From contig JBJEXX010000016.1 in assembly GCA_051886215.1 (NCBI GenBank), positions 4,877-68,876 on the forward strand: a stretch of 64,000 bases of DNA, given 5' to 3'. This document shows positions 1-64,000 of the stretch, piece after piece. The notes under the pieces were generated by a model. The model did no database searches. It worked only from the letters and a program-made list of their open reading frames with translations, and was not told where the DNA came from. Position 1 is the first letter of the stretch. Each line of letters starts with the position of its first letter. Origin of the DNA: Bacilli bacterium. GTDB lineage: Bacteria; Bacillota_I; Bacilli_A; RF39; UBA660. Both the position numbers and the translations under genes were made by a program.

Positions 1-515
1 ACAATGGTTTAGTTGAACAACTTGATGGTCCTAAAACTTGTGGGGTAGGATTCGCAACAGGAATTGGTAGACTTGCTATGGCACTTGATTTAGAAGAAGT
101 TGAATTACCAATAAAAGATGAAATTGATGCATTTGTTATGTATGTTAATGAAGAAGAAAAAACATTTGCGACACGTTTAGTACAAGATCTTAGAATGAAT
201 GGATTTAAAGTTGAAACCGAATATACAAATAGAAGTTTAAAAGCTCAATTCAAACAAGCAGATAGATTAAAAAGTAAATTTTATATTATTTTAAATAGTG
301 AAGATTTAAATAATGGTCAATTAAAAATAAAAAACACTTCAACTAAGGAAGAAGAATTAGTTGATATTGATTATATTATTTATTATTTAGAAGAAGCATT
401 AAAATATGCTGATGATTATATGACATATGATGGTATTAAATTTAGTGAAGACGAATGTGATTGTGGTGATGATTGCGAATGTGATGGTAATTGTCACTGC
501 CATGATGAAGATTAA
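1..515 (+). CDS. hisS: Histidyl-tRNA synthetase, C-terminal portion; the 5' end lies upstream of the window. It ends in an unusual Cys/His-rich acidic tail.
   Basis: Frame 3 reads ...NGLVEQLDGPKTCGVGFATGIGRLAMALD, the class II motif-3 region of HisRS, followed by an anticodon-binding-like domain. Last ~25 residues: ECDCGDDCECDGNCHCHDED. Confidence 0.8.
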   Translation, partial: NGLVEQLDGPKTCGVGFATGIGRLAMALDLEEVELPIKDEIDAFVMYVNEEEKTFATRLVQDLRMNGFKVETEYTNRSLKAQFKQADRLKSKFYIILNSEDLNNGQLKIKNTSTKEEELVDIDYIIYYLEEALKYADDYMTYDGIKFSEDECDCGDDCECDGNCHCHDED

Positions 516-530
516 TTAAGGAGTGATATA

Positions 531-1838
531 ATGTTTAATTTAGAGTTATTAAAAAATAAATTTAATGAAGAGATTTGTCTTCAAGGTTTTGTTGATAAAA
601 TTAGAGATTTACAATATGTACAATTTTTAATAATTAGAAATGGTTTCGATAAAATTCAAGTTACTATAGAGAAAAATGATGAAAATAAAGAATTGAATGA
701 CATAGTGTCATCTCTTACTTTAGAAAGTACTATTAAAGTAGTTGGAAAATTATTAGAAAGTCCATCTGTTAAATTAAATGGAATGGAAGTTATTCCGAGT
801 TCTATAGAAGTTACTTCTAAATCTTTAGAAGAATTACCTGTAAATATTACTAAAAAAGACGCAACAAATAGAGATACAAGATTAGATTATAGGTTTTTAG
901 ATTTAAGAAGAAGCGAAAATTTATTGTTATTTAAATGTCAAACATTAATTGAAAAGTCTATGAGAGATTATTTTATCAATAAAGGATATATAGAAATACA
1001 TTCTCCTAAAATAAGTGAAAGTAATGCAGAAAGTGGTGCTGAACAATTTAAATTAGATTATTTTGGTAAGAAAGCTGCACTTGTTCAATCACCTCAATTT
1101 TATAAACAAATGGCAATAGCTAGTGGTTTTGGAAGTGTTTTTGAAGTAGGACCTGTATATCGTGCTGAAAATTCTAATACTGCTACTCATACTACAGAAT
1201 TTCATGGTTTTGATGTAGAAATAGGATTTATTAATAGTGTAGATGATGTTATGGATGAAGAGGAAAATTGGATTAAATATTTTCTAAAACAACTAAAGGA
1301 TAACTATGAAGATGAAATAAAAAAAGTATTTAAAGTTGATATTCCTAATTTAGAAGTAAGTTTTCCTAGACTTAATTTTGATAAAGTAAAATGTATAATG
1401 AGAGAAGTTTATCATTATGATGCAGAAAAGAAAGATGATTTAGATTCTCGTGAAGAAAAATTAATCTGCAAATATGTAAAAGAAAAATATAATTCAGATT
1501 TTGTATTTATAACTAATTATCCTTATAGTGCTAGAAGTTTTTATGTTATGAAAGATAAAGATGGAATAACTCAGACATACGATTTATTATTTAGAGGAGT
1601 TGAAATTACAAGTGGTGCTCAAAGAGAACATCGTGCGGATATTTTAGAAAATCAAATAAAAGAAAAAGGAATAAATCCACAAGATTTAAAATTCTATATT
1701 GATTTCTTTAAATATGGTTGTCCTCCACATGGTGGATTTGGAGTTGGAATAGAAAGAGTTATGATGTGTATATTTAATATCGATAATATACGTGAAGTAT
1801 CTTATATATTTAGAGGACCAACTAGATTAAATCCCTAG
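531..1838 (+). CDS. aspS: Aspartyl-tRNA synthetase, archaeal/eukaryotic type (class IIb, AspRS type 2)
   Basis: 435 aa. TRLDYRFLDLRR, IEIHSPKI, SPQFYKQMAIASGF and GVEITSGAQREHRADILENQIKEKGINP...PPHGGFGVGIERV...NIREV match archaeal-type AspRS rather than AsnRS. RBS AAGGAG sits upstream. The hisS-aspS order is the usual one. Confidence 0.8.
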   Translation: MFNLELLKNKFNEEICLQGFVDKIRDLQYVQFLIIRNGFDKIQVTIEKNDENKELNDIVSSLTLESTIKVVGKLLESPSVKLNGMEVIPSSIEVTSKSLEELPVNITKKDATNRDTRLDYRFLDLRRSENLLLFKCQTLIEKSMRDYFINKGYIEIHSPKISESNAESGAEQFKLDYFGKKAALVQSPQFYKQMAIASGFGSVFEVGPVYRAENSNTATHTTEFHGFDVEIGFINSVDDVMDEEENWIKYFLKQLKDNYEDEIKKVFKVDIPNLEVSFPRLNFDKVKCIMREVYHYDAEKKDDLDSREEKLICKYVKEKYNSDFVFITNYPYSARSFYVMKDKDGITQTYDLLFRGVEITSGAQREHRADILENQIKEKGINPQDLKFYIDFFKYGCPPHGGFGVGIERVMMCIFNIDNIREVSYIFRGPTRLNP

Positions 1839-1860
1839 TATATTTTTATATAAAAATAAA

Positions 1861-1888
1861 AGCGATTAATATTAATTGCTTTTTTTTA
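1861..1888 (+). terminator. Rho-independent terminator after aspS
   Basis: agcgatt/aattgct stem (one G.U pair), 6-nt loop, then T8. Confidence 0.6.
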
Positions 1889-1923
1889 TGATATGTAGTA
1901 CTATGTATATAATAGGAGGGTAT

Positions 1924-3054
1924 ATGGAATCAAAAATATTAAAATCATTATTATTTATAAGTTTATTATTTGTGTTTTTTTCATGTAATAAAGTATATGC
2001 TGCAAGCAATAAATGTGAAGGTCAAAGAACTCTAAATGATGTTAGATCAAGTAATGTTGCATATGTAAGTAGAGATTCTATACTTAGAATCAGATATTCA
2101 ACATCATATAGTTCAGATTCATTAAAACATGATGGAATTAATGTTGCTTTACCAAAAGGTACAGCAGTTGAAATAACTGGGTATCCAAATGAGGATTATT
2201 ATAAAGTAACAGTTTTGTGTGATGGATATTTTTTCCTTAGGAATTACGAAGGTTATGTAATAAAATCAAGTGTTGAAAAAACTAATAAACCAATTCCACA
2301 TGATAGTGATCGTACTCTTAGTGTTGCAGATAAAACTGCAGTAATAAAAAATGCATATAACATGTATAAGGGAGGAAAAAAAGTAGCATTTGTATATCCA
2401 AGTAAAGGTTCAGATGGAAAATTAAAAAATAGAAGTGCAGGATATAATTTGGTATTAACAAATAAAAAACCAAACAACATTTCTATTAAAAATGGAAAAA
2501 AACAATATCCAATAGATTGTTCTGGATTTGTTTCAACAGTACTTGAAACGACATTCTATATTAATATGCAAACTAGCAAAAAAAGAGTTTACAGCACATG
2601 GGATTTTATCAAACAAAGTAGTGAAACATCTGAATATATACCAAGTAGTAATTCAAGCAAGGACACAAGCAAAAAGTTTTATATTGTTGATAAAGTAAAA
2701 AAAGGTGGAGATAGGAAGACTTTAGATGTTTCTAAAATACAAATAGGAGACATGATTGTTGGAGAAAAACCTGAAATTAGTAATCCAAATCATATTATGC
2801 TATACATTGGTGATGGATTAATAATGCATTCAACCGCATCAGTTAAACCAACAGGTATACATATTAACTATCTTAAAAGAGTAAAAAATGGTGTAGATAA
2901 TTATTATATACAATTAGGATCAAATAGAAGATTTACAAAAGATATAAGTATTATAAGAATAAAAAAAGATTTACCTAAAGGAAGAAGAAGAATCTATATC
3001 AATGACAATGGAACAGATTATACACGTAAAAAACTAAAGAAGGTGAATGCATGA
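1924..3054 (+). CDS. Secreted NlpC/P60-family cell-wall hydrolase with N-terminal SH3-like region
   Basis: Signal peptide MESKILKSLLFISLLFVFFSCNKVYA. Catalytic Cys in PIDCSGFVS and His in HIMLYIGDGLIMHS. RBS AGGAGGG lies 4 nt before the ATG at 1924. The TTG at 1876 from the ORF track lies inside the aspS terminator and is unlikely. Confidence 0.65.
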   Translation: MESKILKSLLFISLLFVFFSCNKVYAASNKCEGQRTLNDVRSSNVAYVSRDSILRIRYSTSYSSDSLKHDGINVALPKGTAVEITGYPNEDYYKVTVLCDGYFFLRNYEGYVIKSSVEKTNKPIPHDSDRTLSVADKTAVIKNAYNMYKGGKKVAFVYPSKGSDGKLKNRSAGYNLVLTNKKPNNISIKNGKKQYPIDCSGFVSTVLETTFYINMQTSKKRVYSTWDFIKQSSETSEYIPSSNSSKDTSKKFYIVDKVKKGGDRKTLDVSKIQIGDMIVGEKPEISNPNHIMLYIGDGLIMHSTASVKPTGIHINYLKRVKNGVDNYYIQLGSNRRFTKDISIIRIKKDLPKGRRRIYINDNGTDYTRKKLKKVNA

Positions 3055-4607
3055 AAAAAATAAAAGAAAAAAAGAATATTATAATTATTTCTAGCATAGC
3101 TTTACTTTTAATTGTTATTAGTGTAATTGCTTATAATGAAATAAAATCATATAACGAAAATAAAACATTTAATGCTTTAGTGGAAGCTAATGAAGTAGCT
3201 ACAAAATATTATGCTATAAACCAGGAAGTTTCAACATATACTTTTGGAGAAGATGAAACAACATTAATAGATAGTGAAGATACTATTCCATTAGGAACTA
3301 TTGTAACTGTAAAGGATACTATGGTGGTTAATGATAAAGAGTATTATTATGTTTCATGGAAAGAATTAGAAGAAGTAAAAGAAGCTTTTGCAGAAGCAGA
3401 AACATTAAATAAAAATATGTTATTTGAAGAAACAGTAGAATCTTTAGGTTATATACCTAATGAAAATCTTAATGAAGTAGGAATTATAATAAAAGATACT
3501 AATATTTTTCTAAAAAAAGAGGAAATATTTGAACCGACAGATAAATTATTAAACACCGGAGAAGAAACAATTATACTATTTGTTGAAGATGAATATAGTT
3601 ATGTCTTAACAAAAAAAGTTACAGAAGATAATATTGTTACGGAAGAATCAAAAGAAGAAATAATAATAGAAGAAGAACCAACACAGGAAGAAGCAATTAC
3701 TGAAGAAGAAAAAAATAAAGTAGACGAAGAAATTCCAATTGAAGAAACAGTTGGGCCTGATGATATAATATTTGACGATAGTTATTTTACAGAAACGGAA
3801 CCAGCAATAGATGATTATGAAGCAGAATTTGATGAATCTGATAATAATGAGCAAAAAGAATTAATTAAAATTAAAAATATGCAATTTGAACAAAAAACAA
3901 TAAAAACAACTCCAAATTCAAAAATAAATTTAAATCTAATAGTTAATCCAAAAGATCATGATGAAAATATAAAATATAGTTCATCAGATACAAATATTGC
4001 AAATGTTGATGAATCTGGGACAGTTACTGTTAATAATAAAATAGGTACAGTGACCATAACAGCAAAATCAGAAAAACTAACTGCAATATGTAAAATTAAA
4101 GTTAATCCTATAAAGGTTACATCAATTAGTATAAGAGATTTATCAAAAAGAAATTTTGGTATAGGAGAAGAATTACAAATAACAACAAAAGTATTACCAT
4201 TAAATGCAACAAATAAAAATGTTAGATATGTGTCTTCAAATCCAAGTGTTGCAACTGTAACACCTACAGGATTATTAATACCAAAAAAAGTAGGGGAAAC
4301 AAAAATTACTGCAATATCAACTGATACAAATAAAAAATCAACAACAAAAGTAACTGTAAAAAAGCCCACAACAAAAATTGAAATTACAAATTGTCCTAAA
4401 ACTATAAAAGTAGGAAAAACATATGATTTAAATTCAACTGCTAACAAAGAAGGATCATTTATAAGAACTTATAGTTCTAGTAATTCTGCAGTTGCAATTG
4501 TTGATAATGCCGGAATAGTAAATGCTAAAAAAGCAGGGACTGTTCAAATAACAGTAAAAACTTATAATAAATTAAAAGATACATGTACTATAAAAATAGT
4601 AAAATAA
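3051..4607 (+). CDS. Membrane-anchored surface protein with an acidic E-rich linker and about three Big_2-type Ig-like domains
   Basis: N-terminal TM segment, EEE-rich low-complexity middle, and repeated ...TVTVNNKIGTVTITAKS.../...SNPSVATVTPTGLL... motifs typical of bacterial Ig-like domain 2. ATGA overlap with the upstream gene. Confidence 0.5.
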   Translation: MKKIKEKKNIIIISSIALLLIVISVIAYNEIKSYNENKTFNALVEANEVATKYYAINQEVSTYTFGEDETTLIDSEDTIPLGTIVTVKDTMVVNDKEYYYVSWKELEEVKEAFAEAETLNKNMLFEETVESLGYIPNENLNEVGIIIKDTNIFLKKEEIFEPTDKLLNTGEETIILFVEDEYSYVLTKKVTEDNIVTEESKEEIIIEEEPTQEEAITEEEKNKVDEEIPIEETVGPDDIIFDDSYFTETEPAIDDYEAEFDESDNNEQKELIKIKNMQFEQKTIKTTPNSKINLNLIVNPKDHDENIKYSSSDTNIANVDESGTVTVNNKIGTVTITAKSEKLTAICKIKVNPIKVTSISIRDLSKRNFGIGEELQITTKVLPLNATNKNVRYVSSNPSVATVTPTGLLIPKKVGETKITAISTDTNKKSTTKVTVKKPTTKIEITNCPKTIKVGKTYDLNSTANKEGSFIRTYSSSNSAVAIVDNAGIVNAKKAGTVQITVKTYNKLKDTCTIKIVK

Positions 4608-4688
4608 GTATAATTAGAAAAATAACAATATTCACTTGATTTAATTGATTTAAAATTATATACTTAATATAGAATAGGAGTAGATAAT

Positions 4689-5108
4689 ATGAATAAGAGT
4701 GATAGAAAAAAATATACAATTAGAGGTTTAAGTGTAATAGTTATAACTTTAGTAATTATGTTAGGTATTGGTTTAGTTAGTAATATTGTATCAAATAGTT
4801 TTATTAATGATGAAGGTAATACATTTAATGCTCAGTTAGGAGATAACATTTTAATTGAAAAAATTACTGCAAGTGAAATTCATTATATAGATTCTAGTTT
4901 AATTAATATACCACTTTCAGTTCCTTATGAAGTAACTCCTAGTAATGCTACTAATCAAGATGTTTATATTATAAGTAGTGATAATTCTATAGTTGTAGTT
5001 AATGATGATAATACTATAACAGCTTTAAAAACAGGAACAGTTACTTTAACTTTAGTAGCTAATGATGGAAGTAATGTTACTACTAGTCTACAATTAGTAA
5101 TTGAATAA
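4689..5108 (+). CDS. Small membrane-anchored Big_2-domain protein
   Basis: TM anchor plus one Big_2-like segment (TPSNATNQDVYIISSDNSIVVVNDDNTITALKTGTVTLT). RBS GGAG upstream. Confidence 0.4.
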   Translation: MNKSDRKKYTIRGLSVIVITLVIMLGIGLVSNIVSNSFINDEGNTFNAQLGDNILIEKITASEIHYIDSSLINIPLSVPYEVTPSNATNQDVYIISSDNSIVVVNDDNTITALKTGTVTLTLVANDGSNVTTSLQLVIE

Positions 5109-5112
5109 AATT

Positions 5113-5135
5113 AACAAGCATTAGCTTGTTTTTTT
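5113..5135 (+). terminator. Rho-independent terminator
   Basis: aacaagc-atta-gcttgtt hairpin followed by T5. Confidence 0.55.
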
Positions 5136-5182
5136 GTGGCTTTAATGATACAATTTTATTATTAAAATAGGAGGAATCTGCT

Positions 5183-6238
5183 ATGGAAAAAAAAGAAAAT
5201 AGTAAAATGTACAAAAATATTAAAAAACTATTATTTTTTGCGCTTGTTTTGACTATAGTAGCTTTTATTTTACAGTTAAAATCTAATAATGATAATAAAT
5301 ATTATTTTAGTTATAAAGCTTCTATTCCAGAAGTAAATATTGAAAAGGAAAAAGTTGGTGCATATAGAACTAGTGTTGATTACGATACTGTTTATAAGAA
5401 TCAAAATATATCTAATAAAAATGATGCAGTTGCACTAATAAAAAAAGATTCTAATATTCAAAAGCAAAAATGTAGTAATAAGGATATTTCCAGTATTGAA
5501 AATGAAATAGAAAAAAAATATGATATAGAGGCTGCTAATTTATGTGAATTAGATTTAGAAACTGCTAATAGTATAAAAAATGTGCTTGATAAAATTTATA
5601 ATGAATTTCCTAAAACTAAAGGATTTATTACAAATATATCTTTAGTTAATGCCGAAGATACTACTGGGTATATAGTTGCATTTATGCCGAGTTTTGCCTT
5701 TGCTTCTAGTAATACAATAACTACTTATCCTACGGTTAAAAAGACTCAAGTCTTATTAAATGCATCTTATTTTTTAAATTTAAGTAAATTAAAAACTTCT
5801 ATTTCTAGCGCTGCTTCTAGTGGTTGGTTTGTTCCTAATGCCAATGTTGAATCTTTAATTGCGCATGAATTTGGTCATTATTTATCTTTTTTAATAAATA
5901 TGGATGAATTTAATATGGATAGTATTTTATTGATTGAACAAAATAAATCTTCTACTTATAACAAAATGCTTAGTGCTTATAATAGTGGTGATACTGCACA
6001 AAAAATTATAAAAGAGGCCTATGATAATTATAAAAAAGATACGGGGATGGGTATTAGTTTAATTGATTTTAGAAGTAGTATATCAGAGTATGCAGTAGCA
6101 ACTGATAATAAAGGTAATTATATATATGATGAAACTATTGCGGAAGCGATTGATGACTACTATGCTAATGGTGAAGCTTCTGCGGATGCTAGTAAGTATA
6201 TTGTTAATGTTTTAAAAAATAAACTAGGAGATGAATAA
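5183..6238 (+). CDS. Membrane-anchored putative zinc metalloprotease with HExxH; possibly anthrax-lethal-factor-like (M34/ATLF)
   Basis: N-terminal TM segment. IAHEFGHYLSF is the only HExxH, and the surrounding sequence resembles ATLF-like/PPEP-type metalloproteases (HEFGH). RBS GGAGG upstream. Confidence 0.4.
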   Translation: MEKKENSKMYKNIKKLLFFALVLTIVAFILQLKSNNDNKYYFSYKASIPEVNIEKEKVGAYRTSVDYDTVYKNQNISNKNDAVALIKKDSNIQKQKCSNKDISSIENEIEKKYDIEAANLCELDLETANSIKNVLDKIYNEFPKTKGFITNISLVNAEDTTGYIVAFMPSFAFASSNTITTYPTVKKTQVLLNASYFLNLSKLKTSISSAASSGWFVPNANVESLIAHEFGHYLSFLINMDEFNMDSILLIEQNKSSTYNKMLSAYNSGDTAQKIIKEAYDNYKKDTGMGISLIDFRSSISEYAVATDNKGNYIYDETIAEAIDDYYANGEASADASKYIVNVLKNKLGDE

Positions 6239-6240
6239 TA

Positions 6241-8019
6241 GTGAAAAGAGCTACGGGTGAATTGAATTTAACAGTTGTGGTCTTGGTGGCTATTGGTGCC
6301 ATTTTGGGCTTTTTTATGCTGTTTAAAGATACTATGTTTAGTAGTGCTATGGCTCCTACTTGTTGTATTTTAAGTAAAGGTACATATAAGAATGGTATTT
6401 GTGAAACTAATGAATCATCTAAATATCAAGAATGTATGGGTGGAGGAACTATTGAATCTAGTAATAAACAAGAATCTGAAAACAAATTTATAAAAGGGAG
6501 TGATTCAATAGATAATTCTAATATTATTAATAATATTAAAGATAGTGGAGTAGAAAATAGTATTAATGGTGATCTGTCTATTTCAAATAGTGACGATAAT
6601 AGAAAAGCAGATGAAGATAATAAAGAATTAAATAAAAAATCTACAGATAATATAAAAGATATTATGTCAAATACTACAGGAAATGCTAAAGGTGAAAATA
6701 GTGGCCAAATTACTGGTGAAAATGAAGAAGAAATAAAGAATAAAGCTTCTAATGGATTGAATACAAAAGGAGATTATAGTAAAAGTAGAATTACTAATAC
6801 TACTTCTAATTATAGTTCTGATAAAAGTTCTTATACTACTACATCTACTGTAAAAAGTAATACTTCAAATTATCAAATGAATATTACTTATACATATCAA
6901 AAGAATAAATCAGGATCTTATGAATTAACAGGAATTTCGTGGAAAGAGTCCAGACCTTCAGAAATTTTAGTTAATGGTTATGAAAAAGAATTGACTGAAA
7001 ATGGTGATACTATTAAACATAGTTATAATGGTGTTTTAAAAGGACAATATAATACAGAAAAATTAAATAGTTATATTGATGAGAATGGTACTAAAATTTA
7101 TAATGAATTAAGTAATAGAGTAGTATTCTTAGATACTTATAGTGGTGATAGGATTGTTGAAAATGCTAATGGGGTGTTTATAAATCCAGGTGTTATTGTT
7201 ACTACTTGGAATTTTTTGAAAAAATCAGTTATTAATGGTGATAAATTAATTGTTACTAATAGTGAGGGTGGTAATTATAGTGTAGATGGTATTATATCCA
7301 TTAATACTGAACTTGATTTAGCATTTATTAAATTAAAAGAAAAAATAGGTGATAAGACAGAATTTGGAAATGTGTATGATTTAAAAGTAGAAGCAATTGA
7401 TTTCACTATATGTACAGATAATGATTATAAATTAGAAGTTAAATATGGTTATTTATTAAAAAGAGGTGGTTTAATAACTAGTTTAATTACTTTAGAAAGA
7501 AATGAAGAAGGTAGTCCATTATTTGATTATAATAAAAAACTTATCGGTATAAATACAGCTAACGTGTTAAAATCTTCTACTTCTATTGCTAGAAGTACTA
7601 ATTATATAAAAAATCTACAATCAAAATTAGAAAAACAGGATTTTACTAGTATTAAAGTAACCAGTTTTAAAGATTTAAAAAACAAGTATATAAATGAAAA
7701 TAATGAAACAGAAGATAATACAATACCAAAAGATATCTGGAATAAATATAAAAGAATTGGTGATGTTGAAAACACTATAACTTTAAATTTAATAAAATCT
7801 AGTTATGATGATAATATAGTATCTTTAAGATATGTTAATGATATAAGTGATTATTCTGATAATTTTGCTTTAGCGGATAATTTTATAAATAAACTTATAA
7901 AACAAGAATATAAAAAGAAACACTCTAGTACTTATAAAATTATTTATCAAAAAGGAAATAGTAAAGTTATATTACTTAGTGAATTTAATTATTTAATAAT
8001 TATTATGACAGGAGTTTAA
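6241..8019 (+). CDS. Large membrane-anchored/secreted protein with S/T/N-rich linker and a degenerate trypsin-like (S1-fold) region
   Basis: GTG start 2 nt after the upstream stop. N-terminal hydrophobic segment (coded by locally GC-rich codons). Region ...DLAFIKLKE...EEGSPLFDYNKKLIGINTA resembles Trypsin_2 domains, but the His/Ser catalytic positions are not conserved. Confidence 0.35.
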   Translation: MKRATGELNLTVVVLVAIGAILGFFMLFKDTMFSSAMAPTCCILSKGTYKNGICETNESSKYQECMGGGTIESSNKQESENKFIKGSDSIDNSNIINNIKDSGVENSINGDLSISNSDDNRKADEDNKELNKKSTDNIKDIMSNTTGNAKGENSGQITGENEEEIKNKASNGLNTKGDYSKSRITNTTSNYSSDKSSYTTTSTVKSNTSNYQMNITYTYQKNKSGSYELTGISWKESRPSEILVNGYEKELTENGDTIKHSYNGVLKGQYNTEKLNSYIDENGTKIYNELSNRVVFLDTYSGDRIVENANGVFINPGVIVTTWNFLKKSVINGDKLIVTNSEGGNYSVDGIISINTELDLAFIKLKEKIGDKTEFGNVYDLKVEAIDFTICTDNDYKLEVKYGYLLKRGGLITSLITLERNEEGSPLFDYNKKLIGINTANVLKSSTSIARSTNYIKNLQSKLEKQDFTSIKVTSFKDLKNKYINENNETEDNTIPKDIWNKYKRIGDVENTITLNLIKSSYDDNIVSLRYVNDISDYSDNFALADNFINKLIKQEYKKKHSSTYKIIYQKGNSKVILLSEFNYLIIIMTGV

Positions 8020-8020
8020 A

Positions 8021-8533
8021 ATGAATAAAAAAGAAAAAATAATTTTAACAATTATATTTATAGTAGTTATATTTATAATGGGTTTTTCTATAAAATTTAT
8101 AGTAAATTCTAATTCTTTAAAAAAATATAGTTCTGATAAAATAACCTTTAATTATGATAATTCTTGGACAGTAACTAGAAACGAAAATAATTTTTATTTG
8201 GTTGATAAGAATGGAAGTAGCATTATAATTAATATTACATCTATTGATACTGATAGCGAAAGTATGAGTGTAGAAGAAGTAAATAGTAGTATAATTTATA
8301 AGTTACTGCAAGATAATGATAAATATAAAAAAATTGCCGAAGAAAGTTGTAAAATGACTAGTGTTTATTATGATGGATATAAAACTTTACTTGAGAATGA
8401 TGCTAATCAATCTCTTATATATGTCACTATGACTAGTGATTATATTTTAACTGTTAATTATTCTGCTTTAAATAAATATTTTGATTTAGGTATTGATAGT
8501 GTAGAGAATATTGTTGGTTCTATTGCAATTTAA
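8021..8533 (+). CDS. Hypothetical membrane-anchored protein
   Basis: 170 aa with an N-terminal TM segment. Starts 1 nt after the upstream stop, so likely co-transcribed. Confidence 0.3.
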   Translation: MNKKEKIILTIIFIVVIFIMGFSIKFIVNSNSLKKYSSDKITFNYDNSWTVTRNENNFYLVDKNGSSIIINITSIDTDSESMSVEEVNSSIIYKLLQDNDKYKKIAEESCKMTSVYYDGYKTLLENDANQSLIYVTMTSDYILTVNYSALNKYFDLGIDSVENIVGSIAI

Positions 8534-8566
8534 TGGAGATTTAGAGTATAATAAAAGAATGAAAAA

Positions 8567-10378
8567 GTGGTGATTATAATGAGTAGGTATAATGATAATG
8601 TTACTTTTAATACTGATAAAAAAGATGATAGTAGTTCTAAAGCTTTAAAAAAATTTTTGTTTTTTGGTTTTGGAATTATTGTAATATTAATTGTAGTAAT
8701 AGTTGTTATATTGTCTTTGGTTAATAAAAATATTGATACTAGTTTATCTAGTTTAAGTGTTGATTCAGGAATAATTAGTCCAGAATTTAAAAGTGATAAA
8801 TTAAATTATACTATTGAAACTGATTCTGATGATTTGTTTTTTACATGTAAGGCTACATCAAAAAAATCTAAAATTGATGGATGTGGAAAAACTATTAAAT
8901 TAGAAGATGACGAAAATGATATTAAAATTGTAGTTAGTTATAAAAATCAAAGTACTACATATAATTTTAAAGTTATAAAAAATAGTAAATTTGATATTCA
9001 GGTAACAGGTAATAGTGATAATTGGACTGATAAAGATATTACTTTAGTGGTAACTGCTACTTCATTAGAAAATATCCCTTTAGCGGAAATGGCTTATTCT
9101 TTTGATGATGGTGAGACTTGGCAAAAAGAAAATAAAGCAGTTTTTTCAAAAAATCAAACAGTTAAAATTAGAGTAAAAGATATAGAAGGAAATACTTCTG
9201 CAGCTTTTAAAGAAAAAATTTCTAAAATAGATAAAAATGTACCTAAAGTAAAATTATCTGTTAATAACAAAAAATTAACTGCCGTTGTTACACCTGATAA
9301 AACACCTAGTGGTTATTCTTATACTTGGTATTTAAATGGTGAAGAAATAGAAGGAGCCAAAAGTATTAATTATACTGCTAAAGAAAATGGTAAATATAAA
9401 GTTAAAGTTACTTCTAAAGTTGGAAAGAGTGTAGTAAGTGAAGAAGTTACTATAACTAGTGGTACAACTTATACAATTAATTATAATGGAAATGGTGGAG
9501 TAGATGTACCAAACGATCAAATAAAGTCTAAAGATGAAGAATTAATTATTACTAATAAAAAACCTAGTAGAGAAGGATATTCTTTTAAAGGATGGTCAGT
9601 AACTAGTGATGGAGAAGTTGATTATTTTTCTGGTGACAAATATAATTTAAATAAATCTATAATTTTATATGCAGTATGGGAGAAAAATACTTCTGTTGAA
9701 AAATATAATATTTATTATAATGCTACAGGAGGAAATAATGCTCCTAATACTCAAGTTAAAGAGCAAAATAAAGATATAACTATTAGTAATACTAAACCTA
9801 CAAAAGCAGATAGTGAATTTTTAGGTTGGGCTGTTAGTAATGGAGGAAGTGTTGTTTATACTCCAGGTGCTGTTTACAAAGATAATAAATCTATAACTTT
9901 ATATGCAGTATGGAAAAAGATGAAAACAATAACTGTTACTTATAGGGGAAATGGAGCTAATGTTACAAAATCAGCTGTTTCTTCAAGTGGTACTAATACC
10001 TTTACAATGCCTACTATCACAAGAGCTGGTTATACAGTTGTAGGTTGGGCTTATTCTCAAACTGCTACTCAGGCTAACTATACAGTAGGTCAAAAAGTAA
10101 CTTTTAATGATTCGGTTACTTTATATGCGGTTACTTATAAAAAAATTACGGCTACATTTAATAAAAATACAGCTAGTAAAATTAGTAAAAATAATGAAAG
10201 TTGTTATTTATATAATAAAGCTACATTATGTAGTGTCACTACGCCAACTATTACACCCAAATCTGGTAAAAAAGCTTTAGGTTGGTCAATATATCAAAAT
10301 GTTAGTAGTGCCTCTTTTGCGGCTAATACCAAAGTTGCTATTTCTTCTAACACGACACTTTATGCTATAACTAAATGA
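8567..10378 (+). CDS. Surface protein with Listeria-Bacteroides (Flg_new) repeats
   Basis: N-terminal TM segment, then at least three repeats of the form ...Y(T/N)I(N/Y)YNxNGG...P...K...G(Y/S)(S/T)F.GW......YAVW, characteristic of PF09479. The alternative ATG at 8579 is possibly the true start. Confidence 0.55.
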   Translation: MVIIMSRYNDNVTFNTDKKDDSSSKALKKFLFFGFGIIVILIVVIVVILSLVNKNIDTSLSSLSVDSGIISPEFKSDKLNYTIETDSDDLFFTCKATSKKSKIDGCGKTIKLEDDENDIKIVVSYKNQSTTYNFKVIKNSKFDIQVTGNSDNWTDKDITLVVTATSLENIPLAEMAYSFDDGETWQKENKAVFSKNQTVKIRVKDIEGNTSAAFKEKISKIDKNVPKVKLSVNNKKLTAVVTPDKTPSGYSYTWYLNGEEIEGAKSINYTAKENGKYKVKVTSKVGKSVVSEEVTITSGTTYTINYNGNGGVDVPNDQIKSKDEELIITNKKPSREGYSFKGWSVTSDGEVDYFSGDKYNLNKSIILYAVWEKNTSVEKYNIYYNATGGNNAPNTQVKEQNKDITISNTKPTKADSEFLGWAVSNGGSVVYTPGAVYKDNKSITLYAVWKKMKTITVTYRGNGANVTKSAVSSSGTNTFTMPTITRAGYTVVGWAYSQTATQANYTVGQKVTFNDSVTLYAVTYKKITATFNKNTASKISKNNESCYLYNKATLCSVTTPTITPKSGKKALGWSIYQNVSSASFAANTKVAISSNTTLYAITK

Positions 10379-10411
10379 TGTGAGTAAATTACTTACATCA
10401 TTTTTATTTCA

Positions 10412-10440
10412 TTGAAATCATTTTTATAATGTTATATAAT
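10412..10440 (+). promoter_or_regulatory. Sigma-A-type promoter for the LCP gene
   Basis: TTGAAA, 17-nt spacer, TATAAT; about 25 nt upstream of the RBS AGGAGGG. Confidence 0.4.
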
Positions 10441-10465
10441 ATTATTACATACTAGGAGGGATTAA

Positions 10466-12268
10466 ATGACAAGGGAAGAAAAAAGAAATGAAAATAAAGG
10501 TGTTAATATAGGAGTAATATTTAGTATTATTTTATTATTTTTAACCAGCATTTTTCTTATATATAATATATTTTTGTTAGGACCTATAGAACCAGTTCTT
10601 AGATATATTTTAATTGGGTTAATTGTACTTATTAATTTTATTAAATTTAAAAAAAGAAAAAGAGTTATTAAAAAGAAAAAAAGTAAAAAATTTATTATTT
10701 TTAATATAGTTCTTTCTATTATATTTTTATTAATTGGATTATTTATATATAAATTTTATAATTCGATTGATAGTTTAAGTAAAGATATGGATACATATTC
10801 TTCAAGTTTAGTGGTTAAAAATGATAGTTCTATAACAGGTATACAAGATATTGAAGATAGTAAAATAGGAATGCTTAATGATGAAACTAGTTATGAAGGT
10901 TATATTATTCCTAATGAAACTATAGATAAAAATGATTTAGAAAGTGATAATGATATTATTACTTATGATAGTTATACAGAGTTATTAAATGCTCTTTATG
11001 ATGAAGAAGTAGATGGTGTTTTTTTACCAACAAATTACGTTAATATGTTTAGTAATGTTGATGGATATGAAAATATTAATAATGAGACAAAAATAGTATT
11101 TACTAAAACAAAAACTATCAAAAAGAAACTTTCTTTTAGTAAAAACAAAATAGACAAACCAATAACTGTTTTACTTACAGGAATAGATTCTAATGTTGAT
11201 GGACTTAGTAATAGTGCTTCATCTAATAGTGATACATTGATAGTAGTTACTTTTAATCCTGAAACTTTAACTGCTACTATGCTTAGTATTCCTAGAGATA
11301 GTTATGTACCTATAAGCTGTTTTAGTGGAAATGAAAAAAGCAAAATTACACATTCTGGATGGCAGGGTATTGATTGTGTGGAAAATACTATTGAAGATTT
11401 TTTAGATATAGAGATCGATTATTATGTAAAACTTAATTTTAAAGGATTAGTAAATTTAGTTGATGCTTTAGGTGGAATTGATGTAGAGGTTCCTCAAGAT
11501 TTATGTACCGATAGTTCTGATAGAACTGGTGAAGTTTGTATTAAGGCTGGAAGTCAACATTTAAATGGAGAAGAAGCTTTAGTTTTAGCAAGAAATAGAA
11601 AACAACTTGCTAGAGGTGATATAGATAGAGGACTTAATCAACAAATAGTTGTTAAAGGAATACTTAATGCAGTACAAAATAATATAACTAATGTTAATGC
11701 TTTATCTAAACTTTTAGATACTTTATCTAAAAATATGGATACTAATTTTTCTACTGATGAAATTTTATCTTTCTATAATGTTGGTAAAGATATACTTAGA
11801 AAATCTAATAAAAGCGCTACTGATAGTATAAATATTATTCAATTGTTCTTAGCTGGAGAAGGTGCTTACATTTATGATCCGGGTACAAAACTTGATTTAT
11901 ATTATTATATTTTATATAAAGAAAGTGTGGAAAAAGTTAGTGAAGCTATGAATTATAATTTAGGTAAAACTACTCCTGATATGGATAAAACTTTTACTTG
12001 GTCAATTGATGAAAACTATGAGCATACTCCTTTAGGAAAAGATATCAGTGATTTTACAAAATTATATTATAGTGGTAGTAGTTATAGACCTAATACTTCT
12101 TCTGATACTACTAATGATAGCTCTAATTCTAATTCTACCAATAATTCTAAAGAAGAGAATGATAGCAAAGAAGATATAAATGATGATACAGATGAAGATA
12201 ATGAAGATGAAATTGATGATACTGATGATGAAGATGATCCTTTAGATACTATAACTCCTCAACCATAA
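10466..12268 (+). CDS. LytR-CpsA-Psr (LCP) family glycopolymer-peptidoglycan ligase with a long acidic C-terminal tail
   Basis: N-terminal TM segments. LCP core: LLTGIDSNVDGLSNSASSNSDTLIVVTFNPETLTATMLSIPRDSYV...GINQ..V.G. C-terminus DDTDEDNEDEIDDTDDEDD. Confidence 0.7.
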   Translation: MTREEKRNENKGVNIGVIFSIILLFLTSIFLIYNIFLLGPIEPVLRYILIGLIVLINFIKFKKRKRVIKKKKSKKFIIFNIVLSIIFLLIGLFIYKFYNSIDSLSKDMDTYSSSLVVKNDSSITGIQDIEDSKIGMLNDETSYEGYIIPNETIDKNDLESDNDIITYDSYTELLNALYDEEVDGVFLPTNYVNMFSNVDGYENINNETKIVFTKTKTIKKKLSFSKNKIDKPITVLLTGIDSNVDGLSNSASSNSDTLIVVTFNPETLTATMLSIPRDSYVPISCFSGNEKSKITHSGWQGIDCVENTIEDFLDIEIDYYVKLNFKGLVNLVDALGGIDVEVPQDLCTDSSDRTGEVCIKAGSQHLNGEEALVLARNRKQLARGDIDRGLNQQIVVKGILNAVQNNITNVNALSKLLDTLSKNMDTNFSTDEILSFYNVGKDILRKSNKSATDSINIIQLFLAGEGAYIYDPGTKLDLYYYILYKESVEKVSEAMNYNLGKTTPDMDKTFTWSIDENYEHTPLGKDISDFTKLYYSGSSYRPNTSSDTTNDSSNSNSTNNSKEENDSKEDINDDTDEDNEDEIDDTDDEDDPLDTITPQP

Positions 12269-12300
12269 ATTTACAAATGTTTACAATACTTAACAAATAA

Positions 12301-12322
12301 AGACAGACTATTCTGTCTTTTT
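12301..12322 (+). terminator. Rho-independent terminator after the LCP gene
   Basis: agacaga-ctat-tctgtct hairpin, then TTTT. Confidence 0.65.
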
Positions 12323-12369
12323 ATAATGTAATTTGTTATAATTATTATGATAATGAGGAGGTGTATATA

Positions 12370-14439
12370 ATGAAGAGAATAATCACATTATTTGTGTTTA
12401 GTCTACTTATTGTTATGCCTTTTTCTGTGAAAGCTGAAACTAAATATGGTTATAGTAATGTTACTGGAAGTAGCTTTAGCATTCGTAGTAGTTCTAATAG
12501 TTCTGCTTCTGTTATTGGATATTTATATGGTGGTGTAAACGTTGAAATAGTAGATTCTGCTAGTGGTAATGGCTGTGGAACATGGTATAAAATAAAATTT
12601 AATAATGGTTATGGTTGGATTTGTGGAATTAGTAATAGTGGTGCTAAAAATGTTGAACTTTATACAACACAGACTTTAAGAACAAATGAAAGAACTGCTG
12701 AGACAGATTATGAAAAAACATTACAAAATGCGGGATTTCCTTCTAGTTATTGGGATAAATTAAGCGCTCTTCATAAAGCACATCCTAATTGGAATTTTGT
12801 GGCTGATAAAACAGGTAGAGATTGGTCTTATGCTACTTGGGCAGAAACAGGAGCTGTAAGCGATGGGGATATAGATAAAAGTTTACTTTATGCTTATAAT
12901 GGAAATACAGATTTAATTGCGGGATATTTAAAGACAGACACTTATAATTATAAAACTAATAAATTTACAATGCAGGATTCTGGAGGATTTTATGCAGCTC
13001 GTCAAGAAATGGTTGCTTATTATATGGATCCAAGAAATTTTTTAAATGAGAATTTTATATTCCAATTTGAAGTGTTATCTTTTAATTCAACTTATCATAC
13101 TAAAAGTGTTATTGAAAATATTTTTGGTAGCGGTTATTTGAACCAATATGCTAGTAACTATGTGGGTGCTGGTAAATCAAAAAATGTATCAGCTGTTCAC
13201 TTGGCTACTCGTAGTGTTCAAGAAGGTTTAAATAAATCAAATTTTGTAACAAACGGTGCAGAATTTATTTATAGCGGTAGTTTATATACTTCTATTCAAG
13301 GTCAAAAGTTTAGTAATTGTTTTAATTTCTTTAATATAGGTGCATATTCTGATAATGTCAGTGCTTTACAAAATGCAGGGGTTTATGCTTGTGGTGGTGT
13401 TAATAGAAATGAAACTTCATATGGCAGGCCATGGAATAGTGTTGATAAGGCTTTACTTGGAGGAGCTGAAATAATAGGTGGTAATTATATTGCTTCTGGA
13501 CAGGATACTTTATATTTTCAAAAATATAATACAGCAAGTTATACTAAAACAGCTGTATACGGTCACCAGTATATGTCTAATATTAGTGCAGTTGCTTATG
13601 AAGGTAGCGATACATATGATTCGTATTATGCAAATGGTTTAATTAGTAGTGCAGCTTTTACTTTTGTTATTCCTGTTTATAATAATATGCCAGAAAAGAC
13701 TTCATTACCTAGCTCATTAAGTCCAAATAATTATTTAACTGGTATTAAAGTTGATGGTACTAGTATTGCTAATTTTGATGGAGATAAAACTGAAGGTTAT
13801 AAAGTAAATGTTGTTAATAGTAAAACTACTGTTAGTATTAGCACTACTACAGTGGTTGATAGTGCTAAAGTTACTATCAATAATGGCAATAGTATATCTC
13901 TTAATGTAGGAGATAATAAAATACCTATTTTAGTAACTGCAGCTAATGGAGAAAAAAGAACTTATTATATAACGATTACTAGAGAAGAAGCTAGTAATGG
14001 TTCAACAACTGATATTGAAACAACTATAAAAAATGCAGGTTATAAAATTACAGATACTTATATTGGAAATATTAGTTTAAATAATACTTTATCTACAATA
14101 AATACAAAAATAAAAAATCAAAATTCATCTGCTAATATTTCTCTAAAAGATAAATCAGGTAATAGTAAAACTACTAGTAATGTACTTGCTACTGGTGATA
14201 AATTGACAATTACTATAGGAAGTGAAGAAAAAACATATGAACTTTATGTTTATGGAGATGTTAATGGTGATGGACTTGCAAAAGCAACAGATTACATGTT
14301 AATAAAAAATCATATTATGACTAATAAAAAATTAAGTGGTGCTTATGCTAAAGCAGCTGATGTTAATAAAGATGGTAATGTTAAAGCAACAGATTATATG
14401 TTAATAAAAAATTATATTATGAAAGGAATAAGTTTTTAA
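12370..14439 (+). CDS. Secreted GH73-type N-acetylglucosaminidase (autolysin) with SH3b-like N-terminus, cadherin-like domain and C-terminal type-I dockerin
   Basis: Signal peptide. NFFNIGAYSDNV...YACGGVNRNETSYGRPWNSVDKALLGGAEIIGGNYIASGQDTLYFQKYN...YGHQYMSNIS matches the glucosaminidase (PF01832) core. The two dockerin-like repeats are GDVNGDGLAKATDYMLIKNHIM and ADVNKDGNVKATDYMLIKNYIM. RBS GAGGAGG lies 8 nt before the ATG at 12370. Confidence 0.6.
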   Translation: MKRIITLFVFSLLIVMPFSVKAETKYGYSNVTGSSFSIRSSSNSSASVIGYLYGGVNVEIVDSASGNGCGTWYKIKFNNGYGWICGISNSGAKNVELYTTQTLRTNERTAETDYEKTLQNAGFPSSYWDKLSALHKAHPNWNFVADKTGRDWSYATWAETGAVSDGDIDKSLLYAYNGNTDLIAGYLKTDTYNYKTNKFTMQDSGGFYAARQEMVAYYMDPRNFLNENFIFQFEVLSFNSTYHTKSVIENIFGSGYLNQYASNYVGAGKSKNVSAVHLATRSVQEGLNKSNFVTNGAEFIYSGSLYTSIQGQKFSNCFNFFNIGAYSDNVSALQNAGVYACGGVNRNETSYGRPWNSVDKALLGGAEIIGGNYIASGQDTLYFQKYNTASYTKTAVYGHQYMSNISAVAYEGSDTYDSYYANGLISSAAFTFVIPVYNNMPEKTSLPSSLSPNNYLTGIKVDGTSIANFDGDKTEGYKVNVVNSKTTVSISTTTVVDSAKVTINNGNSISLNVGDNKIPILVTAANGEKRTYYITITREEASNGSTTDIETTIKNAGYKITDTYIGNISLNNTLSTINTKIKNQNSSANISLKDKSGNSKTTSNVLATGDKLTITIGSEEKTYELYVYGDVNGDGLAKATDYMLIKNHIMTNKKLSGAYAKAADVNKDGNVKATDYMLIKNYIMKGISF

Positions 14440-14457
14440 TAGTAAGTAGGTGATTAT

Positions 14458-15777
14458 ATGAAAAAATATAAAATATTTAATTTATTTATATTTATAATAT
14501 GTATATTTTTTTCAATATCAATAAAAGTTAATGCTGCATCTTGGACAATTATTTCTTCTAAAGCTTCAGTAGCTAGTGGTCAAAGTTTTACAGTTAGAAT
14601 TCATGGTAATGATGTAGTAGGTCAATTTACTATAAGCGTTAATAATGGCCGTTCAAGTGAAAGTGTTGTATGGAAAGATGAAAATACCGATAGAAGTTTT
14701 ACAGTTACGGCAACTGGTAGTGGAACTGTATATGTTAAAGTTGTTGCGACCGATTGTTCTGATATTAATGGTAATCCAGTTGGAGGAAGTGACAATGTTT
14801 CAGTAAATATTATAAATAGTAATGATGATGGTTCACGAAGTAATTCATCTTCTAATAAAACTTATAGTAATACAGCTAATCAAGAATTAAGTAATAATAA
14901 TTATTTAAAAAGTTTGACTATTGATGGATATAATCTATCTCCAAGTTTTAATAAAGATGTTACGAGTTATAATGTAGAAGTAGATGAATTAAGTGAAAAA
15001 ATAAAAATAAATGCGGAAGCTGAAGATAAAACTGCTACTATTGAAGGAATTGGTGAAAAATCTTTAGAAAAAGATAATATTTTTCAAATAGTAGTAAAAG
15101 CTGAAAATGGACAAGTAAAAACATATACTATAAATGTTTTATTTAAAGATGATAATCCAATTAAAGTAAAAAAAGGCAATAAAACGTATACTCTTGTTAA
15201 AAGAAAGTCATTAATAAAAGAATTTGATGATTATAAATCAACTACTATAAAAATAAATAATCAAGAAATTCCGGCTCTATATAATAAAACTACTAAACTT
15301 ACTTTGGTTGGGTTGAGATATAAAGATAAAGTCTATTTATATAGATATAATAAGGAAACTAATACTTATGTAAGATATATAGAATATGATTTTAAAAATG
15401 TTAAATTAGTCTTATTTAAATTAAGTGATAAAATGATACCTGATGGTTATAAAGAATATACTATAAAAATAAATGGCTATAATACTAAGGTTTATAAATT
15501 AAGAAAATCATCTAAATATTCTTTGATATATGGTATGAATATAAAAACAGGAATTAAAACTCTTTATTTGCATGATTCTAAAGAAAACACTGTTCAGCGT
15601 TATACAACAGAAGCAATGACTGCTTTAAAAAATCAAAATTCTAAGTATCAAAAAATATGTATTGGATTATGTGGGGGAGTTGCTTTATTAGTTATAGTTT
15701 TATTAATTTTTATTAGTAAAAGTGATAAAAAAAGAAAAATAAAAAATAAGGTTAAAAGATATGAAAATGAAAAGTAA
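14458..15777 (+). CDS. Cell-surface protein with signal peptide, N-terminal beta-rich domain, cadherin-like domain and C-terminal TM anchor
   Basis: NNYLKSLTIDGYNLSPSFNKDVTSYNVEV...INAEAEDKTATIEG fits the cadherin-like beta-sandwich pattern. C-terminal ICIGLCGGVALLVIVLLIFISKS followed by a K/R-rich tail. Confidence 0.4.
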   Translation: MKKYKIFNLFIFIICIFFSISIKVNAASWTIISSKASVASGQSFTVRIHGNDVVGQFTISVNNGRSSESVVWKDENTDRSFTVTATGSGTVYVKVVATDCSDINGNPVGGSDNVSVNIINSNDDGSRSNSSSNKTYSNTANQELSNNNYLKSLTIDGYNLSPSFNKDVTSYNVEVDELSEKIKINAEAEDKTATIEGIGEKSLEKDNIFQIVVKAENGQVKTYTINVLFKDDNPIKVKKGNKTYTLVKRKSLIKEFDDYKSTTIKINNQEIPALYNKTTKLTLVGLRYKDKVYLYRYNKETNTYVRYIEYDFKNVKLVLFKLSDKMIPDGYKEYTIKINGYNTKVYKLRKSSKYSLIYGMNIKTGIKTLYLHDSKENTVQRYTTEAMTALKNQNSKYQKICIGLCGGVALLVIVLLIFISKSDKKRKIKNKVKRYENEK

Positions 15778-15800
15778 TAATTAATATTATTACTTTTTTT
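15772..15800 (+). terminator. Rho-independent terminator
   Basis: aagtaataat/attattactt 10-bp stem overlapping the stop codon, then T5+. Confidence 0.6.
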
Positions 15801-15863
15801 AGGTTTTATATATTGAGATTAATTTTTTTTCTTCATACAATATATTGAAAGTAGGTGGATTGT

Positions 15864-16049
15864 ATGAAAGAATTTTTAAAGAGATTAAAGGATCCTATAG
15901 TAATTTCATCAATATTTTCTTTAATATATATATTTATTGCTCCTAAACTTAATTTACCTGATTGGACATTAGTTTCTTCTCAATTTTTAGCTATTATATA
16001 TGCAATATTTGGTATTACTAATAATCCTACTGATAAAAATTGTTATTAG
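15864..16049 (+). CDS. Small two-TM protein (61 aa), holin-like
   Basis: Two hydrophobic segments with a polar C-terminus. RBS AGGTGG 5 nt upstream. Ends 12 nt before the signal-less M23 peptidase gene. Confidence 0.35.
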   Translation: MKEFLKRLKDPIVISSIFSLIYIFIAPKLNLPDWTLVSSQFLAIIYAIFGITNNPTDKNCY

Positions 16050-16061
16050 GAGGTGATTAAG

Positions 16062-16874
16062 ATGAAAAAAGGACAAACTAGTATCAGAGGAGGTATAGAG
16101 GACTTTTTATGTCCTTTTACTGATATGTATATAACTCAAGGTAGTGGTGGAAATGGTAGTCATGCTGGAACTATGGCCAATGATATTCGTGGTAAAATAG
16201 TAGGAGTTAAGGCTCCGTATTATGCTCCATGTACTTTGAAGTGTTTAAAAATATATCCTGAGAATGGTCAAATTATGTGGCAGTCAACAAATAAAGTAAG
16301 ATTTGCTAACGGAAAGATTAATTATGCAACTATAATGACAGCTCATGACAATACAGTAGATTCATACGTAGGACAAATAGTAAAACAAGGCCAACAATTA
16401 GGAAATATGGGAAATAAAGGAAATGCTAGTGGAGTGCATTGTCATATAGAAATTGAACAAGGAAATGATACTTCTTGGAAGAAAAATAGCTATGGTAATT
16501 ATTGTTTTAATAATGAAGTTGATACTGACAGTTGCTATTTTGTAGATAATACAAATATTTTATATGGTAGTGGTGGAAATTGGAAATATCTTAAAGATGT
16601 AAATGTTGATACTGAGAATAATTATATAAACTTATCTCCTAGTATTTCATCTTGGAGATTTTATAATATTACGGATGCTCCGATTAAAAAGAATGCTATT
16701 GGATATTTAAATCCTAAAAAATTTGGTGGATTATCTTATAAAATATTAGAATATCGTGATAATAATAATACCGTTGTTATAAATACTGTTCAATTTGGCA
16801 AAGTAAAAATTTTTATTTATAATACCGCATCTACAATAACAAATAGTCCTAAATATAAATCAGGTAATTATTGA
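16062..16874 (+). CDS. M23-family (LytM-like) peptidoglycan endopeptidase with C-terminal putative wall-binding domain; no signal peptide
   Basis: H..D (GSHAGTMAND) and HxH (GVHCHIEIE) motifs of peptidase M23. The N-terminus MKKGQTSIRGG is not hydrophobic. RBS AGGAGGTG upstream. Confidence 0.6.
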   Translation: MKKGQTSIRGGIEDFLCPFTDMYITQGSGGNGSHAGTMANDIRGKIVGVKAPYYAPCTLKCLKIYPENGQIMWQSTNKVRFANGKINYATIMTAHDNTVDSYVGQIVKQGQQLGNMGNKGNASGVHCHIEIEQGNDTSWKKNSYGNYCFNNEVDTDSCYFVDNTNILYGSGGNWKYLKDVNVDTENNYINLSPSISSWRFYNITDAPIKKNAIGYLNPKKFGGLSYKILEYRDNNNTVVINTVQFGKVKIFIYNTASTITNSPKYKSGNY

Positions 16875-16881
16875 TGTTACA

Positions 16882-16910
16882 TTTACAATTAAATATAAAT
16901 CTGTTATAAT
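16882..16910 (+). promoter_or_regulatory. Sigma-A-type promoter for the sigma-factor gene
   Basis: TTTACA, 17-nt spacer, TATAAT. Confidence 0.4.
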
Positions 16911-16930
16911 AGAACGCAATTGGTGGTAGT

Positions 16931-18715
16931 ATGAGAAAAGAAGAATTAAAGAAATTAGTTATTTCTAAAATATTTACTAAAAATGAACAAAAGTTTATAA
17001 ATGAGAAAGAACTGGATAGAATTATTTTTAAAGTGTTTTCAAATGAACAAGATATGGATTTTATATATAATATATTAGAAGATAATAATGTTAAAATAAA
17101 AAAATCAACTTCATATGATGAAGAAAATATGTCTATGAATTCTATCATAAAAGCATATTTGAATGAAATTTCTAAATATCCATTATTGACAAAAGAAGAA
17201 GAGTATTATTATTCAAAACTTGCTCAACAAGGTGATCAAAAAGCTTTTGAAATTATGAATAACTGTAATTTAAGGTTAGTGGTATCAATTGCGAAGAAAT
17301 ATGTTAATAGGAGTAGTTTGGATTTTGAAGATTTAATACAAGAAGGTAATATTGGCCTTATGAAAGCTATAAATAAATTTGATCCAGATAAAGGTAATAA
17401 GTTTTCAACTTATGCTACGTTTTGGATTAAACAAAATATAACTAGAGCTATGTATGATAATGGTAAAACTATAAGAATTCCTGTTCATGAACAAGAAAAA
17501 TTAAATAAAATTAAGCTAATTAATGAAACTTCTTTTTCAAAATTAGGTAGAAATATGACAATGAGAGAGCTCATAATTACTTATTATTCAAATTATTCTA
17601 GTATGAAAGATTTAATTACTAAAAATAATATAAATGAAAATGTAGATAGTTGTATAAATGTTATACCAGAGTTTTTAAAAGAAAATGTTAATTTAGATGA
17701 AATATCTAAAAAGCATTCAATATCAATCATAAAATTAAGGAAATTATCAGATGTTATAAATAGAGAAATCAAAATGACAGAGGAGTCTTTTACAAGGGAG
17801 AATATTCTATCTTTACATGTGCCAATTAATAATGAAGATGATAATTCTTTGTTAGAAAACTTTGTGGAGGATAAAAATACGAATTTATCTTTGGTGGTGG
17901 AGTCTTCTTTGTCTGTAGAAGAGATAAAAAAAGAAATCATTAATACTTTATCTAAAGAAGATAGTTATGACTCTGAAGGAAATTGTATTATTGGATCTAG
18001 AAAATTCACATATAGTCAACAACAGCAAATTTCAAAGTTTTATACAGAAGTCGTTAAAATTTGTCGTAAGAATAATATTGATGAATTAACAAATCAATTA
18101 GTAGAAGAAAATGAGGAATTTTATAATATAAAAATTTTAAATGATGAAATGAATAAAATTAATTATTATTATGAATTTAAAACTAAATATGAAGATATAA
18201 AAAATAAGTATTTAGATAGATTAGAAGCAATTTTAAAGATAAATAATATTGATACTGACTATATAAAGCTGTGTAAACAACAATTGTTAAAAAGATTAAA
18301 ATCAGATAATATTAATGATATTATAAATAGTAATCCTAAATTTATTAATCTTGTCGATATTCAGAATAATTTGTTTAGCGATATTATATATATATTACAA
18401 GCTAATTGTAATATAAAAATTGATTATTTATTAGAGTTTTGTAAATTTCATAATATAGTAAATAATCCTAAAAATGTTAATAATATATTTTGTTCTGTTT
18501 CAAATAATAAAACATTTGAACAAAATTACGAAATGTATTTAACTGCTTATAAAGAGATAAGAAATATTGATGTTTTAGTAAGAAGATTAGGATTAAATGA
18601 TAGAATTTATACTTTGGAAGAAATAGGTGAAATTTATGGTTGTACACGGGAAAGAGTTCGACAATTAGAAACTAAAGGTTTACGATTAGTTAAAAACAAA
18701 ATTAAAAAGATATAA
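16931..18715 (+). CDS. Sigma-70 family RNA polymerase sigma factor (594 aa) with a ~300-aa insertion between region 3 and region 4
   Basis: Region 1.2/2: SMNSIIKAYLNEISKYPLLTKEEE...DLIQEGNIGLMKAINKFDPDKGNKFSTYATFWIKQNITRAM. Region 3: TIRIPVHEQEKLNKI. Region 4 HTH only at the extreme C-terminus: YTLEEIGEIYGCTRERVRQLETKGLRLVKNKI. Confidence 0.7.
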   Translation: MRKEELKKLVISKIFTKNEQKFINEKELDRIIFKVFSNEQDMDFIYNILEDNNVKIKKSTSYDEENMSMNSIIKAYLNEISKYPLLTKEEEYYYSKLAQQGDQKAFEIMNNCNLRLVVSIAKKYVNRSSLDFEDLIQEGNIGLMKAINKFDPDKGNKFSTYATFWIKQNITRAMYDNGKTIRIPVHEQEKLNKIKLINETSFSKLGRNMTMRELIITYYSNYSSMKDLITKNNINENVDSCINVIPEFLKENVNLDEISKKHSISIIKLRKLSDVINREIKMTEESFTRENILSLHVPINNEDDNSLLENFVEDKNTNLSLVVESSLSVEEIKKEIINTLSKEDSYDSEGNCIIGSRKFTYSQQQQISKFYTEVVKICRKNNIDELTNQLVEENEEFYNIKILNDEMNKINYYYEFKTKYEDIKNKYLDRLEAILKINNIDTDYIKLCKQQLLKRLKSDNINDIINSNPKFINLVDIQNNLFSDIIYILQANCNIKIDYLLEFCKFHNIVNNPKNVNNIFCSVSNNKTFEQNYEMYLTAYKEIRNIDVLVRRLGLNDRIYTLEEIGEIYGCTRERVRQLETKGLRLVKNKIKKI

Positions 18716-18719
18716 TTAC

Positions 18720-18762
18720 AAAAGAGTAAAATAAATTTACATTTTTTTACTCTTTTGTTTTT
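18720..18762 (+). terminator. Strong Rho-independent terminator
   Basis: 12-bp perfect stem aaaagagtaaaa/ttttactctttt with a T-rich 3' side. Confidence 0.65.
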
Positions 18763-18780
18763 GTAAAAAAATGATGAATG

Positions 18781-18809
18781 TTGTAAAAAAATGTATATAA
18801 ATATATAAT
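18781..18809 (+). promoter_or_regulatory. Promoter for the VanW-family gene
   Basis: TTGTAA, 17-nt spacer, TATAAT. The -35 region is part of a 13-nt direct repeat, ttgtaaaaaaatg, present twice 21 bp apart. Confidence 0.4.
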
Positions 18810-18832
18810 TATTATGAGGTATTATAAATAGT

Positions 18833-20086
18833 ATGAAAAATAAGAATAAGTTAAAGCATAATATAATTATAATTGTATGTTTACTCATACTATTTTTGAT
18901 AATGGCTATATATTTTTATATTTTTACAAGTGGATATAATTTTATGGATAAATATAAGAATAAAGTTTATCCAAGTACTTATATATCTGGTAAAGATATA
19001 TCTAATATGAGTGATAAAGATTTATCTTTGTATTTAGTAAATTTGGAAAATGATATTCAAAATATTAAAGTCAGTATAAATATAAATGAAAGGAATTATA
19101 ATTATAAGCTTGAAAATTTAGGCGTTTATATTAATAAAGAAGAAATTATACAGCAAGTTTTATATAATAATGAAAAAACTTCTTTATATGCTTCTATAAA
19201 AAGATTGTTTAATGGAGGTACTGATAAATATAATTATAAAATAATATATAGTGAAGTTAATATTAAAGATTTTGTGAATAATTTAAAGAAACAAGTTGAT
19301 ATTGAAGGCTTGTCTGGTGAATTGAAAATGACTGATAGAAATTTAAGTTATGAAGGTTATAAAGAAGGTTACAGTCTTGATAAAGAAAAGCTTATAGAAA
19401 CTATTGAAACTGAGATTTATAAAAGTTTAAAAAATAATGATATAAATGATATTAAAGTTATAAAAATTAATGCTAGTGGAAAAAAGATTGATAAAAGTAA
19501 CAAAGATTTATCTTCTATTAATAAAAAAGTTTCTACTTTTGCAACTAAATATTTTCATGATACTGCTAGAGATCAAAATTTAAAAATGGCACTTAATTCA
19601 ATTGATAAAGTAGTGGTGATGCCTGGAGAAGAATTTTCTTTTTTCGATTATGCAGGTCCATATGATAAAGAAGGATATTTAAAATATGATGATATGATTG
19701 GTAATGGTGTATGTCAGGTTTCTACAACCTTATATAATGCTTTACTATTAATGGGTATTAAAGCCACTGATAGAAGTGTTCATAGTGAAGTAACAGAATA
19801 TGTTGCTGGTGGACTTGATGCAATGGTAGCTTCAAATGGAAATGAAAGTTTATCTGATTTTAAGTTTAAAAACACTTTAAGTTATCCTATATATATTTCT
19901 GCTTATCTTGAAGATGATTTCATCAAAATAGATATATGGAGTAATGAAAAATCTCTTTTAGGATATACATATAAAAGTGAATCTGTAAAAAGAAATAACT
20001 ATGTTTATGATAGTTATTTATATACTTATAAAGATAATAAAATTATCAATAAAGAATATCTAGCTACTAATAGTTATAAAAATTAA
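18833..20086 (+). CDS. VanW-family protein (membrane-anchored, extracytoplasmic)
   Basis: N-terminal TM segment. VanW-like core: VSTFATKYFHDTARDQNLKMALNSIDKVVVMPGEEFSFFDYAGP...GNGVCQVSTTLYNALLLMGIKATDRSVHS. Confidence 0.6.
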   Translation: MKNKNKLKHNIIIIVCLLILFLIMAIYFYIFTSGYNFMDKYKNKVYPSTYISGKDISNMSDKDLSLYLVNLENDIQNIKVSININERNYNYKLENLGVYINKEEIIQQVLYNNEKTSLYASIKRLFNGGTDKYNYKIIYSEVNIKDFVNNLKKQVDIEGLSGELKMTDRNLSYEGYKEGYSLDKEKLIETIETEIYKSLKNNDINDIKVIKINASGKKIDKSNKDLSSINKKVSTFATKYFHDTARDQNLKMALNSIDKVVVMPGEEFSFFDYAGPYDKEGYLKYDDMIGNGVCQVSTTLYNALLLMGIKATDRSVHSEVTEYVAGGLDAMVASNGNESLSDFKFKNTLSYPIYISAYLEDDFIKIDIWSNEKSLLGYTYKSESVKRNNYVYDSYLYTYKDNKIINKEYLATNSYKN

Positions 20087-20088
20087 TA

Positions 20089-20118
20089 AAAAAGGTTTCT
20101 TATTTGGAAACCTTTTTA
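20089..20118. terminator. Bidirectional terminator between the convergent VanW-like gene and mscL
   Basis: aaaggtttc/gaaaccttt 9-bp stem flanked by an A-run (5') and a T-run (3'). It overlaps the last mscL codons. Confidence 0.5.
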
Positions 20119-20507
20119 CTTGTTTTATTTTTATCTTTTTTTAATTCATCTCGTATTTCTTTTAATATAGATAATTCTGTTTCAACAGGTTTATCTTCTT
20201 TTTTATTTTCTTCTTTTTTTAGATGAGTAAGTTTGTTAACTATTTTAACAAATATAAATACACAGAATGCAATAATTAGAAAATCAATTATATTTTGAAT
20301 GAACATACCATAACTAATAGTTGCATCTTTAAATTTGATAGCTAATGATGAAAAATCAACACCACCAAGTAATAGCCCAATTATTGGCATTAAAATGTCA
20401 TTTACTAAAGATGTAACAATTTTACCAAATGCACCTCCTATAATAACACCTACTGCTAAGTCAACAACGTTTCCTCTAGCGATAAATTCTTTAAATTCTT
20501 TTATCAT
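20100..20507 (-). CDS. mscL: Large-conductance mechanosensitive channel
   Basis: [55 protein letters not shown] is the canonical MscL N-terminus/TM1. 135 aa. Confidence 0.85.
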
Positions 20508-20571
20508 AATATACCTCCTAGTTAGATTATACCATATAAATATATTTTAATCTTTTTAAGAGTTATATTTC

Positions 20572-20600
20572 TTTACAAAATAAAAAAATATTATTATAAT
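20572..20600 (+). promoter_or_regulatory. Sigma-A-type promoter for the TasA-like gene
   Basis: TTTACA, 17-nt spacer, TATAAT. Confidence 0.4.
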
Positions 20601-20624
20601 TAAACTATAATAGGTGAGGTTCTT

Positions 20625-21197
20625 ATGAAAAAAGATAAAAATAATGAAAAGAAAAAAAGAATATTAATAATTGCTTTATTAATTTTAATATTTTTATTAG
20701 TTATTGGTATTACTTTTGCTTGGTTCCGTTTTAATGATTTTAGTAAACATATTAATAGTATAACTACTGGAAAATTAGAAGTTAGATTAGATGAATATGA
20801 TGGTAAAAATATAGAATTATTAAATACCTATCCCATGACAGATAATTCAGGAATACAAACTAAAGCCTATGAGTTTACAATTGTTAATCACTCTAATTAT
20901 AAGTTAAATTATTATATTAGATTAATAGAAGATGAAGAAGCTATAAAAAAATGTGGATGTAAAGACAATTTATTAGATGATAGTGTAATTAGATATCAAT
21001 TAATAAGAAATGATTCTTATATAAATATTGATACATTAGTTAATAAAGATGATTGGATATTAGATAATTATAAATTGGACGCAAATGGTAAAATGAATTA
21101 TAGTTTAAGATTATGGCTATATGAAAATGCAGAAAATGAATATATGGGTAAACATTTTCATGCCAAAATAGAAGTAAAAGTTGTAGAAGATAAGTAA
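20625..21197 (+). CDS. TasA/CalY/camelysin-family (SipW-cognate signal peptide) secreted protein
   Basis: N-terminus ...LLVIGITFAWFRFNDFSKHINSITTGKLEVRLDE parallels the TasA/camelysin signature ...GGGTWAAFNDIKSKDATFASGTLDLS. About 190 aa with a beta-rich remainder. Confidence 0.45.
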   Translation: MKKDKNNEKKKRILIIALLILIFLLVIGITFAWFRFNDFSKHINSITTGKLEVRLDEYDGKNIELLNTYPMTDNSGIQTKAYEFTIVNHSNYKLNYYIRLIEDEEAIKKCGCKDNLLDDSVIRYQLIRNDSYINIDTLVNKDDWILDNYKLDANGKMNYSLRLWLYENAENEYMGKHFHAKIEVKVVEDK

Positions 21198-21198
21198 T

Positions 21199-22359
21199 AT
21201 GAAAAAGAAACCATTAAGAAGAGTTGATAAGTCGTTATTAATTGTAACAGTTCTATTATTTATAATAGGGTTGGTTATGATTTTTTCTGCGTCTAATGTT
21301 ACGGCTTATATTAAACAAGGAGATAGTCCATATATATATTTTATAAAACAAGCTATTTTTTTAGTAGGTGGAAGTATATTATTTATAATTTTTATTCATA
21401 CTGATACAAAAAAATATAAAAAAATATTTGGATTTTTATTTTACATAACTATTATTTTGTTAGGAATATTATTAGTTCATGGAAAAGCAACTAATGGGGC
21501 GACAAGTTGGTTTAGTATTTTAGGATTTGGCTTGCAACCAAGTGAATTTTTTAAAGTCTTTTCTATTATTTGGTTAGCTACTTACTATGAATCAAAAAAA
21601 GGTAGTTTAAATAATTATGTATCTTGTTTATATCCTATATTTATGTGTGGAGTAGGGGCAATATTAATATTTTTACAACCGGATTTAGGAACATTTTTAA
21701 TTTATGCCGGGATAGTTTCATTAGTTTTTTTTGCTATACCTATGAGTAAAGAAATAAAGCAAAAAGTATTTATGTTAGCTTTAGGTATGATTGCTGTTTT
21801 CTCTATAGTATTATTAACAGCGGGAAAAAGTATTATAAATGAAACTCAGATGGCTAGAATAACAGAATTTTCTAATCCTTGTTCAAAGTTTATTACTTCA
21901 GGAAATCAAGTTTGTAATGGTTATATTGCTATAAATAATGGTGGTTTATTTGGTGTTGGATTAGGTAATAGTACTCAAAAATATTTATATTTACCAGAAC
22001 CATATACAGATTTTATTTTCGCTATTATTATGGAAGAATTGGGACTTATTGTTTCTATTGGTATAATTATATTATTAATGTTTGTAATATATAGAGTAAT
22101 TATGATAGGTAGAAAGAGTTATACAGATCGTGGAGCCACTATTTGTTATGGTGTCGCTATATACATCTTTCTACATATTTTAATAAATTTAGGAGGATTA
22201 TTTGGTTTAATGCCTCTAACTGGAGTACCACTTCCATTCTTATCATATGGTGGTAGTTATACTATAAGTTTAGTAATTGCTTTAATTGCGGTACAAAGAG
22301 TTCATATTGAAACGAAAATGTATGAAGAAGAATTATTAAAAAAACAAAATCAATTTTAG
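21199..22359 (+). CDS. SEDS-family peptidoglycan glycosyltransferase (FtsW/RodA/SpoVE)
   Basis: Ten-TM architecture. Conserved SEDS blocks: NGATSWFSILGFGLQPSEF, FLQPDLGT, GGLFGVGLGNSTQKYLYLPEPYTDFIFA and PLTGVPLPFLSYGGS. Confidence 0.8.
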   Translation: MKKKPLRRVDKSLLIVTVLLFIIGLVMIFSASNVTAYIKQGDSPYIYFIKQAIFLVGGSILFIIFIHTDTKKYKKIFGFLFYITIILLGILLVHGKATNGATSWFSILGFGLQPSEFFKVFSIIWLATYYESKKGSLNNYVSCLYPIFMCGVGAILIFLQPDLGTFLIYAGIVSLVFFAIPMSKEIKQKVFMLALGMIAVFSIVLLTAGKSIINETQMARITEFSNPCSKFITSGNQVCNGYIAINNGGLFGVGLGNSTQKYLYLPEPYTDFIFAIIMEELGLIVSIGIIILLMFVIYRVIMIGRKSYTDRGATICYGVAIYIFLHILINLGGLFGLMPLTGVPLPFLSYGGSYTISLVIALIAVQRVHIETKMYEEELLKKQNQF

Positions 22360-22407
22360 GAATAATTAAAATATTAGGAAACAATCTTTATAGGAGGTTG
22401 TTTTTTT

Positions 22408-23097
22408 ATGAAAGATTATACAAGTATAAAAAAGATAATATTAATTGTTGTTATAATTATTGCAATTATTTCTAGTTGTGTATATGGAATTATTTATTAT
22501 AAAAAACAAGAAAAAGAAAGTTTTGAAATAAGTGATAATTTAAATAAACCTAAAATTACAAATACTACTAAAAGTTCAACTGAAGAAAAAAGTAATTTGG
22601 TAGTAGATATAAAAGGAGAAATACAAAATCCAGGAATATATAGAGTAGAAAAAAATACTAGAGTAATAGATGTAATTAATATGGCAGGTGGATTAACAGA
22701 TAATGCTGATACATCAGTTATAAATTTAAGCAAAAAAATAACTGATGAAATGGTTATAATAATTTATTCTAAACAAGAAGTAATTAACTTTGTTGAAACA
22801 AAAAAACAAGAACAAGAAAAATTAAGTATTTGTAATGAACAAGAAGTAGTAAATGGTGCTTGTATAAAAGATAGTATAACTACTACTAATGAAGATAATA
22901 TAACAGGTAAAATAAATATAAATACTGCTACTACGGAGGAACTACAAAATCTTCCAGGAATAGGTGAGGCTAAAGCTAAAAATATAGTTAAATATCGTGA
23001 AGAAAATGGTAATTTTACTAAAATAGAAGATTTAAAAGAAGTAACAGGAATAGGAGATAGTATATATGATCAAATTAAGGACTATATTACTATCTAA
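22408..23097 (+). CDS. comEA: Competence protein ComEA (DNA receptor, tandem helix-hairpin-helix)
   Basis: TM anchor, SLBB-like middle (VDIKGEIQNPGIYRVEKNTRVIDVINMAGG) and a C-terminal HhH pair (ININTATTEELQNLPGIGEAKAKNIVKYREENGNFTKIEDLKEVTGIG). Confidence 0.75.
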   Translation: MKDYTSIKKIILIVVIIIAIISSCVYGIIYYKKQEKESFEISDNLNKPKITNTTKSSTEEKSNLVVDIKGEIQNPGIYRVEKNTRVIDVINMAGGLTDNADTSVINLSKKITDEMVIIIYSKQEVINFVETKKQEQEKLSICNEQEVVNGACIKDSITTTNEDNITGKININTATTEELQNLPGIGEAKAKNIVKYREENGNFTKIEDLKEVTGIGDSIYDQIKDYITI

Positions 23098-25135
23098 TAA
23101 ATTATATATTCTTATATTGATAATAGTAAGTTTTATTACTTTAATTAGAGTGAATATCAATTATAAAAGTAATTTTAAAAATGAAAATATAATAAAAGGT
23201 AAAGTTCAAGACATTTATATAGATGGTCCATATTTAAAAATAACTTTAAAATCAAAAGATAAAATAATATGTAATTATTATTTTAAAAATAAAGAAGAAT
23301 TAAAAAATTTTGATATTAAATTAGGAGATTTAATCGTTTTAAATGGATCGTTAGAAAATCCTAAAAATAATACTATACCTAATGTTTTTAATTATAAAAA
23401 ATATTTAAAATATAATAAAATTTATTATACTTTTAAAGTAGAAAGTTATAAAAAAATAAAAAATAATAATTCTATATTTTATTATTTTAAAAATATAATT
23501 ATTAATCATATAAATAAGTATAAATCATCTTCTTATTTAAAGGCTTTTATTTTGGGAGATACATCATACATAGATAGAAATGTATATAAAGCCTTTCAAG
23601 AAATAGGAATTTCTCATTTATTCGCTATATCCGGAATGCATATTTCTTTTTTATCAGGAATAATTTTATTTATTTTAAAAAAGTTAAAAGTAGAAGAAAA
23701 TAAAAGATATATAATCACTTCTGTAATATTATTTTTATATTTATTAATATGCTTTTCAGCATCTGTATTAAGAAGTTTCCTTTTTTTCTTTTTATTATCA
23801 ATAAATAAAATATATTATTTTTATATTAAGACAATTAATATTTTTATTTTAACTTTATCTATATCTTTATTAATAAATCCTTTTTTTATATATAATATTG
23901 GATTCTTATTTTCTTATATAATAAGTTTCTATTTAATTATTTTAAGTGAATATTTAAAAAAATTAACCAAAATAAAACAAACTATTATAGTATCAATCAT
24001 ATCTTTTTTAGTATCTTTTCCTCTTTCTATATATAATTTTTATCAAGTTAATATTTTAGCTATTATTTATAATTTGTTTTTTGTTCCACTAATATCTATA
24101 TTTTTATTTCCTTTTACTTTGATTACTTTTTTTATTCCGTTTTTAGATAATATTTTATTTTTTATAATAAATATTTTTGAATATATAGTTTTAATTTTAA
24201 ATAAGATAAATATATTTAAAATTATATTAGTAAAACCTTATATGATTGTTATTTTTATTTATTATTTAGTTATTACTTTATTGTTATTAAAACGTCAAAA
24301 AAAATATTTAGTTGTATTTTTATTAATGATATTTTTTCATTATAATGTAAATAACATTTTTTCTAGTAATTATTTAATAATGATAGATGTGGGTCAAGGA
24401 GATAGTATTCTTATTCATTTTAAAAATAAAAATATATTAATAGATACAGGAGGTATTTTTAATAATAATTCTTTTAAAAGAACTAGAACTTATGATTTAA
24501 GTGAAAGTACTTTATGTATGTTAAAATCTTTTGGAATAAGAAAACTAGATTTTTTAATTTTAACTCATGGGGACTCCGATCATATGGGAGAAGCTATTAA
24601 TTTAGTAGAAAACTTCAAAGTAGAGAAAGTTATATTTAACGTAGGAGATTATAATTATTTAGAGGAAGAATTAATAAAAATTTTAAATAAAAAAAGAATT
24701 AAATATTATAAAAATATAGAAAATTTAGATATTAATGGCAGTAAATTATATTTTTTAAATACTAAAATCTATGATAATGAGAATGATAATTCAAATGTTA
24801 TTTATTTTGAATTTAATAATTATAAGTTTCTATTTATGGGAGATGCAGGAATAGAAAAAGAAAAAGATATTCTAGTTAGATATGATTTAAAGGATATAGA
24901 TTTTTTAAAGATAGGTCATCATGGATCTAATACTTCTTCTAGTAAAGAGTTTATAGAAAGTGTTAATCTTAAATATAGTTTAATATCAGTAGGCTCCAAC
25001 AATAGATATGGACATCCAAAGGATAAAGTATTAGATGATTTAAAAAATAGTAAGATTTATAGAACAGATTTAGATGGGAGTATAGAAATAAAATTAAATA
25101 AAAATGGATATAGAATTAGGACATATACGCCATAG
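23066..25135 (+). CDS. comEC: DNA internalisation competence protein ComEC/Rec2 with C-terminal metallo-beta-lactamase domain
   Basis: Polytopic competence domain, then IMIDVGQGDSILIH...LILTHGDSDHMGEA...FMGDAG...GHHGS (MBL motifs). 32-nt overlap with comEA. Confidence 0.8.
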   Translation: MIKLRTILLSNKLYILILIIVSFITLIRVNINYKSNFKNENIIKGKVQDIYIDGPYLKITLKSKDKIICNYYFKNKEELKNFDIKLGDLIVLNGSLENPKNNTIPNVFNYKKYLKYNKIYYTFKVESYKKIKNNNSIFYYFKNIIINHINKYKSSSYLKAFILGDTSYIDRNVYKAFQEIGISHLFAISGMHISFLSGIILFILKKLKVEENKRYIITSVILFLYLLICFSASVLRSFLFFFLLSINKIYYFYIKTINIFILTLSISLLINPFFIYNIGFLFSYIISFYLIILSEYLKKLTKIKQTIIVSIISFLVSFPLSIYNFYQVNILAIIYNLFFVPLISIFLFPFTLITFFIPFLDNILFFIINIFEYIVLILNKINIFKIILVKPYMIVIFIYYLVITLLLLKRQKKYLVVFLLMIFFHYNVNNIFSSNYLIMIDVGQGDSILIHFKNKNILIDTGGIFNNNSFKRTRTYDLSESTLCMLKSFGIRKLDFLILTHGDSDHMGEAINLVENFKVEKVIFNVGDYNYLEEELIKILNKKRIKYYKNIENLDINGSKLYFLNTKIYDNENDNSNVIYFEFNNYKFLFMGDAGIEKEKDILVRYDLKDIDFLKIGHHGSNTSSSKEFIESVNLKYSLISVGSNNRYGHPKDKVLDDLKNSKIYRTDLDGSIEIKLNKNGYRIRTYTP

Positions 25136-25149
25136 AGAGGAGAATTAAA

Positions 25150-26040
25150 ATGAATTATTATGATGAGATAAAAAATAAGATAATAGATAATGAAGTATAT
25201 TCAAGAGTAAAAGATTATTCAAAGGAAAGAAATACTGTTATTACATATTTTGAAATCGGCAAATTATTAAATGAAGCAGGTGGTAAATATGGAGATAATA
25301 TTATTGATGAATATTCTAAAAGATTAGTCGTTGATGTTGGAAAGAAATATAATCGCAGAACATTATTTAGAATGAAGCAATTTTATAATGTGTTTAGTAA
25401 TGAAAAAGTGTCAACGCTGTTGACACAATTAAGTTGGTCACACTACTTGTTATTAATATCATTAAATGATTTTGATGAAATAATATATTATATTAACGTA
25501 GCTAAAGATAACAATTTATCACAAAGACAACTACAAGAAAGAATTAAAAATAATGAGTACAAAAGATTACCTATAGAAACAAGAAATAAAATAACAAATA
25601 ATGAATCGCTTAATATTAAAGATTTAGTACCTAATCCCATATTGATTAGAAATATAAATAATTTTGAAATAATTACGGAAAAAGTACTGCAAAATTTAAT
25701 ACTTGAAGATATTGAATCATTTATGAAAGAATTAGGTAATAATTTTAGTTTCATTGGTAGTAAATATAAAATTAAGATTGGTGATAATTATCATAAAATA
25801 GATTTACTATTATTTAATATAAAATATAATTCATATGTAGTTATTGAATTAAAGATTACTGAATTTAAAGTTGAATACATTTCGCAAGTACAAAAGTATA
25901 TGAACTATATTGATAAAAACTTAAAAGAAATTAGTAATAATAATACTATTGGAATAATTATCTGTAAGAAAGAAAATAGGTTTGTGATTGAGTACTGTTC
26001 TGATGAAAGAATTGCTGTAAGAGAATATCAATTAGTGTGA
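25150..26040 (+). CDS. DUF1016 / YhcG-family PDDEXK nuclease (paralog A)
   Basis: N-terminal LSWSHY block (typical of YhcG/DUF1016) and a C-terminal PD-(D/E)xK core (IDLLLFN...VVIELKITE). RBS GGAG upstream. Confidence 0.7.
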   Translation: MNYYDEIKNKIIDNEVYSRVKDYSKERNTVITYFEIGKLLNEAGGKYGDNIIDEYSKRLVVDVGKKYNRRTLFRMKQFYNVFSNEKVSTLLTQLSWSHYLLLISLNDFDEIIYYINVAKDNNLSQRQLQERIKNNEYKRLPIETRNKITNNESLNIKDLVPNPILIRNINNFEIITEKVLQNLILEDIESFMKELGNNFSFIGSKYKIKIGDNYHKIDLLLFNIKYNSYVVIELKITEFKVEYISQVQKYMNYIDKNLKEISNNNTIGIIICKKENRFVIEYCSDERIAVREYQLV

Positions 26041-26147
26041 TATAATATATATAGGAAGTGAATTATATGTACTATCATGTATCACAAACAAAAAATATTA
26101 ATATTTAGAACCTAGAATTTCAAATCATAATAAACCCTTAATATACT

Positions 26148-26479
26148 TTTCAAATAAAAGAGAAAATGTTTTAGTATATCTAAGCAATGCAGTAGAAAAG
26201 TATTGTAAAGAGAGTAATTTTAATTATAATGGAATTTGGAGCAAATGGGCATCTTACGGATTTACAAAAGATGGGGTGTTAGAAATACAAGAATATTATC
26301 CGAATGCCACTTATGAAACCTACCATGGTGTTAGTGGGTATATATATTCTACTGATAGTATACCAAATGTTGAAAAACAAGAAGATATTCCAAATGCTTT
26401 TCATACTAGCGAGAATGTGGAAGTTACTCATTGTGAATATATAGAAGATGCATATAAAGAAATACAAAAAGAAATATAG
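26148..26479 (+). pseudogene. Start-less open frame / gene remnant of unknown family
   Basis: The frame is open from the TAA at 26145 to 26479 with no ATG, and it reads protein-like sequence (…NGIWSKWASYGFTKDGVLEIQEYYPNATYETYHGVSGYIYSTDS...). Upstream frames from the ATG at 26068 are interrupted by stops. The ORF-track call (26276..26479) uses a TTG start. Confidence 0.25.
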
Positions 26480-26654
26480 TCCTAGTTAAATATGAGGAGT
26501 TTATTAAAACTAGCAAAGATTAGTTATATAAGACTATACAACAAGAGTATGATGAAGCAGTCGTGCATCCAGAATATAGTCATTTTTTAATCAATAAATT
26601 TCCATTTATAAATAAATAAAATAGAACTATCAATTTTGATGGTTTTTTCTTTTG

Positions 26655-27224
26655 TAAATAAAGAAACTATAACCATGTGCGTAACCGTTAGTCTCACATG
26701 GTAATCTAATCATATGGGTGAAGTTATTAATTTTCAAAGTAGAGAAATTAATCTTTAATTGTGGAGATTATAATTATTTAGAACAAAACTTAATTAAAGT
26801 ATTAGATAAAAAGAAAATACAATATTACTCATGTGTTAAAGAATTAAATATAGATAAGTGTAAATTATATTTTTTTAATAATAAAGATTATGATAATGAG
26901 AATAATAATTCAAATGTTATTTATTTTGAATTTAATAATTATAAATTTATATTTATGGGATATGCTGGAATAGATAAGGAAAAATATATATTGAATGAAT
27001 ATAATATATTTGATGTTGACGTATTAAAAGTAGGACATCATGGAAGTAAGATAAGTTCTAGCAAAAGTTTTATTGATGGGGTTAATACAAAATGCTCTGT
27101 AATTAGCGTTGGGGAAAATAATCGCTATGGACATCCGAATGATAGTGTATTAGATAATTTAAATAATTCAAAAATATATAGAACTAATATTGATGGTAGT
27201 ATATTGTTTAAAATAATAAATTAA
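26655..27224 (+). pseudogene. Duplicated, decayed 3' fragment of comEC (MBL-domain C-terminus)
   Basis: The DNA aligns with comEC ~24535-25135, for example ...catatggg(a/t)gaag.tattaatt...aaagtagagaaa(g/t)t and ...gataatgagaat(g/a)ataattcaaatgttatttattttgaatttaataattataa(g/a)ttt.tatttatggga. The HGDSDHMGEA motif is destroyed (SHMVI*) and MGDAG has become MGYAG. There is no start codon in context. Confidence 0.6.
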
Positions 27225-27260
27225 AAATAGAAACATGTACACCATAGAAAGGAGTAAAAA

Positions 27261-28157
27261 ATGGAAGAACAATATTATATAAGTATTAAAGAAAAATTAT
27301 TAAAAAGTGAAATATATGCTAAAGCAAGAGATTATGCAAAAGATAGAAATAAAGTTAAAGTTTACTATGAAATTGGAGAATTATTAAATAAAGCAGGTAA
27401 GGATTATGGTAAAAATATAATAAAACAATACTCTGAAAAGTTGATGATTGAAGTTGGTAAAAAATATAATGAAAGAACGTTATATGGAATGAGAAAATTT
27501 TATGAGCTTTTCAATGACGGAAAATTGAACCCAATGGGTTCAAAATTGAGTTGGAGTCACTTTAGAGAACTTCTAACATTAAAAGATACTGATGAAATAA
27601 AATATTATATAAGTATAAGTGAAGAAAATAATTTAACTAAAAGACAATTACACGAAAGAATAAAAAATAAAGAGTATGCTAGATTAAGTGATGTTGCAAA
27701 AGATAAAATATCAAATAATCATAAAGTAGATTTACCAGATATGATACCTAATCCAATTATTATTAAAGTCAATAATACAATAGAAAAATTAACTGAATAT
27801 GCTTTAAAAGAATTAATATTAAATAACTTAGATGAATTTTTAATTCAATTAGGTAATGGCTTTACGTATATTGGAAATGAGTTTAAAATCAAGTTAGGTG
27901 ATAGATATAACTTTATAGACTTATTCTTATACAACATTAAATATAAATGTTATGTAGTAATAGAATTAAAAGTAACTGAATTGAATTCTAATCATACAGG
28001 ACAGATTCAAAAATATATGAATTATGTAGATAGAAATATAAAGGCCATAGATGAAAATGATACAGTTGGTATTATAATTTGTAAGAAGAATAATCAGTAT
28101 GTAATAGATTACTGCAGTGATAAAAGAATTCTTTCAAGAGAATATGAATTAGTATGA
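27261..28157 (+). CDS. DUF1016 / YhcG-family PDDEXK nuclease (paralog B)
   Basis: Same architecture as 25150..26040 (LSWSHF block; IDLFLYN...VVIELKVTE). The two proteins are roughly 55% identical by eye. RBS GGAG upstream. Confidence 0.7.
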   Translation: MEEQYYISIKEKLLKSEIYAKARDYAKDRNKVKVYYEIGELLNKAGKDYGKNIIKQYSEKLMIEVGKKYNERTLYGMRKFYELFNDGKLNPMGSKLSWSHFRELLTLKDTDEIKYYISISEENNLTKRQLHERIKNKEYARLSDVAKDKISNNHKVDLPDMIPNPIIIKVNNTIEKLTEYALKELILNNLDEFLIQLGNGFTYIGNEFKIKLGDRYNFIDLFLYNIKYKCYVVIELKVTELNSNHTGQIQKYMNYVDRNIKAIDENDTVGIIICKKNNQYVIDYCSDKRILSREYELV

Positions 28158-28184
28158 TATAATGTAAAATATAGAGGTGAATTT

Positions 28185-29339
28185 ATGAATAATATATTTT
28201 TTACGATAGAGGGCTATAAATATTTAATTATGTATAACAATAAAAATTTTGAAATATATAAAGAAATACAAAATGAAATTATAAAATTGTCAGAAGAGGA
28301 AAATAATAAAATAAGAAAAATATTAAATCAAAAATACAATTATATTTATGATAGCCAAATACTTAATGAATTGGTCAATTCAAATGACAAAATAGAAAAT
28401 AAAGATTATATTATAAATATATTAAATTGGTTAGAACAAATTATTCCAGAAAATGATAGATCTAATTTTTATAATAATATTAAAAACCTTCAAACTCAGC
28501 TTAATTTAGATTTTTTAACTTCCGAAAAAAACATAGATTTATCTCAAGAATATTCTAAAGTTGGTGGATATAATACAACTGAAAATAAATTAATAATTTC
28601 TGAAGAAGCTTTAAATAATGAATTGAAAATAGCTAATATGACAAATAATCCAGAGGAATTTTTTTGGAGAAGTTATACCCAACCATTGTTACATGAGCTT
28701 TGCCATATGGCTTCCAGTAAATATGATTCAGAAACAAAAATATCGTTATGTGGATTTGATATATTTCCACCTTCTGGAGAAGGAGATAAAAATAGGGGAT
28801 TAACGGAAGGCTTCACAGAACTTATATCAATGGCAGGAGTACCTGGTACAATAGAAATTGCCTCTGGTTATTATATAGAAGCTTGTTTAATAAATCAATT
28901 GATTCAAGTGATAGGAAAAGACGTGTTTCTTAATGCTTATTTTTCTAATCTAGGAACTAAGCCAATAGAAGAAAAGTTACAAGGATTAATAGATGATGAA
29001 GATAAGTCATTTGAATTATTTAGAAATATTGAACTAAATTTTCAAATTAGAGATTTTGCTGAAAAACAGAATGTTTTAGGTAATATCCAAATGTCTATTT
29101 TAGATTATTTAGAACAGAAAATAGATCTATTATTATCAATAAATAATACAAAAGAAATAAATGAATGTTTAACAATATATGAACAAATGTTAATTACACC
29201 AGAAAAATTAAACACAATGAATAAAAATCCTAAAAATTATTGTGGTTTAGAAGAAAGTTTAATTCAATTTGATACAATAAAACAAAAGTGTAGTAATATT
29301 TTAATAGATAAAAGTGATACTATTCAATCAAAAAAATAA
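28185..29339 (+). CDS. Cytoplasmic HExxH...CG protein (putative zinc metallopeptidase of uncharacterised family), paralog 1
   Basis: No signal peptide. Motif PLLHELCHMASSKYDSETKISLCGFD. It shares the pattern HExxH-xx-S-x-Y-(D/N)-x-E-...-L-CG with the protein at 62516..63427. Confidence 0.4.
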   Translation: MNNIFFTIEGYKYLIMYNNKNFEIYKEIQNEIIKLSEEENNKIRKILNQKYNYIYDSQILNELVNSNDKIENKDYIINILNWLEQIIPENDRSNFYNNIKNLQTQLNLDFLTSEKNIDLSQEYSKVGGYNTTENKLIISEEALNNELKIANMTNNPEEFFWRSYTQPLLHELCHMASSKYDSETKISLCGFDIFPPSGEGDKNRGLTEGFTELISMAGVPGTIEIASGYYIEACLINQLIQVIGKDVFLNAYFSNLGTKPIEEKLQGLIDDEDKSFELFRNIELNFQIRDFAEKQNVLGNIQMSILDYLEQKIDLLLSINNTKEINECLTIYEQMLITPEKLNTMNKNPKNYCGLEESLIQFDTIKQKCSNILIDKSDTIQSKK

Positions 29340-29349
29340 ATAATAAAAA

Positions 29350-29378
29350 ACAAATTATAATTTATAATTTGTTTTTTT
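29350..29378 (+). terminator. Rho-independent terminator
   Basis: acaaattataa/ttataatttgt inverted repeat followed by T6. A second hairpin (agcttcc...ggaagct plus a T-run) lies at 29440-29470. Confidence 0.5.
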
Positions 29379-29446
29379 AATACATATTTTTTAATATAAT
29401 GCATAATATATAATGTCACGAAAGTGTTCATATAGATTTAGCTTCC

Positions 29447-30028
29447 TTAATGGGAAGCTTTTATTTTTTTATTTATTTTATTTTTTATTTTAATATTATA
29501 TGAATTTATTAATTCAAGAATTTTATTGTCACATTCAAATTCATAAATTATTTTATTATCAAAAATTTTATTAATTATTTTTATATTTTTTAAGATATAA
29601 TCTATTTCTTTTTGAAGAGAATAATCGAATTCTATATCTACTTTAAAACCATCTATTTCTTCACAAATATTGTTATTAATTACTTCTTTAGCGGTATCTA
29701 CATATGCATGAATTAAGCCAGAAGCACCAAGTTTTATTCCACCAAAGTATCTGATAACTAATACTAAAACATTATTTAGGTTTTTCTTTTTTAATAATTC
29801 TAAAATTGGCATGCCTGCGGTACCGCTAGGTTCTCCATCATCACTCATTTTTTCATAAGCATCAGTAATATAAGCAAAACAACAATGAGTAGCGTCTTTA
29901 TATTTATCTCTATATTCTAGAATAAATTTATCTGCAGATTCTTTAGAATCTATTTCTAAAGATATTCCAATAAATTTGCTTTTTTTAATAATTAATTCTT
30001 TTTCTTTATTTTCAATGATTGTATTCAT
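29447..30028 (-). CDS. yigZ: YigZ / IMPACT-family protein (UPF0029)
   Basis: N-terminus ...ELIIKKSKFIGISLEIDSKESADKFILEYRDKYKDATHCCFAYI...GEPSGTAGMPIL... matches the IMPACT/YigZ fold. 193 aa. Confidence 0.7.
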   Translation of the reverse strand: MNTIIENKEKELIIKKSKFIGISLEIDSKESADKFILEYRDKYKDATHCCFAYITDAYEKMSDDGEPSGTAGMPILELLKKKNLNNVLVLVIRYFGGIKLGASGLIHAYVDTAKEVINNNICEEIDGFKVDIEFDYSLQKEIDYILKNIKIINKIFDNKIIYEFECDNKILELINSYNIKIKNKINKKIKASH

Positions 30029-30107
30029 AAATATCTCCTATATGTATATACTAACAATACTTTTTTCTTTTTTCAATATATGATTTTTTATATATTCATT
30101 TTTTTAT

Positions 30108-30140
30108 AAAAATAAAACACCCAATTCATAAATAATTGGG
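30108..30140 (-). terminator. Rho-independent terminator downstream of sspI (minus strand)
   Basis: cccaatt/aattggg stem. On the minus strand it is followed by a T-run (A-run on the plus strand at 30108-30117). Confidence 0.5.
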
Positions 30141-30161
30141 ATGAATATTATTTAAATATTA

Positions 30162-30431
30162 TTATTTTTCTTTTTCCAATCTTGCTTTTATTATATTTAA
30201 TATTTCTTGTTTCATATTATCTGTGGCATCAGACCAAACTATTTCAAAAAAAACTCCCATACCAGGAAGAGTTACTTCATCTTTTTCCGCTATGCTTTCT
30301 TCGATTGCATTTTTTAGGGTATTTATATCATCTTCTTTAAAGTTGTTAATAATATGTTCTCTTATACTTAGGTCCATAATATTTAAGCTCCTTTCATATA
30401 TATTATGTAAAGTTTTAATTTTTTTATACAA
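30162..30431 (-). CDS. sspI: Small acid-soluble spore protein SspI-like
   Basis: 89 aa. DLSIREHIINNFKEDDINTLKNAIEESIAEKDEVTLPGMGVFFEIVWSDATDNMKQEILNIIKARL parallels Bacillus SspI (…[25 protein letters not shown]…). Confidence 0.55.
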   Translation of the reverse strand: MYKKIKTLHNIYERSLNIMDLSIREHIINNFKEDDINTLKNAIEESIAEKDEVTLPGMGVFFEIVWSDATDNMKQEILNIIKARLEKEK

Positions 30432-30484
30432 AATATAGTTTTTTTTAAAATTTTAATATATAATCTAATTATAGGAGGATATTT

Positions 30485-31045
30485 ATGAATATAGCATTAA
30501 TAATTATTATAGTAGTTGTTGTATTATTAGTTCTATGGTTTTTTGGAACTTATAATAGTTTAATTTCTTTAAGAAATAGAAAGGATGATCAATGGAGTCA
30601 AATTGATGTTCAATTAAAAAGAAGAGCAGATTTAATTCCTAATTTAGTAGAAACTGTTAAAGGATACGCTAAACATGAAAAAAAGACTTTAGAAGATGTT
30701 GTAAAAGCAAGAAATACTTATGTTACTGCAAATACTCCAGAAGAAAAAATGAAATCTAGTGGAGAACTTACACAAATGGTTAATAAATTATTTGCTTTAG
30801 CGGAATCTTATCCAGATTTAAAAGCTAATCAAAACTTTTTATCTTTACAAGAAGATTTAAAAGATACTGAAAATAAAATTAGTGTAGCTAGACAATTTTA
30901 TAATGATACAGTACTAACTTATAATAATAAAGTTGAAATGGTACCTAGTAATATAGTTGCGGGTATTTGTGGATTCAAAAAAGGAATTTTCTTTGAAGCT
31001 ACAGAAGAAGAAAGAAAAAGTGTAAAAGTTTCTTTTGATGAATAA
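30485..31045 (+). CDS. lemA: LemA-family membrane protein
   Basis: N-terminal TM segment plus the conserved LemA core (YNSLISLRNRKDDQWSQIDVQLKRRADLIPNLVETVKGYAKHEKKTLEDVVKAR...). RBS GGAGG upstream. Confidence 0.75.
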   Translation: MNIALIIIIVVVVLLVLWFFGTYNSLISLRNRKDDQWSQIDVQLKRRADLIPNLVETVKGYAKHEKKTLEDVVKARNTYVTANTPEEKMKSSGELTQMVNKLFALAESYPDLKANQNFLSLQEDLKDTENKISVARQFYNDTVLTYNNKVEMVPSNIVAGICGFKKGIFFEATEEERKSVKVSFDE

Positions 31046-31046
31046 T

Positions 31047-31071
31047 GAGCTTGCTTAGGCAAGCTTTTTTA
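31047..31071 (+). terminator. Rho-independent terminator after lemA
   Basis: agcttgc-ttag-gcaagct hairpin, then T6. Confidence 0.6.
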
Positions 31072-31083
31072 GGAGAGTGAGTT

Positions 31084-32991
31084 ATGAAAAAATTTATATT
31101 ATTATTATTTTCTGTTTTTTTACTTATACCTATATCTGTAAATGCAATTGAAACTACTAAACAATTTATTATAAATATAGATATATTAGAAGATGGGTCT
31201 ATCAAAGTACAAGAATTAGCTAAATTAGATGGAGAATATAATGGTAGATTTAGAACTTTAGAGTATAAAGAGAATTTTTACAGTACTACTTTTAGTAATA
31301 CAAAATCTAGTTTTGAAGAAAATATGTTATATAATGGAACTGCAATAGAAGATATAAAAGTAGGGGCAATAGATTATAATGGGAAATTAAGTTTTTCTGA
31401 TTTTGATAAAAAAGTAGATTATTTTAATGAAGATTATAATGCAGAAGCTGGAGATTATGGTAAATATCTTTTAGAAGATTATTATAATGGAATAAAAATC
31501 AAAACTTTTTGTCCATCTAATTATAAAAAAGCATTTTATTTAGAATATGTGGTTAAAAATGTTGTTGTTTCTCATAATGATGTTTCAGAAATTTTTTGGA
31601 ATATTTTGGGTGATGAATACGAAGAAAATATAAAAGATTTTGAAGTTAAAGTTAATTTGCCTAAAGAAGATAAAAATGTAAGAATGTGGTTAAAAGCTAC
31701 TAAAGAATCATTAAATGGTGAAATAAAAAATATCGATAATAAAACTGCATATATTTATTATGATTTTCTAGGTGCTTATAATCCATCTACAATTAGAATG
31801 ATGTTTAGTAATGATTTAGTTCCATATAATACAAAGAAAAGTGGTATAGATGGAAAAGAATATATTTTAGAAGTAGAGAGGGAAGCTGCAGAAGAGGCTA
31901 ATGCTTATCGTAAAAAAATAAAAATGCAAAATGGGGTTATTATAGGTTTATCTATATTATGGTTTATTGTTTTTATAATAACAATAATTATATATTATTT
32001 TAAGTATGATAAAGAATATACTCCAGAGTTTAATAATGAATATATGAGAGAGTTCCCTAATGTATATGGTCCTGAATATGTGGAATATGTAATGGAGCAT
32101 AAAGTTTCTGAGGATGGTTTTTCAGCTTCAATTTTAAATATAATTTATAAGAAGGCTTTACAAGTAAAAGAATTACCGGATTCTAAAAAAGATTATTTAC
32201 TTGTAGGCGATGAAACAAAATTAAATGATTTAACAGAAGCAGAGTTAAAAATATATGATATGTTGATAAACACAATTGGTAATGGTAAAAGTGTAACTTG
32301 TAAAGAAATTAGAAAATATGGTAATACAGAAAGTAAAGCAAGAAAACTTTTAAGTTCTTATAGTAAGTGGAAATCAAATGTTTTAATGAATGCTAGAAAA
32401 TTGGAAATATATTATGATGGTGCTAAATATAAATTTTTTCCAATATTAATATGTTTATTAAGTATAGCAATTACATTTTTAAATATTAATTTTGAAACTG
32501 GTTTTGTATTAGGAAATATGGCTGTTGGTCTTGGAATAGTTGGTTGTATTTATGTTTCAGCAGCTACTAAAAAAACTAAAAAAGGTATAGAAGAATACGC
32601 TAAATGGAAAGCTTTTAAAAAATTCTTAAAAGATTTTGGAAGATTTAATGAAAAAGAGTTACCTGAAATAGCTCTTTGGGAAAAATATTTAGTATACGCA
32701 ACTGTCTTAGGTTGTGCTAAAGAAGTAGAAAAAGCAATGAAAGTTAAATTAGATAATATGAATATTAATGACTATGATAATACATCTGATGTATTTATAA
32801 ATTATTACTATATGAATAGATTAATAGATATTAATATTGCAAGTAGTGTATCAAGTGCAATGCATCAAGCTGTATCTTCATCACGTTCTTCAATTGCTCA
32901 AAGTAATGCTTCATCATCTGGAGGCTTTGGTGGGGGAGGTTCCTTTGGTGGAGGCTCTGGTGGTGGAGGCGGCGGAGGCGGTCGCTTCTAA
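31084..32991 (+). CDS. DUF2207-family membrane protein with Gly-rich C-terminal tail
   Basis: Signal peptide, large extracytoplasmic domain, several C-terminal TM segments, and a terminal SSGGFGGGGSFGGGSGGGGGGGGRF. The LemA + DUF2207 pairing is a common gene neighbourhood. Confidence 0.65.
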   Translation: MKKFILLLFSVFLLIPISVNAIETTKQFIINIDILEDGSIKVQELAKLDGEYNGRFRTLEYKENFYSTTFSNTKSSFEENMLYNGTAIEDIKVGAIDYNGKLSFSDFDKKVDYFNEDYNAEAGDYGKYLLEDYYNGIKIKTFCPSNYKKAFYLEYVVKNVVVSHNDVSEIFWNILGDEYEENIKDFEVKVNLPKEDKNVRMWLKATKESLNGEIKNIDNKTAYIYYDFLGAYNPSTIRMMFSNDLVPYNTKKSGIDGKEYILEVEREAAEEANAYRKKIKMQNGVIIGLSILWFIVFIITIIIYYFKYDKEYTPEFNNEYMREFPNVYGPEYVEYVMEHKVSEDGFSASILNIIYKKALQVKELPDSKKDYLLVGDETKLNDLTEAELKIYDMLINTIGNGKSVTCKEIRKYGNTESKARKLLSSYSKWKSNVLMNARKLEIYYDGAKYKFFPILICLLSIAITFLNINFETGFVLGNMAVGLGIVGCIYVSAATKKTKKGIEEYAKWKAFKKFLKDFGRFNEKELPEIALWEKYLVYATVLGCAKEVEKAMKVKLDNMNINDYDNTSDVFINYYYMNRLIDINIASSVSSAMHQAVSSSRSSIAQSNASSSGGFGGGGSFGGGSGGGGGGGGRF

Positions 32992-33052
32992 TAAAACTGT
33001 ATTTTAAAATGCATAATAGAGATATTATGTGTTTTAATTTTTTATAGGCTAT

Positions 33053-33081
33053 TATTTGTAAAAATAAAGATTATATTGTAT
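33053..33081 (+). promoter_or_regulatory. Promoter for the glycopolymer locus
   Basis: TTGTAA, 17-nt spacer, TATAAT, 27 nt upstream of the first glycosyltransferase gene. Confidence 0.4.
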
Positions 33082-33107
33082 AATTTTTATAGAAAATAGG
33101 TGATTTA

Positions 33108-33941
33108 ATGAAAACGGCTCTAATAGTTTTAAATTATAATGACTATGACACAACTCATAACTTTATAACTGACATTAAAAAATATAAAATATTAGATTTA
33201 ATAGTAATTGTAGATAATTGTTCTACTGATGATTCTTACAAAAAATTAAAGAAAATAGAAGTGGATAATATTCATGTTGTAAAATCGGATAAAAATGGTG
33301 GTTACGGATATGGTAATAATATAGGTATTAAATATGCTATAAAAAATCTAGGAAAATGTAATATTATTATTTCTAATCCTGATATAGAAGTAAAAGAAAA
33401 AACAATAGAAAAGTTATTAATAACTTTAAATAGTAATGATGATTATGCTATTGTTGGCCCTATTATTAATACTTATGGAAAATTAGATAAAGGTTGGAAA
33501 TTAACTAATGGATTTCAAGAATTATTATTGAGTATTCCTAAATATGGAACAAAAAACAGGAATAGGATTATTGGCTATAAGGATAGTTATTATAAAAAAA
33601 ACATAAATGAAGTTGATGTGGTTTCTGGATGCTTTTTTCTAGTAAAGTCAGAATGTCTTAAGAAAATAAATTATTTTGATGAAAATATATTTTTATATTA
33701 TGAAGAAAATATTATTTCTAGAAAATTACATAATTTGGGATATAAAATAGTTATTGATATGAGTTGTGAAATTATTCACAATCATTCAATATCTATAGAT
33801 AAATCTCATTCTGCATTATCGAAATATAAAATTTTGAAAGAAAGTCAAATGTATTATCTGAATAATTACACTAATACATCTAAATTTACTAAAATGTTGA
33901 TTAATTTTATATGTAAAATAATGACAAGTCATTATAGATAA
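33108..33941 (+). CDS. Family-2 glycosyltransferase
   Basis: LIVLNYNDYDTT...VIVDNCSTDDS... with a DxD-type fold. 277 aa. Confidence 0.7.
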   Translation: MKTALIVLNYNDYDTTHNFITDIKKYKILDLIVIVDNCSTDDSYKKLKKIEVDNIHVVKSDKNGGYGYGNNIGIKYAIKNLGKCNIIISNPDIEVKEKTIEKLLITLNSNDDYAIVGPIINTYGKLDKGWKLTNGFQELLLSIPKYGTKNRNRIIGYKDSYYKKNINEVDVVSGCFFLVKSECLKKINYFDENIFLYYEENIISRKLHNLGYKIVIDMSCEIIHNHSISIDKSHSALSKYKILKESQMYYLNNYTNTSKFTKMLINFICKIMTSHYR

Positions 33942-33991
33942 AAATGATTAGAACTATAATTATGATATAATAACAAATACGGAGGAATTAT

Positions 33992-34717
33992 ATGTACGCA
34001 ATAAAAGTTGAAAATATGACTAAACAATTTAAAATACATAGTGATAAACCAATGACTTTAAAAGAAAGATTAGTATCATTAAGAAATAATAAAGTTGTAA
34101 AAAGAACGGTTTTAGAAAATATAAATCTTGAAATAAAAAAAGGTGAAACTGTTGCTTTAATAGGGACTAATGGTTCCGGGAAAAGTACTTTATTAAAATT
34201 AATGACTAAAATAATTTATCCAAATAAAGGTAAAATTACAACAAAAGGAAAACTAACTTCTTTATTGGAATTAGGAGCTGGATTTCATCCTGATTTTACA
34301 GGACGTGAAAATATTTTCTTTAATGCATCAATATTTGGTTTGACTGCTAAAGAAATTGATGTGAGAGTTCCTGAAATAATTAAATTTTCAGAATTAGAAA
34401 ATTTCATTGATACTCCAGTTAGGACATATTCATCTGGTATGTATATGCGTCTTGCATTTAGTGTTGCAATAAATGTTGATGCTGAGATTTTGTTAATAGA
34501 TGAAATTCTTGCTGTTGGTGATCAACATTTTCAAGAGAAATGTTTTAATAAGTTACATGAATTAAAGGAAAGTGGAAAAACAATTGTAATTGTAAGCCAT
34601 AGTTTAGAAGCGGTTAAAGATTTATGTGATAGAGCTATTTGGATCTATGAAGGAAAAGTAAGAATGGATGGCAAAACAGATGAAGTAATAGAAGAATATT
34701 TAAAGGTATGTCAGTAG
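33992..34717 (+). CDS. ABC transporter ATP-binding protein, polysaccharide/teichoic-acid export type (TagH/Wzt-like, no C-terminal substrate-binding domain)
   Basis: Walker A GTNGSGKST, ABC signature YSSGMYMRL, Walker B ILLIDE. 241 aa. Confidence 0.8.
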   Translation: MYAIKVENMTKQFKIHSDKPMTLKERLVSLRNNKVVKRTVLENINLEIKKGETVALIGTNGSGKSTLLKLMTKIIYPNKGKITTKGKLTSLLELGAGFHPDFTGRENIFFNASIFGLTAKEIDVRVPEIIKFSELENFIDTPVRTYSSGMYMRLAFSVAINVDAEILLIDEILAVGDQHFQEKCFNKLHELKESGKTIVIVSHSLEAVKDLCDRAIWIYEGKVRMDGKTDEVIEEYLKVCQ

Positions 34718-34725
34718 GTGATTAA

Positions 34726-35496
34726 ATGTTGTTAAAAAATTTGTATGAATATAGAGAGTTATTGAAAAGTAATGTAAAAAAAGAAATTAGAGGTAAATAT
34801 AAAGGGTCAGTTCTTGGTGTATTATGGTCATTTATCAATCCGTTATTACAGGTTTTAGTATATGCAATTGTATTTCCTTATATAATGAGAATTCAAACAG
34901 ATAATTATTTAATTTTTCTTATTATTGGTATTATACCATGGACTTTTTTTACAACAGTTATTAATCAAGGAATGATTACTGTTAGAATAAATAGTGGAAT
35001 AATAAAAAAAGTATATTTTCCAAGAGAAATATTACCTATTTCTGTTGCTACCAGTGGTTTGGTTAATTTCCTTATAAGTTGTATTATTATTTTATTGTTT
35101 TGTATATTTGGTGGAGTTGGTATATCTTGGCATTTAATATTTTTGCCATTAATTATGCTTATTGAATATATATTTAGTTTAGGTTTGGTGTTAGGATTAA
35201 GTGCAATAAATATATATATAAAAGATACTGAATATATAGTTCAATTTATATTAAATATGTTATTTTATGCAACACCTATTTTATATCAATCAAGTCTTTT
35301 CCCTTCAAAGATTAGATGGGTATTGGAAATTAACCCTTTAACTCAAATGGTTGAAGCTTATAGAGATATATTTTTATATCATCAAATTCCTGGGTTTGGA
35401 AACATTGTTTATATATTAATTATATCATTAGTAGTATTCTTTATAGGTTTATGTATTTTTAGAAAACTTGAAAAAGGGTTTGCGGAAGAGGTATAA
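34726..35496 (+). CDS. ABC-2 type permease (TagG/Wzm-like)
   Basis: Six predicted TM segments. Immediately follows the ATPase. Confidence 0.7.
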   Translation: MLLKNLYEYRELLKSNVKKEIRGKYKGSVLGVLWSFINPLLQVLVYAIVFPYIMRIQTDNYLIFLIIGIIPWTFFTTVINQGMITVRINSGIIKKVYFPREILPISVATSGLVNFLISCIIILLFCIFGGVGISWHLIFLPLIMLIEYIFSLGLVLGLSAINIYIKDTEYIVQFILNMLFYATPILYQSSLFPSKIRWVLEINPLTQMVEAYRDIFLYHQIPGFGNIVYILIISLVVFFIGLCIFRKLEKGFAEEV

Positions 35497-35497
35497 C

Positions 35498-37648
35498 ATG
35501 AAAAAAATTAAAGAGATTGTTTCTACAGAAGCCAAAATATTAGAACAAAAAAAAGATGAAATATATAATATAGAAAGATGTAAAATATTTGGATTTATGA
35601 GACCTAGACTGTTCTTTGATGGTAACTTTTCTAATGATATAAATATTAAAATTTATACTAAGGGAAAAGTTTTATTTGATAAAGATTATAGTTATAAAAC
35701 AAAAAAAGTAGCTATTATTCAAAATTTATCTTTATTCAGTTCTAAAATTTATATAGATATTTTAAATAAAAAGAAAAAAGCAATTATTATAAGATATGTT
35801 ATTAATAATTCTGTTTTTGTTAAATTTATTAACAAAGTACATACAATACTTAAATTAATTTATAAAGCGTTAAGAGTTTTATGGAAAAAACATCATTTTA
35901 TGGTTCCTCCTAAAATGTGGGGATTTTATTTTAGAAAATTAAAAGAAAAAATACAGTTTGAGGAATCTAGTATAGTTTTTTTGGATCCTTTTGTTTCAAA
36001 TGAATATAATGAATGGTTATTAAAACATGAAGTAATTGATGAAGTAAGAAAGCAAAAATATAATCCGTTAATATCAATTGTAGTACCAGTTTATAATGTT
36101 CCTATTAAGTATTTAGAAGAATGTATTGATTCTGTTTTAAATCAAAATTATTCAAATTGGGAATTGTGTTTAGTTGATGATTGTTCTACTAATGAAGATA
36201 TAAAACCAACTTTAGAAAAATATGAAAAAATGGATAAAAGAATTAAAGTTCATTATAGAAAAGAAAATGGAAGAATAGCTGAGGCAACTAATACTGGTTT
36301 TAAAATGGCTAAAGGTGAATTTATTGGTTTGTTAGATAATGATGATGTTTTAACTGTTGATGCTTTATACGAAGTAGTAAAAGTTCTAAATAGTAATAGA
36401 AAAGTTGATTTTATTTATTCTGATGAAGATAAATTAAATTTAAAATATGAGAGATGTGAACCATATTTTAAAAGTGATTGGTCACCTGATACATTTATGA
36501 GTAATAATTATTTATGTCATTTTTCTGTGTTTAGAAAATCATTACTTGATAAAGTTGGTGGTGAAAGAAGCGAATATGATGGAGCACAAGATTTTGATTT
36601 ATTTTTGAGATTAACAGAAGAAGCTAAAGAAATTTGCCATATAAGTAAAATCTTATATCATTGGAGAATTATTCCAGGGTCAACTTCTGATTGTATTAGT
36701 GCAAAAAGTTATGCTGTAGAAGCAGGAAGAAAAGCAGTAGAATCTGCATTAAAAAGAAGAAAAATTATAGGTACTGTTGACAGTAATGGGGATGGAACAT
36801 ACATAGTAAATTATAAGATTAAAAATCCTTTAGTATCTATTATAATTCCAACTAAAGATTATGCTGATACATTAGAGATTTGTTTAAATTCTATTTATAA
36901 AAAAAGTACATATAAGAATTTCGAAATTATTGTTGTTGATAATAATAGCAAAGAACAAAAAACATTTGATTTGTTTGAAAAATATAAAAATGAACATAAC
37001 AATTTTAAAGTAATAAGATTAGAATGTGATTTTAACTATTCTTATTTAAATAATGAAGCAGTGAAAGTTTCTAAAGGAGATTATATTTTATTATTAAATA
37101 ATGATACTGAGATTATAACAGAGGATTGGCTTGAAAAAATGATTGGTTATGCACAACTGGATCATGTTGGTACAGTTGGAGTTAAATTATATTATCCAGA
37201 TAACACTATTCAACATGGTGGTACTGTTTTAGGAATTAATGGGGTTGCTTCACATGCTTATGTAGGTTATTCAAGAGATTTTGGTGGCTATTTTGGAAAG
37301 TTAAAAGCTCCTTGTAATTATGCTGCTAATACAGCGGCTTGTTTAATGATTTCTAAGAAAAAATTTACTGAGGTTAATGGCTTAGATGAAAAATTAAAAG
37401 TAAATTATAATGATGTTGACTTTAATATTAAATTATTGGATAAAGGATATTATAATGTATTTTTACCTAATGTGGAATTATATCATTTTGAGTCAAAATC
37501 TAGAGGTTTAGATATTGATAAGAAAAAATATAATCAAACTTTAGAAGAAATAAAATATATTCAAAACAAATGGGATAAATTTTTAAAAAACGATCCATTT
37601 TATAATAAAAATTATAGTAGAAATTCAGTTTATAAACTAGAAAAATAG
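35498..37648 (+). CDS. Bifunctional glycosyltransferase with two GT2 domains
   Basis: ISIVVPVYNVP...NWELCLVDDCST... and VSIIIPTKDYA...FEIIVVDNNS... are each a GT2 N-terminal signature. The ATG at 35498 lies 1 nt after the upstream stop. Confidence 0.7.
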   Translation: MKKIKEIVSTEAKILEQKKDEIYNIERCKIFGFMRPRLFFDGNFSNDINIKIYTKGKVLFDKDYSYKTKKVAIIQNLSLFSSKIYIDILNKKKKAIIIRYVINNSVFVKFINKVHTILKLIYKALRVLWKKHHFMVPPKMWGFYFRKLKEKIQFEESSIVFLDPFVSNEYNEWLLKHEVIDEVRKQKYNPLISIVVPVYNVPIKYLEECIDSVLNQNYSNWELCLVDDCSTNEDIKPTLEKYEKMDKRIKVHYRKENGRIAEATNTGFKMAKGEFIGLLDNDDVLTVDALYEVVKVLNSNRKVDFIYSDEDKLNLKYERCEPYFKSDWSPDTFMSNNYLCHFSVFRKSLLDKVGGERSEYDGAQDFDLFLRLTEEAKEICHISKILYHWRIIPGSTSDCISAKSYAVEAGRKAVESALKRRKIIGTVDSNGDGTYIVNYKIKNPLVSIIIPTKDYADTLEICLNSIYKKSTYKNFEIIVVDNNSKEQKTFDLFEKYKNEHNNFKVIRLECDFNYSYLNNEAVKVSKGDYILLLNNDTEIITEDWLEKMIGYAQLDHVGTVGVKLYYPDNTIQHGGTVLGINGVASHAYVGYSRDFGGYFGKLKAPCNYAANTAACLMISKKKFTEVNGLDEKLKVNYNDVDFNIKLLDKGYYNVFLPNVELYHFESKSRGLDIDKKKYNQTLEEIKYIQNKWDKFLKNDPFYNKNYSRNSVYKLEK

Positions 37649-37656
37649 GTGGTAAT

Positions 37657-39768
37657 ATGAAAAAGGTAAATATATATAATAATTGTAAAAAACTTGATAT
37701 AAATAATCCTTTAAAAGTATCTGTTATTATACCTAACTATAATTATGAAAATTTTATAATTGAAAGAATTGATTCAATTTTACTTCAGACATATCCTATT
37801 TATGAATTAATAATTTTAGATGATAAATCTACTGATAATAGTGTAAAAGTTATAGAAGAAAAGATTAAAACAATTAAAGATATTAAAGTAAAATTTATTA
37901 AGAACGATGTAAATAGTGGAATGGTCTTTTCTCAATGGCAAAAAGGGTTAAAAAATATTACTGGAGATTATTTTTGGATAGCAGAAGCTGATGATTCCTG
38001 TGATAATAAGTTTTTAGAAAAATTAATAAAACCGTTTGTTGAAAATGAGGATTTGGTATTATCTTATTCCGAATCAATGAAAATCAATGAAAATAATGAA
38101 ATAATAGGAAACGATTGCAGAGACTGGGCTGATATTTTCAAAACTGGAAAATGGAACGATTCATATATTTGTTCTGGGAAAGAAGAAATCTTAAATTCAC
38201 TTAGTTATAATAATTCTATTTTAAATGTTTCTAGTATTGTATGGAAATATAATAAGAAACTATTTGATATATTTGAAGAGGCAAAAGAATATAAAGTTGC
38301 GGGAGATTGGTATATATATGTTAAAGTTTTAAAAAATGGTGGTATTGCTTATAATAGTGAATCATTAAACTATTTTAGAAAACATTCGAAATCTGTTTCA
38401 ACTATAATAAAGAAAAATATAGAGTATAAGGAAGTGCTAATGATTCAAGATTATATAAAGAATAATTATAATTTGAGTAAAGATATTTTAGAAAAACAAA
38501 TATTAAGGAGAAAACTAATGGGATTTTGTGAGAATAAAAAAAATGTCAATAAAAAGGGAAACGTAGCATGGGTTATTCCTGGTTTATTAAAAGGATCTGG
38601 TGGTCATAGGACAATTATTCAAAATATAAATGCTCTAATAAAGGATGGATATCAATGTGATATTTATGTAGAGGATTATGAAAATCTATATCCTATTGAA
38701 TTAGCCAAAAAAATTAATGAATTTTATGGAAATTGTGATGCTGATGTTTATAGTGGATGGCAACTAACAAAAAAATATGATGTCTGTGTAGCAACAGCTT
38801 TTAATACAGTGGAAACAGTGATGAAAGCTGATTGTGATAAAAGAGTATATTTTGTACAAGATTATGAACCTTATTTTTTCTCAATGGGAGATTATTATAT
38901 ACAAGCTGAAAACTCTTATAAAAATGATATTAATGTTATTACAATAGGAAAATGGTTAAGCGCTAAGATGAGTAATGAGTATAATTTAAAATCAAATTAT
39001 TTTAATTTTTGTGCAGATTTAAATATATATAAACAAATAAAAAGCATAACAAAAGAAAATGCAATTTGCTATATTTTTCAACCAAATAAACCGAGAAGAT
39101 GCGACTCTATTGGATTAAAAGCGTTACAAATAGTAAAAAAAATTAAACCTGATATAAAAATATATTTATATGGATCTGAAAAATGTGACGTAAATAATTT
39201 AGAAGTAGAGCATTTAGGTATTATTCCTATAGAAAAATGTAATGAACTATATAATAAATGTAAAGTAGGGTTATGTTTAAGTGCTTCTAATCCATCAAGA
39301 ATTCCATTTGAAATGATGGCGGCTGGATTACCAGTTGTTGAAATGTATAGGGAGAATAATCTTTATGATTTTCCAAATGATGGTTGTTTGCTTGCGGATT
39401 CTAAACCAGAAGCAATTGCGGCTGCAATAATAAAAATATTAGATGATACTAAATTGCAAAAACAATTATCTAAAAATGGAATAAAATTTATGAAAGATTA
39501 TCCTTTGGAAAAAGGATATGAACAATTTTTAGAAAATTTTAATGAAATAGTTTTTAATAAAAAAATAAAAGTATCTAAAATTGAAAAAGCATATACAAAA
39601 GATATAGAATTAAGTACAAAAGAAACAGAGATTATATCCAAAAATATAAATAGCGTAGTAACTTTTACGAAGCCAAAAGAAGTTTTGTTAAAACAATCTA
39701 TTATAAGAAAAATTTTCAGAAAACTAAGAAGATTTTTAAGAAAAATCAAAAGAAAAATATTTAAATGA
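37657..39768 (+). CDS. Bifunctional glycosyltransferase (N-terminal GT2, C-terminal GT4/GT1-like)
   Basis: VSVIIPNYNYENF...LIILDDKSTDNS (GT2); C-terminal ...RIPFEMMAAGLPVVEMYRENN... (GT4 nucleotide-sugar-binding region). Confidence 0.65.
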   Translation: MKKVNIYNNCKKLDINNPLKVSVIIPNYNYENFIIERIDSILLQTYPIYELIILDDKSTDNSVKVIEEKIKTIKDIKVKFIKNDVNSGMVFSQWQKGLKNITGDYFWIAEADDSCDNKFLEKLIKPFVENEDLVLSYSESMKINENNEIIGNDCRDWADIFKTGKWNDSYICSGKEEILNSLSYNNSILNVSSIVWKYNKKLFDIFEEAKEYKVAGDWYIYVKVLKNGGIAYNSESLNYFRKHSKSVSTIIKKNIEYKEVLMIQDYIKNNYNLSKDILEKQILRRKLMGFCENKKNVNKKGNVAWVIPGLLKGSGGHRTIIQNINALIKDGYQCDIYVEDYENLYPIELAKKINEFYGNCDADVYSGWQLTKKYDVCVATAFNTVETVMKADCDKRVYFVQDYEPYFFSMGDYYIQAENSYKNDINVITIGKWLSAKMSNEYNLKSNYFNFCADLNIYKQIKSITKENAICYIFQPNKPRRCDSIGLKALQIVKKIKPDIKIYLYGSEKCDVNNLEVEHLGIIPIEKCNELYNKCKVGLCLSASNPSRIPFEMMAAGLPVVEMYRENNLYDFPNDGCLLADSKPEAIAAAIIKILDDTKLQKQLSKNGIKFMKDYPLEKGYEQFLENFNEIVFNKKIKVSKIEKAYTKDIELSTKETEIISKNINSVVTFTKPKEVLLKQSIIRKIFRKLRRFLRKIKRKIFK

Positions 39769-41867
39769 GGTATATTATGAAAAAATATATAAATAAAAAA
39801 AATATTATACTAATATTATTATTTTTCGTTTCTTTTATCTTGCTTTTATGTAGTGTGTTATTTCATTTTAGTGTACCATCTGAAGTTCCATATAATGATA
39901 GCGATGCAGTAGAGTTTTCTGTTGAAGAAAATACTATTATTACTCAGTATTATAAATCTAATGTTGATAATTTAGAATCAATAAAACTTCATTATAATAA
40001 AATAGATGTTGAAAATAATAAAGTGTTTATAAGTATTTATGATTATAATGATAATTTAATATATTATAATGATATAAATAATGGTCAAAAATTTGATGGA
40101 ATGTATTTGAATTTAAAATTTGACAAAGTTAAGAATAGTTTAAATAAGAAATTTAAACTTAAAATTAATATTGAGAATATAAACAATGATGAACTTATAC
40201 TTTATAGATTAAACAAGAAAGTAGATAATATTAGTTTGAACATAAATAATAGAGAAGAAACAGGTTTGATTACTTTTACAGAATATGGATATAGTGTTAC
40301 AAGTTTTTATAAATTAGTTTTTTTGTCATTAATGGTAATTATTGTTTTTATATTTATAAGAATTAACTTTTTTAATAATAAAAATTTCAAAAATAAATTA
40401 TTAAAAAATAATTTATTATTTATAATGGAAACTATTACTACAATATGTACTTACATTTCTTTAATAAGTATTTTATATTCTTCTAGGTATTATGGCAGTA
40501 TTCCTATTTTGTCTTTTTTAATACTATGTCTATTTGGATTTGTGTTAATATCAATTTTTGCTCTATTTTTAGGAGAAAAAAGTTTGAAGCCTGAACAAAT
40601 ATTTTTGCTTATAGGTATTCCAATAGGATTAATTTATTTGATTTTAATTCCTTTATTGAATGCTCCTGATGAATTATACCATTACAAAATATCATATGCT
40701 TTGGCTACAGGACAAACTTTTCATAATGAAATACTTATTCCAAAAATTGTAAATAATAGTTTTAATTATAGGAATGTGCATGATTTTTTATTTAATGCTA
40801 CTAATGAATTTATTATGGAAAAAAGGGGAATGTATAATCCTCTGTTATACTTGTTTTCTGCAACAGGTATATTATTGGGAAATATATTCAAATTATCACC
40901 AATTATAGGAGGATATTTCGGTTCTTTTTGTAACTTGTTATTATTTTATATAATTGGTTATTATATAATAAAAAAGATTCCTTTAGGAAAAATAGTGATG
41001 ATAGTATATTTATTAAATCCTATGTTTTTGCAACAAGCTGCTTCTTTTTCTGCTGATGCTGCAATTAATATATTTAGTATGCTTTTTATATCTTATGTAT
41101 TATATTTAAAATTTGAAAAGGAAAATATAGATCATAAAGACTTTTCAATCTTATCAGTATCTTATTTATTTGTTTTAATAGGTAAATATGCTTATTTTCC
41201 ATTAATAATTTTACTTTTATTTATTAAAGACAAATTAATTAATTATATTAAAAATAACAAGAAAACAGTTGTTTTATTTATTATTCTGATATTAGCAATA
41301 TTTGGAGGCTGGTTTATATATAATAAAGTTAATAGTAGCTCTGAAATTATAAATAATACTATAAATTCAATTCCTGTCAATGAAGAAACAAAGTTACATT
41401 TTTTGATTAATAATCCATTTAATTATATAAAAATTTTATTTAATACAATTACAGTTAAATCAGAATTTTATTTATTTTCTTTTTTAGGATATAGATTGGG
41501 CGCTTTAAATGTAACTATAAATACATTATATATAGTTATATATTTTATTATATTATTATTATCAATATTCTTAGAAAAAAATAAATATGAATTAAGCAAA
41601 ACAAATAAAATTATTACTATTGTTGTATTTGCAATTATATTTAATATTATTTTATTGGGACTATATTTAGGATGGGGGATTATTACTGATACAATTATTG
41701 AAGGTGTTCAAGGTAGATATTTTATTCCTATTAATATTTTACTTTTATTAATATTTGCTAGTAAAAAGAATAATATAAAGATGAATAATCCTTATATGTT
41801 AGTTTCTTTATCTTTGTTGTTATGTCATTTATTAATATCAACAAATATAATTAACTTTTTTATTTAA
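39765..41867 (+). CDS. Polytopic membrane protein, putative GT-C-type glycosyltransferase or polymer-modifying enzyme
   Basis: 700 aa with more than 12 hydrophobic segments and an extracytoplasmic N-terminal domain. The ATG at 39777 is an alternative start (GAGG 6 nt upstream). Confidence 0.4.
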   Translation: MRYIMKKYINKKNIILILLFFVSFILLLCSVLFHFSVPSEVPYNDSDAVEFSVEENTIITQYYKSNVDNLESIKLHYNKIDVENNKVFISIYDYNDNLIYYNDINNGQKFDGMYLNLKFDKVKNSLNKKFKLKINIENINNDELILYRLNKKVDNISLNINNREETGLITFTEYGYSVTSFYKLVFLSLMVIIVFIFIRINFFNNKNFKNKLLKNNLLFIMETITTICTYISLISILYSSRYYGSIPILSFLILCLFGFVLISIFALFLGEKSLKPEQIFLLIGIPIGLIYLILIPLLNAPDELYHYKISYALATGQTFHNEILIPKIVNNSFNYRNVHDFLFNATNEFIMEKRGMYNPLLYLFSATGILLGNIFKLSPIIGGYFGSFCNLLLFYIIGYYIIKKIPLGKIVMIVYLLNPMFLQQAASFSADAAINIFSMLFISYVLYLKFEKENIDHKDFSILSVSYLFVLIGKYAYFPLIILLLFIKDKLINYIKNNKKTVVLFIILILAIFGGWFIYNKVNSSSEIINNTINSIPVNEETKLHFLINNPFNYIKILFNTITVKSEFYLFSFLGYRLGALNVTINTLYIVIYFIILLLSIFLEKNKYELSKTNKIITIVVFAIIFNIILLGLYLGWGIITDTIIEGVQGRYFIPINILLLLIFASKKNNIKMNNPYMLVSLSLLLCHLLISTNIINFFI

Positions 41868-41958
41868 TAAAATTAGTATTATAACAAATACTAATTTTTT
41901 CATGTTTGTAAAATTTTGATATATATATTATAATTATATAAGAAGGATTGATGTAAAA

Positions 41959-42681
41959 ATGAAAAAAGTAAAAGTATTATTGATAATACCAGCATATAAC
42001 GAGGAAAAAAATATAATTAATACATGTAAAGAAATAAAAAACTATAATAAGAAAACTCAGTTTAAAGTTGATTTTATTGTAATAAATGATGGTTCAACGG
42101 ACAATACTTTAGATGTATTAAAGAAAAATAAACTACCATATATTAGTTTGATTGAAAATTTGGGTATTGGAGGAGCTGTTCAAACTGGTTATAAATATGC
42201 TCTAGAAAATGACTATGATATTGCAATACAATTTGATGGCGATGGACAGCATGATGTTAATTATATCGAAAACTTATTAATACCTATATTAAATAAAGAA
42301 GCAGATATGGTTATTGGTTCAAGATTCATGAAAGAGAAAGAAAGTAGTTTTAAACCAGATTTTAAGCATATGTTAGGAATTAATATTATATCAGAAACTA
42401 TCAAAATTAAGACTAAGATGAAGATTTATGATACTACAAGTGGATTTAGAGCGGTAGATAAACAGATTATAAAAAGATTTGCCAAAAACTATCCACAAGA
42501 ATATCCTGAACCAATATCAACTGTAGACGTAATTAAACATGGATATAAAATAAAAGAAGTTGGTGTTTCAATGAACGAAAGGCAAGAAGGAAAGAGTTCT
42601 ATTCATTCGTGGAAACAAATTTATTACATGTTTAATGTTGTCTTATCAATATTAATGATGGGAGGTAATTATGATGAATAA
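41959..42681 (+). CDS. GtrB-like polyprenyl-phosphate sugar transferase (GT2)
   Basis: LIIPAYNEEKNI...FIVINDGSTDNT...DGDGQHD...SGFRA pattern of dolichol-P-mannose-synthase/GtrB-type GT2 enzymes. Confidence 0.7.
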   Translation: MKKVKVLLIIPAYNEEKNIINTCKEIKNYNKKTQFKVDFIVINDGSTDNTLDVLKKNKLPYISLIENLGIGGAVQTGYKYALENDYDIAIQFDGDGQHDVNYIENLLIPILNKEADMVIGSRFMKEKESSFKPDFKHMLGINIISETIKIKTKMKIYDTTSGFRAVDKQIIKRFAKNYPQEYPEPISTVDVIKHGYKIKEVGVSMNERQEGKSSIHSWKQIYYMFNVVLSILMMGGNYDE

Positions 42682-43006
42682 TACATTGAGGATTATATTA
42701 TCTGTTTTTTGTTTTATATGGATAGTATGTCTTCTTCATTTGATAAGAAAAAATAAGCTTCCTATAAAATATTCCTTAATTTGGTTTTTTCCAATTATTA
42801 TAATTTTACTATTAATCATATTTCCAAAAGTAATTGTTTTCTTTTCTAAAATATTAGGAATTGTATCTAGTAATAATATGATTATAGGAATTATTTTAAC
42901 TTTATTATTATTAATAACTTTGTTATTAACCTTAATTATTGCAAATCTTAAAAGAAAAATAAATTTACTTATTCAAGAAGTATCAATTTTAAAGGATAAA
43001 AAATGA
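42671..43006 (+). CDS. Small three/four-TM protein (DUF2304/GtrA-like partner of GtrB-type GT2)
   Basis: 111 aa and all hydrophobic. Overlaps the GT2 gene by 11 nt, a typical pairing. Confidence 0.45.
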   Translation: MMNNTLRIILSVFCFIWIVCLLHLIRKNKLPIKYSLIWFFPIIIILLLIIFPKVIVFFSKILGIVSSNNMIIGIILTLLLLITLLLTLIIANLKRKINLLIQEVSILKDKK

Positions 43007-44124
43007 AAACAATAGCAATATTTTCTGCTTATATATTACCACATTTAGGTGGAATTGAAAGGTATATAGATAATTTAAGCAAGCAGTTGGTGAAAAAAAG
43101 TATAAATACCATCATTGTAACTACAAATTATAATGACGAGAGTGATTTTGAGGAAAGAGACAATATAAAAATTTTTAGAATACCTATTTTTAATAGTTTT
43201 AAAAATAGATATCCAATACCTAAGTACAATAAAGAACAAAGAGATATTATTTCAAAATTAAATGCTTACCAAATAGATGCTATTATAGTTAACACGAGAT
43301 TTCATTTGACATCTCATATTGGTGCGGATTATGGTAAAAAGAATAATATACCTGTATATTTGATTGAACATGGTTCTAATTATGTTACTTTAGACAATAA
43401 GTTTATAGACTTTTTTGCAAATAGGTATGAGGATTTTCTTACTTGGAAAATAAAAAGAAAAATAAAAGGTTTTTATGGAGTTTCGAAAGCATGTAGTGTT
43501 TGGTTAAAACATTTTAATATTAATAGTAGTGGTATATGGTATAATTCTATAGATTGTAGTCAAAGTGTTCCTTCTAGAAAATTTCATAAAAAAATAAATT
43601 TTTTATATGCTGGTAGATTGATAAAACAAAAAGGGGTTAAAAATATTTTAGATGCTTTTACTAATTTAGAGAAAAAATACAGTAATATTCACTTATATAT
43701 TGCGGGTGATGGTCCAGAATTAGAGGATTATAAATCAATCTATAATAGTGCAAATATTGAGTTTTTAGGTAAATTAGATTATCAACACTTACTTAAATAT
43801 TATGCAAAGACAGATGTTTTTTTATATCCACCATTATGGCCAGAGGGACTACCAACATCAATTCTTGAAGCTGGATTAATGAAATGTATGGTTATTGGCA
43901 CATCTCAGGGGGGAATTAAAGAGATTATTAGTAATAACAAAAATGGAATTATAGTAAAAGAAAACTCAAAAGATTTATATAGAGCTATGGAGAAAACATT
44001 AAATAATCCGTTATTAATGAAAAAATATTCTAAACAATTGAATTTAACCATAAAGACAAAATTTAATTGGGAAACGACAACAGAAAAAATAATTAAAGAT
44101 ATGGGTATTAATACAAAGGTATGA
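43003..44124 (+). CDS. Family-4 (GT1-fold) glycosyltransferase
   Basis: C-terminal E(x7)E region: PPLWPEGLPTSILEAGLMKCMVIGTSQGGIKEII. Confidence 0.7.
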   Translation: MKTIAIFSAYILPHLGGIERYIDNLSKQLVKKSINTIIVTTNYNDESDFEERDNIKIFRIPIFNSFKNRYPIPKYNKEQRDIISKLNAYQIDAIIVNTRFHLTSHIGADYGKKNNIPVYLIEHGSNYVTLDNKFIDFFANRYEDFLTWKIKRKIKGFYGVSKACSVWLKHFNINSSGIWYNSIDCSQSVPSRKFHKKINFLYAGRLIKQKGVKNILDAFTNLEKKYSNIHLYIAGDGPELEDYKSIYNSANIEFLGKLDYQHLLKYYAKTDVFLYPPLWPEGLPTSILEAGLMKCMVIGTSQGGIKEIISNNKNGIIVKENSKDLYRAMEKTLNNPLLMKKYSKQLNLTIKTKFNWETTTEKIIKDMGINTKV

Positions 44125-44137
44125 AGTAGGTGATAAT

Positions 44138-45655
44138 TTGAGAGTAAAAAAATCATTTTTTAATGCTATTTCAAATTCATTAATATTAATAATAAGATCA
44201 ATTCTTTTATTTTTAGTTAGAATTGTATTTGTTAGAACACTAGGAAAGGTGTATTTGGGAGTAGATAGTTTATTTACTAATATTTTATTGGTACTTTCAA
44301 TTACTGATTCTGGAATTAGTACTGCTATTAATTTCAGTTTATATAAACCTTTGGCGGAACATGATAATCAAAAAATAAGTTTTTTAATGACTTTTTATAA
44401 AAAAATGTATAGAAATTTAGGAATAATTGTATTAGTTATTGGATTAGCATTTATTCCATTATTAAAGTTTGTTATAACAGAAAATATAGAATATATATAT
44501 ATATATTATTTGATTTATTTATTAACAACAGTTATGAGTTATTTTATTTCTTACAAAGATTCATTATTAATTGCAGATCAAAATTTGTATAAATCAAGTG
44601 CTATTGTTGGTACAACCTATATTATAATGTATTTGTTAAGAATAGTTTTTTTAATTATATTGCCAAATTTTTTAATATTTACATTAATACAATTAATTAT
44701 GATGTTTGTTCAAAGAATTTTAGTAAACAAGTATATAACAAATAAATATAAAAATATAGATTTTAATGAAAAAAAAGGAATATCTAAACAAGAACAGCGG
44801 ACAATCTTTAAAAATGTTAAATCTATGTTTTTAAATAAATTAGGATATTTTTTGGTGAATGGTACAGATAATATTATTATTTCAGCTATACCATCTTTAG
44901 GTTTGGGAACAGTTGCTGTTTATACTAATTATTATTCAATAATTAGTATGGTTGATAGTATTATAAGTAGGGGATTATCAGGAATAACTTCAAGTTTTGG
45001 TGATTTGGCGGTAAACGAATCCAAAAAAGTTCAAGAAGATGTGTTTAATATTATATCTTTTATATCTTTTTGTATATATGGTTTATTCAGTGTAGGCTTC
45101 TTGTTTTTAATAACTGATTTTATAAAAATATGTTTTGGAAATTCTTATAAATTAGAAAAACCTTTAACTGTTATCATTTGTATAAATTTTTATATTATAG
45201 GTATATTAAAAACTTTGGACATAATTAAGGAAGCAACAGGTAATTATATACAAGATAGATATGCTAATTTAATACAAGCTATTATCAATATAATATTATC
45301 AATTGTTTTAGGAAAAAAGATTGGCTTACTAGGAATTGTTATTGCAACATTAATAAGCTATATTGCAGTACCATTATGGAATAAGCCATATATAGCATTT
45401 AAATATATATTTCAAAAGCAACCCTTTAAATATTTGGTTAAACAATTAAAATATATTCTATCTTTAATAATTATAGGTTTTATTTGTTGTTTTGTAATAA
45501 GGGGTATAGATATTAATAACATATTTTTAGAATTTATTTTAAAAATAATAATTATAACTATAATATATATATTATGTATAAGTTTAATTTATTGGAAAAC
45601 AGACGAATATAAATATTTAGTTAATACTATAAAAAAAATAGTAAAAAAGAATTAG
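44138..45655 (+). CDS. Wzx-like polysaccharide flippase (MOP superfamily)
   Basis: 505 aa with about 14 TM segments. TTG start with AGGTGA RBS. Confidence 0.6.
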   Translation: MRVKKSFFNAISNSLILIIRSILLFLVRIVFVRTLGKVYLGVDSLFTNILLVLSITDSGISTAINFSLYKPLAEHDNQKISFLMTFYKKMYRNLGIIVLVIGLAFIPLLKFVITENIEYIYIYYLIYLLTTVMSYFISYKDSLLIADQNLYKSSAIVGTTYIIMYLLRIVFLIILPNFLIFTLIQLIMMFVQRILVNKYITNKYKNIDFNEKKGISKQEQRTIFKNVKSMFLNKLGYFLVNGTDNIIISAIPSLGLGTVAVYTNYYSIISMVDSIISRGLSGITSSFGDLAVNESKKVQEDVFNIISFISFCIYGLFSVGFLFLITDFIKICFGNSYKLEKPLTVIICINFYIIGILKTLDIIKEATGNYIQDRYANLIQAIINIILSIVLGKKIGLLGIVIATLISYIAVPLWNKPYIAFKYIFQKQPFKYLVKQLKYILSLIIIGFICCFVIRGIDINNIFLEFILKIIIITIIYILCISLIYWKTDEYKYLVNTIKKIVKKN

Positions 45656-45954
45656 TTTACTATTTTTTTCTTTAAATCATAAATTTTTCTATTTAATATA
45701 GAAAAAGGATTTATATATAAAAATATAACATTTTTTGAAATTTTTTTTAGTTTTTTAACACTTTTGATAATTGTTTACAAATTGTATTTAAATCATTAAT
45801 AATTTTGATTTCAGCTTTTTTATCTGTTTTTATATTTTTATTAAATCTATATCTTAATTTTTGAACTTTTTCAAATAAGTACAATAAAATATATGTTTTA
45901 TTTATTATTTGTGCTAAAATAAATTTATAAGTAAATAAAGGATTGAGTGATTTT

Positions 45955-46827
45955 ATGGCTGATTTTAGAAAATATGAAACAAAAGAATTAAAACAACTTC
46001 ATAAAGTTGAAATAGAAATGTTAAAAGATATAAATAAGATATGTAAAAAATATAAAATAAGCTATTTTGCGTTAGATGGCACTGGTATTGGGGCTTTAAG
46101 ACATAAAGGATTTATTCCATGGGATGATGATATTGATTTAAGATTTATAAGAGAAGATGCTTACAAATTTAGAGAATGTGTTGAAAAAGAAATGGGAGAT
46201 AAATACTATTTTATTGATAGGAATAATTCCAAACTTCCAATTACGTTCATGAAAATGTGTAAAAAAAATACAATATTTCAAGATGATGATGCTTATTTAC
46301 TAAATGAAGAGGTAGGTATATTTGTAGATATTTTTCCAATGGATTATGTATCTGATGATAAAAAGACCAGGGAAAAACAATTAGGAAAATCTTGGTATTT
46401 ATTTAAACTTGGAACACTTGCTTGTATAAAATCTCCTGTAATAGCTTGTCATGGATTAAAAGAAAAATTTTATTTATTTATTTGTACAATTATGCATTAT
46501 TTATTAAATATTTTAGGTTTAACGGGTAATAGATTATTTAATAAAGGGGAAAAAATTGTAGATAGAAATAAAAAGACAAATACAATTGCTTCTTTAAATA
46601 CAGTTAAAAAGAATACAAGTATTTTTGATATCAATGATATATTTCCTGTGAGAAAAGTACCTTTTGAAGATACTTATGTATATGTTCCTAAAAATGCTGA
46701 AAAATTATTGAATGAATACTTTGGAGATTTTATGAAATTGCCTCCAGAAAGAGATAGGCATAATCACTTTCCAAGGAAACTAATATTTGATACAAGAAAG
46801 GTGGATATAAATGAAAAAAATGATTAA
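45955..46827 (+). CDS. licD: LicD-family phosphotransferase (paralog 1)
   Basis: KISYFALDGTGIGALRHKGFIPWDDDIDL and GIFVDIFPMD are LicD/nucleotidyltransferase-fold motifs. Confidence 0.65.
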   Translation: MADFRKYETKELKQLHKVEIEMLKDINKICKKYKISYFALDGTGIGALRHKGFIPWDDDIDLRFIREDAYKFRECVEKEMGDKYYFIDRNNSKLPITFMKMCKKNTIFQDDDAYLLNEEVGIFVDIFPMDYVSDDKKTREKQLGKSWYLFKLGTLACIKSPVIACHGLKEKFYLFICTIMHYLLNILGLTGNRLFNKGEKIVDRNKKTNTIASLNTVKKNTSIFDINDIFPVRKVPFEDTYVYVPKNAEKLLNEYFGDFMKLPPERDRHNHFPRKLIFDTRKVDINEKND

Positions 46828-47893
46828 TTTTACAGTGGGTCCTGTTCAATCAAGTGAATTGGTAAATAATATTGGTAGTGAACAAGTTCCTTATTTTAGA
46901 ACAGAAGAGTTTTCAAATTTAATGCTTGAAAATGAACGATTAATGAAAAAATTTGTTAAATCTGAAGAAGATGCGAGAGTTGTTTTTATTACTGGATCTG
47001 GTACTGCTTCAATGGAAGCAACAGTAATAAATACACTAAATGAAAATGATAGAGCTTTGATTGTTAATGGTGGAAGTTTTGGCGCTAGATTTGTTGAATT
47101 ATGTAGAATTCATAATATTCCTTATGATGATATTAAACTAGATTTAGGTTGCCCATTGACTAAAGAAATATTAAGCAATTATGATGGGAAAAAATATACG
47201 GCTTTTTTAGTTAATTTAGATGAAACTTCAACGGGAGTATTATATGATTTAGATATTATTAGCGAATTTTGTCAGAAAAATAATATATTCTTAATAGTAG
47301 ATGCAATTAGCGCATTTCTTGCTGATGAAATTAATATGGCTGATAAAAAAATAGATGTTTTAATAACTGGATCACAGAAAGCACTCGCTTGTCCTCCTGG
47401 TATTTCTATTATTGTTTTATCGAATAATGCTTTAGATAGAGTTAGTAGAATTGATTCTAAGAGTATGTATTTTGATTTGAAGAGTGCATTGAAAAATGGA
47501 GAAAGAGGACAAACTCCATTTACACCAGCTGTTGGAATATTAAGACAAATAAATGCAAGATTAAATGATATAGATCAAAATGGTGGAGTAGATAAGGAAG
47601 TAGAAAAAACTCATGAGCTAGCATTATATTTTAGAGAAAAAATAAAAAATTTGCCACTAAAAATGGTAACAGTTTCACCGACAAATGCAGTTACAAGTTT
47701 ATATTCTTTGAATAATAGAGCCTATGATACATTTTTGTATTTGAAAGATAATTGTAATATTTGGATTTGTCCTAATGGAGGAGACCTAAAAGATAAAGTA
47801 TTTAGAGTTGGACATATAGGATGTTTAACTAAGAAACATTATGATTATCTAATAGAAAAATTAAATGAATTAAATAATAAAGGATTGTTATAA
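46811..47893 (+). CDS. Class V pyridoxal-phosphate-dependent aminotransferase
   Basis: ...VVFITGSGTASMEATVINTL...DAISAF...TGSQKAL... (PLP-lysine region), similar to serine-pyruvate/AEP-type transaminases. Confidence 0.7.
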   Translation: MKKMINFTVGPVQSSELVNNIGSEQVPYFRTEEFSNLMLENERLMKKFVKSEEDARVVFITGSGTASMEATVINTLNENDRALIVNGGSFGARFVELCRIHNIPYDDIKLDLGCPLTKEILSNYDGKKYTAFLVNLDETSTGVLYDLDIISEFCQKNNIFLIVDAISAFLADEINMADKKIDVLITGSQKALACPPGISIIVLSNNALDRVSRIDSKSMYFDLKSALKNGERGQTPFTPAVGILRQINARLNDIDQNGGVDKEVEKTHELALYFREKIKNLPLKMVTVSPTNAVTSLYSLNNRAYDTFLYLKDNCNIWICPNGGDLKDKVFRVGHIGCLTKKHYDYLIEKLNELNNKGLL

Positions 47894-47894
47894 T

Positions 47895-49235
47895 ATGAAA
47901 AAAGTAATTACATACGGCACATATGATTTATTGCATCATGGTCATATAAGATTATTAGAAAGAGCAAAGCAATTGGGTGATTATTTGATAGTTGGAGTTA
48001 CATCTGAAGATTTTGATAAAAAAAGAGGTAAAATTAATGTACAACAATCATTAATGGAGCGTGTTAAAGCAGTAAAAGAAACGGGATTAGCAGATGAAAT
48101 AATTATTGAAGAATACGAAGGACAAAAAATAGATGATATAATTAAGTACGGAATTGATGTATTTACAGTGGGTTCTGATTGGAAAGGATATTTTGATTAT
48201 TTAAGCGAATATTGTGAAGTGATTTATTTAGATAGAACAAAAGGTATTTCAAGCACTGAACTTAGGAGTTCTGTTAAGCCTTTAAGCATAGGAGCCTTAG
48301 GATATTCATCTTTAATAAAAAAGATCATAAAAGAAATATCTTATGTTAATGGAGTTGAGATTACTCATATCTTATCAAATGATAAATCTCTTAAAAAGAA
48401 TTTAAAAGGAAATATAAAATTTTCTAAAACGTATGGTGATTTGCTAAAAAGTGTTGATGCTGTATATGTCGCAGAAAATCCCAAAAATCATTATGAGATA
48501 ATTAAAAAAGCTTTATTAAATAAAAAACATGTTTTATATGAATCTCCATTAGTTTTATCAAGAAAAGAATGTGATGAACTATTTACTATAGCCAAAAAAA
48601 ATAATCTAGTACTTATGGAAGCAATTAAAACATTATATTCTCAGGCTTATAACAGATTAATATTGCTTGCTAAATCAGGAACTATTGGAAAAGTTGTTTC
48701 GGTAGACGTGACTTGTACAAGTTTAAAACAATTAAATGAAATAGGTTATGAAAATATAACTGATTATCAAAATAGTATTTGTGCTTGGGGTCCTATAGCA
48801 CTTCTTCCTATATTACATTTATTAGGAACAAACTACGAATCTAAAAAAATTGAGTCATTTTATTTGGATAAAAATTCAGATTTTGATTTATTTACAAAAA
48901 TTAATTTTTCTTATGAAAAAGCAGTAGCATCAATAAAAGTAGGTAAGGGTGTTAAATCAGAAGGAGAATTAATAATATCGGGAACAAAGGGATATATATA
49001 CGTTCCTTCTCCATGGTGGAAAACTGATTATTTTGAAATAAGATATGAAGATCAAAATGATACTAAAAGATATTTTTATAATCTTGATGGTGAAGGTATT
49101 AGAAATGAATTAGTTACTTTTAGTAAGACTATTAAAAGTGGGCAACCTAATTATTTAATAGATAATAAAATATCTAAAGCAATTGTTTCTGTTATTGAAG
49201 ATTGTTATAGAAATAAAGATAAAAAAGAATTGTAG
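47895..49235 (+). CDS. Fusion protein: N-terminal glycerol-3-phosphate-cytidylyltransferase-like domain + C-terminal Gfo/Idh/MocA-type oxidoreductase
   Basis: GTYDLLHHGHIRLL (HxGH) and RTKGISSTELR (RTxGISTT) are TagD-family motifs. The C-terminal half has Gfo/Idh/MocA-like blocks (AVYVAENPKNHYEIIKKALLNKKHVLYESP). Confidence 0.65.
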   Translation: MKKVITYGTYDLLHHGHIRLLERAKQLGDYLIVGVTSEDFDKKRGKINVQQSLMERVKAVKETGLADEIIIEEYEGQKIDDIIKYGIDVFTVGSDWKGYFDYLSEYCEVIYLDRTKGISSTELRSSVKPLSIGALGYSSLIKKIIKEISYVNGVEITHILSNDKSLKKNLKGNIKFSKTYGDLLKSVDAVYVAENPKNHYEIIKKALLNKKHVLYESPLVLSRKECDELFTIAKKNNLVLMEAIKTLYSQAYNRLILLAKSGTIGKVVSVDVTCTSLKQLNEIGYENITDYQNSICAWGPIALLPILHLLGTNYESKKIESFYLDKNSDFDLFTKINFSYEKAVASIKVGKGVKSEGELIISGTKGYIYVPSPWWKTDYFEIRYEDQNDTKRYFYNLDGEGIRNELVTFSKTIKSGQPNYLIDNKISKAIVSVIEDCYRNKDKKEL

Positions 49236-49243
49236 GAGAACTT

Positions 49244-50131
49244 ATGAAAGAAAACAAGAAAAAAGAATTATCTAAAGAACAATTTAGAAAGATGCAATTA
49301 GTACAATTAGATATGTTGGTTGATTTTGATAGAGTATGTCGTAAAAATAAAATTAATTATGTAATATTTGGTGGTACTATGCTTGGTGCTATTCGTCATA
49401 AGGGGTATATACCATGGGATGATGATGCGGATATTGCAATGTTGAGAGAAGATTATGAAAAATTTAAAAAACATATGAATGAATTAGATTCTAATATTTG
49501 TTATTTTCAGGATAATACAACTGATCCATATTATAGATGGGGATATGGTAAATTGAGAAGAACTGGTACAAAATACGTAAGAGTAGGACAGGAACACTTA
49601 AAATCTAAAAATGGGATATTTATAGATGTTTTTCCTATGGATGATATCCCTAAAAGTATATTTTTTCAAATTATTCAAGATGTTAAATGTTTTTGCTTAA
49701 GAAAAATATTATGGTCTGAAGTTGCAAAAGTAAATTCTAAAGGTTTTATGAAATTGTTTTATAATTTATTATCAAAAATACGTACAGAAAAAGTATATAG
49801 AATAGTTAGTAAAATGACTTCTAAAAGTAGTAATTTAAGCCCTAATAGAGTAAGAACACTTCTATTTCCTGCAACAGGTACTTTATATAAAAAGAACCCT
49901 TTAAAGGAAAGATATGGAATGCCTAAAGAGTGGTTTATTGAAAGAAAACAGTATAATTTTGAAAATGTAAAATTATATGGAACAAAAGATTATGATACAA
50001 TTTTAAAATATATTTATGGAGATTATATGAAACTTCCTGATGAAGATAAGAGGGAGCCACATTCTCCATTTTCAGAAATATCATTTCCTAAAAATTATAG
50101 AGGTGGAAAAAATGATAAAAAAAATAACTAA
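49244..50131 (+). CDS. licD: LicD-family phosphotransferase (paralog 2)
   Basis: INYVIFGGTMLGAIRHKGYIPWDDDADIAM and GIFIDVFPMDD. Confidence 0.65.
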   Translation: MKENKKKELSKEQFRKMQLVQLDMLVDFDRVCRKNKINYVIFGGTMLGAIRHKGYIPWDDDADIAMLREDYEKFKKHMNELDSNICYFQDNTTDPYYRWGYGKLRRTGTKYVRVGQEHLKSKNGIFIDVFPMDDIPKSIFFQIIQDVKCFCLRKILWSEVAKVNSKGFMKLFYNLLSKIRTEKVYRIVSKMTSKSSNLSPNRVRTLLFPATGTLYKKNPLKERYGMPKEWFIERKQYNFENVKLYGTKDYDTILKYIYGDYMKLPDEDKREPHSPFSEISFPKNYRGGKNDKKNN

Positions 50132-50903
50132 AGAATCAAATGAATTAGTAGATTATATAGGTGATAATTATTCTAAGTGTTTATATTTATATTTAGATTA
50201 TGTTAAGTATGGATTGACGAATGAAAACATTAATTTTTGGACTCAATATAATAAAAATGATGAAATTATTTCTATAATATTAATGTATTATAATGGTATG
50301 CATATTTATTCTAAAAATAAAGATATAAAGTATGATGAAATAGTTGATTTGATAAATGAACAAAAACCTTCTGTAATATGTGCAGAGAAATTTATTATTA
50401 AAAATTTAAGTCCATTGTTTAAAGATTATGAAGTAGAATACGGGAATGTGAGAGAATTAAATAAAATAGACATTTCATTTGATAGTAACGAGGTAATAAT
50501 AGATATTTCTCAAAATGATTTAGAAAATATTACTAAATTAATATTGAGCGATGAAATGGGAAATGGATATACTTATGATAATTTATTAGAACAAATAATA
50601 ACTAGAAGAAAAGAAAAATATGGAAGAAATTATATTTTAAAAAGTGATGGTATTATAGTGGCACATGCTGGTACTGGTGCAGAAGATGATAAAGTAGCTA
50701 TTGTGAATTATGTAATTACTAAAAAAGAATATAGAGGGAAGGGTTACGCTAAAAAATTAGTTGGGAAATTATGTTTTGATTTAATAAATGAAGGAAAACG
50801 TATTTTTTTAATTAATTATTCGCAAGAATCAACTATTTTATATGATAAACTAGGATTTATGGCAGTTGAAGAGATAGGAAAACTAAATAAAGTAAATAAA
50901 TAA
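50112..50903 (+). CDS. GNAT-family N-acetyltransferase
   Basis: C-terminal ...IVAHAGTGAEDDKVAIVNYVITKKEYRGKGYAKKLVGKLCFDLINEGKRIFL. RBS AGGTGG 5 nt before the ATG at 50112. Overlaps the LicD gene by 20 nt. Confidence 0.5.
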   Translation: MIKKITKESNELVDYIGDNYSKCLYLYLDYVKYGLTNENINFWTQYNKNDEIISIILMYYNGMHIYSKNKDIKYDEIVDLINEQKPSVICAEKFIIKNLSPLFKDYEVEYGNVRELNKIDISFDSNEVIIDISQNDLENITKLILSDEMGNGYTYDNLLEQIITRRKEKYGRNYILKSDGIIVAHAGTGAEDDKVAIVNYVITKKEYRGKGYAKKLVGKLCFDLINEGKRIFLINYSQESTILYDKLGFMAVEEIGKLNKVNK

Positions 50904-51045
50904 TATATATACAAATATTCAGGATGTTTATATGAAAAAATGTAATATATTATTATCGTTTATATATAATTTAAATTGTGATTTTGGGTTTGATAATTAA
51001 TAAAAAAAATAGTAAAATATATATTGTGTAAAATTAGGTGATATT

Positions 51046-53646
51046 ATGAAACGAACTCATATAAAAATATTATTATTTATTTTATTTATATCAGCGTTAT
51101 TTTTTTCAACTAACTATAAAGTTAGCGCAATTAATGATGTTAGTGTAAGTTATAGTACGCATATACAAAATATCGGATGGCAAAATTATAGAAGAGATGG
51201 TGCTACAAGTGGAACAAGTGGGAAGTCTCTTAGGTTGGAAGGAATTAAGATAGTTTTATCTAATTCATTATATACAGGAGGCATAGAATACAAAACTCAT
51301 ATACAAAATATTGGATGGGAAAATTCTTGGAAAAATGATGGAAAAATGGCTGGTACTAGTGGAAAGTCTCTTAGACTTGAAGCAATAAAAATAAAATTAT
51401 ATGGTAAAATATCTGATTATTATGATGTATATTATAGAGTGCATGTTCAAAACTTTGGATGGTTAGGCTGGGCTAAAAATGGTGAAAATGCTGGTACTGC
51501 GGGATATGCTTATAGACTAGAAGCAATTGAAATAAAATTGGTCAAAAAAGGTGAAAATCCACCAATGTCTTCATCAGATTCATATATTCAAAGGTATGTA
51601 TCATATCAGACGCATATTCAAAATGTTGGATGGCAAGTAAATAAATATGATGGTGGTACTAGTGGAACAAGTGAAAAATCATTAAGATTGGAAGCAATAA
51701 AAATAAAGTTATCAAATCAAGAATATTCTGGAAATATAGAATATCAAACTCATATTCAAAACATTGGATGGGAATCATCTTGGAAAAAAAATGGTGAAAT
51801 GAGTGGAACAAGTGGAAAATCATTAAGATTGGAAGCAATAAGAATAAAACTAACAGGGGAAATGTCTGAATATTATGATGTATATTATAGGGTACATGCT
51901 CAAAACTTTGGATGGCTTGGATGGGCTAAAAATGGAGACCCTGCTGGAACTCAAAGTTATGCATATAGACTTGAGGCAATAGAAATTAAATTAGTAAAAA
52001 AAGGTGAAGATGGGCCTTATAGTACTATAAAGCCATTTTATAAAAAATTAATTTCATATCAAAGTTATATATCTGGTAAAGGCTATTCTTCATTTACTCA
52101 AGATGGTAAAACATCTGGAGTTATTGGTAATAGATTAGAAGGTTTTAAAATAAAAATGGTTCAGACTGATTATAAAGGATTATTGCAGTATTCTTCTTAT
52201 GTAGAAAATGAAGGTTGGCAAGATTACGTAAGTGAAAATAATTTTAGTGGAACAATTGGTCAAAATAAAAAAATCGAAGCTATAAAGGTTAATTTAATCG
52301 GAGATGTTTGTAATTATTATGATTTATATTATAGAGTATTTATTTCTAATATAGGGTGGCTAAGTTGGACTTCAAATGATAAACAAACAGGTAATATTGG
52401 ATTTGGAAATAGAATAGAAGCTATAGAAGTTAAGCTTGTAGAAAAGAATGAAATTGTTGAAATTGATGAAAATAATATATATAAAGAAAATGATTTAAAA
52501 GTAATGTATTCTTCATATATTCAAAACTCAACATGGCAACAAGAGGTTGAAAATGAAGAAATTAGTGGAACTACAGGTCTATCAAAAAGAATAGAAGCTA
52601 TTAAAATTTCTTTAAATAAAAAGACAATTAAAGGAAATATAGAATATAGTACACACTTGTCCAATATAGGATGGACTTCTTTTGTAAAAGATGGAATTGC
52701 TTCAAATAGTACTAATAATAGAATAGAAGCTATCAAAATAAAATTAACTGGAGATATAGAACAGCATTATGATATTTATTATAGAGTACATGTATCTAAT
52801 ATAGGATGGATGGGTTGGACAAAAAATGGAGAACCTGCAGGTACCACTGGGGAAGCAAGAACTATCGAAGCTTATCAGATATCATTAGTAAAAAAAGGAG
52901 AAGAATTTCTTGGAGATACTACTAATTCCTATTTAGAGGCAAAGTGGATTACAGAAGCTGATGGTAATAGATATTTTTATAATATATATGGTACAAAAGT
53001 AACAGGAGACTATATTATTAATGGAAAAACATATTATTTTGGTCCAACCGGGATATATTTAGGAAATTCCAAATTAAAAGTAATAGATGTTTCTTCTTAT
53101 CAAGGGAATATTGATTGGTCTAGAGTTGCTAGTAGTGGAATTTATGGAGTTATTTTAAGACTAACTACGTCTTGCAATCCTAGATACGAAGATTCTAAAT
53201 TTTCAACTTATATAGAAGAAGTTAAGAAATATAATATACCATATGGTATATATGTATATAGCTACGCAACAAGTTATTCAGATGGGCAATGTTATGGAAG
53301 TTATACTAAAGATTTGATATCAAAATATAAATTAAATCCAATTTTAGGAATATATTTTGATATGGAAGAAACGATAGAAAACGGCAAGACAATAACTACT
53401 GCTCAATATACAGATGCATTTAATGGATTTAAATCATATATAAATAATGCTAAAATTTATACATATTTAAATCTAGCCAATGGTGCCATGAATACTGAAT
53501 ATTTAAGAAGTTATATAACTTGGATAGCTCAGTGGGATGTATCTAAAACTAGTTATACTGGAAACTATGATATGTGGCAGTATTCATCTAAAGGACAAAT
53601 ACCAGGTATAATTGGTAATGTAGATATGAATTATTTATATAAATAG
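51046..53646 (+). CDS. Secreted GH25 muramidase (lysozyme) with about 12 ChW (clostridial hydrophobic W) repeats
   Basis: Signal peptide. Repeats of the form Y.THIQNIGWQ/E....G..SGTSGKSLRLEAIKIKL. C-terminal GH25 core: KVIDVSSYQGNIDWSRVASSGIYGVILRL...YGIYVYSYA. Confidence 0.7.
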   Translation: MKRTHIKILLFILFISALFFSTNYKVSAINDVSVSYSTHIQNIGWQNYRRDGATSGTSGKSLRLEGIKIVLSNSLYTGGIEYKTHIQNIGWENSWKNDGKMAGTSGKSLRLEAIKIKLYGKISDYYDVYYRVHVQNFGWLGWAKNGENAGTAGYAYRLEAIEIKLVKKGENPPMSSSDSYIQRYVSYQTHIQNVGWQVNKYDGGTSGTSEKSLRLEAIKIKLSNQEYSGNIEYQTHIQNIGWESSWKKNGEMSGTSGKSLRLEAIRIKLTGEMSEYYDVYYRVHAQNFGWLGWAKNGDPAGTQSYAYRLEAIEIKLVKKGEDGPYSTIKPFYKKLISYQSYISGKGYSSFTQDGKTSGVIGNRLEGFKIKMVQTDYKGLLQYSSYVENEGWQDYVSENNFSGTIGQNKKIEAIKVNLIGDVCNYYDLYYRVFISNIGWLSWTSNDKQTGNIGFGNRIEAIEVKLVEKNEIVEIDENNIYKENDLKVMYSSYIQNSTWQQEVENEEISGTTGLSKRIEAIKISLNKKTIKGNIEYSTHLSNIGWTSFVKDGIASNSTNNRIEAIKIKLTGDIEQHYDIYYRVHVSNIGWMGWTKNGEPAGTTGEARTIEAYQISLVKKGEEFLGDTTNSYLEAKWITEADGNRYFYNIYGTKVTGDYIINGKTYYFGPTGIYLGNSKLKVIDVSSYQGNIDWSRVASSGIYGVILRLTTSCNPRYEDSKFSTYIEEVKKYNIPYGIYVYSYATSYSDGQCYGSYTKDLISKYKLNPILGIYFDMEETIENGKTITTAQYTDAFNGFKSYINNAKIYTYLNLANGAMNTEYLRSYITWIAQWDVSKTSYTGNYDMWQYSSKGQIPGIIGNVDMNYLYK

Positions 53647-53668
53647 AGGCTTTGAAAGCCTTTTTTTA
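53646..53668 (+). terminator. Rho-independent terminator
   Basis: aggcttt-g-aaagcct hairpin followed by T7. Confidence 0.6.
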
Positions 53669-53721
53669 TATTTCTTTTGTAATTTATAAATATATGTTAT
53701 AATGATATTGGAGGTTATATA

Positions 53722-54606
53722 ATGAAAGGAATTATATTAGCTGGAGGGTCTGGAACTAGACTTTATCCAATTACAAAAGGTATTAGTAAACAATTAATGC
53801 CAATTTATGATAAACCTATGATTTATTATCCGCTTGCAACTTTAATGCAAGCAGGAATAAAGGAAATATTGGTCATTACTACTCCTGAAGATCAACCGGG
53901 TTTTAAAAGATTATTAAAGGATGGAAGTGATTTCGGGATAGAAATCAGTTATGTTGTACAACCATCACCAGATGGCCTTGCACAAGCTTTTATCTTAGGA
54001 GAAGAATTTATTGGAGATGATTCATGTGCTATGGTTCTTGGGGATAACATTTTCTTTGGTAATGGATTCGAAAAGCTTTTAGAAAACGCAAAAGAAAGTG
54101 CAGATGAAGGTAATGCTACAATATTCGGTTTCCAAGTTCATGATCCAGAAAGATTTGGAATTATGGAAATTGATAAAGATAATAATGTATTATCTGTTGA
54201 AGAAAAACCACAAAAACCAAAATCTGATTATGCTATTACAGGATTATATTTTTATCCTAAGGGAGTAACAAAAAAAGCAAAAGAAGTTAAACCTTCTGCA
54301 AGAGGTGAACTTGAAATTACTACATTAAATGATATGTACTTAAAAGATGGGGTATTAAAAGCTGAATTATTAGGAGAGGGATATACTTGGTTTGATACAG
54401 GTACTTTTGAATCTATGATGGAAGCTGCTGACTTGATTAGATCTATTGAGAAAAATAGTGGAAAAGTTATTAGTAGTCCTGAAGCTATTTCATTTAAAAA
54501 AGGATGGTTATCAAAAGAAAAAATGAAAGAAGTTGGAGAACTTCATAAAAAGAATACTTATGGGGAATATTTATTAAAACTATTAGAAAAAGAAGGTGTA
54601 AAATAA
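53722..54606 (+). CDS. rmlA: Glucose-1-phosphate thymidylyltransferase
   Basis: [18 protein letters not shown]...[16 protein letters not shown]... is the canonical RmlA N-terminus. Confidence 0.9.
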
Positions 54607-55217
54607 TGATACAAATTAATAAGAAAGAAACAAATTTAAAAGATTGTTATGTATTAACTCCAACTGCTTATGGAGATGATAGAGGATATTTTTGCCCTTT
54701 CTTTAAACAAGAAGATTTAGAAGAATTAGGAATTAAATTTGAAGGAGTTGTACAAGCAAATCGCTCAAAAAGCTCAAAAGGAGTTGTACGTGGACTTCAC
54801 TTTCAAAAAAATCCAAAATGTCAGGCTAAAATAGTTGAAGTTGTATCAGGCTCTGCAATTGATGTTGTTGTTGATATTAGAGAAGGATCTCCAACATATG
54901 GTCAATATACAACATTATTATTAAAACCGTTTTCAAAAGATGATCCAGAAAGTGGTAAACAGTTATTTGTTCCTCGTGGTTTTGCGCATGGTTTTATTAG
55001 TTTAGAAGATGATACAGTATTTCAATATTTAATTGATAATGATTATTCTAATGAACATGAAGGTGGAATTTTATGGAATGATAAAGAACTAAATATTCCT
55101 TGGGAAGAAATGTTTGAAAAATATGGTATTACGGAACCAAACTTATCTGATAAAGATCAAAAACATTTAGTACTTTCTAAAAGTCCAAAATATTTTACTT
55201 ATAAGGAGAATAAATAA
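54606..55217 (+). CDS. rmlC: dTDP-4-dehydrorhamnose 3,5-epimerase
   Basis: DDRGYF...RGLHFQ...AKIVEVVSGSAIDVVVDIR...GFAHGF (cupin, RmlC motifs). Confidence 0.85.
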   Translation: MIQINKKETNLKDCYVLTPTAYGDDRGYFCPFFKQEDLEELGIKFEGVVQANRSKSSKGVVRGLHFQKNPKCQAKIVEVVSGSAIDVVVDIREGSPTYGQYTTLLLKPFSKDDPESGKQLFVPRGFAHGFISLEDDTVFQYLIDNDYSNEHEGGILWNDKELNIPWEEMFEKYGITEPNLSDKDQKHLVLSKSPKYFTYKENK

Positions 55218-56179
55218 TGAGATATTTTATAACAGGATATAAAGGACAATTAGGTTATGACTTAGCAAGAGAACTTATAAAAAGAAATGAATTGGATATA
55301 ATTATTTCAGATAGAGGTAATTTAGAAGAAGGAATAAATGATAGGGCTATAGAATTAAAAAACAAGCATAATTTATCATTTTATCCTTTAGATATTACTG
55401 ATAAAGAAGCAGTTGATAAATTAATTACAGAAGTTAAACCAGATGTTATATTACATTGTGCTGCATGGACTGCTGTTGATATCGCTGAAGATATGTATGA
55501 TAAAGTTTATGATGTTAATGTTGTAGGTACTGAAAACTTAGTAGAAGCAGCAAGAAACAATGGTTCTAAAATTGTGTATATTTCAAGTGATTATGTATTT
55601 GATGGTACAAAGGATGGAATCTATACAGAAGAAGATGAAGTAAATCCTTTAAGCGTCTATGGAAAAACTAAATATTTAGGTGAAGAAATGACACGTAAAT
55701 ATGATAAACATTTCATTGTAAGAATTTCATGGGTATATGGTATTAATGGTAAAAATTTTGTTAAAACGATGTTGAATTTATCTGAAACTAAAGATGAGCT
55801 AGGTGTAGTATGTGATCAAATTGGATCTCCTACTTATACTCCTGATGTATCTAGATTACTAATCGATATGGTTCAAACTGATAAATATGGAACTTATAAT
55901 GGTACAAATGAAAACTATTGTAGTTGGGCTGATTTTGCTAGAAAAATATTTGAAATAAATAATTGTAATGTTAAAGTAAATGATGTGTTAACAAAGGACT
56001 ATGTTACAAATGCAACAAGACCATTAAATTCTAAATTATCAAAGGAAAAATTAGTTAAGAACGGATTTCAATTATTGCCAACTTGGGAAGATGCTTTAAA
56101 TAGGTATTGTGATGAATTAATTGAAGAAAATCAAGAAGTTGGTAAAATAATTATAAAAAATAGGGAAGGAATGAAGTAA
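55217..56179 (+). CDS. rmlD: dTDP-4-dehydrorhamnose reductase
   Basis: ILHCAAWTAVD...YISSDYVFDG...YGKTK (SDR YxxxK) plus an RmlD-type C-terminus. Confidence 0.85.
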   Translation: MRYFITGYKGQLGYDLARELIKRNELDIIISDRGNLEEGINDRAIELKNKHNLSFYPLDITDKEAVDKLITEVKPDVILHCAAWTAVDIAEDMYDKVYDVNVVGTENLVEAARNNGSKIVYISSDYVFDGTKDGIYTEEDEVNPLSVYGKTKYLGEEMTRKYDKHFIVRISWVYGINGKNFVKTMLNLSETKDELGVVCDQIGSPTYTPDVSRLLIDMVQTDKYGTYNGTNENYCSWADFARKIFEINNCNVKVNDVLTKDYVTNATRPLNSKLSKEKLVKNGFQLLPTWEDALNRYCDELIEENQEVGKIIIKNREGMK

Positions 56180-56180
56180 T

Positions 56181-57206
56181 ATGAAATTTTTAGTAACTGG
56201 GGGAGCAGGTTTTATAGGGAGTAATTATTTACATTATGTAGTTAATAAATATCCAGAAGATACATTTGTATGTTTGGATGCATTAACGTATGCAGGTAAT
56301 TATAATAATATAAAATCTTTAGAAGGTAAACCTAATTACAAATTTGTTAAAATGGATATCCGTGATAAAGAAGGAATTTTTAAATTGTTTAAAGAAGAAA
56401 AATTTGATGTAGTAATTAATTTTGCTGCTGAAAGTCATGTGGATAATTCAATTAAAAATCCTAATATTTTCGCAGAAACAAACATTTTAGGCACTATGAA
56501 TTTATTGAATGCAACAAAAATGATGAGAGACGAAGAAGGTTATGAAATAGTAAGATATCATCAAGTATCCACTGATGAAGTTTATGGAGATTTACCACTT
56601 GATAGACCAGATTTATTATTTACAGAAAATACTCCTATTCATACATCTAGTCCTTACTCATCAAGTAAGGCAAGCGCAGATTTATTTGTTTTAGCGTATG
56701 CAAGAACATTTAAATTACCTGTAACTATATCTAGATGTTCTAATAATTATGGACCATATCAATTTCCAGAAAAATTAATTCCAGTTGTTATTTCAAAAGC
56801 TTTAAAAGATGAACCAATTCCTGTTTATGGAAAAGGTGAAAATGTTCGTGATTGGATTCATGTGCATGATCATAATGTTGGAGTTGATTTAATAGTCAGA
56901 AATGGACGTGTTGGAGAAGTTTATAATTTAGGAGGACATTCTGAAAAAACTAACTTAGAAGTAGTAAAAACTATTTTAAAACAAATGGGGAAACCGGAAA
57001 GTTTAATTACATATGTAACTGATAGACCGGGACATGATTTAAGATATGCCATTGATTCTACTAAATCTGAAAATGAATTAGGCTGGGATAGAACATATAC
57101 ATTTGAAACAGGTATGAAGGAAACTATAGATTGGTATTTAAATAATACTGAATGGATTGATGATATTAAGTCAGGTGCATACAAAGATAGTTATAAAGAA
57201 AATTAA
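56181..57206 (+). CDS. rmlB: dTDP-glucose 4,6-dehydratase
   Basis: MKFLVTGGAGFIGSNY...INFAAESHVDNSI...YSSSKASADL... is the canonical RmlB sequence. Confidence 0.9.
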   Translation: MKFLVTGGAGFIGSNYLHYVVNKYPEDTFVCLDALTYAGNYNNIKSLEGKPNYKFVKMDIRDKEGIFKLFKEEKFDVVINFAAESHVDNSIKNPNIFAETNILGTMNLLNATKMMRDEEGYEIVRYHQVSTDEVYGDLPLDRPDLLFTENTPIHTSSPYSSSKASADLFVLAYARTFKLPVTISRCSNNYGPYQFPEKLIPVVISKALKDEPIPVYGKGENVRDWIHVHDHNVGVDLIVRNGRVGEVYNLGGHSEKTNLEVVKTILKQMGKPESLITYVTDRPGHDLRYAIDSTKSENELGWDRTYTFETGMKETIDWYLNNTEWIDDIKSGAYKDSYKEN

Positions 57207-57222
57207 TAATAATTAGAAAAGC

Positions 57223-57250
57223 AAACAAATTATAGTTTGTTTTTTGTTTT
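57223..57250 (+). terminator. Rho-independent terminator after rmlB
   Basis: aaacaaa/tttgttt stem followed by a T-run. Confidence 0.55.
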
Positions 57251-57267
57251 TTTTGTCGAAAAATGTA

Positions 57268-57295
57268 TTGTCAAAAAGTAAAATTATGATATACT
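57268..57295 (+). promoter_or_regulatory. Putative promoter for the beta-helix protein gene
   Basis: TTGTCA, 16-nt spacer, TATACT. It is preceded by a near-repeat, ttgtcgaaaaatg. Confidence 0.35.
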
Positions 57296-57342
57296 AAATT
57301 TAGTAGTTAAAAAACTATAATTATTATATATTAGGAGGGTTT

Positions 57343-58764
57343 ATGGAAAAGAAAAAAACAAATAGCAAAAAAACTACTTCAAAGATTGATACAAGCAAAA
57401 AAGTAGTTGATTCTGTAGAAAAAGATGATAATCTAAAAAAGATTATTGCCGCAATTGTAGTAATTGCATTATTATTGATTGCTTTAATTTCATTTAAAGC
57501 ATGTTCTAAAGAAGAAGAACAACCTAAAAAAGATGAAGAGATAATAGAAAAGGAAGAAGTTGTTGAAGAAACAACAGAACCAGAAGATACTTCATCTTAT
57601 ATACCAACTGCAGTAGTTAATGTAGTAGAAAATAAAACAACTACATCTGCAGCAGCAGTTGTTTCTCAACCAGTTGAGAAGAAAAATTTAGTTATTCGTA
57701 TAAAATTACCAGGAAATTTAGTGGCTGATGGAACTGAAAAAGCTTCAGAAATAGTTTTTGAAGATGAAGAAGGTAACGAAGTTGAAATAACTGATTATAC
57801 AGTAGTTTATACTAATGAAGATGGTACTGAATTAGAAGGTGCTCCAACTGAAATTGGAATATATACAGTAACTGTTACATTTGGAGGTAATGATGAGTAT
57901 GAAGCAAATACTGCTACAGCAACTTTTGAAATAGTAAAAGCACCAATTGCAGTAAGCGATTATGATTCATTCGAGCTTGCTTTAGAAGAAGCTGAAGATG
58001 GTGATACAATTGTTGTTGACTCAGTAATTGAGGATGATATTACAATTGATAAATCTATTATCCTAACAGGTACAGAAGAAAGTTTTATTGCTGGTAAAGT
58101 AGTAGTAACTGCAAGTGATGTGGTTATAGATTCAGTAACTATTAAAGATATTAGTACTGGAGTAGATACAGGAAAAGGAAATGGTATAGCATTAGTTAAA
58201 GTTGAAACTACAGGTGATTTTACATTTACAAATAATACAATTGAATCTATAACTGGTAAAGCATATAATGCATTATTTATTAATGCTGAAGGTATTGTGA
58301 CAATTGAAAACAACACATTCGGAGATACAGATAATAATATATATAATACAATTGAATTATCTTCTGCAACTCCATTAAAAGATGGTAGTTCAATAAGTGG
58401 AAACTATTTTGCTAACGAAGGAAATAGCCATAATCAAATAAATATTTATAACTTTGAAGATGGTGCAACTATTAATCTATCTAATAACACATTTGAATAT
58501 TCTGCAAATGGCTACCGTATTGCTAATATTGGTGGAAAGACTGTTAATATAGATATGACTAATAATACATATAATACTACAGATTCTTATGTTGATTATG
58601 CTGGATTAATTTGCTTCCAACCATGGCCAGGTGAAAGTGTTGATTATTCAAATATGACTATTGATATGACTGGATTAACAAATAATAGTGGTGAAGAACA
58701 AATATATTATTATTATGATGCTACAAGACAAGATGAAATAGTTGAAGCAAATATTATTAGATAA
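57343..58764 (+). CDS. Membrane-anchored surface protein with right-handed parallel beta-helix repeats
   Basis: TM anchor, acidic linker, then repeated ...(V/I)x(V/I)xN(N)TF... and ...SGNYF..., NLSNNTFEYS and DMTNNTYNTT segments typical of pectin-lyase-fold beta-helices. Confidence 0.45.
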   Translation: MEKKKTNSKKTTSKIDTSKKVVDSVEKDDNLKKIIAAIVVIALLLIALISFKACSKEEEQPKKDEEIIEKEEVVEETTEPEDTSSYIPTAVVNVVENKTTTSAAAVVSQPVEKKNLVIRIKLPGNLVADGTEKASEIVFEDEEGNEVEITDYTVVYTNEDGTELEGAPTEIGIYTVTVTFGGNDEYEANTATATFEIVKAPIAVSDYDSFELALEEAEDGDTIVVDSVIEDDITIDKSIILTGTEESFIAGKVVVTASDVVIDSVTIKDISTGVDTGKGNGIALVKVETTGDFTFTNNTIESITGKAYNALFINAEGIVTIENNTFGDTDNNIYNTIELSSATPLKDGSSISGNYFANEGNSHNQINIYNFEDGATINLSNNTFEYSANGYRIANIGGKTVNIDMTNNTYNTTDSYVDYAGLICFQPWPGESVDYSNMTIDMTGLTNNSGEEQIYYYYDATRQDEIVEANIIR

Positions 58765-58770
58765 TTTAGA

Positions 58771-58792
58771 AGACTAGAAATAGTCTTTTTTA
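58771..58792 (+). terminator. Rho-independent terminator
   Basis: agacta-gaaa-tagtct hairpin followed by T6. Confidence 0.6.
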
Positions 58793-58827
58793 ATTTGCTA
58801 TGATATAATCAATAAAGAGGTGATACT

Positions 58828-60048
58828 ATGAGTAAAGTTATAGTTATAGGAGGCGGTGCATCTGGTTTAGTCTCAGCTATTTATGCATCTAAAAATAATG
58901 AAGTAACAATTATAGAAAAAAATGATATATGTGGTAAAAAGATTTTAGTAACAGGTAATGGTAGGTGTAATTATTATAATGCTTTTCAAGATTTAAAGCA
59001 TTATAATGAAAGTGCTAGAAATTTTTTAAAAAATGTAATCACAATAGAAAATCAGCAAGAAGTATTATCTTTCTTTGAGTCTATAGGAATTATACCTCGT
59101 ATTAAGAATGGCTATTTTTATCCATATTCTAATCAGGCTTCTAGTATTAGAGAAGCTTTAGTAAAAGAAGCTAAAAATAGAAATATAAAATTTATTAATA
59201 ATTTAATTGTTAAAGAAATAAAAAAAGATGATAGTTATTTTCATATTAATCCCGAAGAAGAAAATATTATATGTGATAAAGTGATTCTTGCGATGGGTTC
59301 TTATGCTGGAGTAAAAGAGAAAGATGAAGTTACAGGTTATGATATTGCTAAATCATTCGGACATAATGTAAAAAAAGTTTTACCATCTTTGGTCCAATTA
59401 AGGGGACAAGGAAACTATTTTAATAAATGGAATGGAGTAAGAACAGAAGCTAAATTAACTTTATATGAAGATGATATATTGATTAAAGAAGAACAAGGAG
59501 AAATTCAATTAACTGATTATGGTATAAGTGGAATTTGTACTTTTAATTTAAGTGGTATAGTATCGCGTGGACTTGATTTAAATAAAAAAGAATCTATAGT
59601 AATTAATTTTTTACCATTCTTAAATTTTGAAACTAGAAAAGAATATTTAAATTGGTTTGAAAATAGAAACTCATTAGTTAAAAATAGAACTATAAGTGAA
59701 TTATTAGAAGGATTATTAAATTATAAATTAGTACAAGTTTTACTAAATAGCGCCCATATAAAAAGTAATTTAAAATATGATCAATTATCTAATGAAGAAA
59801 AAAACAATTTATTAACTGCACTTATTTCTTTTAAAATAAATATTATTGGAACCAATTCTTATGAAAAGGCTCAAGTTTGTAGTGGCGGTATTTCTGTTGA
59901 TGAAGTAAATTATCAAACTTTTGAATCTAAAAAGTGTAAAGATTTATATATAATAGGTGAAATGTTAGATGTAGATGGTGAGTGTGGAGGATATAATTTA
60001 TCTTTTGCATGGTTTAGTGGAATAATTTCGGGAAAAAGTTGTAATTAA
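58828..60048 (+). CDS. HI0933/YhiN-family FAD-dependent flavoprotein
   Basis: MSKVIVIGGGASGLVSAIYAS...VTIIEKND..GKKILVTGNGRCN is the N-terminal signature of HI0933-like (aminoacetone-oxidase-family) proteins. Confidence 0.65.
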   Translation: MSKVIVIGGGASGLVSAIYASKNNEVTIIEKNDICGKKILVTGNGRCNYYNAFQDLKHYNESARNFLKNVITIENQQEVLSFFESIGIIPRIKNGYFYPYSNQASSIREALVKEAKNRNIKFINNLIVKEIKKDDSYFHINPEEENIICDKVILAMGSYAGVKEKDEVTGYDIAKSFGHNVKKVLPSLVQLRGQGNYFNKWNGVRTEAKLTLYEDDILIKEEQGEIQLTDYGISGICTFNLSGIVSRGLDLNKKESIVINFLPFLNFETRKEYLNWFENRNSLVKNRTISELLEGLLNYKLVQVLLNSAHIKSNLKYDQLSNEEKNNLLTALISFKINIIGTNSYEKAQVCSGGISVDEVNYQTFESKKCKDLYIIGEMLDVDGECGGYNLSFAWFSGIISGKSCN

Positions 60049-60075
60049 TGCCTATATTATTTATAGGAGGTTACA

Positions 60076-60933
60076 ATGAAACAAGAACAGATATATTTAA
60101 TAAGTAAACTATTTAACAATGAAACAATTAGAACTATTTGGGATAAAGAAAAAGAAAAATATTATATTAGTGTAGTTGATATAGTAGGAATTTTAACTGA
60201 AAGTTCTAATCCTAGACATTATTGGAATGTTTTAAAAGGAAGATTGAAAGAAGAAGGAAATAAAACGGTCACAAATTGTGACCGGTTGAAATTAAAAGCA
60301 GCTGATGGTAAATATCGTTTAACAGATGTTGTTGATATTGAAGGAATGTTTAGAATTATTGAGTCTATTCCCAGTAAAAATGCAGAACCAGTAAAACAAT
60401 GGTTGGCACATTTAGGTAAAGAAAGAATAGATGAAACTTTTGATCCATCAATTAGTATAGAACGAGTTATAGATTTGTATAGATTAAAAGGTTATGATGA
60501 AAATTGGATTACAAAAAGAGTTAAAACTATTCAAGATAGAAAAGAATTGACCGATGTTTGGAAAGAAAATGGAATAAAAGAAAGCTCTGAATACGCAATT
60601 CTTACTAACGAAATATATAAAACTTGGTCCGGCATGACTGTTCAAGAATATAAAGAGTTTAAGGGACTAAGAAAAGAAAGTTTAAGAGATAATATGGATA
60701 ATATAGAACTTATATTAACTGACTTATCTGAAGAAGCAACTAAAAGACTTGCTCAAAAACAAAAGCCTAAAGGAATAGGAGAAAATATAAAAGTTGCGCA
60801 TATAGGTGGCAATGTAGCCAAAGTGGCAAAAGAAACATTAGAAGATAATTTAGGAGAACAAATTATCAGTAATACTAATAAATTAAATTATAAATATATT
60901 GAAGAAAAACATTTAGAAAATAAAAATAGGTAG
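60076..60933 (+). CDS. DinD / Bro-N-domain protein (DNA-damage-inducible protein D-like)
   Basis: F.NETIRTIWDKEKEKYYISVVDIVGILTESSNPRHYWNVLKGRL parallels E. coli DinD (FEEIRHYGTEGQEFWSARELAPLLGYRDWRNFQKVL). C-terminal FKGLRKESLRDNMDNIEL parallels RKGLKKNQKILDHMGSTEL. Confidence 0.55.
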   Translation: MKQEQIYLISKLFNNETIRTIWDKEKEKYYISVVDIVGILTESSNPRHYWNVLKGRLKEEGNKTVTNCDRLKLKAADGKYRLTDVVDIEGMFRIIESIPSKNAEPVKQWLAHLGKERIDETFDPSISIERVIDLYRLKGYDENWITKRVKTIQDRKELTDVWKENGIKESSEYAILTNEIYKTWSGMTVQEYKEFKGLRKESLRDNMDNIELILTDLSEEATKRLAQKQKPKGIGENIKVAHIGGNVAKVAKETLEDNLGEQIISNTNKLNYKYIEEKHLENKNR

Positions 60934-62525
60934 TGGTAAAAGTGATAAAAATAAGACAAATAAAAATATCTATAATAGATAATATTGATTTAATAGAAAA
61001 AGTATCTAAAAAACTTAAAATAAAAAGAGAAGAAATTTCAGATTTAAAAATAGTTAAAAGATCAATTGATGCTAGAGAAAAACCAAATTTATATTATATT
61101 TATGAAGTGGATGTAAAAGTATCTAATGAAGATAAAATATTAAAAAGAAATATAAAGAATGTATCGTATACAGAAGAGATACATTATCAAATACCTAATT
61201 GTGGTAACAAAGAATTAATGAATCGCCCTATTATAGTAGGAAGTGGTCCGGCAGGTTTGTTTTCAGCTTTACTTTTAGCAGAAAAAGGTTATAATCCTTT
61301 AATTATTGAAAGAGGAGATAAAATAGAAGATAGAGTAAATAAAGTAGAAAATTTCTGGAAAACTAATAAATTAGATGAAAACTCTAATGTTCAATTTGGT
61401 GAAGGTGGTGCAGGTACTTTTTCTGATGGTAAATTAAATACTTTGGTAAAAGATAAAGAAAAAAGAGGAGAAAAAGTATTTAAAACTTTTGTTAAGCATG
61501 GTGCTGATGAAAGTATCTTATATGATAATAAGCCTCACATAGGGACTAATCTTTTAAGAAAAGTCATAACTAATTTAAGAAATGAAATTATTTTTTTAGG
61601 AGGGGAATTTAGATATAATTCAATTCTTACTGATATAATATATGAACATAATAAAGTTAAAAGTATTATCATTAATGATAAAGAAACAATTGATTGTGAT
61701 GTGTTAGTTCTAGCTATTGGTCATAGTGCTAGAGATACTTTTGAAATGCTTCATAAAAATAATATTCAAATGAAGGCAAAACCATTTGCGATTGGAGTTA
61801 GAGTTCAGCATAAACAAGATATAATAAGTAAAAATCAATATGGAGACAATTACAAATTATTACCACCAGCAAGCTATAAATTAACGTATAAATCTAAAAA
61901 TAATAGAGGAGTTTATTCATTTTGTATGTGCCCAGGAGGATATGTAGTTAATGCCTCAAGCGAAAATAATAAATTAGTCATAAATGGTATGAGTAATAAC
62001 GAAAGAGAAAGTGAGAATGCTAATTCTGCTATTATAGTAACCGTATCTCCAGATGATTTTGGACATCATCCTTTAGATGGAATTAAATTTCAAAGAGATT
62101 TAGAAACTAAAGCTTTTAAAATAGGAAATGGAAATATTCCTACTCAAACATTAAAAGATTTTTATGAAAATAAAAAAACTACAAAGTTGGGTAGTATAAA
62201 ACCAATATTTAAAGGTAATTATACTCTCACTAATTTAAATGAAATATTACCAAGTTATATATGTTCATCTTTAAAAGAAGCTTTTCCTTATTTTGAAACA
62301 AAAATAAAAGGTTTTTCAGATCCTAATACTATAATATCCGCAATAGAAAGTAGAACTTCATCTCCAATAAGAATAGAAAGAGACGAAGAATATCAAACTA
62401 ACATTAAAGGAATTTATCCAACAGGAGAAGGTAGTGGTTATGCAGGAGGTATTACAACTTCAGCAATAGATGGAATAAAAGTTGCGGAACAAATAATTAA
62501 AACATATAAAAAAAACTATTTATAA
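60933..62525 (+). CDS. FAD-dependent protein (COG2509-like NAD(FAD)-utilising dehydrogenase)
   Basis: IIVGSGPAGLFSALLLAEKGYNPLIIERG dinucleotide-binding motif about 95 aa from the N-terminus. About 530 aa, an architecture typical of COG2509. Confidence 0.6.
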   Translation: MVKVIKIRQIKISIIDNIDLIEKVSKKLKIKREEISDLKIVKRSIDAREKPNLYYIYEVDVKVSNEDKILKRNIKNVSYTEEIHYQIPNCGNKELMNRPIIVGSGPAGLFSALLLAEKGYNPLIIERGDKIEDRVNKVENFWKTNKLDENSNVQFGEGGAGTFSDGKLNTLVKDKEKRGEKVFKTFVKHGADESILYDNKPHIGTNLLRKVITNLRNEIIFLGGEFRYNSILTDIIYEHNKVKSIIINDKETIDCDVLVLAIGHSARDTFEMLHKNNIQMKAKPFAIGVRVQHKQDIISKNQYGDNYKLLPPASYKLTYKSKNNRGVYSFCMCPGGYVVNASSENNKLVINGMSNNERESENANSAIIVTVSPDDFGHHPLDGIKFQRDLETKAFKIGNGNIPTQTLKDFYENKKTTKLGSIKPIFKGNYTLTNLNEILPSYICSSLKEAFPYFETKIKGFSDPNTIISAIESRTSSPIRIERDEEYQTNIKGIYPTGEGSGYAGGITTSAIDGIKVAEQIIKTYKKNYL

Positions 62526-63427
62526 TATAAATTATTATCAAAAGTTTTTATAATGTTAATAATTTTATTATTTAGTTTTTTTATTTTGTTAATTGTAAAC
62601 CATTTTATCTTTTTATTATTAATACTATGTTCTAATTCAAAAACTTGATTAAGATATTCCGTTAATAAATGATAACTATTATTTATTCCTGTAATATCAT
62701 TAAACCATTTATCAATATCATTTATATTACCATTAATTCTTAGTGAATTAAGAGTTGATATAAAAGTTTTATTATTAAGTAAAGTTTTACAAATATATAC
62801 TTCTAAATAATAAGAATTAGATAAATACTTATTATTAATTTCTCCATTTATAGAATATAAAGTATTTTGAATAGCAATATTACTTATACTATTGTAATCG
62901 ATATTTTTAATTATATTAATAATATCTGTTGTTTGATTTGTATTTAAAATTTCTTCTAAAATAGAATTGTTATCTTTTTCTATTGGATTTAAATTTAAAT
63001 CATAATTAATATATGAAAGTCCACATCTAAGTTTTATTATATTATCTTCTATAATTATTTCGTTATTATAAGAATTAATTGCGTGATTATATTCATGAAT
63101 TAAATTATCTAATAAATTAATTAAACTTATATTTTCATAATTATTAATAACAATACGTTTTTTTGTTATTATTTTATCATTTTCCTTAACTGGAATACTT
63201 TGATAAAAAGCTAAGATTCTTTGATTGGTTTTATTACTTATAAATATTGGAACATTAGAAAAAGTATTGATAATTAATCTTTCTTTATCAAATCCATATT
63301 TTGTGATAAATGCATAAATAACTATTCCCAATAAATGTGATATATTAGATGGATAATTATATTTAATAGAAATTGTATTCGCAATATCATTATATTTATT
63401 AATTGTCTCATTTATATTATTATTCAT
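62516..63427 (-). CDS. Cytoplasmic HExxH...CG protein, paralog 2 of 28185..29339
   Basis: LIHEYNHAINSYNNEIIIEDNIIKLRCGL shares the HExxH-xx-S-Y-(N/D)-xE...L-CG pattern with paralog 1. No signal peptide. Converges on and overlaps the upstream + strand gene by 10 nt. Confidence 0.4.
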   Translation of the reverse strand: MNNNINETINKYNDIANTISIKYNYPSNISHLLGIVIYAFITKYGFDKERLIINTFSNVPIFISNKTNQRILAFYQSIPVKENDKIITKKRIVINNYENISLINLLDNLIHEYNHAINSYNNEIIIEDNIIKLRCGLSYINYDLNLNPIEKDNNSILEEILNTNQTTDIINIIKNIDYNSISNIAIQNTLYSINGEINNKYLSNSYYLEVYICKTLLNNKTFISTLNSLRINGNINDIDKWFNDITGINNSYHLLTEYLNQVFELEHSINNKKIKWFTINKIKKLNNKIINIIKTFDNNLYYK

Positions 63428-63758
63428 ATCTATATTTTAACACATAAAATATTTTTCTTGCATAACTTTAATAAAAAAATTAGTATAAATTTATTATTGA
63501 GTTATTTTTTATGCGAAGTATAGGATTATATATTGAAAAAGTGAAATAATATTGGGATAAATAAATTTTTCCAATTGACAGTTAGATTATTAATTATAAT
63601 ATGGGTTATTAGGTGTCTCATTTTTGATATCATTATGATATTAGTTGCATAGATTTTTTTTAAGATATAGAAAAATTTATACTAAAAATAAATAAAAAAA
63701 GTCTTATAAATTTCACAAAATTTACATTTTATCTTGTTATTATTATATTGGTGATTTC

Positions 63759-64000
63759 ATGAAACGAGATCTATATTATGATAATTTAAAAGGTTTTTTA
63801 ATTATTTGTGTAATATTTTGGCATACTTTAAGCAATGTTTTTGGATATTATGACAGAGATTATAGTTATTTTAAATTTGTTTTATTTTTTATGATGGTAT
63901 TATTTGTATTTATTAGTGGTAAATTTGCTAAATCAAGTAGTAGAACTCCTTTGCAAAGAACTTTAAAAATATTTTTAGTATTTATCATTGCGCAAATAAT
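63759..64000 (+). CDS. Acyltransferase-3 family membrane protein (OatA/OafA-like), 5' part; continues beyond the window
   Basis: YYDNLKGFLIICVIFWHTL...FMMVLFVFISG matches the N-terminal TM1-2 of acyltransferase family 3. Confidence 0.55.
   Translation, partial: MKRDLYYDNLKGFLIICVIFWHTLSNVFGYYDRDYSYFKFVLFFMMVLFVFISGKFAKSSSRTPLQRTLKIFLVFIIAQI

What the first reader, a model, noticed from the sequence alone, without database searches (positions are those of the whole stretch)
46811..50903. Predicted pathway for a CDP-activated (N-acetyl)amino-polyol head group transferred by two LicD paralogs
The gene set is a class V aminotransferase, a TagD-like cytidylyltransferase fused to a Gfo/Idh/MocA oxidoreductase, a GNAT acetyltransferase and two LicD phosphotransferases. 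Together they suggest oxidation at C2 of a (CDP-)glycerol/polyol phosphate, transamination to an amino-polyol phosphate (serinol-phosphate-like), N-acetylation, and transfer onto the rhamnose-containing polymer. The cytidylyltransferase-oxidoreductase fusion is unusual, and I do not know it from characterised teichoic-acid loci.
Basis: inference. Interest (0 to 1): 0.6.

Follow-up and report, generated by a model that had tools for sequence, protein, structure and literature searches.

The report
Amino-alcohol phosphate decoration module for wall polysaccharide
Five tightly packed genes in a rhamnose cell-wall polysaccharide locus of an uncultured gut Bacilli bacterium probably make a CDP-activated, N-acetylated amino-alcohol phosphate (most likely serinol phosphate) and attach it to the polymer; the same uncharacterised enzyme pair occurs in hundreds of gut species, but its "oxidoreductase" half lacks the usual catalytic residues.

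Summary
The gene set is real. It comprises LicD-1 (45943-46827, just outside the stated start), a class V aminotransferase, an uninterrupted 446-aa TagD-like cytidylyltransferase fused to a Gfo/Idh/MocA-fold domain, LicD-2 and a GNAT. The fusion is not an artefact: more than 500 species representatives across many phyla carry it at 56-63% identity.

In 76 of 80 loci sampled, a carbonyl-aminating enzyme lies within 2.5 kb of the fusion. This is a class V aminotransferase, a HisC-like class I/II aminotransferase, or an opine dehydrogenase homologue.

The proposed order of steps is not supported. The Gfo-like domain lacks the E-K-P catalytic lysine in 201/201 homologues, lacks the Tyr/His, and has a highly variable dinucleotide loop. 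An orthologous aminotransferase, and cytidylyltransferases of the same subtype, also work without this domain, including on phage-like contigs.

Best model: DHAP is transaminated to serinol phosphate, this is converted to CDP-serinol, N-acetylated, and transferred by LicD. The head group's identity is inferred, not shown, and I found no description of such a pathway in the searched literature. The Gfo-like domain's role is unexplained.

The parts
45943..46827 (+). LicD-1, a LicD-family phosphotransferase (294 aa). It is a divergent paralogue, 28% identical to LicD-2, and lies just outside the finding's start.
   Evidence: PF04991 134.7 bits. PWDDDID motif at aa 59. BLASTP against LicD-2: 28% identity, 2e-28.
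46811..47893 (+). Class V (fold type I) PLP aminotransferase of the PDB 3f0h family. The probable start is 46820. PLP-Lys K190, D164 and carboxylate-Arg R332 are present. Predicted reaction: DHAP + amino acid gives serinol phosphate.
   Evidence: PF00266 72.3 bits. Best NCBIfam hits are BhcA 146 bits and PhnW-AepZ 142 bits, both far below their cut-offs. PDB 3f0h matches at 4.3e-132. Conserved residues. It sits directly upstream of the fusion in 48/80 loci.
47895..48272 (+). N-terminal cytidylyltransferase domain of the fusion (aa 1-126). It is TagD-like with HxGH and RTxGISST motifs, but belongs to a distinct subtype: R44-G45-K46 and E72-E-Y-E-G-Q-K78 replace the TagD residues KQK and EKNWEQK.
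   Evidence: PF01467 68.1 bits. TIGR01518 112 bits, below the 165.4 cut-off. PDB 1coz TagD 1.9e-36. Alignment A5: 66% identity to the CT of Gfo-less CT-AT fusions, against 48-51% to TagDs.
48276..49235 (+). C-terminal Gfo/Idh/MocA-fold domain of the fusion (aa 128-446). Its canonical catalytic and cofactor motifs are degenerate: E216-S217-P218 replaces E-K-P, T275/L277 sit at the Tyr/His site, and the Gly loop is reduced to G133..G136. Role unresolved.
   Evidence: PF01408 54.5 bits. AF2 model has block-mean pLDDT mostly >85 (range 76-98) over this domain. Foldseek: 3evn, 4had, 3e9m and KijD10 at TMt 0.82-0.86. Motif alignment. Residue frequencies in 201 homologues. Entropy profile.
49244..50131 (+). 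LicD-2, the cognate phosphotransferase of the module (295 aa). Predicted to transfer the phospho-head group from the CDP donor to the glycan.
   Evidence: PF04991 144.2 bits. High-scoring orthologues (380-440 bits) lie within about 1.5 kb of the fusion, mostly directly next to it or to its aminotransferase, in L001-L004, L008, L010, L012, L014, L019 and L035. PWDDDAD motif at aa 57. The only PDB relative is FKRP.
50112..50903 (+). Two-domain GNAT acetyltransferase (263 aa). Predicted to N-acetylate the head-group amine.
   Evidence: PF00583 38.8 bits and PF12746 27.5 bits. The start is confirmed by the exact match to MGN0973226.1. Orthologues occur in 9/80 loci and in phage-like L081 (184 bits, 6e-56, full length).
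44138..45655 (+). Wzx-like flippase (context). Probably exports the decorated lipid-linked side chain.
   Evidence: NF041503 O-unit flippase-like, 42.9 bits, below its cut-off. Homologues lie near the module in L014, L034, L039, L044 and L060.
51046..53646 (+). Secreted protein with 11 ChW repeats and a GH25 muramidase domain (context). A GH25 gene is also part of the E. faecalis epa variable region.
   Evidence: PF07538 536 bits in 11 stretches; PF01183 79.4 bits. PMC7188991 for the epa parallel.
53722..57206 (+). rmlA, rmlC, rmlD and rmlB for dTDP-L-rhamnose synthesis (context).
   Evidence: PF00483 252.7, PF00908 198.3, PF04321 292.1 and PF16363 278.9 bits.

Best explanation
The block 45943-50903 is the decoration cassette of an EPA-like rhamnose cell-wall polysaccharide locus. 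It builds a phosphodiester-linked amino-alcohol head group in four steps.

1. Inferred: the class V aminotransferase aminates a central 2-oxo-alkyl phosphate, most likely dihydroxyacetone phosphate, to serinol phosphate (2-amino-1,3-propanediol 1-phosphate). This is the chemistry of C. jejuni Cj1437.
2. Inferred: the TagD-like domain of the fusion condenses that product with CTP to give CDP-serinol. Pyrophosphate release pulls the unfavourable transamination forward.
3. Inferred: the GNAT N-acetylates the amine. At which stage this happens is unknown.
4. Inferred: LicD-2 transfers the phospho-head group onto a lipid-linked side-chain sugar. The more divergent LicD-1 may do the same at a second site. 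The side chain is then flipped by the Wzx-like protein and joined to the rhamnan.

Shown here: the domain families, the integrity of the fusion, the near-obligate pairing of the fusion with an aminating enzyme, the frequent co-location with LicD or TagF-like transferases, and the loss of canonical dehydrogenase motifs in the Gfo-like domain.

The Gfo-like domain is probably not a classical NAD(P) dehydrogenase. Its strongly conserved C-terminal sheet points to a ligand-binding, structural or non-redox role that I cannot name.
For: 1. Amination is a conserved partner function.
- Of 80 loci, 50 have a class V AT within 2.5 kb of the fusion, 25 a HisC-like class I/II AT (TIGR01141 229-241 bits), and 3 an opine dehydrogenase homologue (PDB 3c7a, 8.7e-24).
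- Only 4 have none, and 2 of those have almost no upstream sequence.
- HisC acts on 2-oxo-propyl phosphate esters, and so does SerC, which is a class V enzyme (established family knowledge). Cj1437 makes serinol phosphate (PMC12409886).

2. The aminotransferase and a nucleotidyltransferase act consecutively.
- This AT family is fused to a TagD-like CT (P0125, P0179, P0201), to a LicC-like nucleotidyltransferase (P0133, P0159) and to LicD (P0226).
- It sits next to NTP_transf_3 genes in L088 and L091.

3. The Gfo-like domain is dispensable.
- Phage-like L081 carries DUF4422-LicD, a CT-AT fusion and an orthologous GNAT, with no Gfo domain.
- IMG/VR contig L087 carries an AT at 58% identity, a 154-aa CT and a TagF-like transferase.
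- The CT of the Gfo-less fusions is 66% identical to the window's CT.

4. The Gfo-like domain lacks K of E-K-P in 201/201 members and lacks the Tyr/His. Its dinucleotide loop lies in the 66th-97th percentile of variability.

5. The product resembles CDP-glycerol. The CT is 48-51% identical to TagD, and the transferases nearby are LicD (48/80 loci) or TagF-like Glyphos_transf.

6. No other conserved biosynthetic gene, and no PEP mutase, was seen in the window ORFs scanned (about 12-64 kb) or among the commonest neighbour families of the loci. The precursor is therefore likely a central metabolite.
Against: - No chemistry was tested. The identity of the keto substrate (DHAP) and of the head group is inference from family precedents.
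- The model leaves the strongly conserved Gfo-like domain without a function. Yet that domain is present in every one of the more than 500 relatives found with the fusion query, and its closest structural relatives include an NDP-sugar ketoreductase (KijD10). That would fit action on a CDP-linked substrate.
- A non-canonical NAD site, or a relocated catalytic lysine such as the invariant K245, cannot be excluded from sequence alone.
- The Gfo-less modules might rely on host functions, or might make a different head group.
- The CT domain of the AF2 model has low confidence (pLDDT 40-65), so its pocket could not be analysed.
- The GNAT is present in only 9/80 loci, so acetylation is not a core step.
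Confidence: 0.48

Rival explanations
1. The CT domain makes CDP-glycerol from glycerol-3-phosphate. The fused Gfo domain oxidises C2 to give CDP-dihydroxyacetone. The aminotransferase converts that to CDP-serinol, followed by N-acetylation and LicD transfer. The end product is the same as in the best explanation, but the steps run in a different order.
For: - The obligate CT-Gfo fusion suggests consecutive reactions, and an aminating enzyme lies within 2.5 kb in 76/80 loci.
- The whole Gfo fold is retained, with an NDP-sugar 3-ketoreductase (KijD10) among the best structural matches.
- The canonical substrate-side elements are very strongly conserved: KHVLCExP, AIKTAYS and aa 343-403.
- The CT is close to authentic TagD (1.9e-36).
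- An opine dehydrogenase partner would also fit a CDP-ketone intermediate.
Against: - The catalytic Lys of E-K-P is absent in 201/201 members and replaced by variable small residues (S/A/T/P). The Tyr/His is also absent.
- The Gly-rich loop and the residue at the end of beta-2 are among the most variable positions.
- An orthologous AT, and CTs of the same subtype, work without any Gfo domain (L081, L083, L087).
- AT-CT and AT-LicC-like fusions link the aminotransferase directly to nucleotidyl transfer.
Confidence: 0.25
2. The head group is a different amino phosph(on)ate: phosphoserine (from 3-phosphohydroxypyruvate), phosphoethanolamine, or 2-aminoethylphosphonate as in the CMP-AEP pathway. 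It would be activated by the CT and transferred by LicD.
For: - The aminotransferase's best curated matches include PhnW/AepZ AEP transaminases (142 bits) and, more weakly, SerC (56 bits).
- PDB 6pd1, a nucleotidyltransferase fused to an AEP transaminase, matches at 2.4e-20.
- Ethanolamine-phosphate and choline-phosphate cytidylyltransferases belong to the same CT superfamily.
Against: - The scores are far below the family cut-offs (142 against 360.8 for PhnW-AepZ).
- No PEP mutase or phosphonopyruvate decarboxylase was found in the window ORFs scanned or among the commonest neighbour families of the 80 loci.
- Phosphoglycolaldehyde is not a standard metabolite.
- HisC-like replacement partners score higher for HisC than for the decarboxylase CobD (229-241 against 143-162 bits).
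- TagF-like transferases in some loci suggest a glycerol-phosphate-like donor.
Confidence: 0.13
3. There is no amino head group. The fusion simply supplies CDP-glycerol (a TagD function with a vestigial domain) for LicD-mediated glycerol-phosphate decoration. The aminotransferase and GNAT serve an unrelated step, such as amino-sugar or amino-acid metabolism.
For: - The CT domain is 48-51% identical to TagD and keeps the HxGH and RTxGISST motifs.
- The Gfo-like domain looks catalytically degenerate.
- LicD proteins can use CDP-glycerol-type donors: pneumococcal WchX is named the glycerol phosphotransferase in PMC1391919; that WchX belongs to the LicD family is my own knowledge, not checked here.
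Against: - Near-obligate adjacency to an aminating enzyme of three unrelated families in 76/80 loci across phyla would then be unexplained.
- So would the direct AT-CT gene fusions.
- The CT falls below the TagD equivalog cut-off (112 against 165.4 bits). It also carries family-specific substitutions at conserved TagD positions: K44 to R, and W74 to E.
Confidence: 0.08

Closest known systems
Teichoic-acid-type decorations of rhamnopolysaccharides, e.g. E. faecalis EPA (rml genes, GT2/GT4, Wzx, two LicD proteins, the CDP-ribitol synthase TarI, and a GH25)
   Same: The locus architecture matches: rhamnan genes with an ABC-2 exporter, a Wzx-like flippase, two LicD-family phosphotransferases, a GH25 enzyme and rmlACDB. 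A CDP-activated alcohol phosphate is made in the locus and transferred by LicD (PMC7188991).
   Different: The precursor enzymes differ. EPA uses the IspD-type TarI for CDP-ribitol. This locus uses a TagD-type CT fused to a Gfo-like domain, plus an aminotransferase and a GNAT. The predicted head group carries nitrogen.
C. jejuni HS:2 serinol phosphate synthesis (Cj1437, a DHAP transaminase; Cj1436, a serine-phosphate decarboxylase)
   Same: A PLP enzyme in a surface-polysaccharide locus makes serinol phosphate as a building block (PMC12409886). The HisC-like partners found in 25/80 loci belong to the class I/II family, to which (own knowledge, not tested here) Cj1437 also belongs.
   Different: In C. 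jejuni, serinol phosphate is joined as an amide to glucuronate by an ATP-grasp enzyme and is then dephosphorylated. No CDP activation or phosphodiester is involved. Here the amine is predicted to stay free or be N-acetylated, and the phosphate forms the linkage.
CMP-2-aminoethylphosphonate pathway (an AEP transaminase paired or fused with the nucleotidyltransferase PntC; PDB 6pd1) with LicD-type transfer
   Same: The logic is the same: a class V aminotransferase product is nucleotidylated with CTP, and the phospho(no) head group is transferred to glycans. Gene fusions between the aminotransferase and a nucleotidyltransferase occur in both systems.
   Different: No PEP mutase or decarboxylase is present. 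The aminotransferase scores 142 bits against the 360.8 cut-off for PhnW-AepZ. The nucleotidyltransferase is TagD-type, not LicC-type, and carries the extra Gfo-like domain.
Pneumococcal Gro-2-P module (wchX, gtp1, gtp2, gtp3) that makes CDP-2-glycerol
   Same: The position in a rhamnose-containing polysaccharide locus is the same: wzx, then the glycerol phosphotransferase gene wchX (LicD-type by own knowledge), then precursor genes, then rml genes (PMC5581491). The product is a C3 alcohol phosphate activated as a CDP derivative.
   Different: The gtp genes are annotated as a dehydrogenase, a nucleotidyl transferase and a phosphotransferase, with no aminotransferase (PMC3493582). I could not obtain their sequences, so homology to the Gfo-like or CT domains is untested.
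Bifunctional CDP-ribitol synthases (Bcs1/TarIJ type) and KijD10-type NDP-sugar ketoreductases
   Same: In both cases a nucleotidyltransferase is combined with an oxidoreductase-fold domain. KijD10 is among the closest structural matches of the C-terminal domain.
   Different: Those enzymes keep intact NAD(P) and catalytic motifs and use different families (IspD plus MDR). Here the E-K-P lysine and the Tyr/His are missing.

Membership tests
Glycerol-3-phosphate cytidylyltransferase TagD (TIGR01518 equivalog) | Whole-protein score at or above the curated cut-off (165.4 bits) | tested here: not met
   112 bits. It is a member of the broader PF01467 superfamily at 68.1 bits against a 21 cut-off.
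Glycerol-3-phosphate cytidylyltransferase TagD (TIGR01518 equivalog) | HxGH and RTxGISTT nucleotide-binding motifs | tested here: met
   H14-H-G-H17 and R114-TKGISST.
Glycerol-3-phosphate cytidylyltransferase TagD (TIGR01518 equivalog) | TagD-type residues in the substrate loops (K44-x-K46; E-K-N/G-W74) | tested here: not met
   R44-G-K46 with a 1-residue insertion, and E72-E-Y-E75, are invariant or nearly so in the fusion family. That these TagD residues are important is my own knowledge of the 1coz/1n1d work, not re-derived here.
Gfo/Idh/MocA NAD(P)-dependent oxidoreductases | Two-domain fold (N-terminal Rossmann domain plus C-terminal alpha/beta sheet) | tested here: met
   PF01408 54.5 bits. 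Foldseek TMt 0.82-0.86 to 3evn, 3e9m, 4had and KijD10, E about 1e-21.
Gfo/Idh/MocA NAD(P)-dependent oxidoreductases | Catalytic lysine of the E-K-P motif | tested here: not met
   E216-S217-P218 aligns with the EKP of 3evn, 3e9m, 4had and KijD10 (K102). Position 217 is S137/A41/T11/P9/V1/M1 in 201 homologues, with no Lys.
Gfo/Idh/MocA NAD(P)-dependent oxidoreductases | Second catalytic residue (His or Tyr of D-x3-H/Y, or the Tyr of the DHDH-like subfamily) | tested here: not met
   D271-x3-T275. The Tyr of 3evn and 3e9m (TAY) aligns with L277, and T275/S276 are invariant.
Gfo/Idh/MocA NAD(P)-dependent oxidoreductases | Conserved glycine-rich dinucleotide-binding loop (GxGxxG/A) | tested here: not met
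   Only G133 and G136 are conserved. Positions 137-142 have entropy 2.2-3.6 bits, which is the 66th-97th percentile of the domain. Actual cofactor binding cannot be tested with these tools.
Class V (fold type I) aminotransferases | Pfam PF00266 above the gathering score, with the PLP lysine, the PLP-N1 aspartate and the C-terminal substrate arginine | tested here: met
   72.3 bits against 21.5. K190, D164 and R332 are invariant in A4. PDB 3f0h matches at 4.3e-132.
2-Aminoethylphosphonate transaminase (TIGR03301 PhnW-AepZ) / CMP-AEP pathway | Score at or above the cut-off, and PEP mutase plus phosphonopyruvate decarboxylase in the locus | tested here: not met
   141.7 bits against 360.8. No PEP mutase was found among the window ORFs scanned (about 12-64 kb) or among the 10 commonest neighbour clusters of the 80 loci.
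LicD phosphotransferases | PF04991 above the cut-off and the N-terminal D-x-D motif | tested here: met
   134.7 and 144.2 bits. PWDDDID at aa 59 and PWDDDAD at aa 57.
LicD phosphotransferases | Use of a CDP-alcohol donor to form a phosphodiester on a glycan | not testable with these tools
   Inferred from family precedents: LicD with CDP-choline, FKRP with CDP-ribitol. FKRP is the only PDB match.
GNAT N-acetyltransferases | PF00583 / PF12746 above the gathering scores | tested here: met
   38.8 bits against 20.7, and 27.5 bits against 26. The acceptor substrate was not tested.
Pneumococcal CDP-2-glycerol pathway (Gtp1-3 plus WchX) | Dehydrogenase plus nucleotidyl transferase plus phosphotransferase (kinase-type), with no aminotransferase | tested here: inconclusive
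   Only the annotations could be read (PMC3493582; PMC1391919). The sequences and the primary paper (PMC2950487) are not held. The window has no kinase-type gene and does have an aminotransferase.
EPA-like rhamnose cell-wall polysaccharide loci | rmlABCD, rhamnosyltransferases with an ABC exporter, a Wzx-dependent decoration region, LicD and GH25 | tested here: met
   for the window; PMC7188991 for the reference system. The Wzx assignment is weak (42.9 bits against a 300 cut-off).

The most novel reading that the evidence does not exclude
A previously undescribed pathway, spread by horizontal transfer through more than 500 mostly host-associated (gut and rumen) species, makes CDP-serinol or a close amino-alcohol analogue. 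The carriers include Bacillota, Bacteroidales such as Segatella copri, Spirochaetes, Elusimicrobia, Fusobacterium, a Methanobrevibacter MAG, and phages.

The pathway would install a phospho-amino-alcohol head group on surface glycans. The group would be zwitterionic where no GNAT is present. This would be a new chemical class of glycan decoration, comparable in role to phosphocholine, phosphoethanolamine or D-alanylation.

The pathway's signature enzyme carries a Gfo/Idh/MocA-fold domain that has lost its dehydrogenase machinery and gained a new function not yet identified.
Probability: 0.4. Interest if true: 0.78.

Novelty: new variant of a known kind. Interest (0 to 1): 0.62.

Why it matters
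Phosphodiester-linked small head groups on bacterial surface glycans include phosphocholine, phosphoethanolamine, AEP, glycerol phosphate and ribitol phosphate. They control surface charge, resistance to antimicrobial peptides, phage adsorption, autolysin docking and recognition by host immunity.

If this module installs a serinol-phosphate-type group, it adds a new member to that list. It is encoded in hundreds of gut and rumen species across phyla, including Segatella copri and Lachnospiraceae, and it is carried by phage-like contigs. That makes it relevant to strain-level surface variation and to phage-host dynamics. Where the amine stays free, it is also relevant to zwitterionic-polysaccharide immunomodulation.

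The work gives a testable function to two large orphan families: the PDB 3f0h aminotransferases and the CT-Gfo fusion proteins, which are currently annotated as "Gfo/Idh/MocA family oxidoreductase" or "choline-phosphate cytidylyltransferase". It also flags a probable pseudo-dehydrogenase domain whose strong conservation calls for an explanation.

Tried and rejected
1. Pneumococcal gtp1-3/wchX (CDP-2-glycerol) as the same system. I half-remembered gtp3 as an aminotransferase. The annotations I could read call the three a dehydrogenase, a nucleotidyl transferase and a phosphotransferase. The primary paper and the sequences are not held. I kept it only as an analogue.

2. Phosphonate (AEP) route. 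No PEP mutase or decarboxylase was found in the window ORFs scanned or among the commonest neighbour families of the loci, and the AT score is far below the PhnW-AepZ cut-off.

3. Sugar (DegT-type) aminotransferase acting on NDP-4-keto sugars. The enzyme is class V, with no DegT match.

4. Assembly artefact for the fusion. Rejected.

5. Literature search for CDP-serinol, CDP-dihydroxyacetone, phosphoserinol, or serinol together with teichoic acid or LicD. Nothing relevant turned up beyond the C. jejuni amide pathway.

6. Viral-contig scan with the single CT-AT protein P0125 found nothing. The alignment-based scan found one locus, L087.

7. Promoter and terminator scan of 45500-51200. The counts are at chance level in this 26% GC DNA, so it is uninformative.

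No pocket analysis or ligand docking was possible.

9. I used the single exhaustive representative search on the aminotransferase rather than on the Gfo-like domain. As a result, stand-alone homologues of the degenerate Gfo-like domain were not surveyed.

Full report
**What is in the sequence**

The window is a 25% GC contig. It matches an NCBI MAG labelled "Bacilli bacterium": the fusion is MGN0973224.1, LicD is MGN0973225.1 and the GNAT is MGN0973226.1. All genes discussed are on the + strand.

From about 33.1 to 57.2 kb lies a rhamnose-type cell-wall polysaccharide locus:
- GT2 glycosyltransferases
- an ABC-2 exporter pair (33992-35496)
- a double GT2, and a GT2-WsaF rhamnosyltransferase-like protein
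- a DUF2142 membrane protein
- a GT2 with a DUF2304 partner, and a GT4
- a Wzx-like flippase (44138-45655)
- the block of interest
- a secreted protein with 11 ChW repeats and a GH25 muramidase domain (51046-53646)
- rmlA, rmlC, rmlD and rmlB (53722-57206)

The block itself is translationally coupled, with overlaps or gaps of at most 8 nt. It contains:
- LicD-1 (45943-46827)
- a class V aminotransferase (46811-47893, probable start 46820)
- a 446-aa ORF fusing a TagD-like cytidylyltransferase (aa 1-126) to a Gfo/Idh/MocA-fold domain (aa 128-446)
- LicD-2 (49244-50131)
- a 263-aa GNAT (50112-50903)

The only correction is that one of the two LicD genes lies just upstream of the stated start.

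**The fusion is real and very widespread**

The ORF has no internal stop. A 99%-identical protein, the representative of its 90%-identity cluster, is on five other contigs. All 120 best hits in the protein collection have both Pfam domains and are about 447 aa long, at 60-69% identity. The search hit its ceiling of 8000 scored candidates.

The 80 best loci are 56-63% identical to the window's protein. They come from:
- Lachnospiraceae, Oscillospiraceae and Bacilli
- Bacteroidales (Segatella copri, Alistipes, Muribaculaceae)
- Elusimicrobia, Spirochaetes, a planctomycete and Lentisphaeria
- Fusobacterium, Synergistetes and Coriobacteriia
- a Methanobrevibacter MAG

Where a source is stated, these are mostly gut or rumen samples. 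The fusion is thus uncharacterised, but it is not rare.

**What travels with the fusion**

In the 80 loci:
- a class V aminotransferase orthologous to the window's lies directly upstream in 48, and within 2.5 kb in 50
- most of the remaining loci have, in the same position, a roughly 358-aa class I/II aminotransferase that is HisC-like (TIGR01141 229-241 bits, just under its 276.55 cut-off; CobD 143-162 bits)
- three loci have an opine dehydrogenase homologue instead (PDB 3c7a octopine dehydrogenase, 8.7e-24)
- only four loci have none of these: two have almost no upstream sequence, one ends 244 bp downstream of the fusion, and one (L062) is a true exception

Three unrelated enzyme families that all aminate a carbonyl occupy the same slot. 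This is strong comparative evidence that amination is a real step tied to the fusion.

HisC acts on a 2-oxo-propyl phosphate ester. So does SerC, which is a class V enzyme (established family knowledge). C. jejuni Cj1437 makes serinol phosphate for its capsule (PMC12409886).

LicD genes occur in 48/80 loci. LicD-2 orthologues at 380-440 bits lie close to the fusion, mostly directly next to it or to its aminotransferase, in ten of them. TagF-like CDP-glycerol glycerophosphotransferases appear in some Bacteroidales loci. GNAT orthologues are present in nine loci.

The other neighbours are the usual variable glycosyltransferases, flippases, pyruvyl transferases and acyltransferases. There is no further conserved biosynthetic enzyme and no PEP mutase. 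The precursor is therefore probably a central metabolite.

**The Gfo-like domain does not look like a working dehydrogenase**

The AlphaFold model is confident for aa 128-446 (block-mean pLDDT mostly above 85). It has the complete two-domain fold. The best structural matches are the structural-genomics proteins 3evn, 4had and 3e9m, the TDP-sugar 3-ketoreductase KijD10, and dimeric dihydrodiol dehydrogenase, at TMt 0.81-0.86.

Residue-level alignment tells a different story:
- the window's "KHVLYESPL" lies opposite "KHVLVEKPF", "KPVLLEKPF", "KHVVCEKPL" and KijD10's "KHVLAEKPL" (K102)
- the catalytic lysine is therefore a serine here
- across 201 family members that position is S/A/T/P/V/M and never K
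- the Tyr of the closest relatives aligns with L277, with T275-S276 invariant before it

Only G133 and G136 of the glycine-rich loop are conserved. Positions 137-142 and residue 162, at the end of beta-2, fall in the 66th-97th percentile of variability within the domain. By contrast, the C-terminal sheet (aa 343-403) is almost invariant, at 0.3-0.55 bits.

In true dehydrogenases the cofactor loop and the catalytic residues are the best conserved parts. Here the pattern is reversed. I cannot exclude a non-canonical NAD site or a relocated lysine (K245 is invariant). But a classical oxidation of CDP-glycerol is not what the sequence suggests.

**The aminotransferase and cytidylyltransferase work without the Gfo-like domain elsewhere**

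An exhaustive search with the aminotransferase found 428 representatives at E ≤ 1e-30. Among the best 150 listed are fusions of this aminotransferase family to several partners:
- a TagD-like CT (P0125 and P0179 as CT-AT; P0201 as AT-CT)
- a LicC/MobA-like nucleotidyltransferase (P0133, P0159)
- LicD (P0226)

The CT domains of P0125 and P0179 are 66% identical to the window's CT, against 48-51% for authentic TagDs. They share its R-G-K loop and its one-residue insertion.

P0125 sits on a 30.6-kb phage-like contig with a terminase (phrog_2, 5.5e-17) and a Phage_T4_Y07B domain. It lies between a DUF4422-LicD fusion and a GNAT that is a full-length orthologue of the window's GNAT (184 bits). No Gfo domain is present.

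An IMG/VR contig carries an aminotransferase 58% identical to the window's, followed by a 154-aa CT, a DUF1919 protein, a TagF-like transferase and a GT2. More distant family members sit next to LicC-like nucleotidyltransferases and TagF-like genes.

These fusions and pairings indicate that the aminotransferase product is the nucleotidyltransferase substrate. They also indicate that the Gfo-like domain is an add-on of one very successful lineage.

**Mechanism proposed**

Best-supported reading:
1. DHAP plus an amino donor gives serinol phosphate (aminotransferase).
2. Serinol phosphate plus CTP gives CDP-serinol plus PPi (CT domain).
3. The amine is N-acetylated (GNAT, stage unknown).
4. The phospho-head group is transferred to a side-chain sugar by LicD-2. 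LicD-1, only 28% identical to LicD-2, may act at a second site.
5. The side chain is flipped by the Wzx-like protein and attached to the rhamnan, as proposed for E. faecalis EPA decorations (PMC7188991).

Every chemical step is inference. What is shown is the domain content, the conserved gene associations, the gene fusions and the motif losses.

It gives the same end product and would explain why CT and Gfo are always fused in this lineage. I rate it lower because of the missing catalytic residues and the Gfo-less modules.

Two further readings are less likely:
- other amino head groups (phosphoserine, phosphoethanolamine, AEP)
- a plain CDP-glycerol supply with an unrelated aminotransferase

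**Comparison with known systems and novelty**

Four systems are closest:
- The architecture is that of EPA-like rhamnopolysaccharide decoration.
- The logic of aminotransferase, then CTP-dependent activation, then LicD transfer is that of the CMP-AEP pathway.
- The chemistry of the first step has a precedent in Cj1437.
- The pneumococcal wchX-gtp1-3 module occupies the same position in a rhamnose-containing capsule locus. It is annotated without an aminotransferase, and I could not compare sequences.

I found no paper in the searchable library mentioning CDP-serinol, CDP-dihydroxyacetone or a serinol-phosphate substituent of a wall polymer. That library lacks most subscription journals, so this is an absence of evidence, not proof of novelty.

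I classify the finding as a new variant of a known kind of system: the CDP-alcohol/LicD head-group decoration. Two points remain open, namely the identity of the head group and the function of the degenerate Gfo-like domain.

**Verdict**

- Observation: confirmed.
- Interpretation: partly supported. The product class is plausible and strengthened. The specific oxidation-then-transamination order is weakened.
- Interest: 0.62. The module is widespread in host-associated (gut and rumen) microbes, is carried on phage-like contigs, is chemically undefined, and is directly testable with a few enzyme assays and one polysaccharide NMR study.

Noticed in passing
L081 (Logan SRR32214352 contig, 30.6 kb), 6004-10266: A phage-like contig (terminase large subunit phrog_2 5.5e-17; Phage_T4_Y07B domain; many small ORFans) carries a three-gene module: a DUF4422-LicD fusion (666 aa), a CT-aminotransferase fusion (485 aa) and a GNAT orthologous to the window's. 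It is a candidate phage-encoded surface-glycan conversion cassette.
   Followed up: partly
L087 (IMG/VR UViG_3300031994_001875), 7998-12521: A viral contig carries an aminotransferase 58% identical to the window's, a stand-alone 154-aa cytidylyltransferase, a DUF1919 protein, a TagF-like CDP-glycerol glycerophosphotransferase and a GT2. No Gfo-like domain is present.
   Followed up: partly
L056 (uncultured Methanobrevibacter sp. RUG344, 153-kb contig), about 7941-12152: A contig from a MAG labelled as an archaeal methanogen carries LicD, the class V aminotransferase, the CT-Gfo fusion (58% identity) and a second LicD. This suggests cross-domain transfer. The binning of the contig was not checked.
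   Followed up: no
L021 3257-4375; also L061 8864-9982 and L067 7587-8732: An opine dehydrogenase homologue (PF02317 82.7 bits; PDB 3c7a 8.7e-24) replaces the aminotransferase directly upstream of the fusion. This hints at an opine-type (secondary amine) head-group variant.
   Followed up: partly
window 51046-53646: An 866-aa secreted protein with 11 ChW (clostridial hydrophobic W) repeats, one weak choline-binding-type repeat and a C-terminal GH25 muramidase domain sits directly after the module. It may be an autolysin that docks on the decorated polymer, like the GH25 gene in the E. faecalis epa region.
   Followed up: no
window 25150-26040 and 27261-28157: Two paralogous YhcG/DUF1016 PDDEXK-nuclease genes lie about 1.2 kb apart, upstream of the polysaccharide locus.
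   Followed up: no
window 12361-14439 and 14458-15777: Surface proteins with SH3_3, cadherin-like beta-sandwich and a type I dockerin domain are encoded in a Bacilli MAG. A dockerin suggests a cohesin-based surface assembly.
   Followed up: no
window 16931-18715: A 594-aa sigma-70-type protein has region 2 at aa 112-177 and region 4 only at aa 547-588. The roughly 370-residue stretch between them has no Pfam match.
   Followed up: no
PDB 9os7: A 555-aa chain deposited as "Methionine--tRNA ligase" matches the aminotransferase over aa 4-287 (chain residues 197-480, E 5.9e-27). That is an unexpected name for a class V aminotransferase-like region.
   Followed up: no
window 60076-60933: A Bro-N domain protein, of a type usually found in phages and mobile elements, is inserted between two FAD-dependent HI0933-like oxidoreductase genes.
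   Followed up: no
L084 2020-6545 (ENA ERZ27252234): A more distant AT-CT fusion (P0201, 37% identity) sits with a CDP-alcohol phosphatidyltransferase, a B12-binding radical SAM enzyme, several methyltransferases and NeuB. It may belong to a methylated amino-alcohol phosphate lipid or glycan pathway.
   Followed up: no
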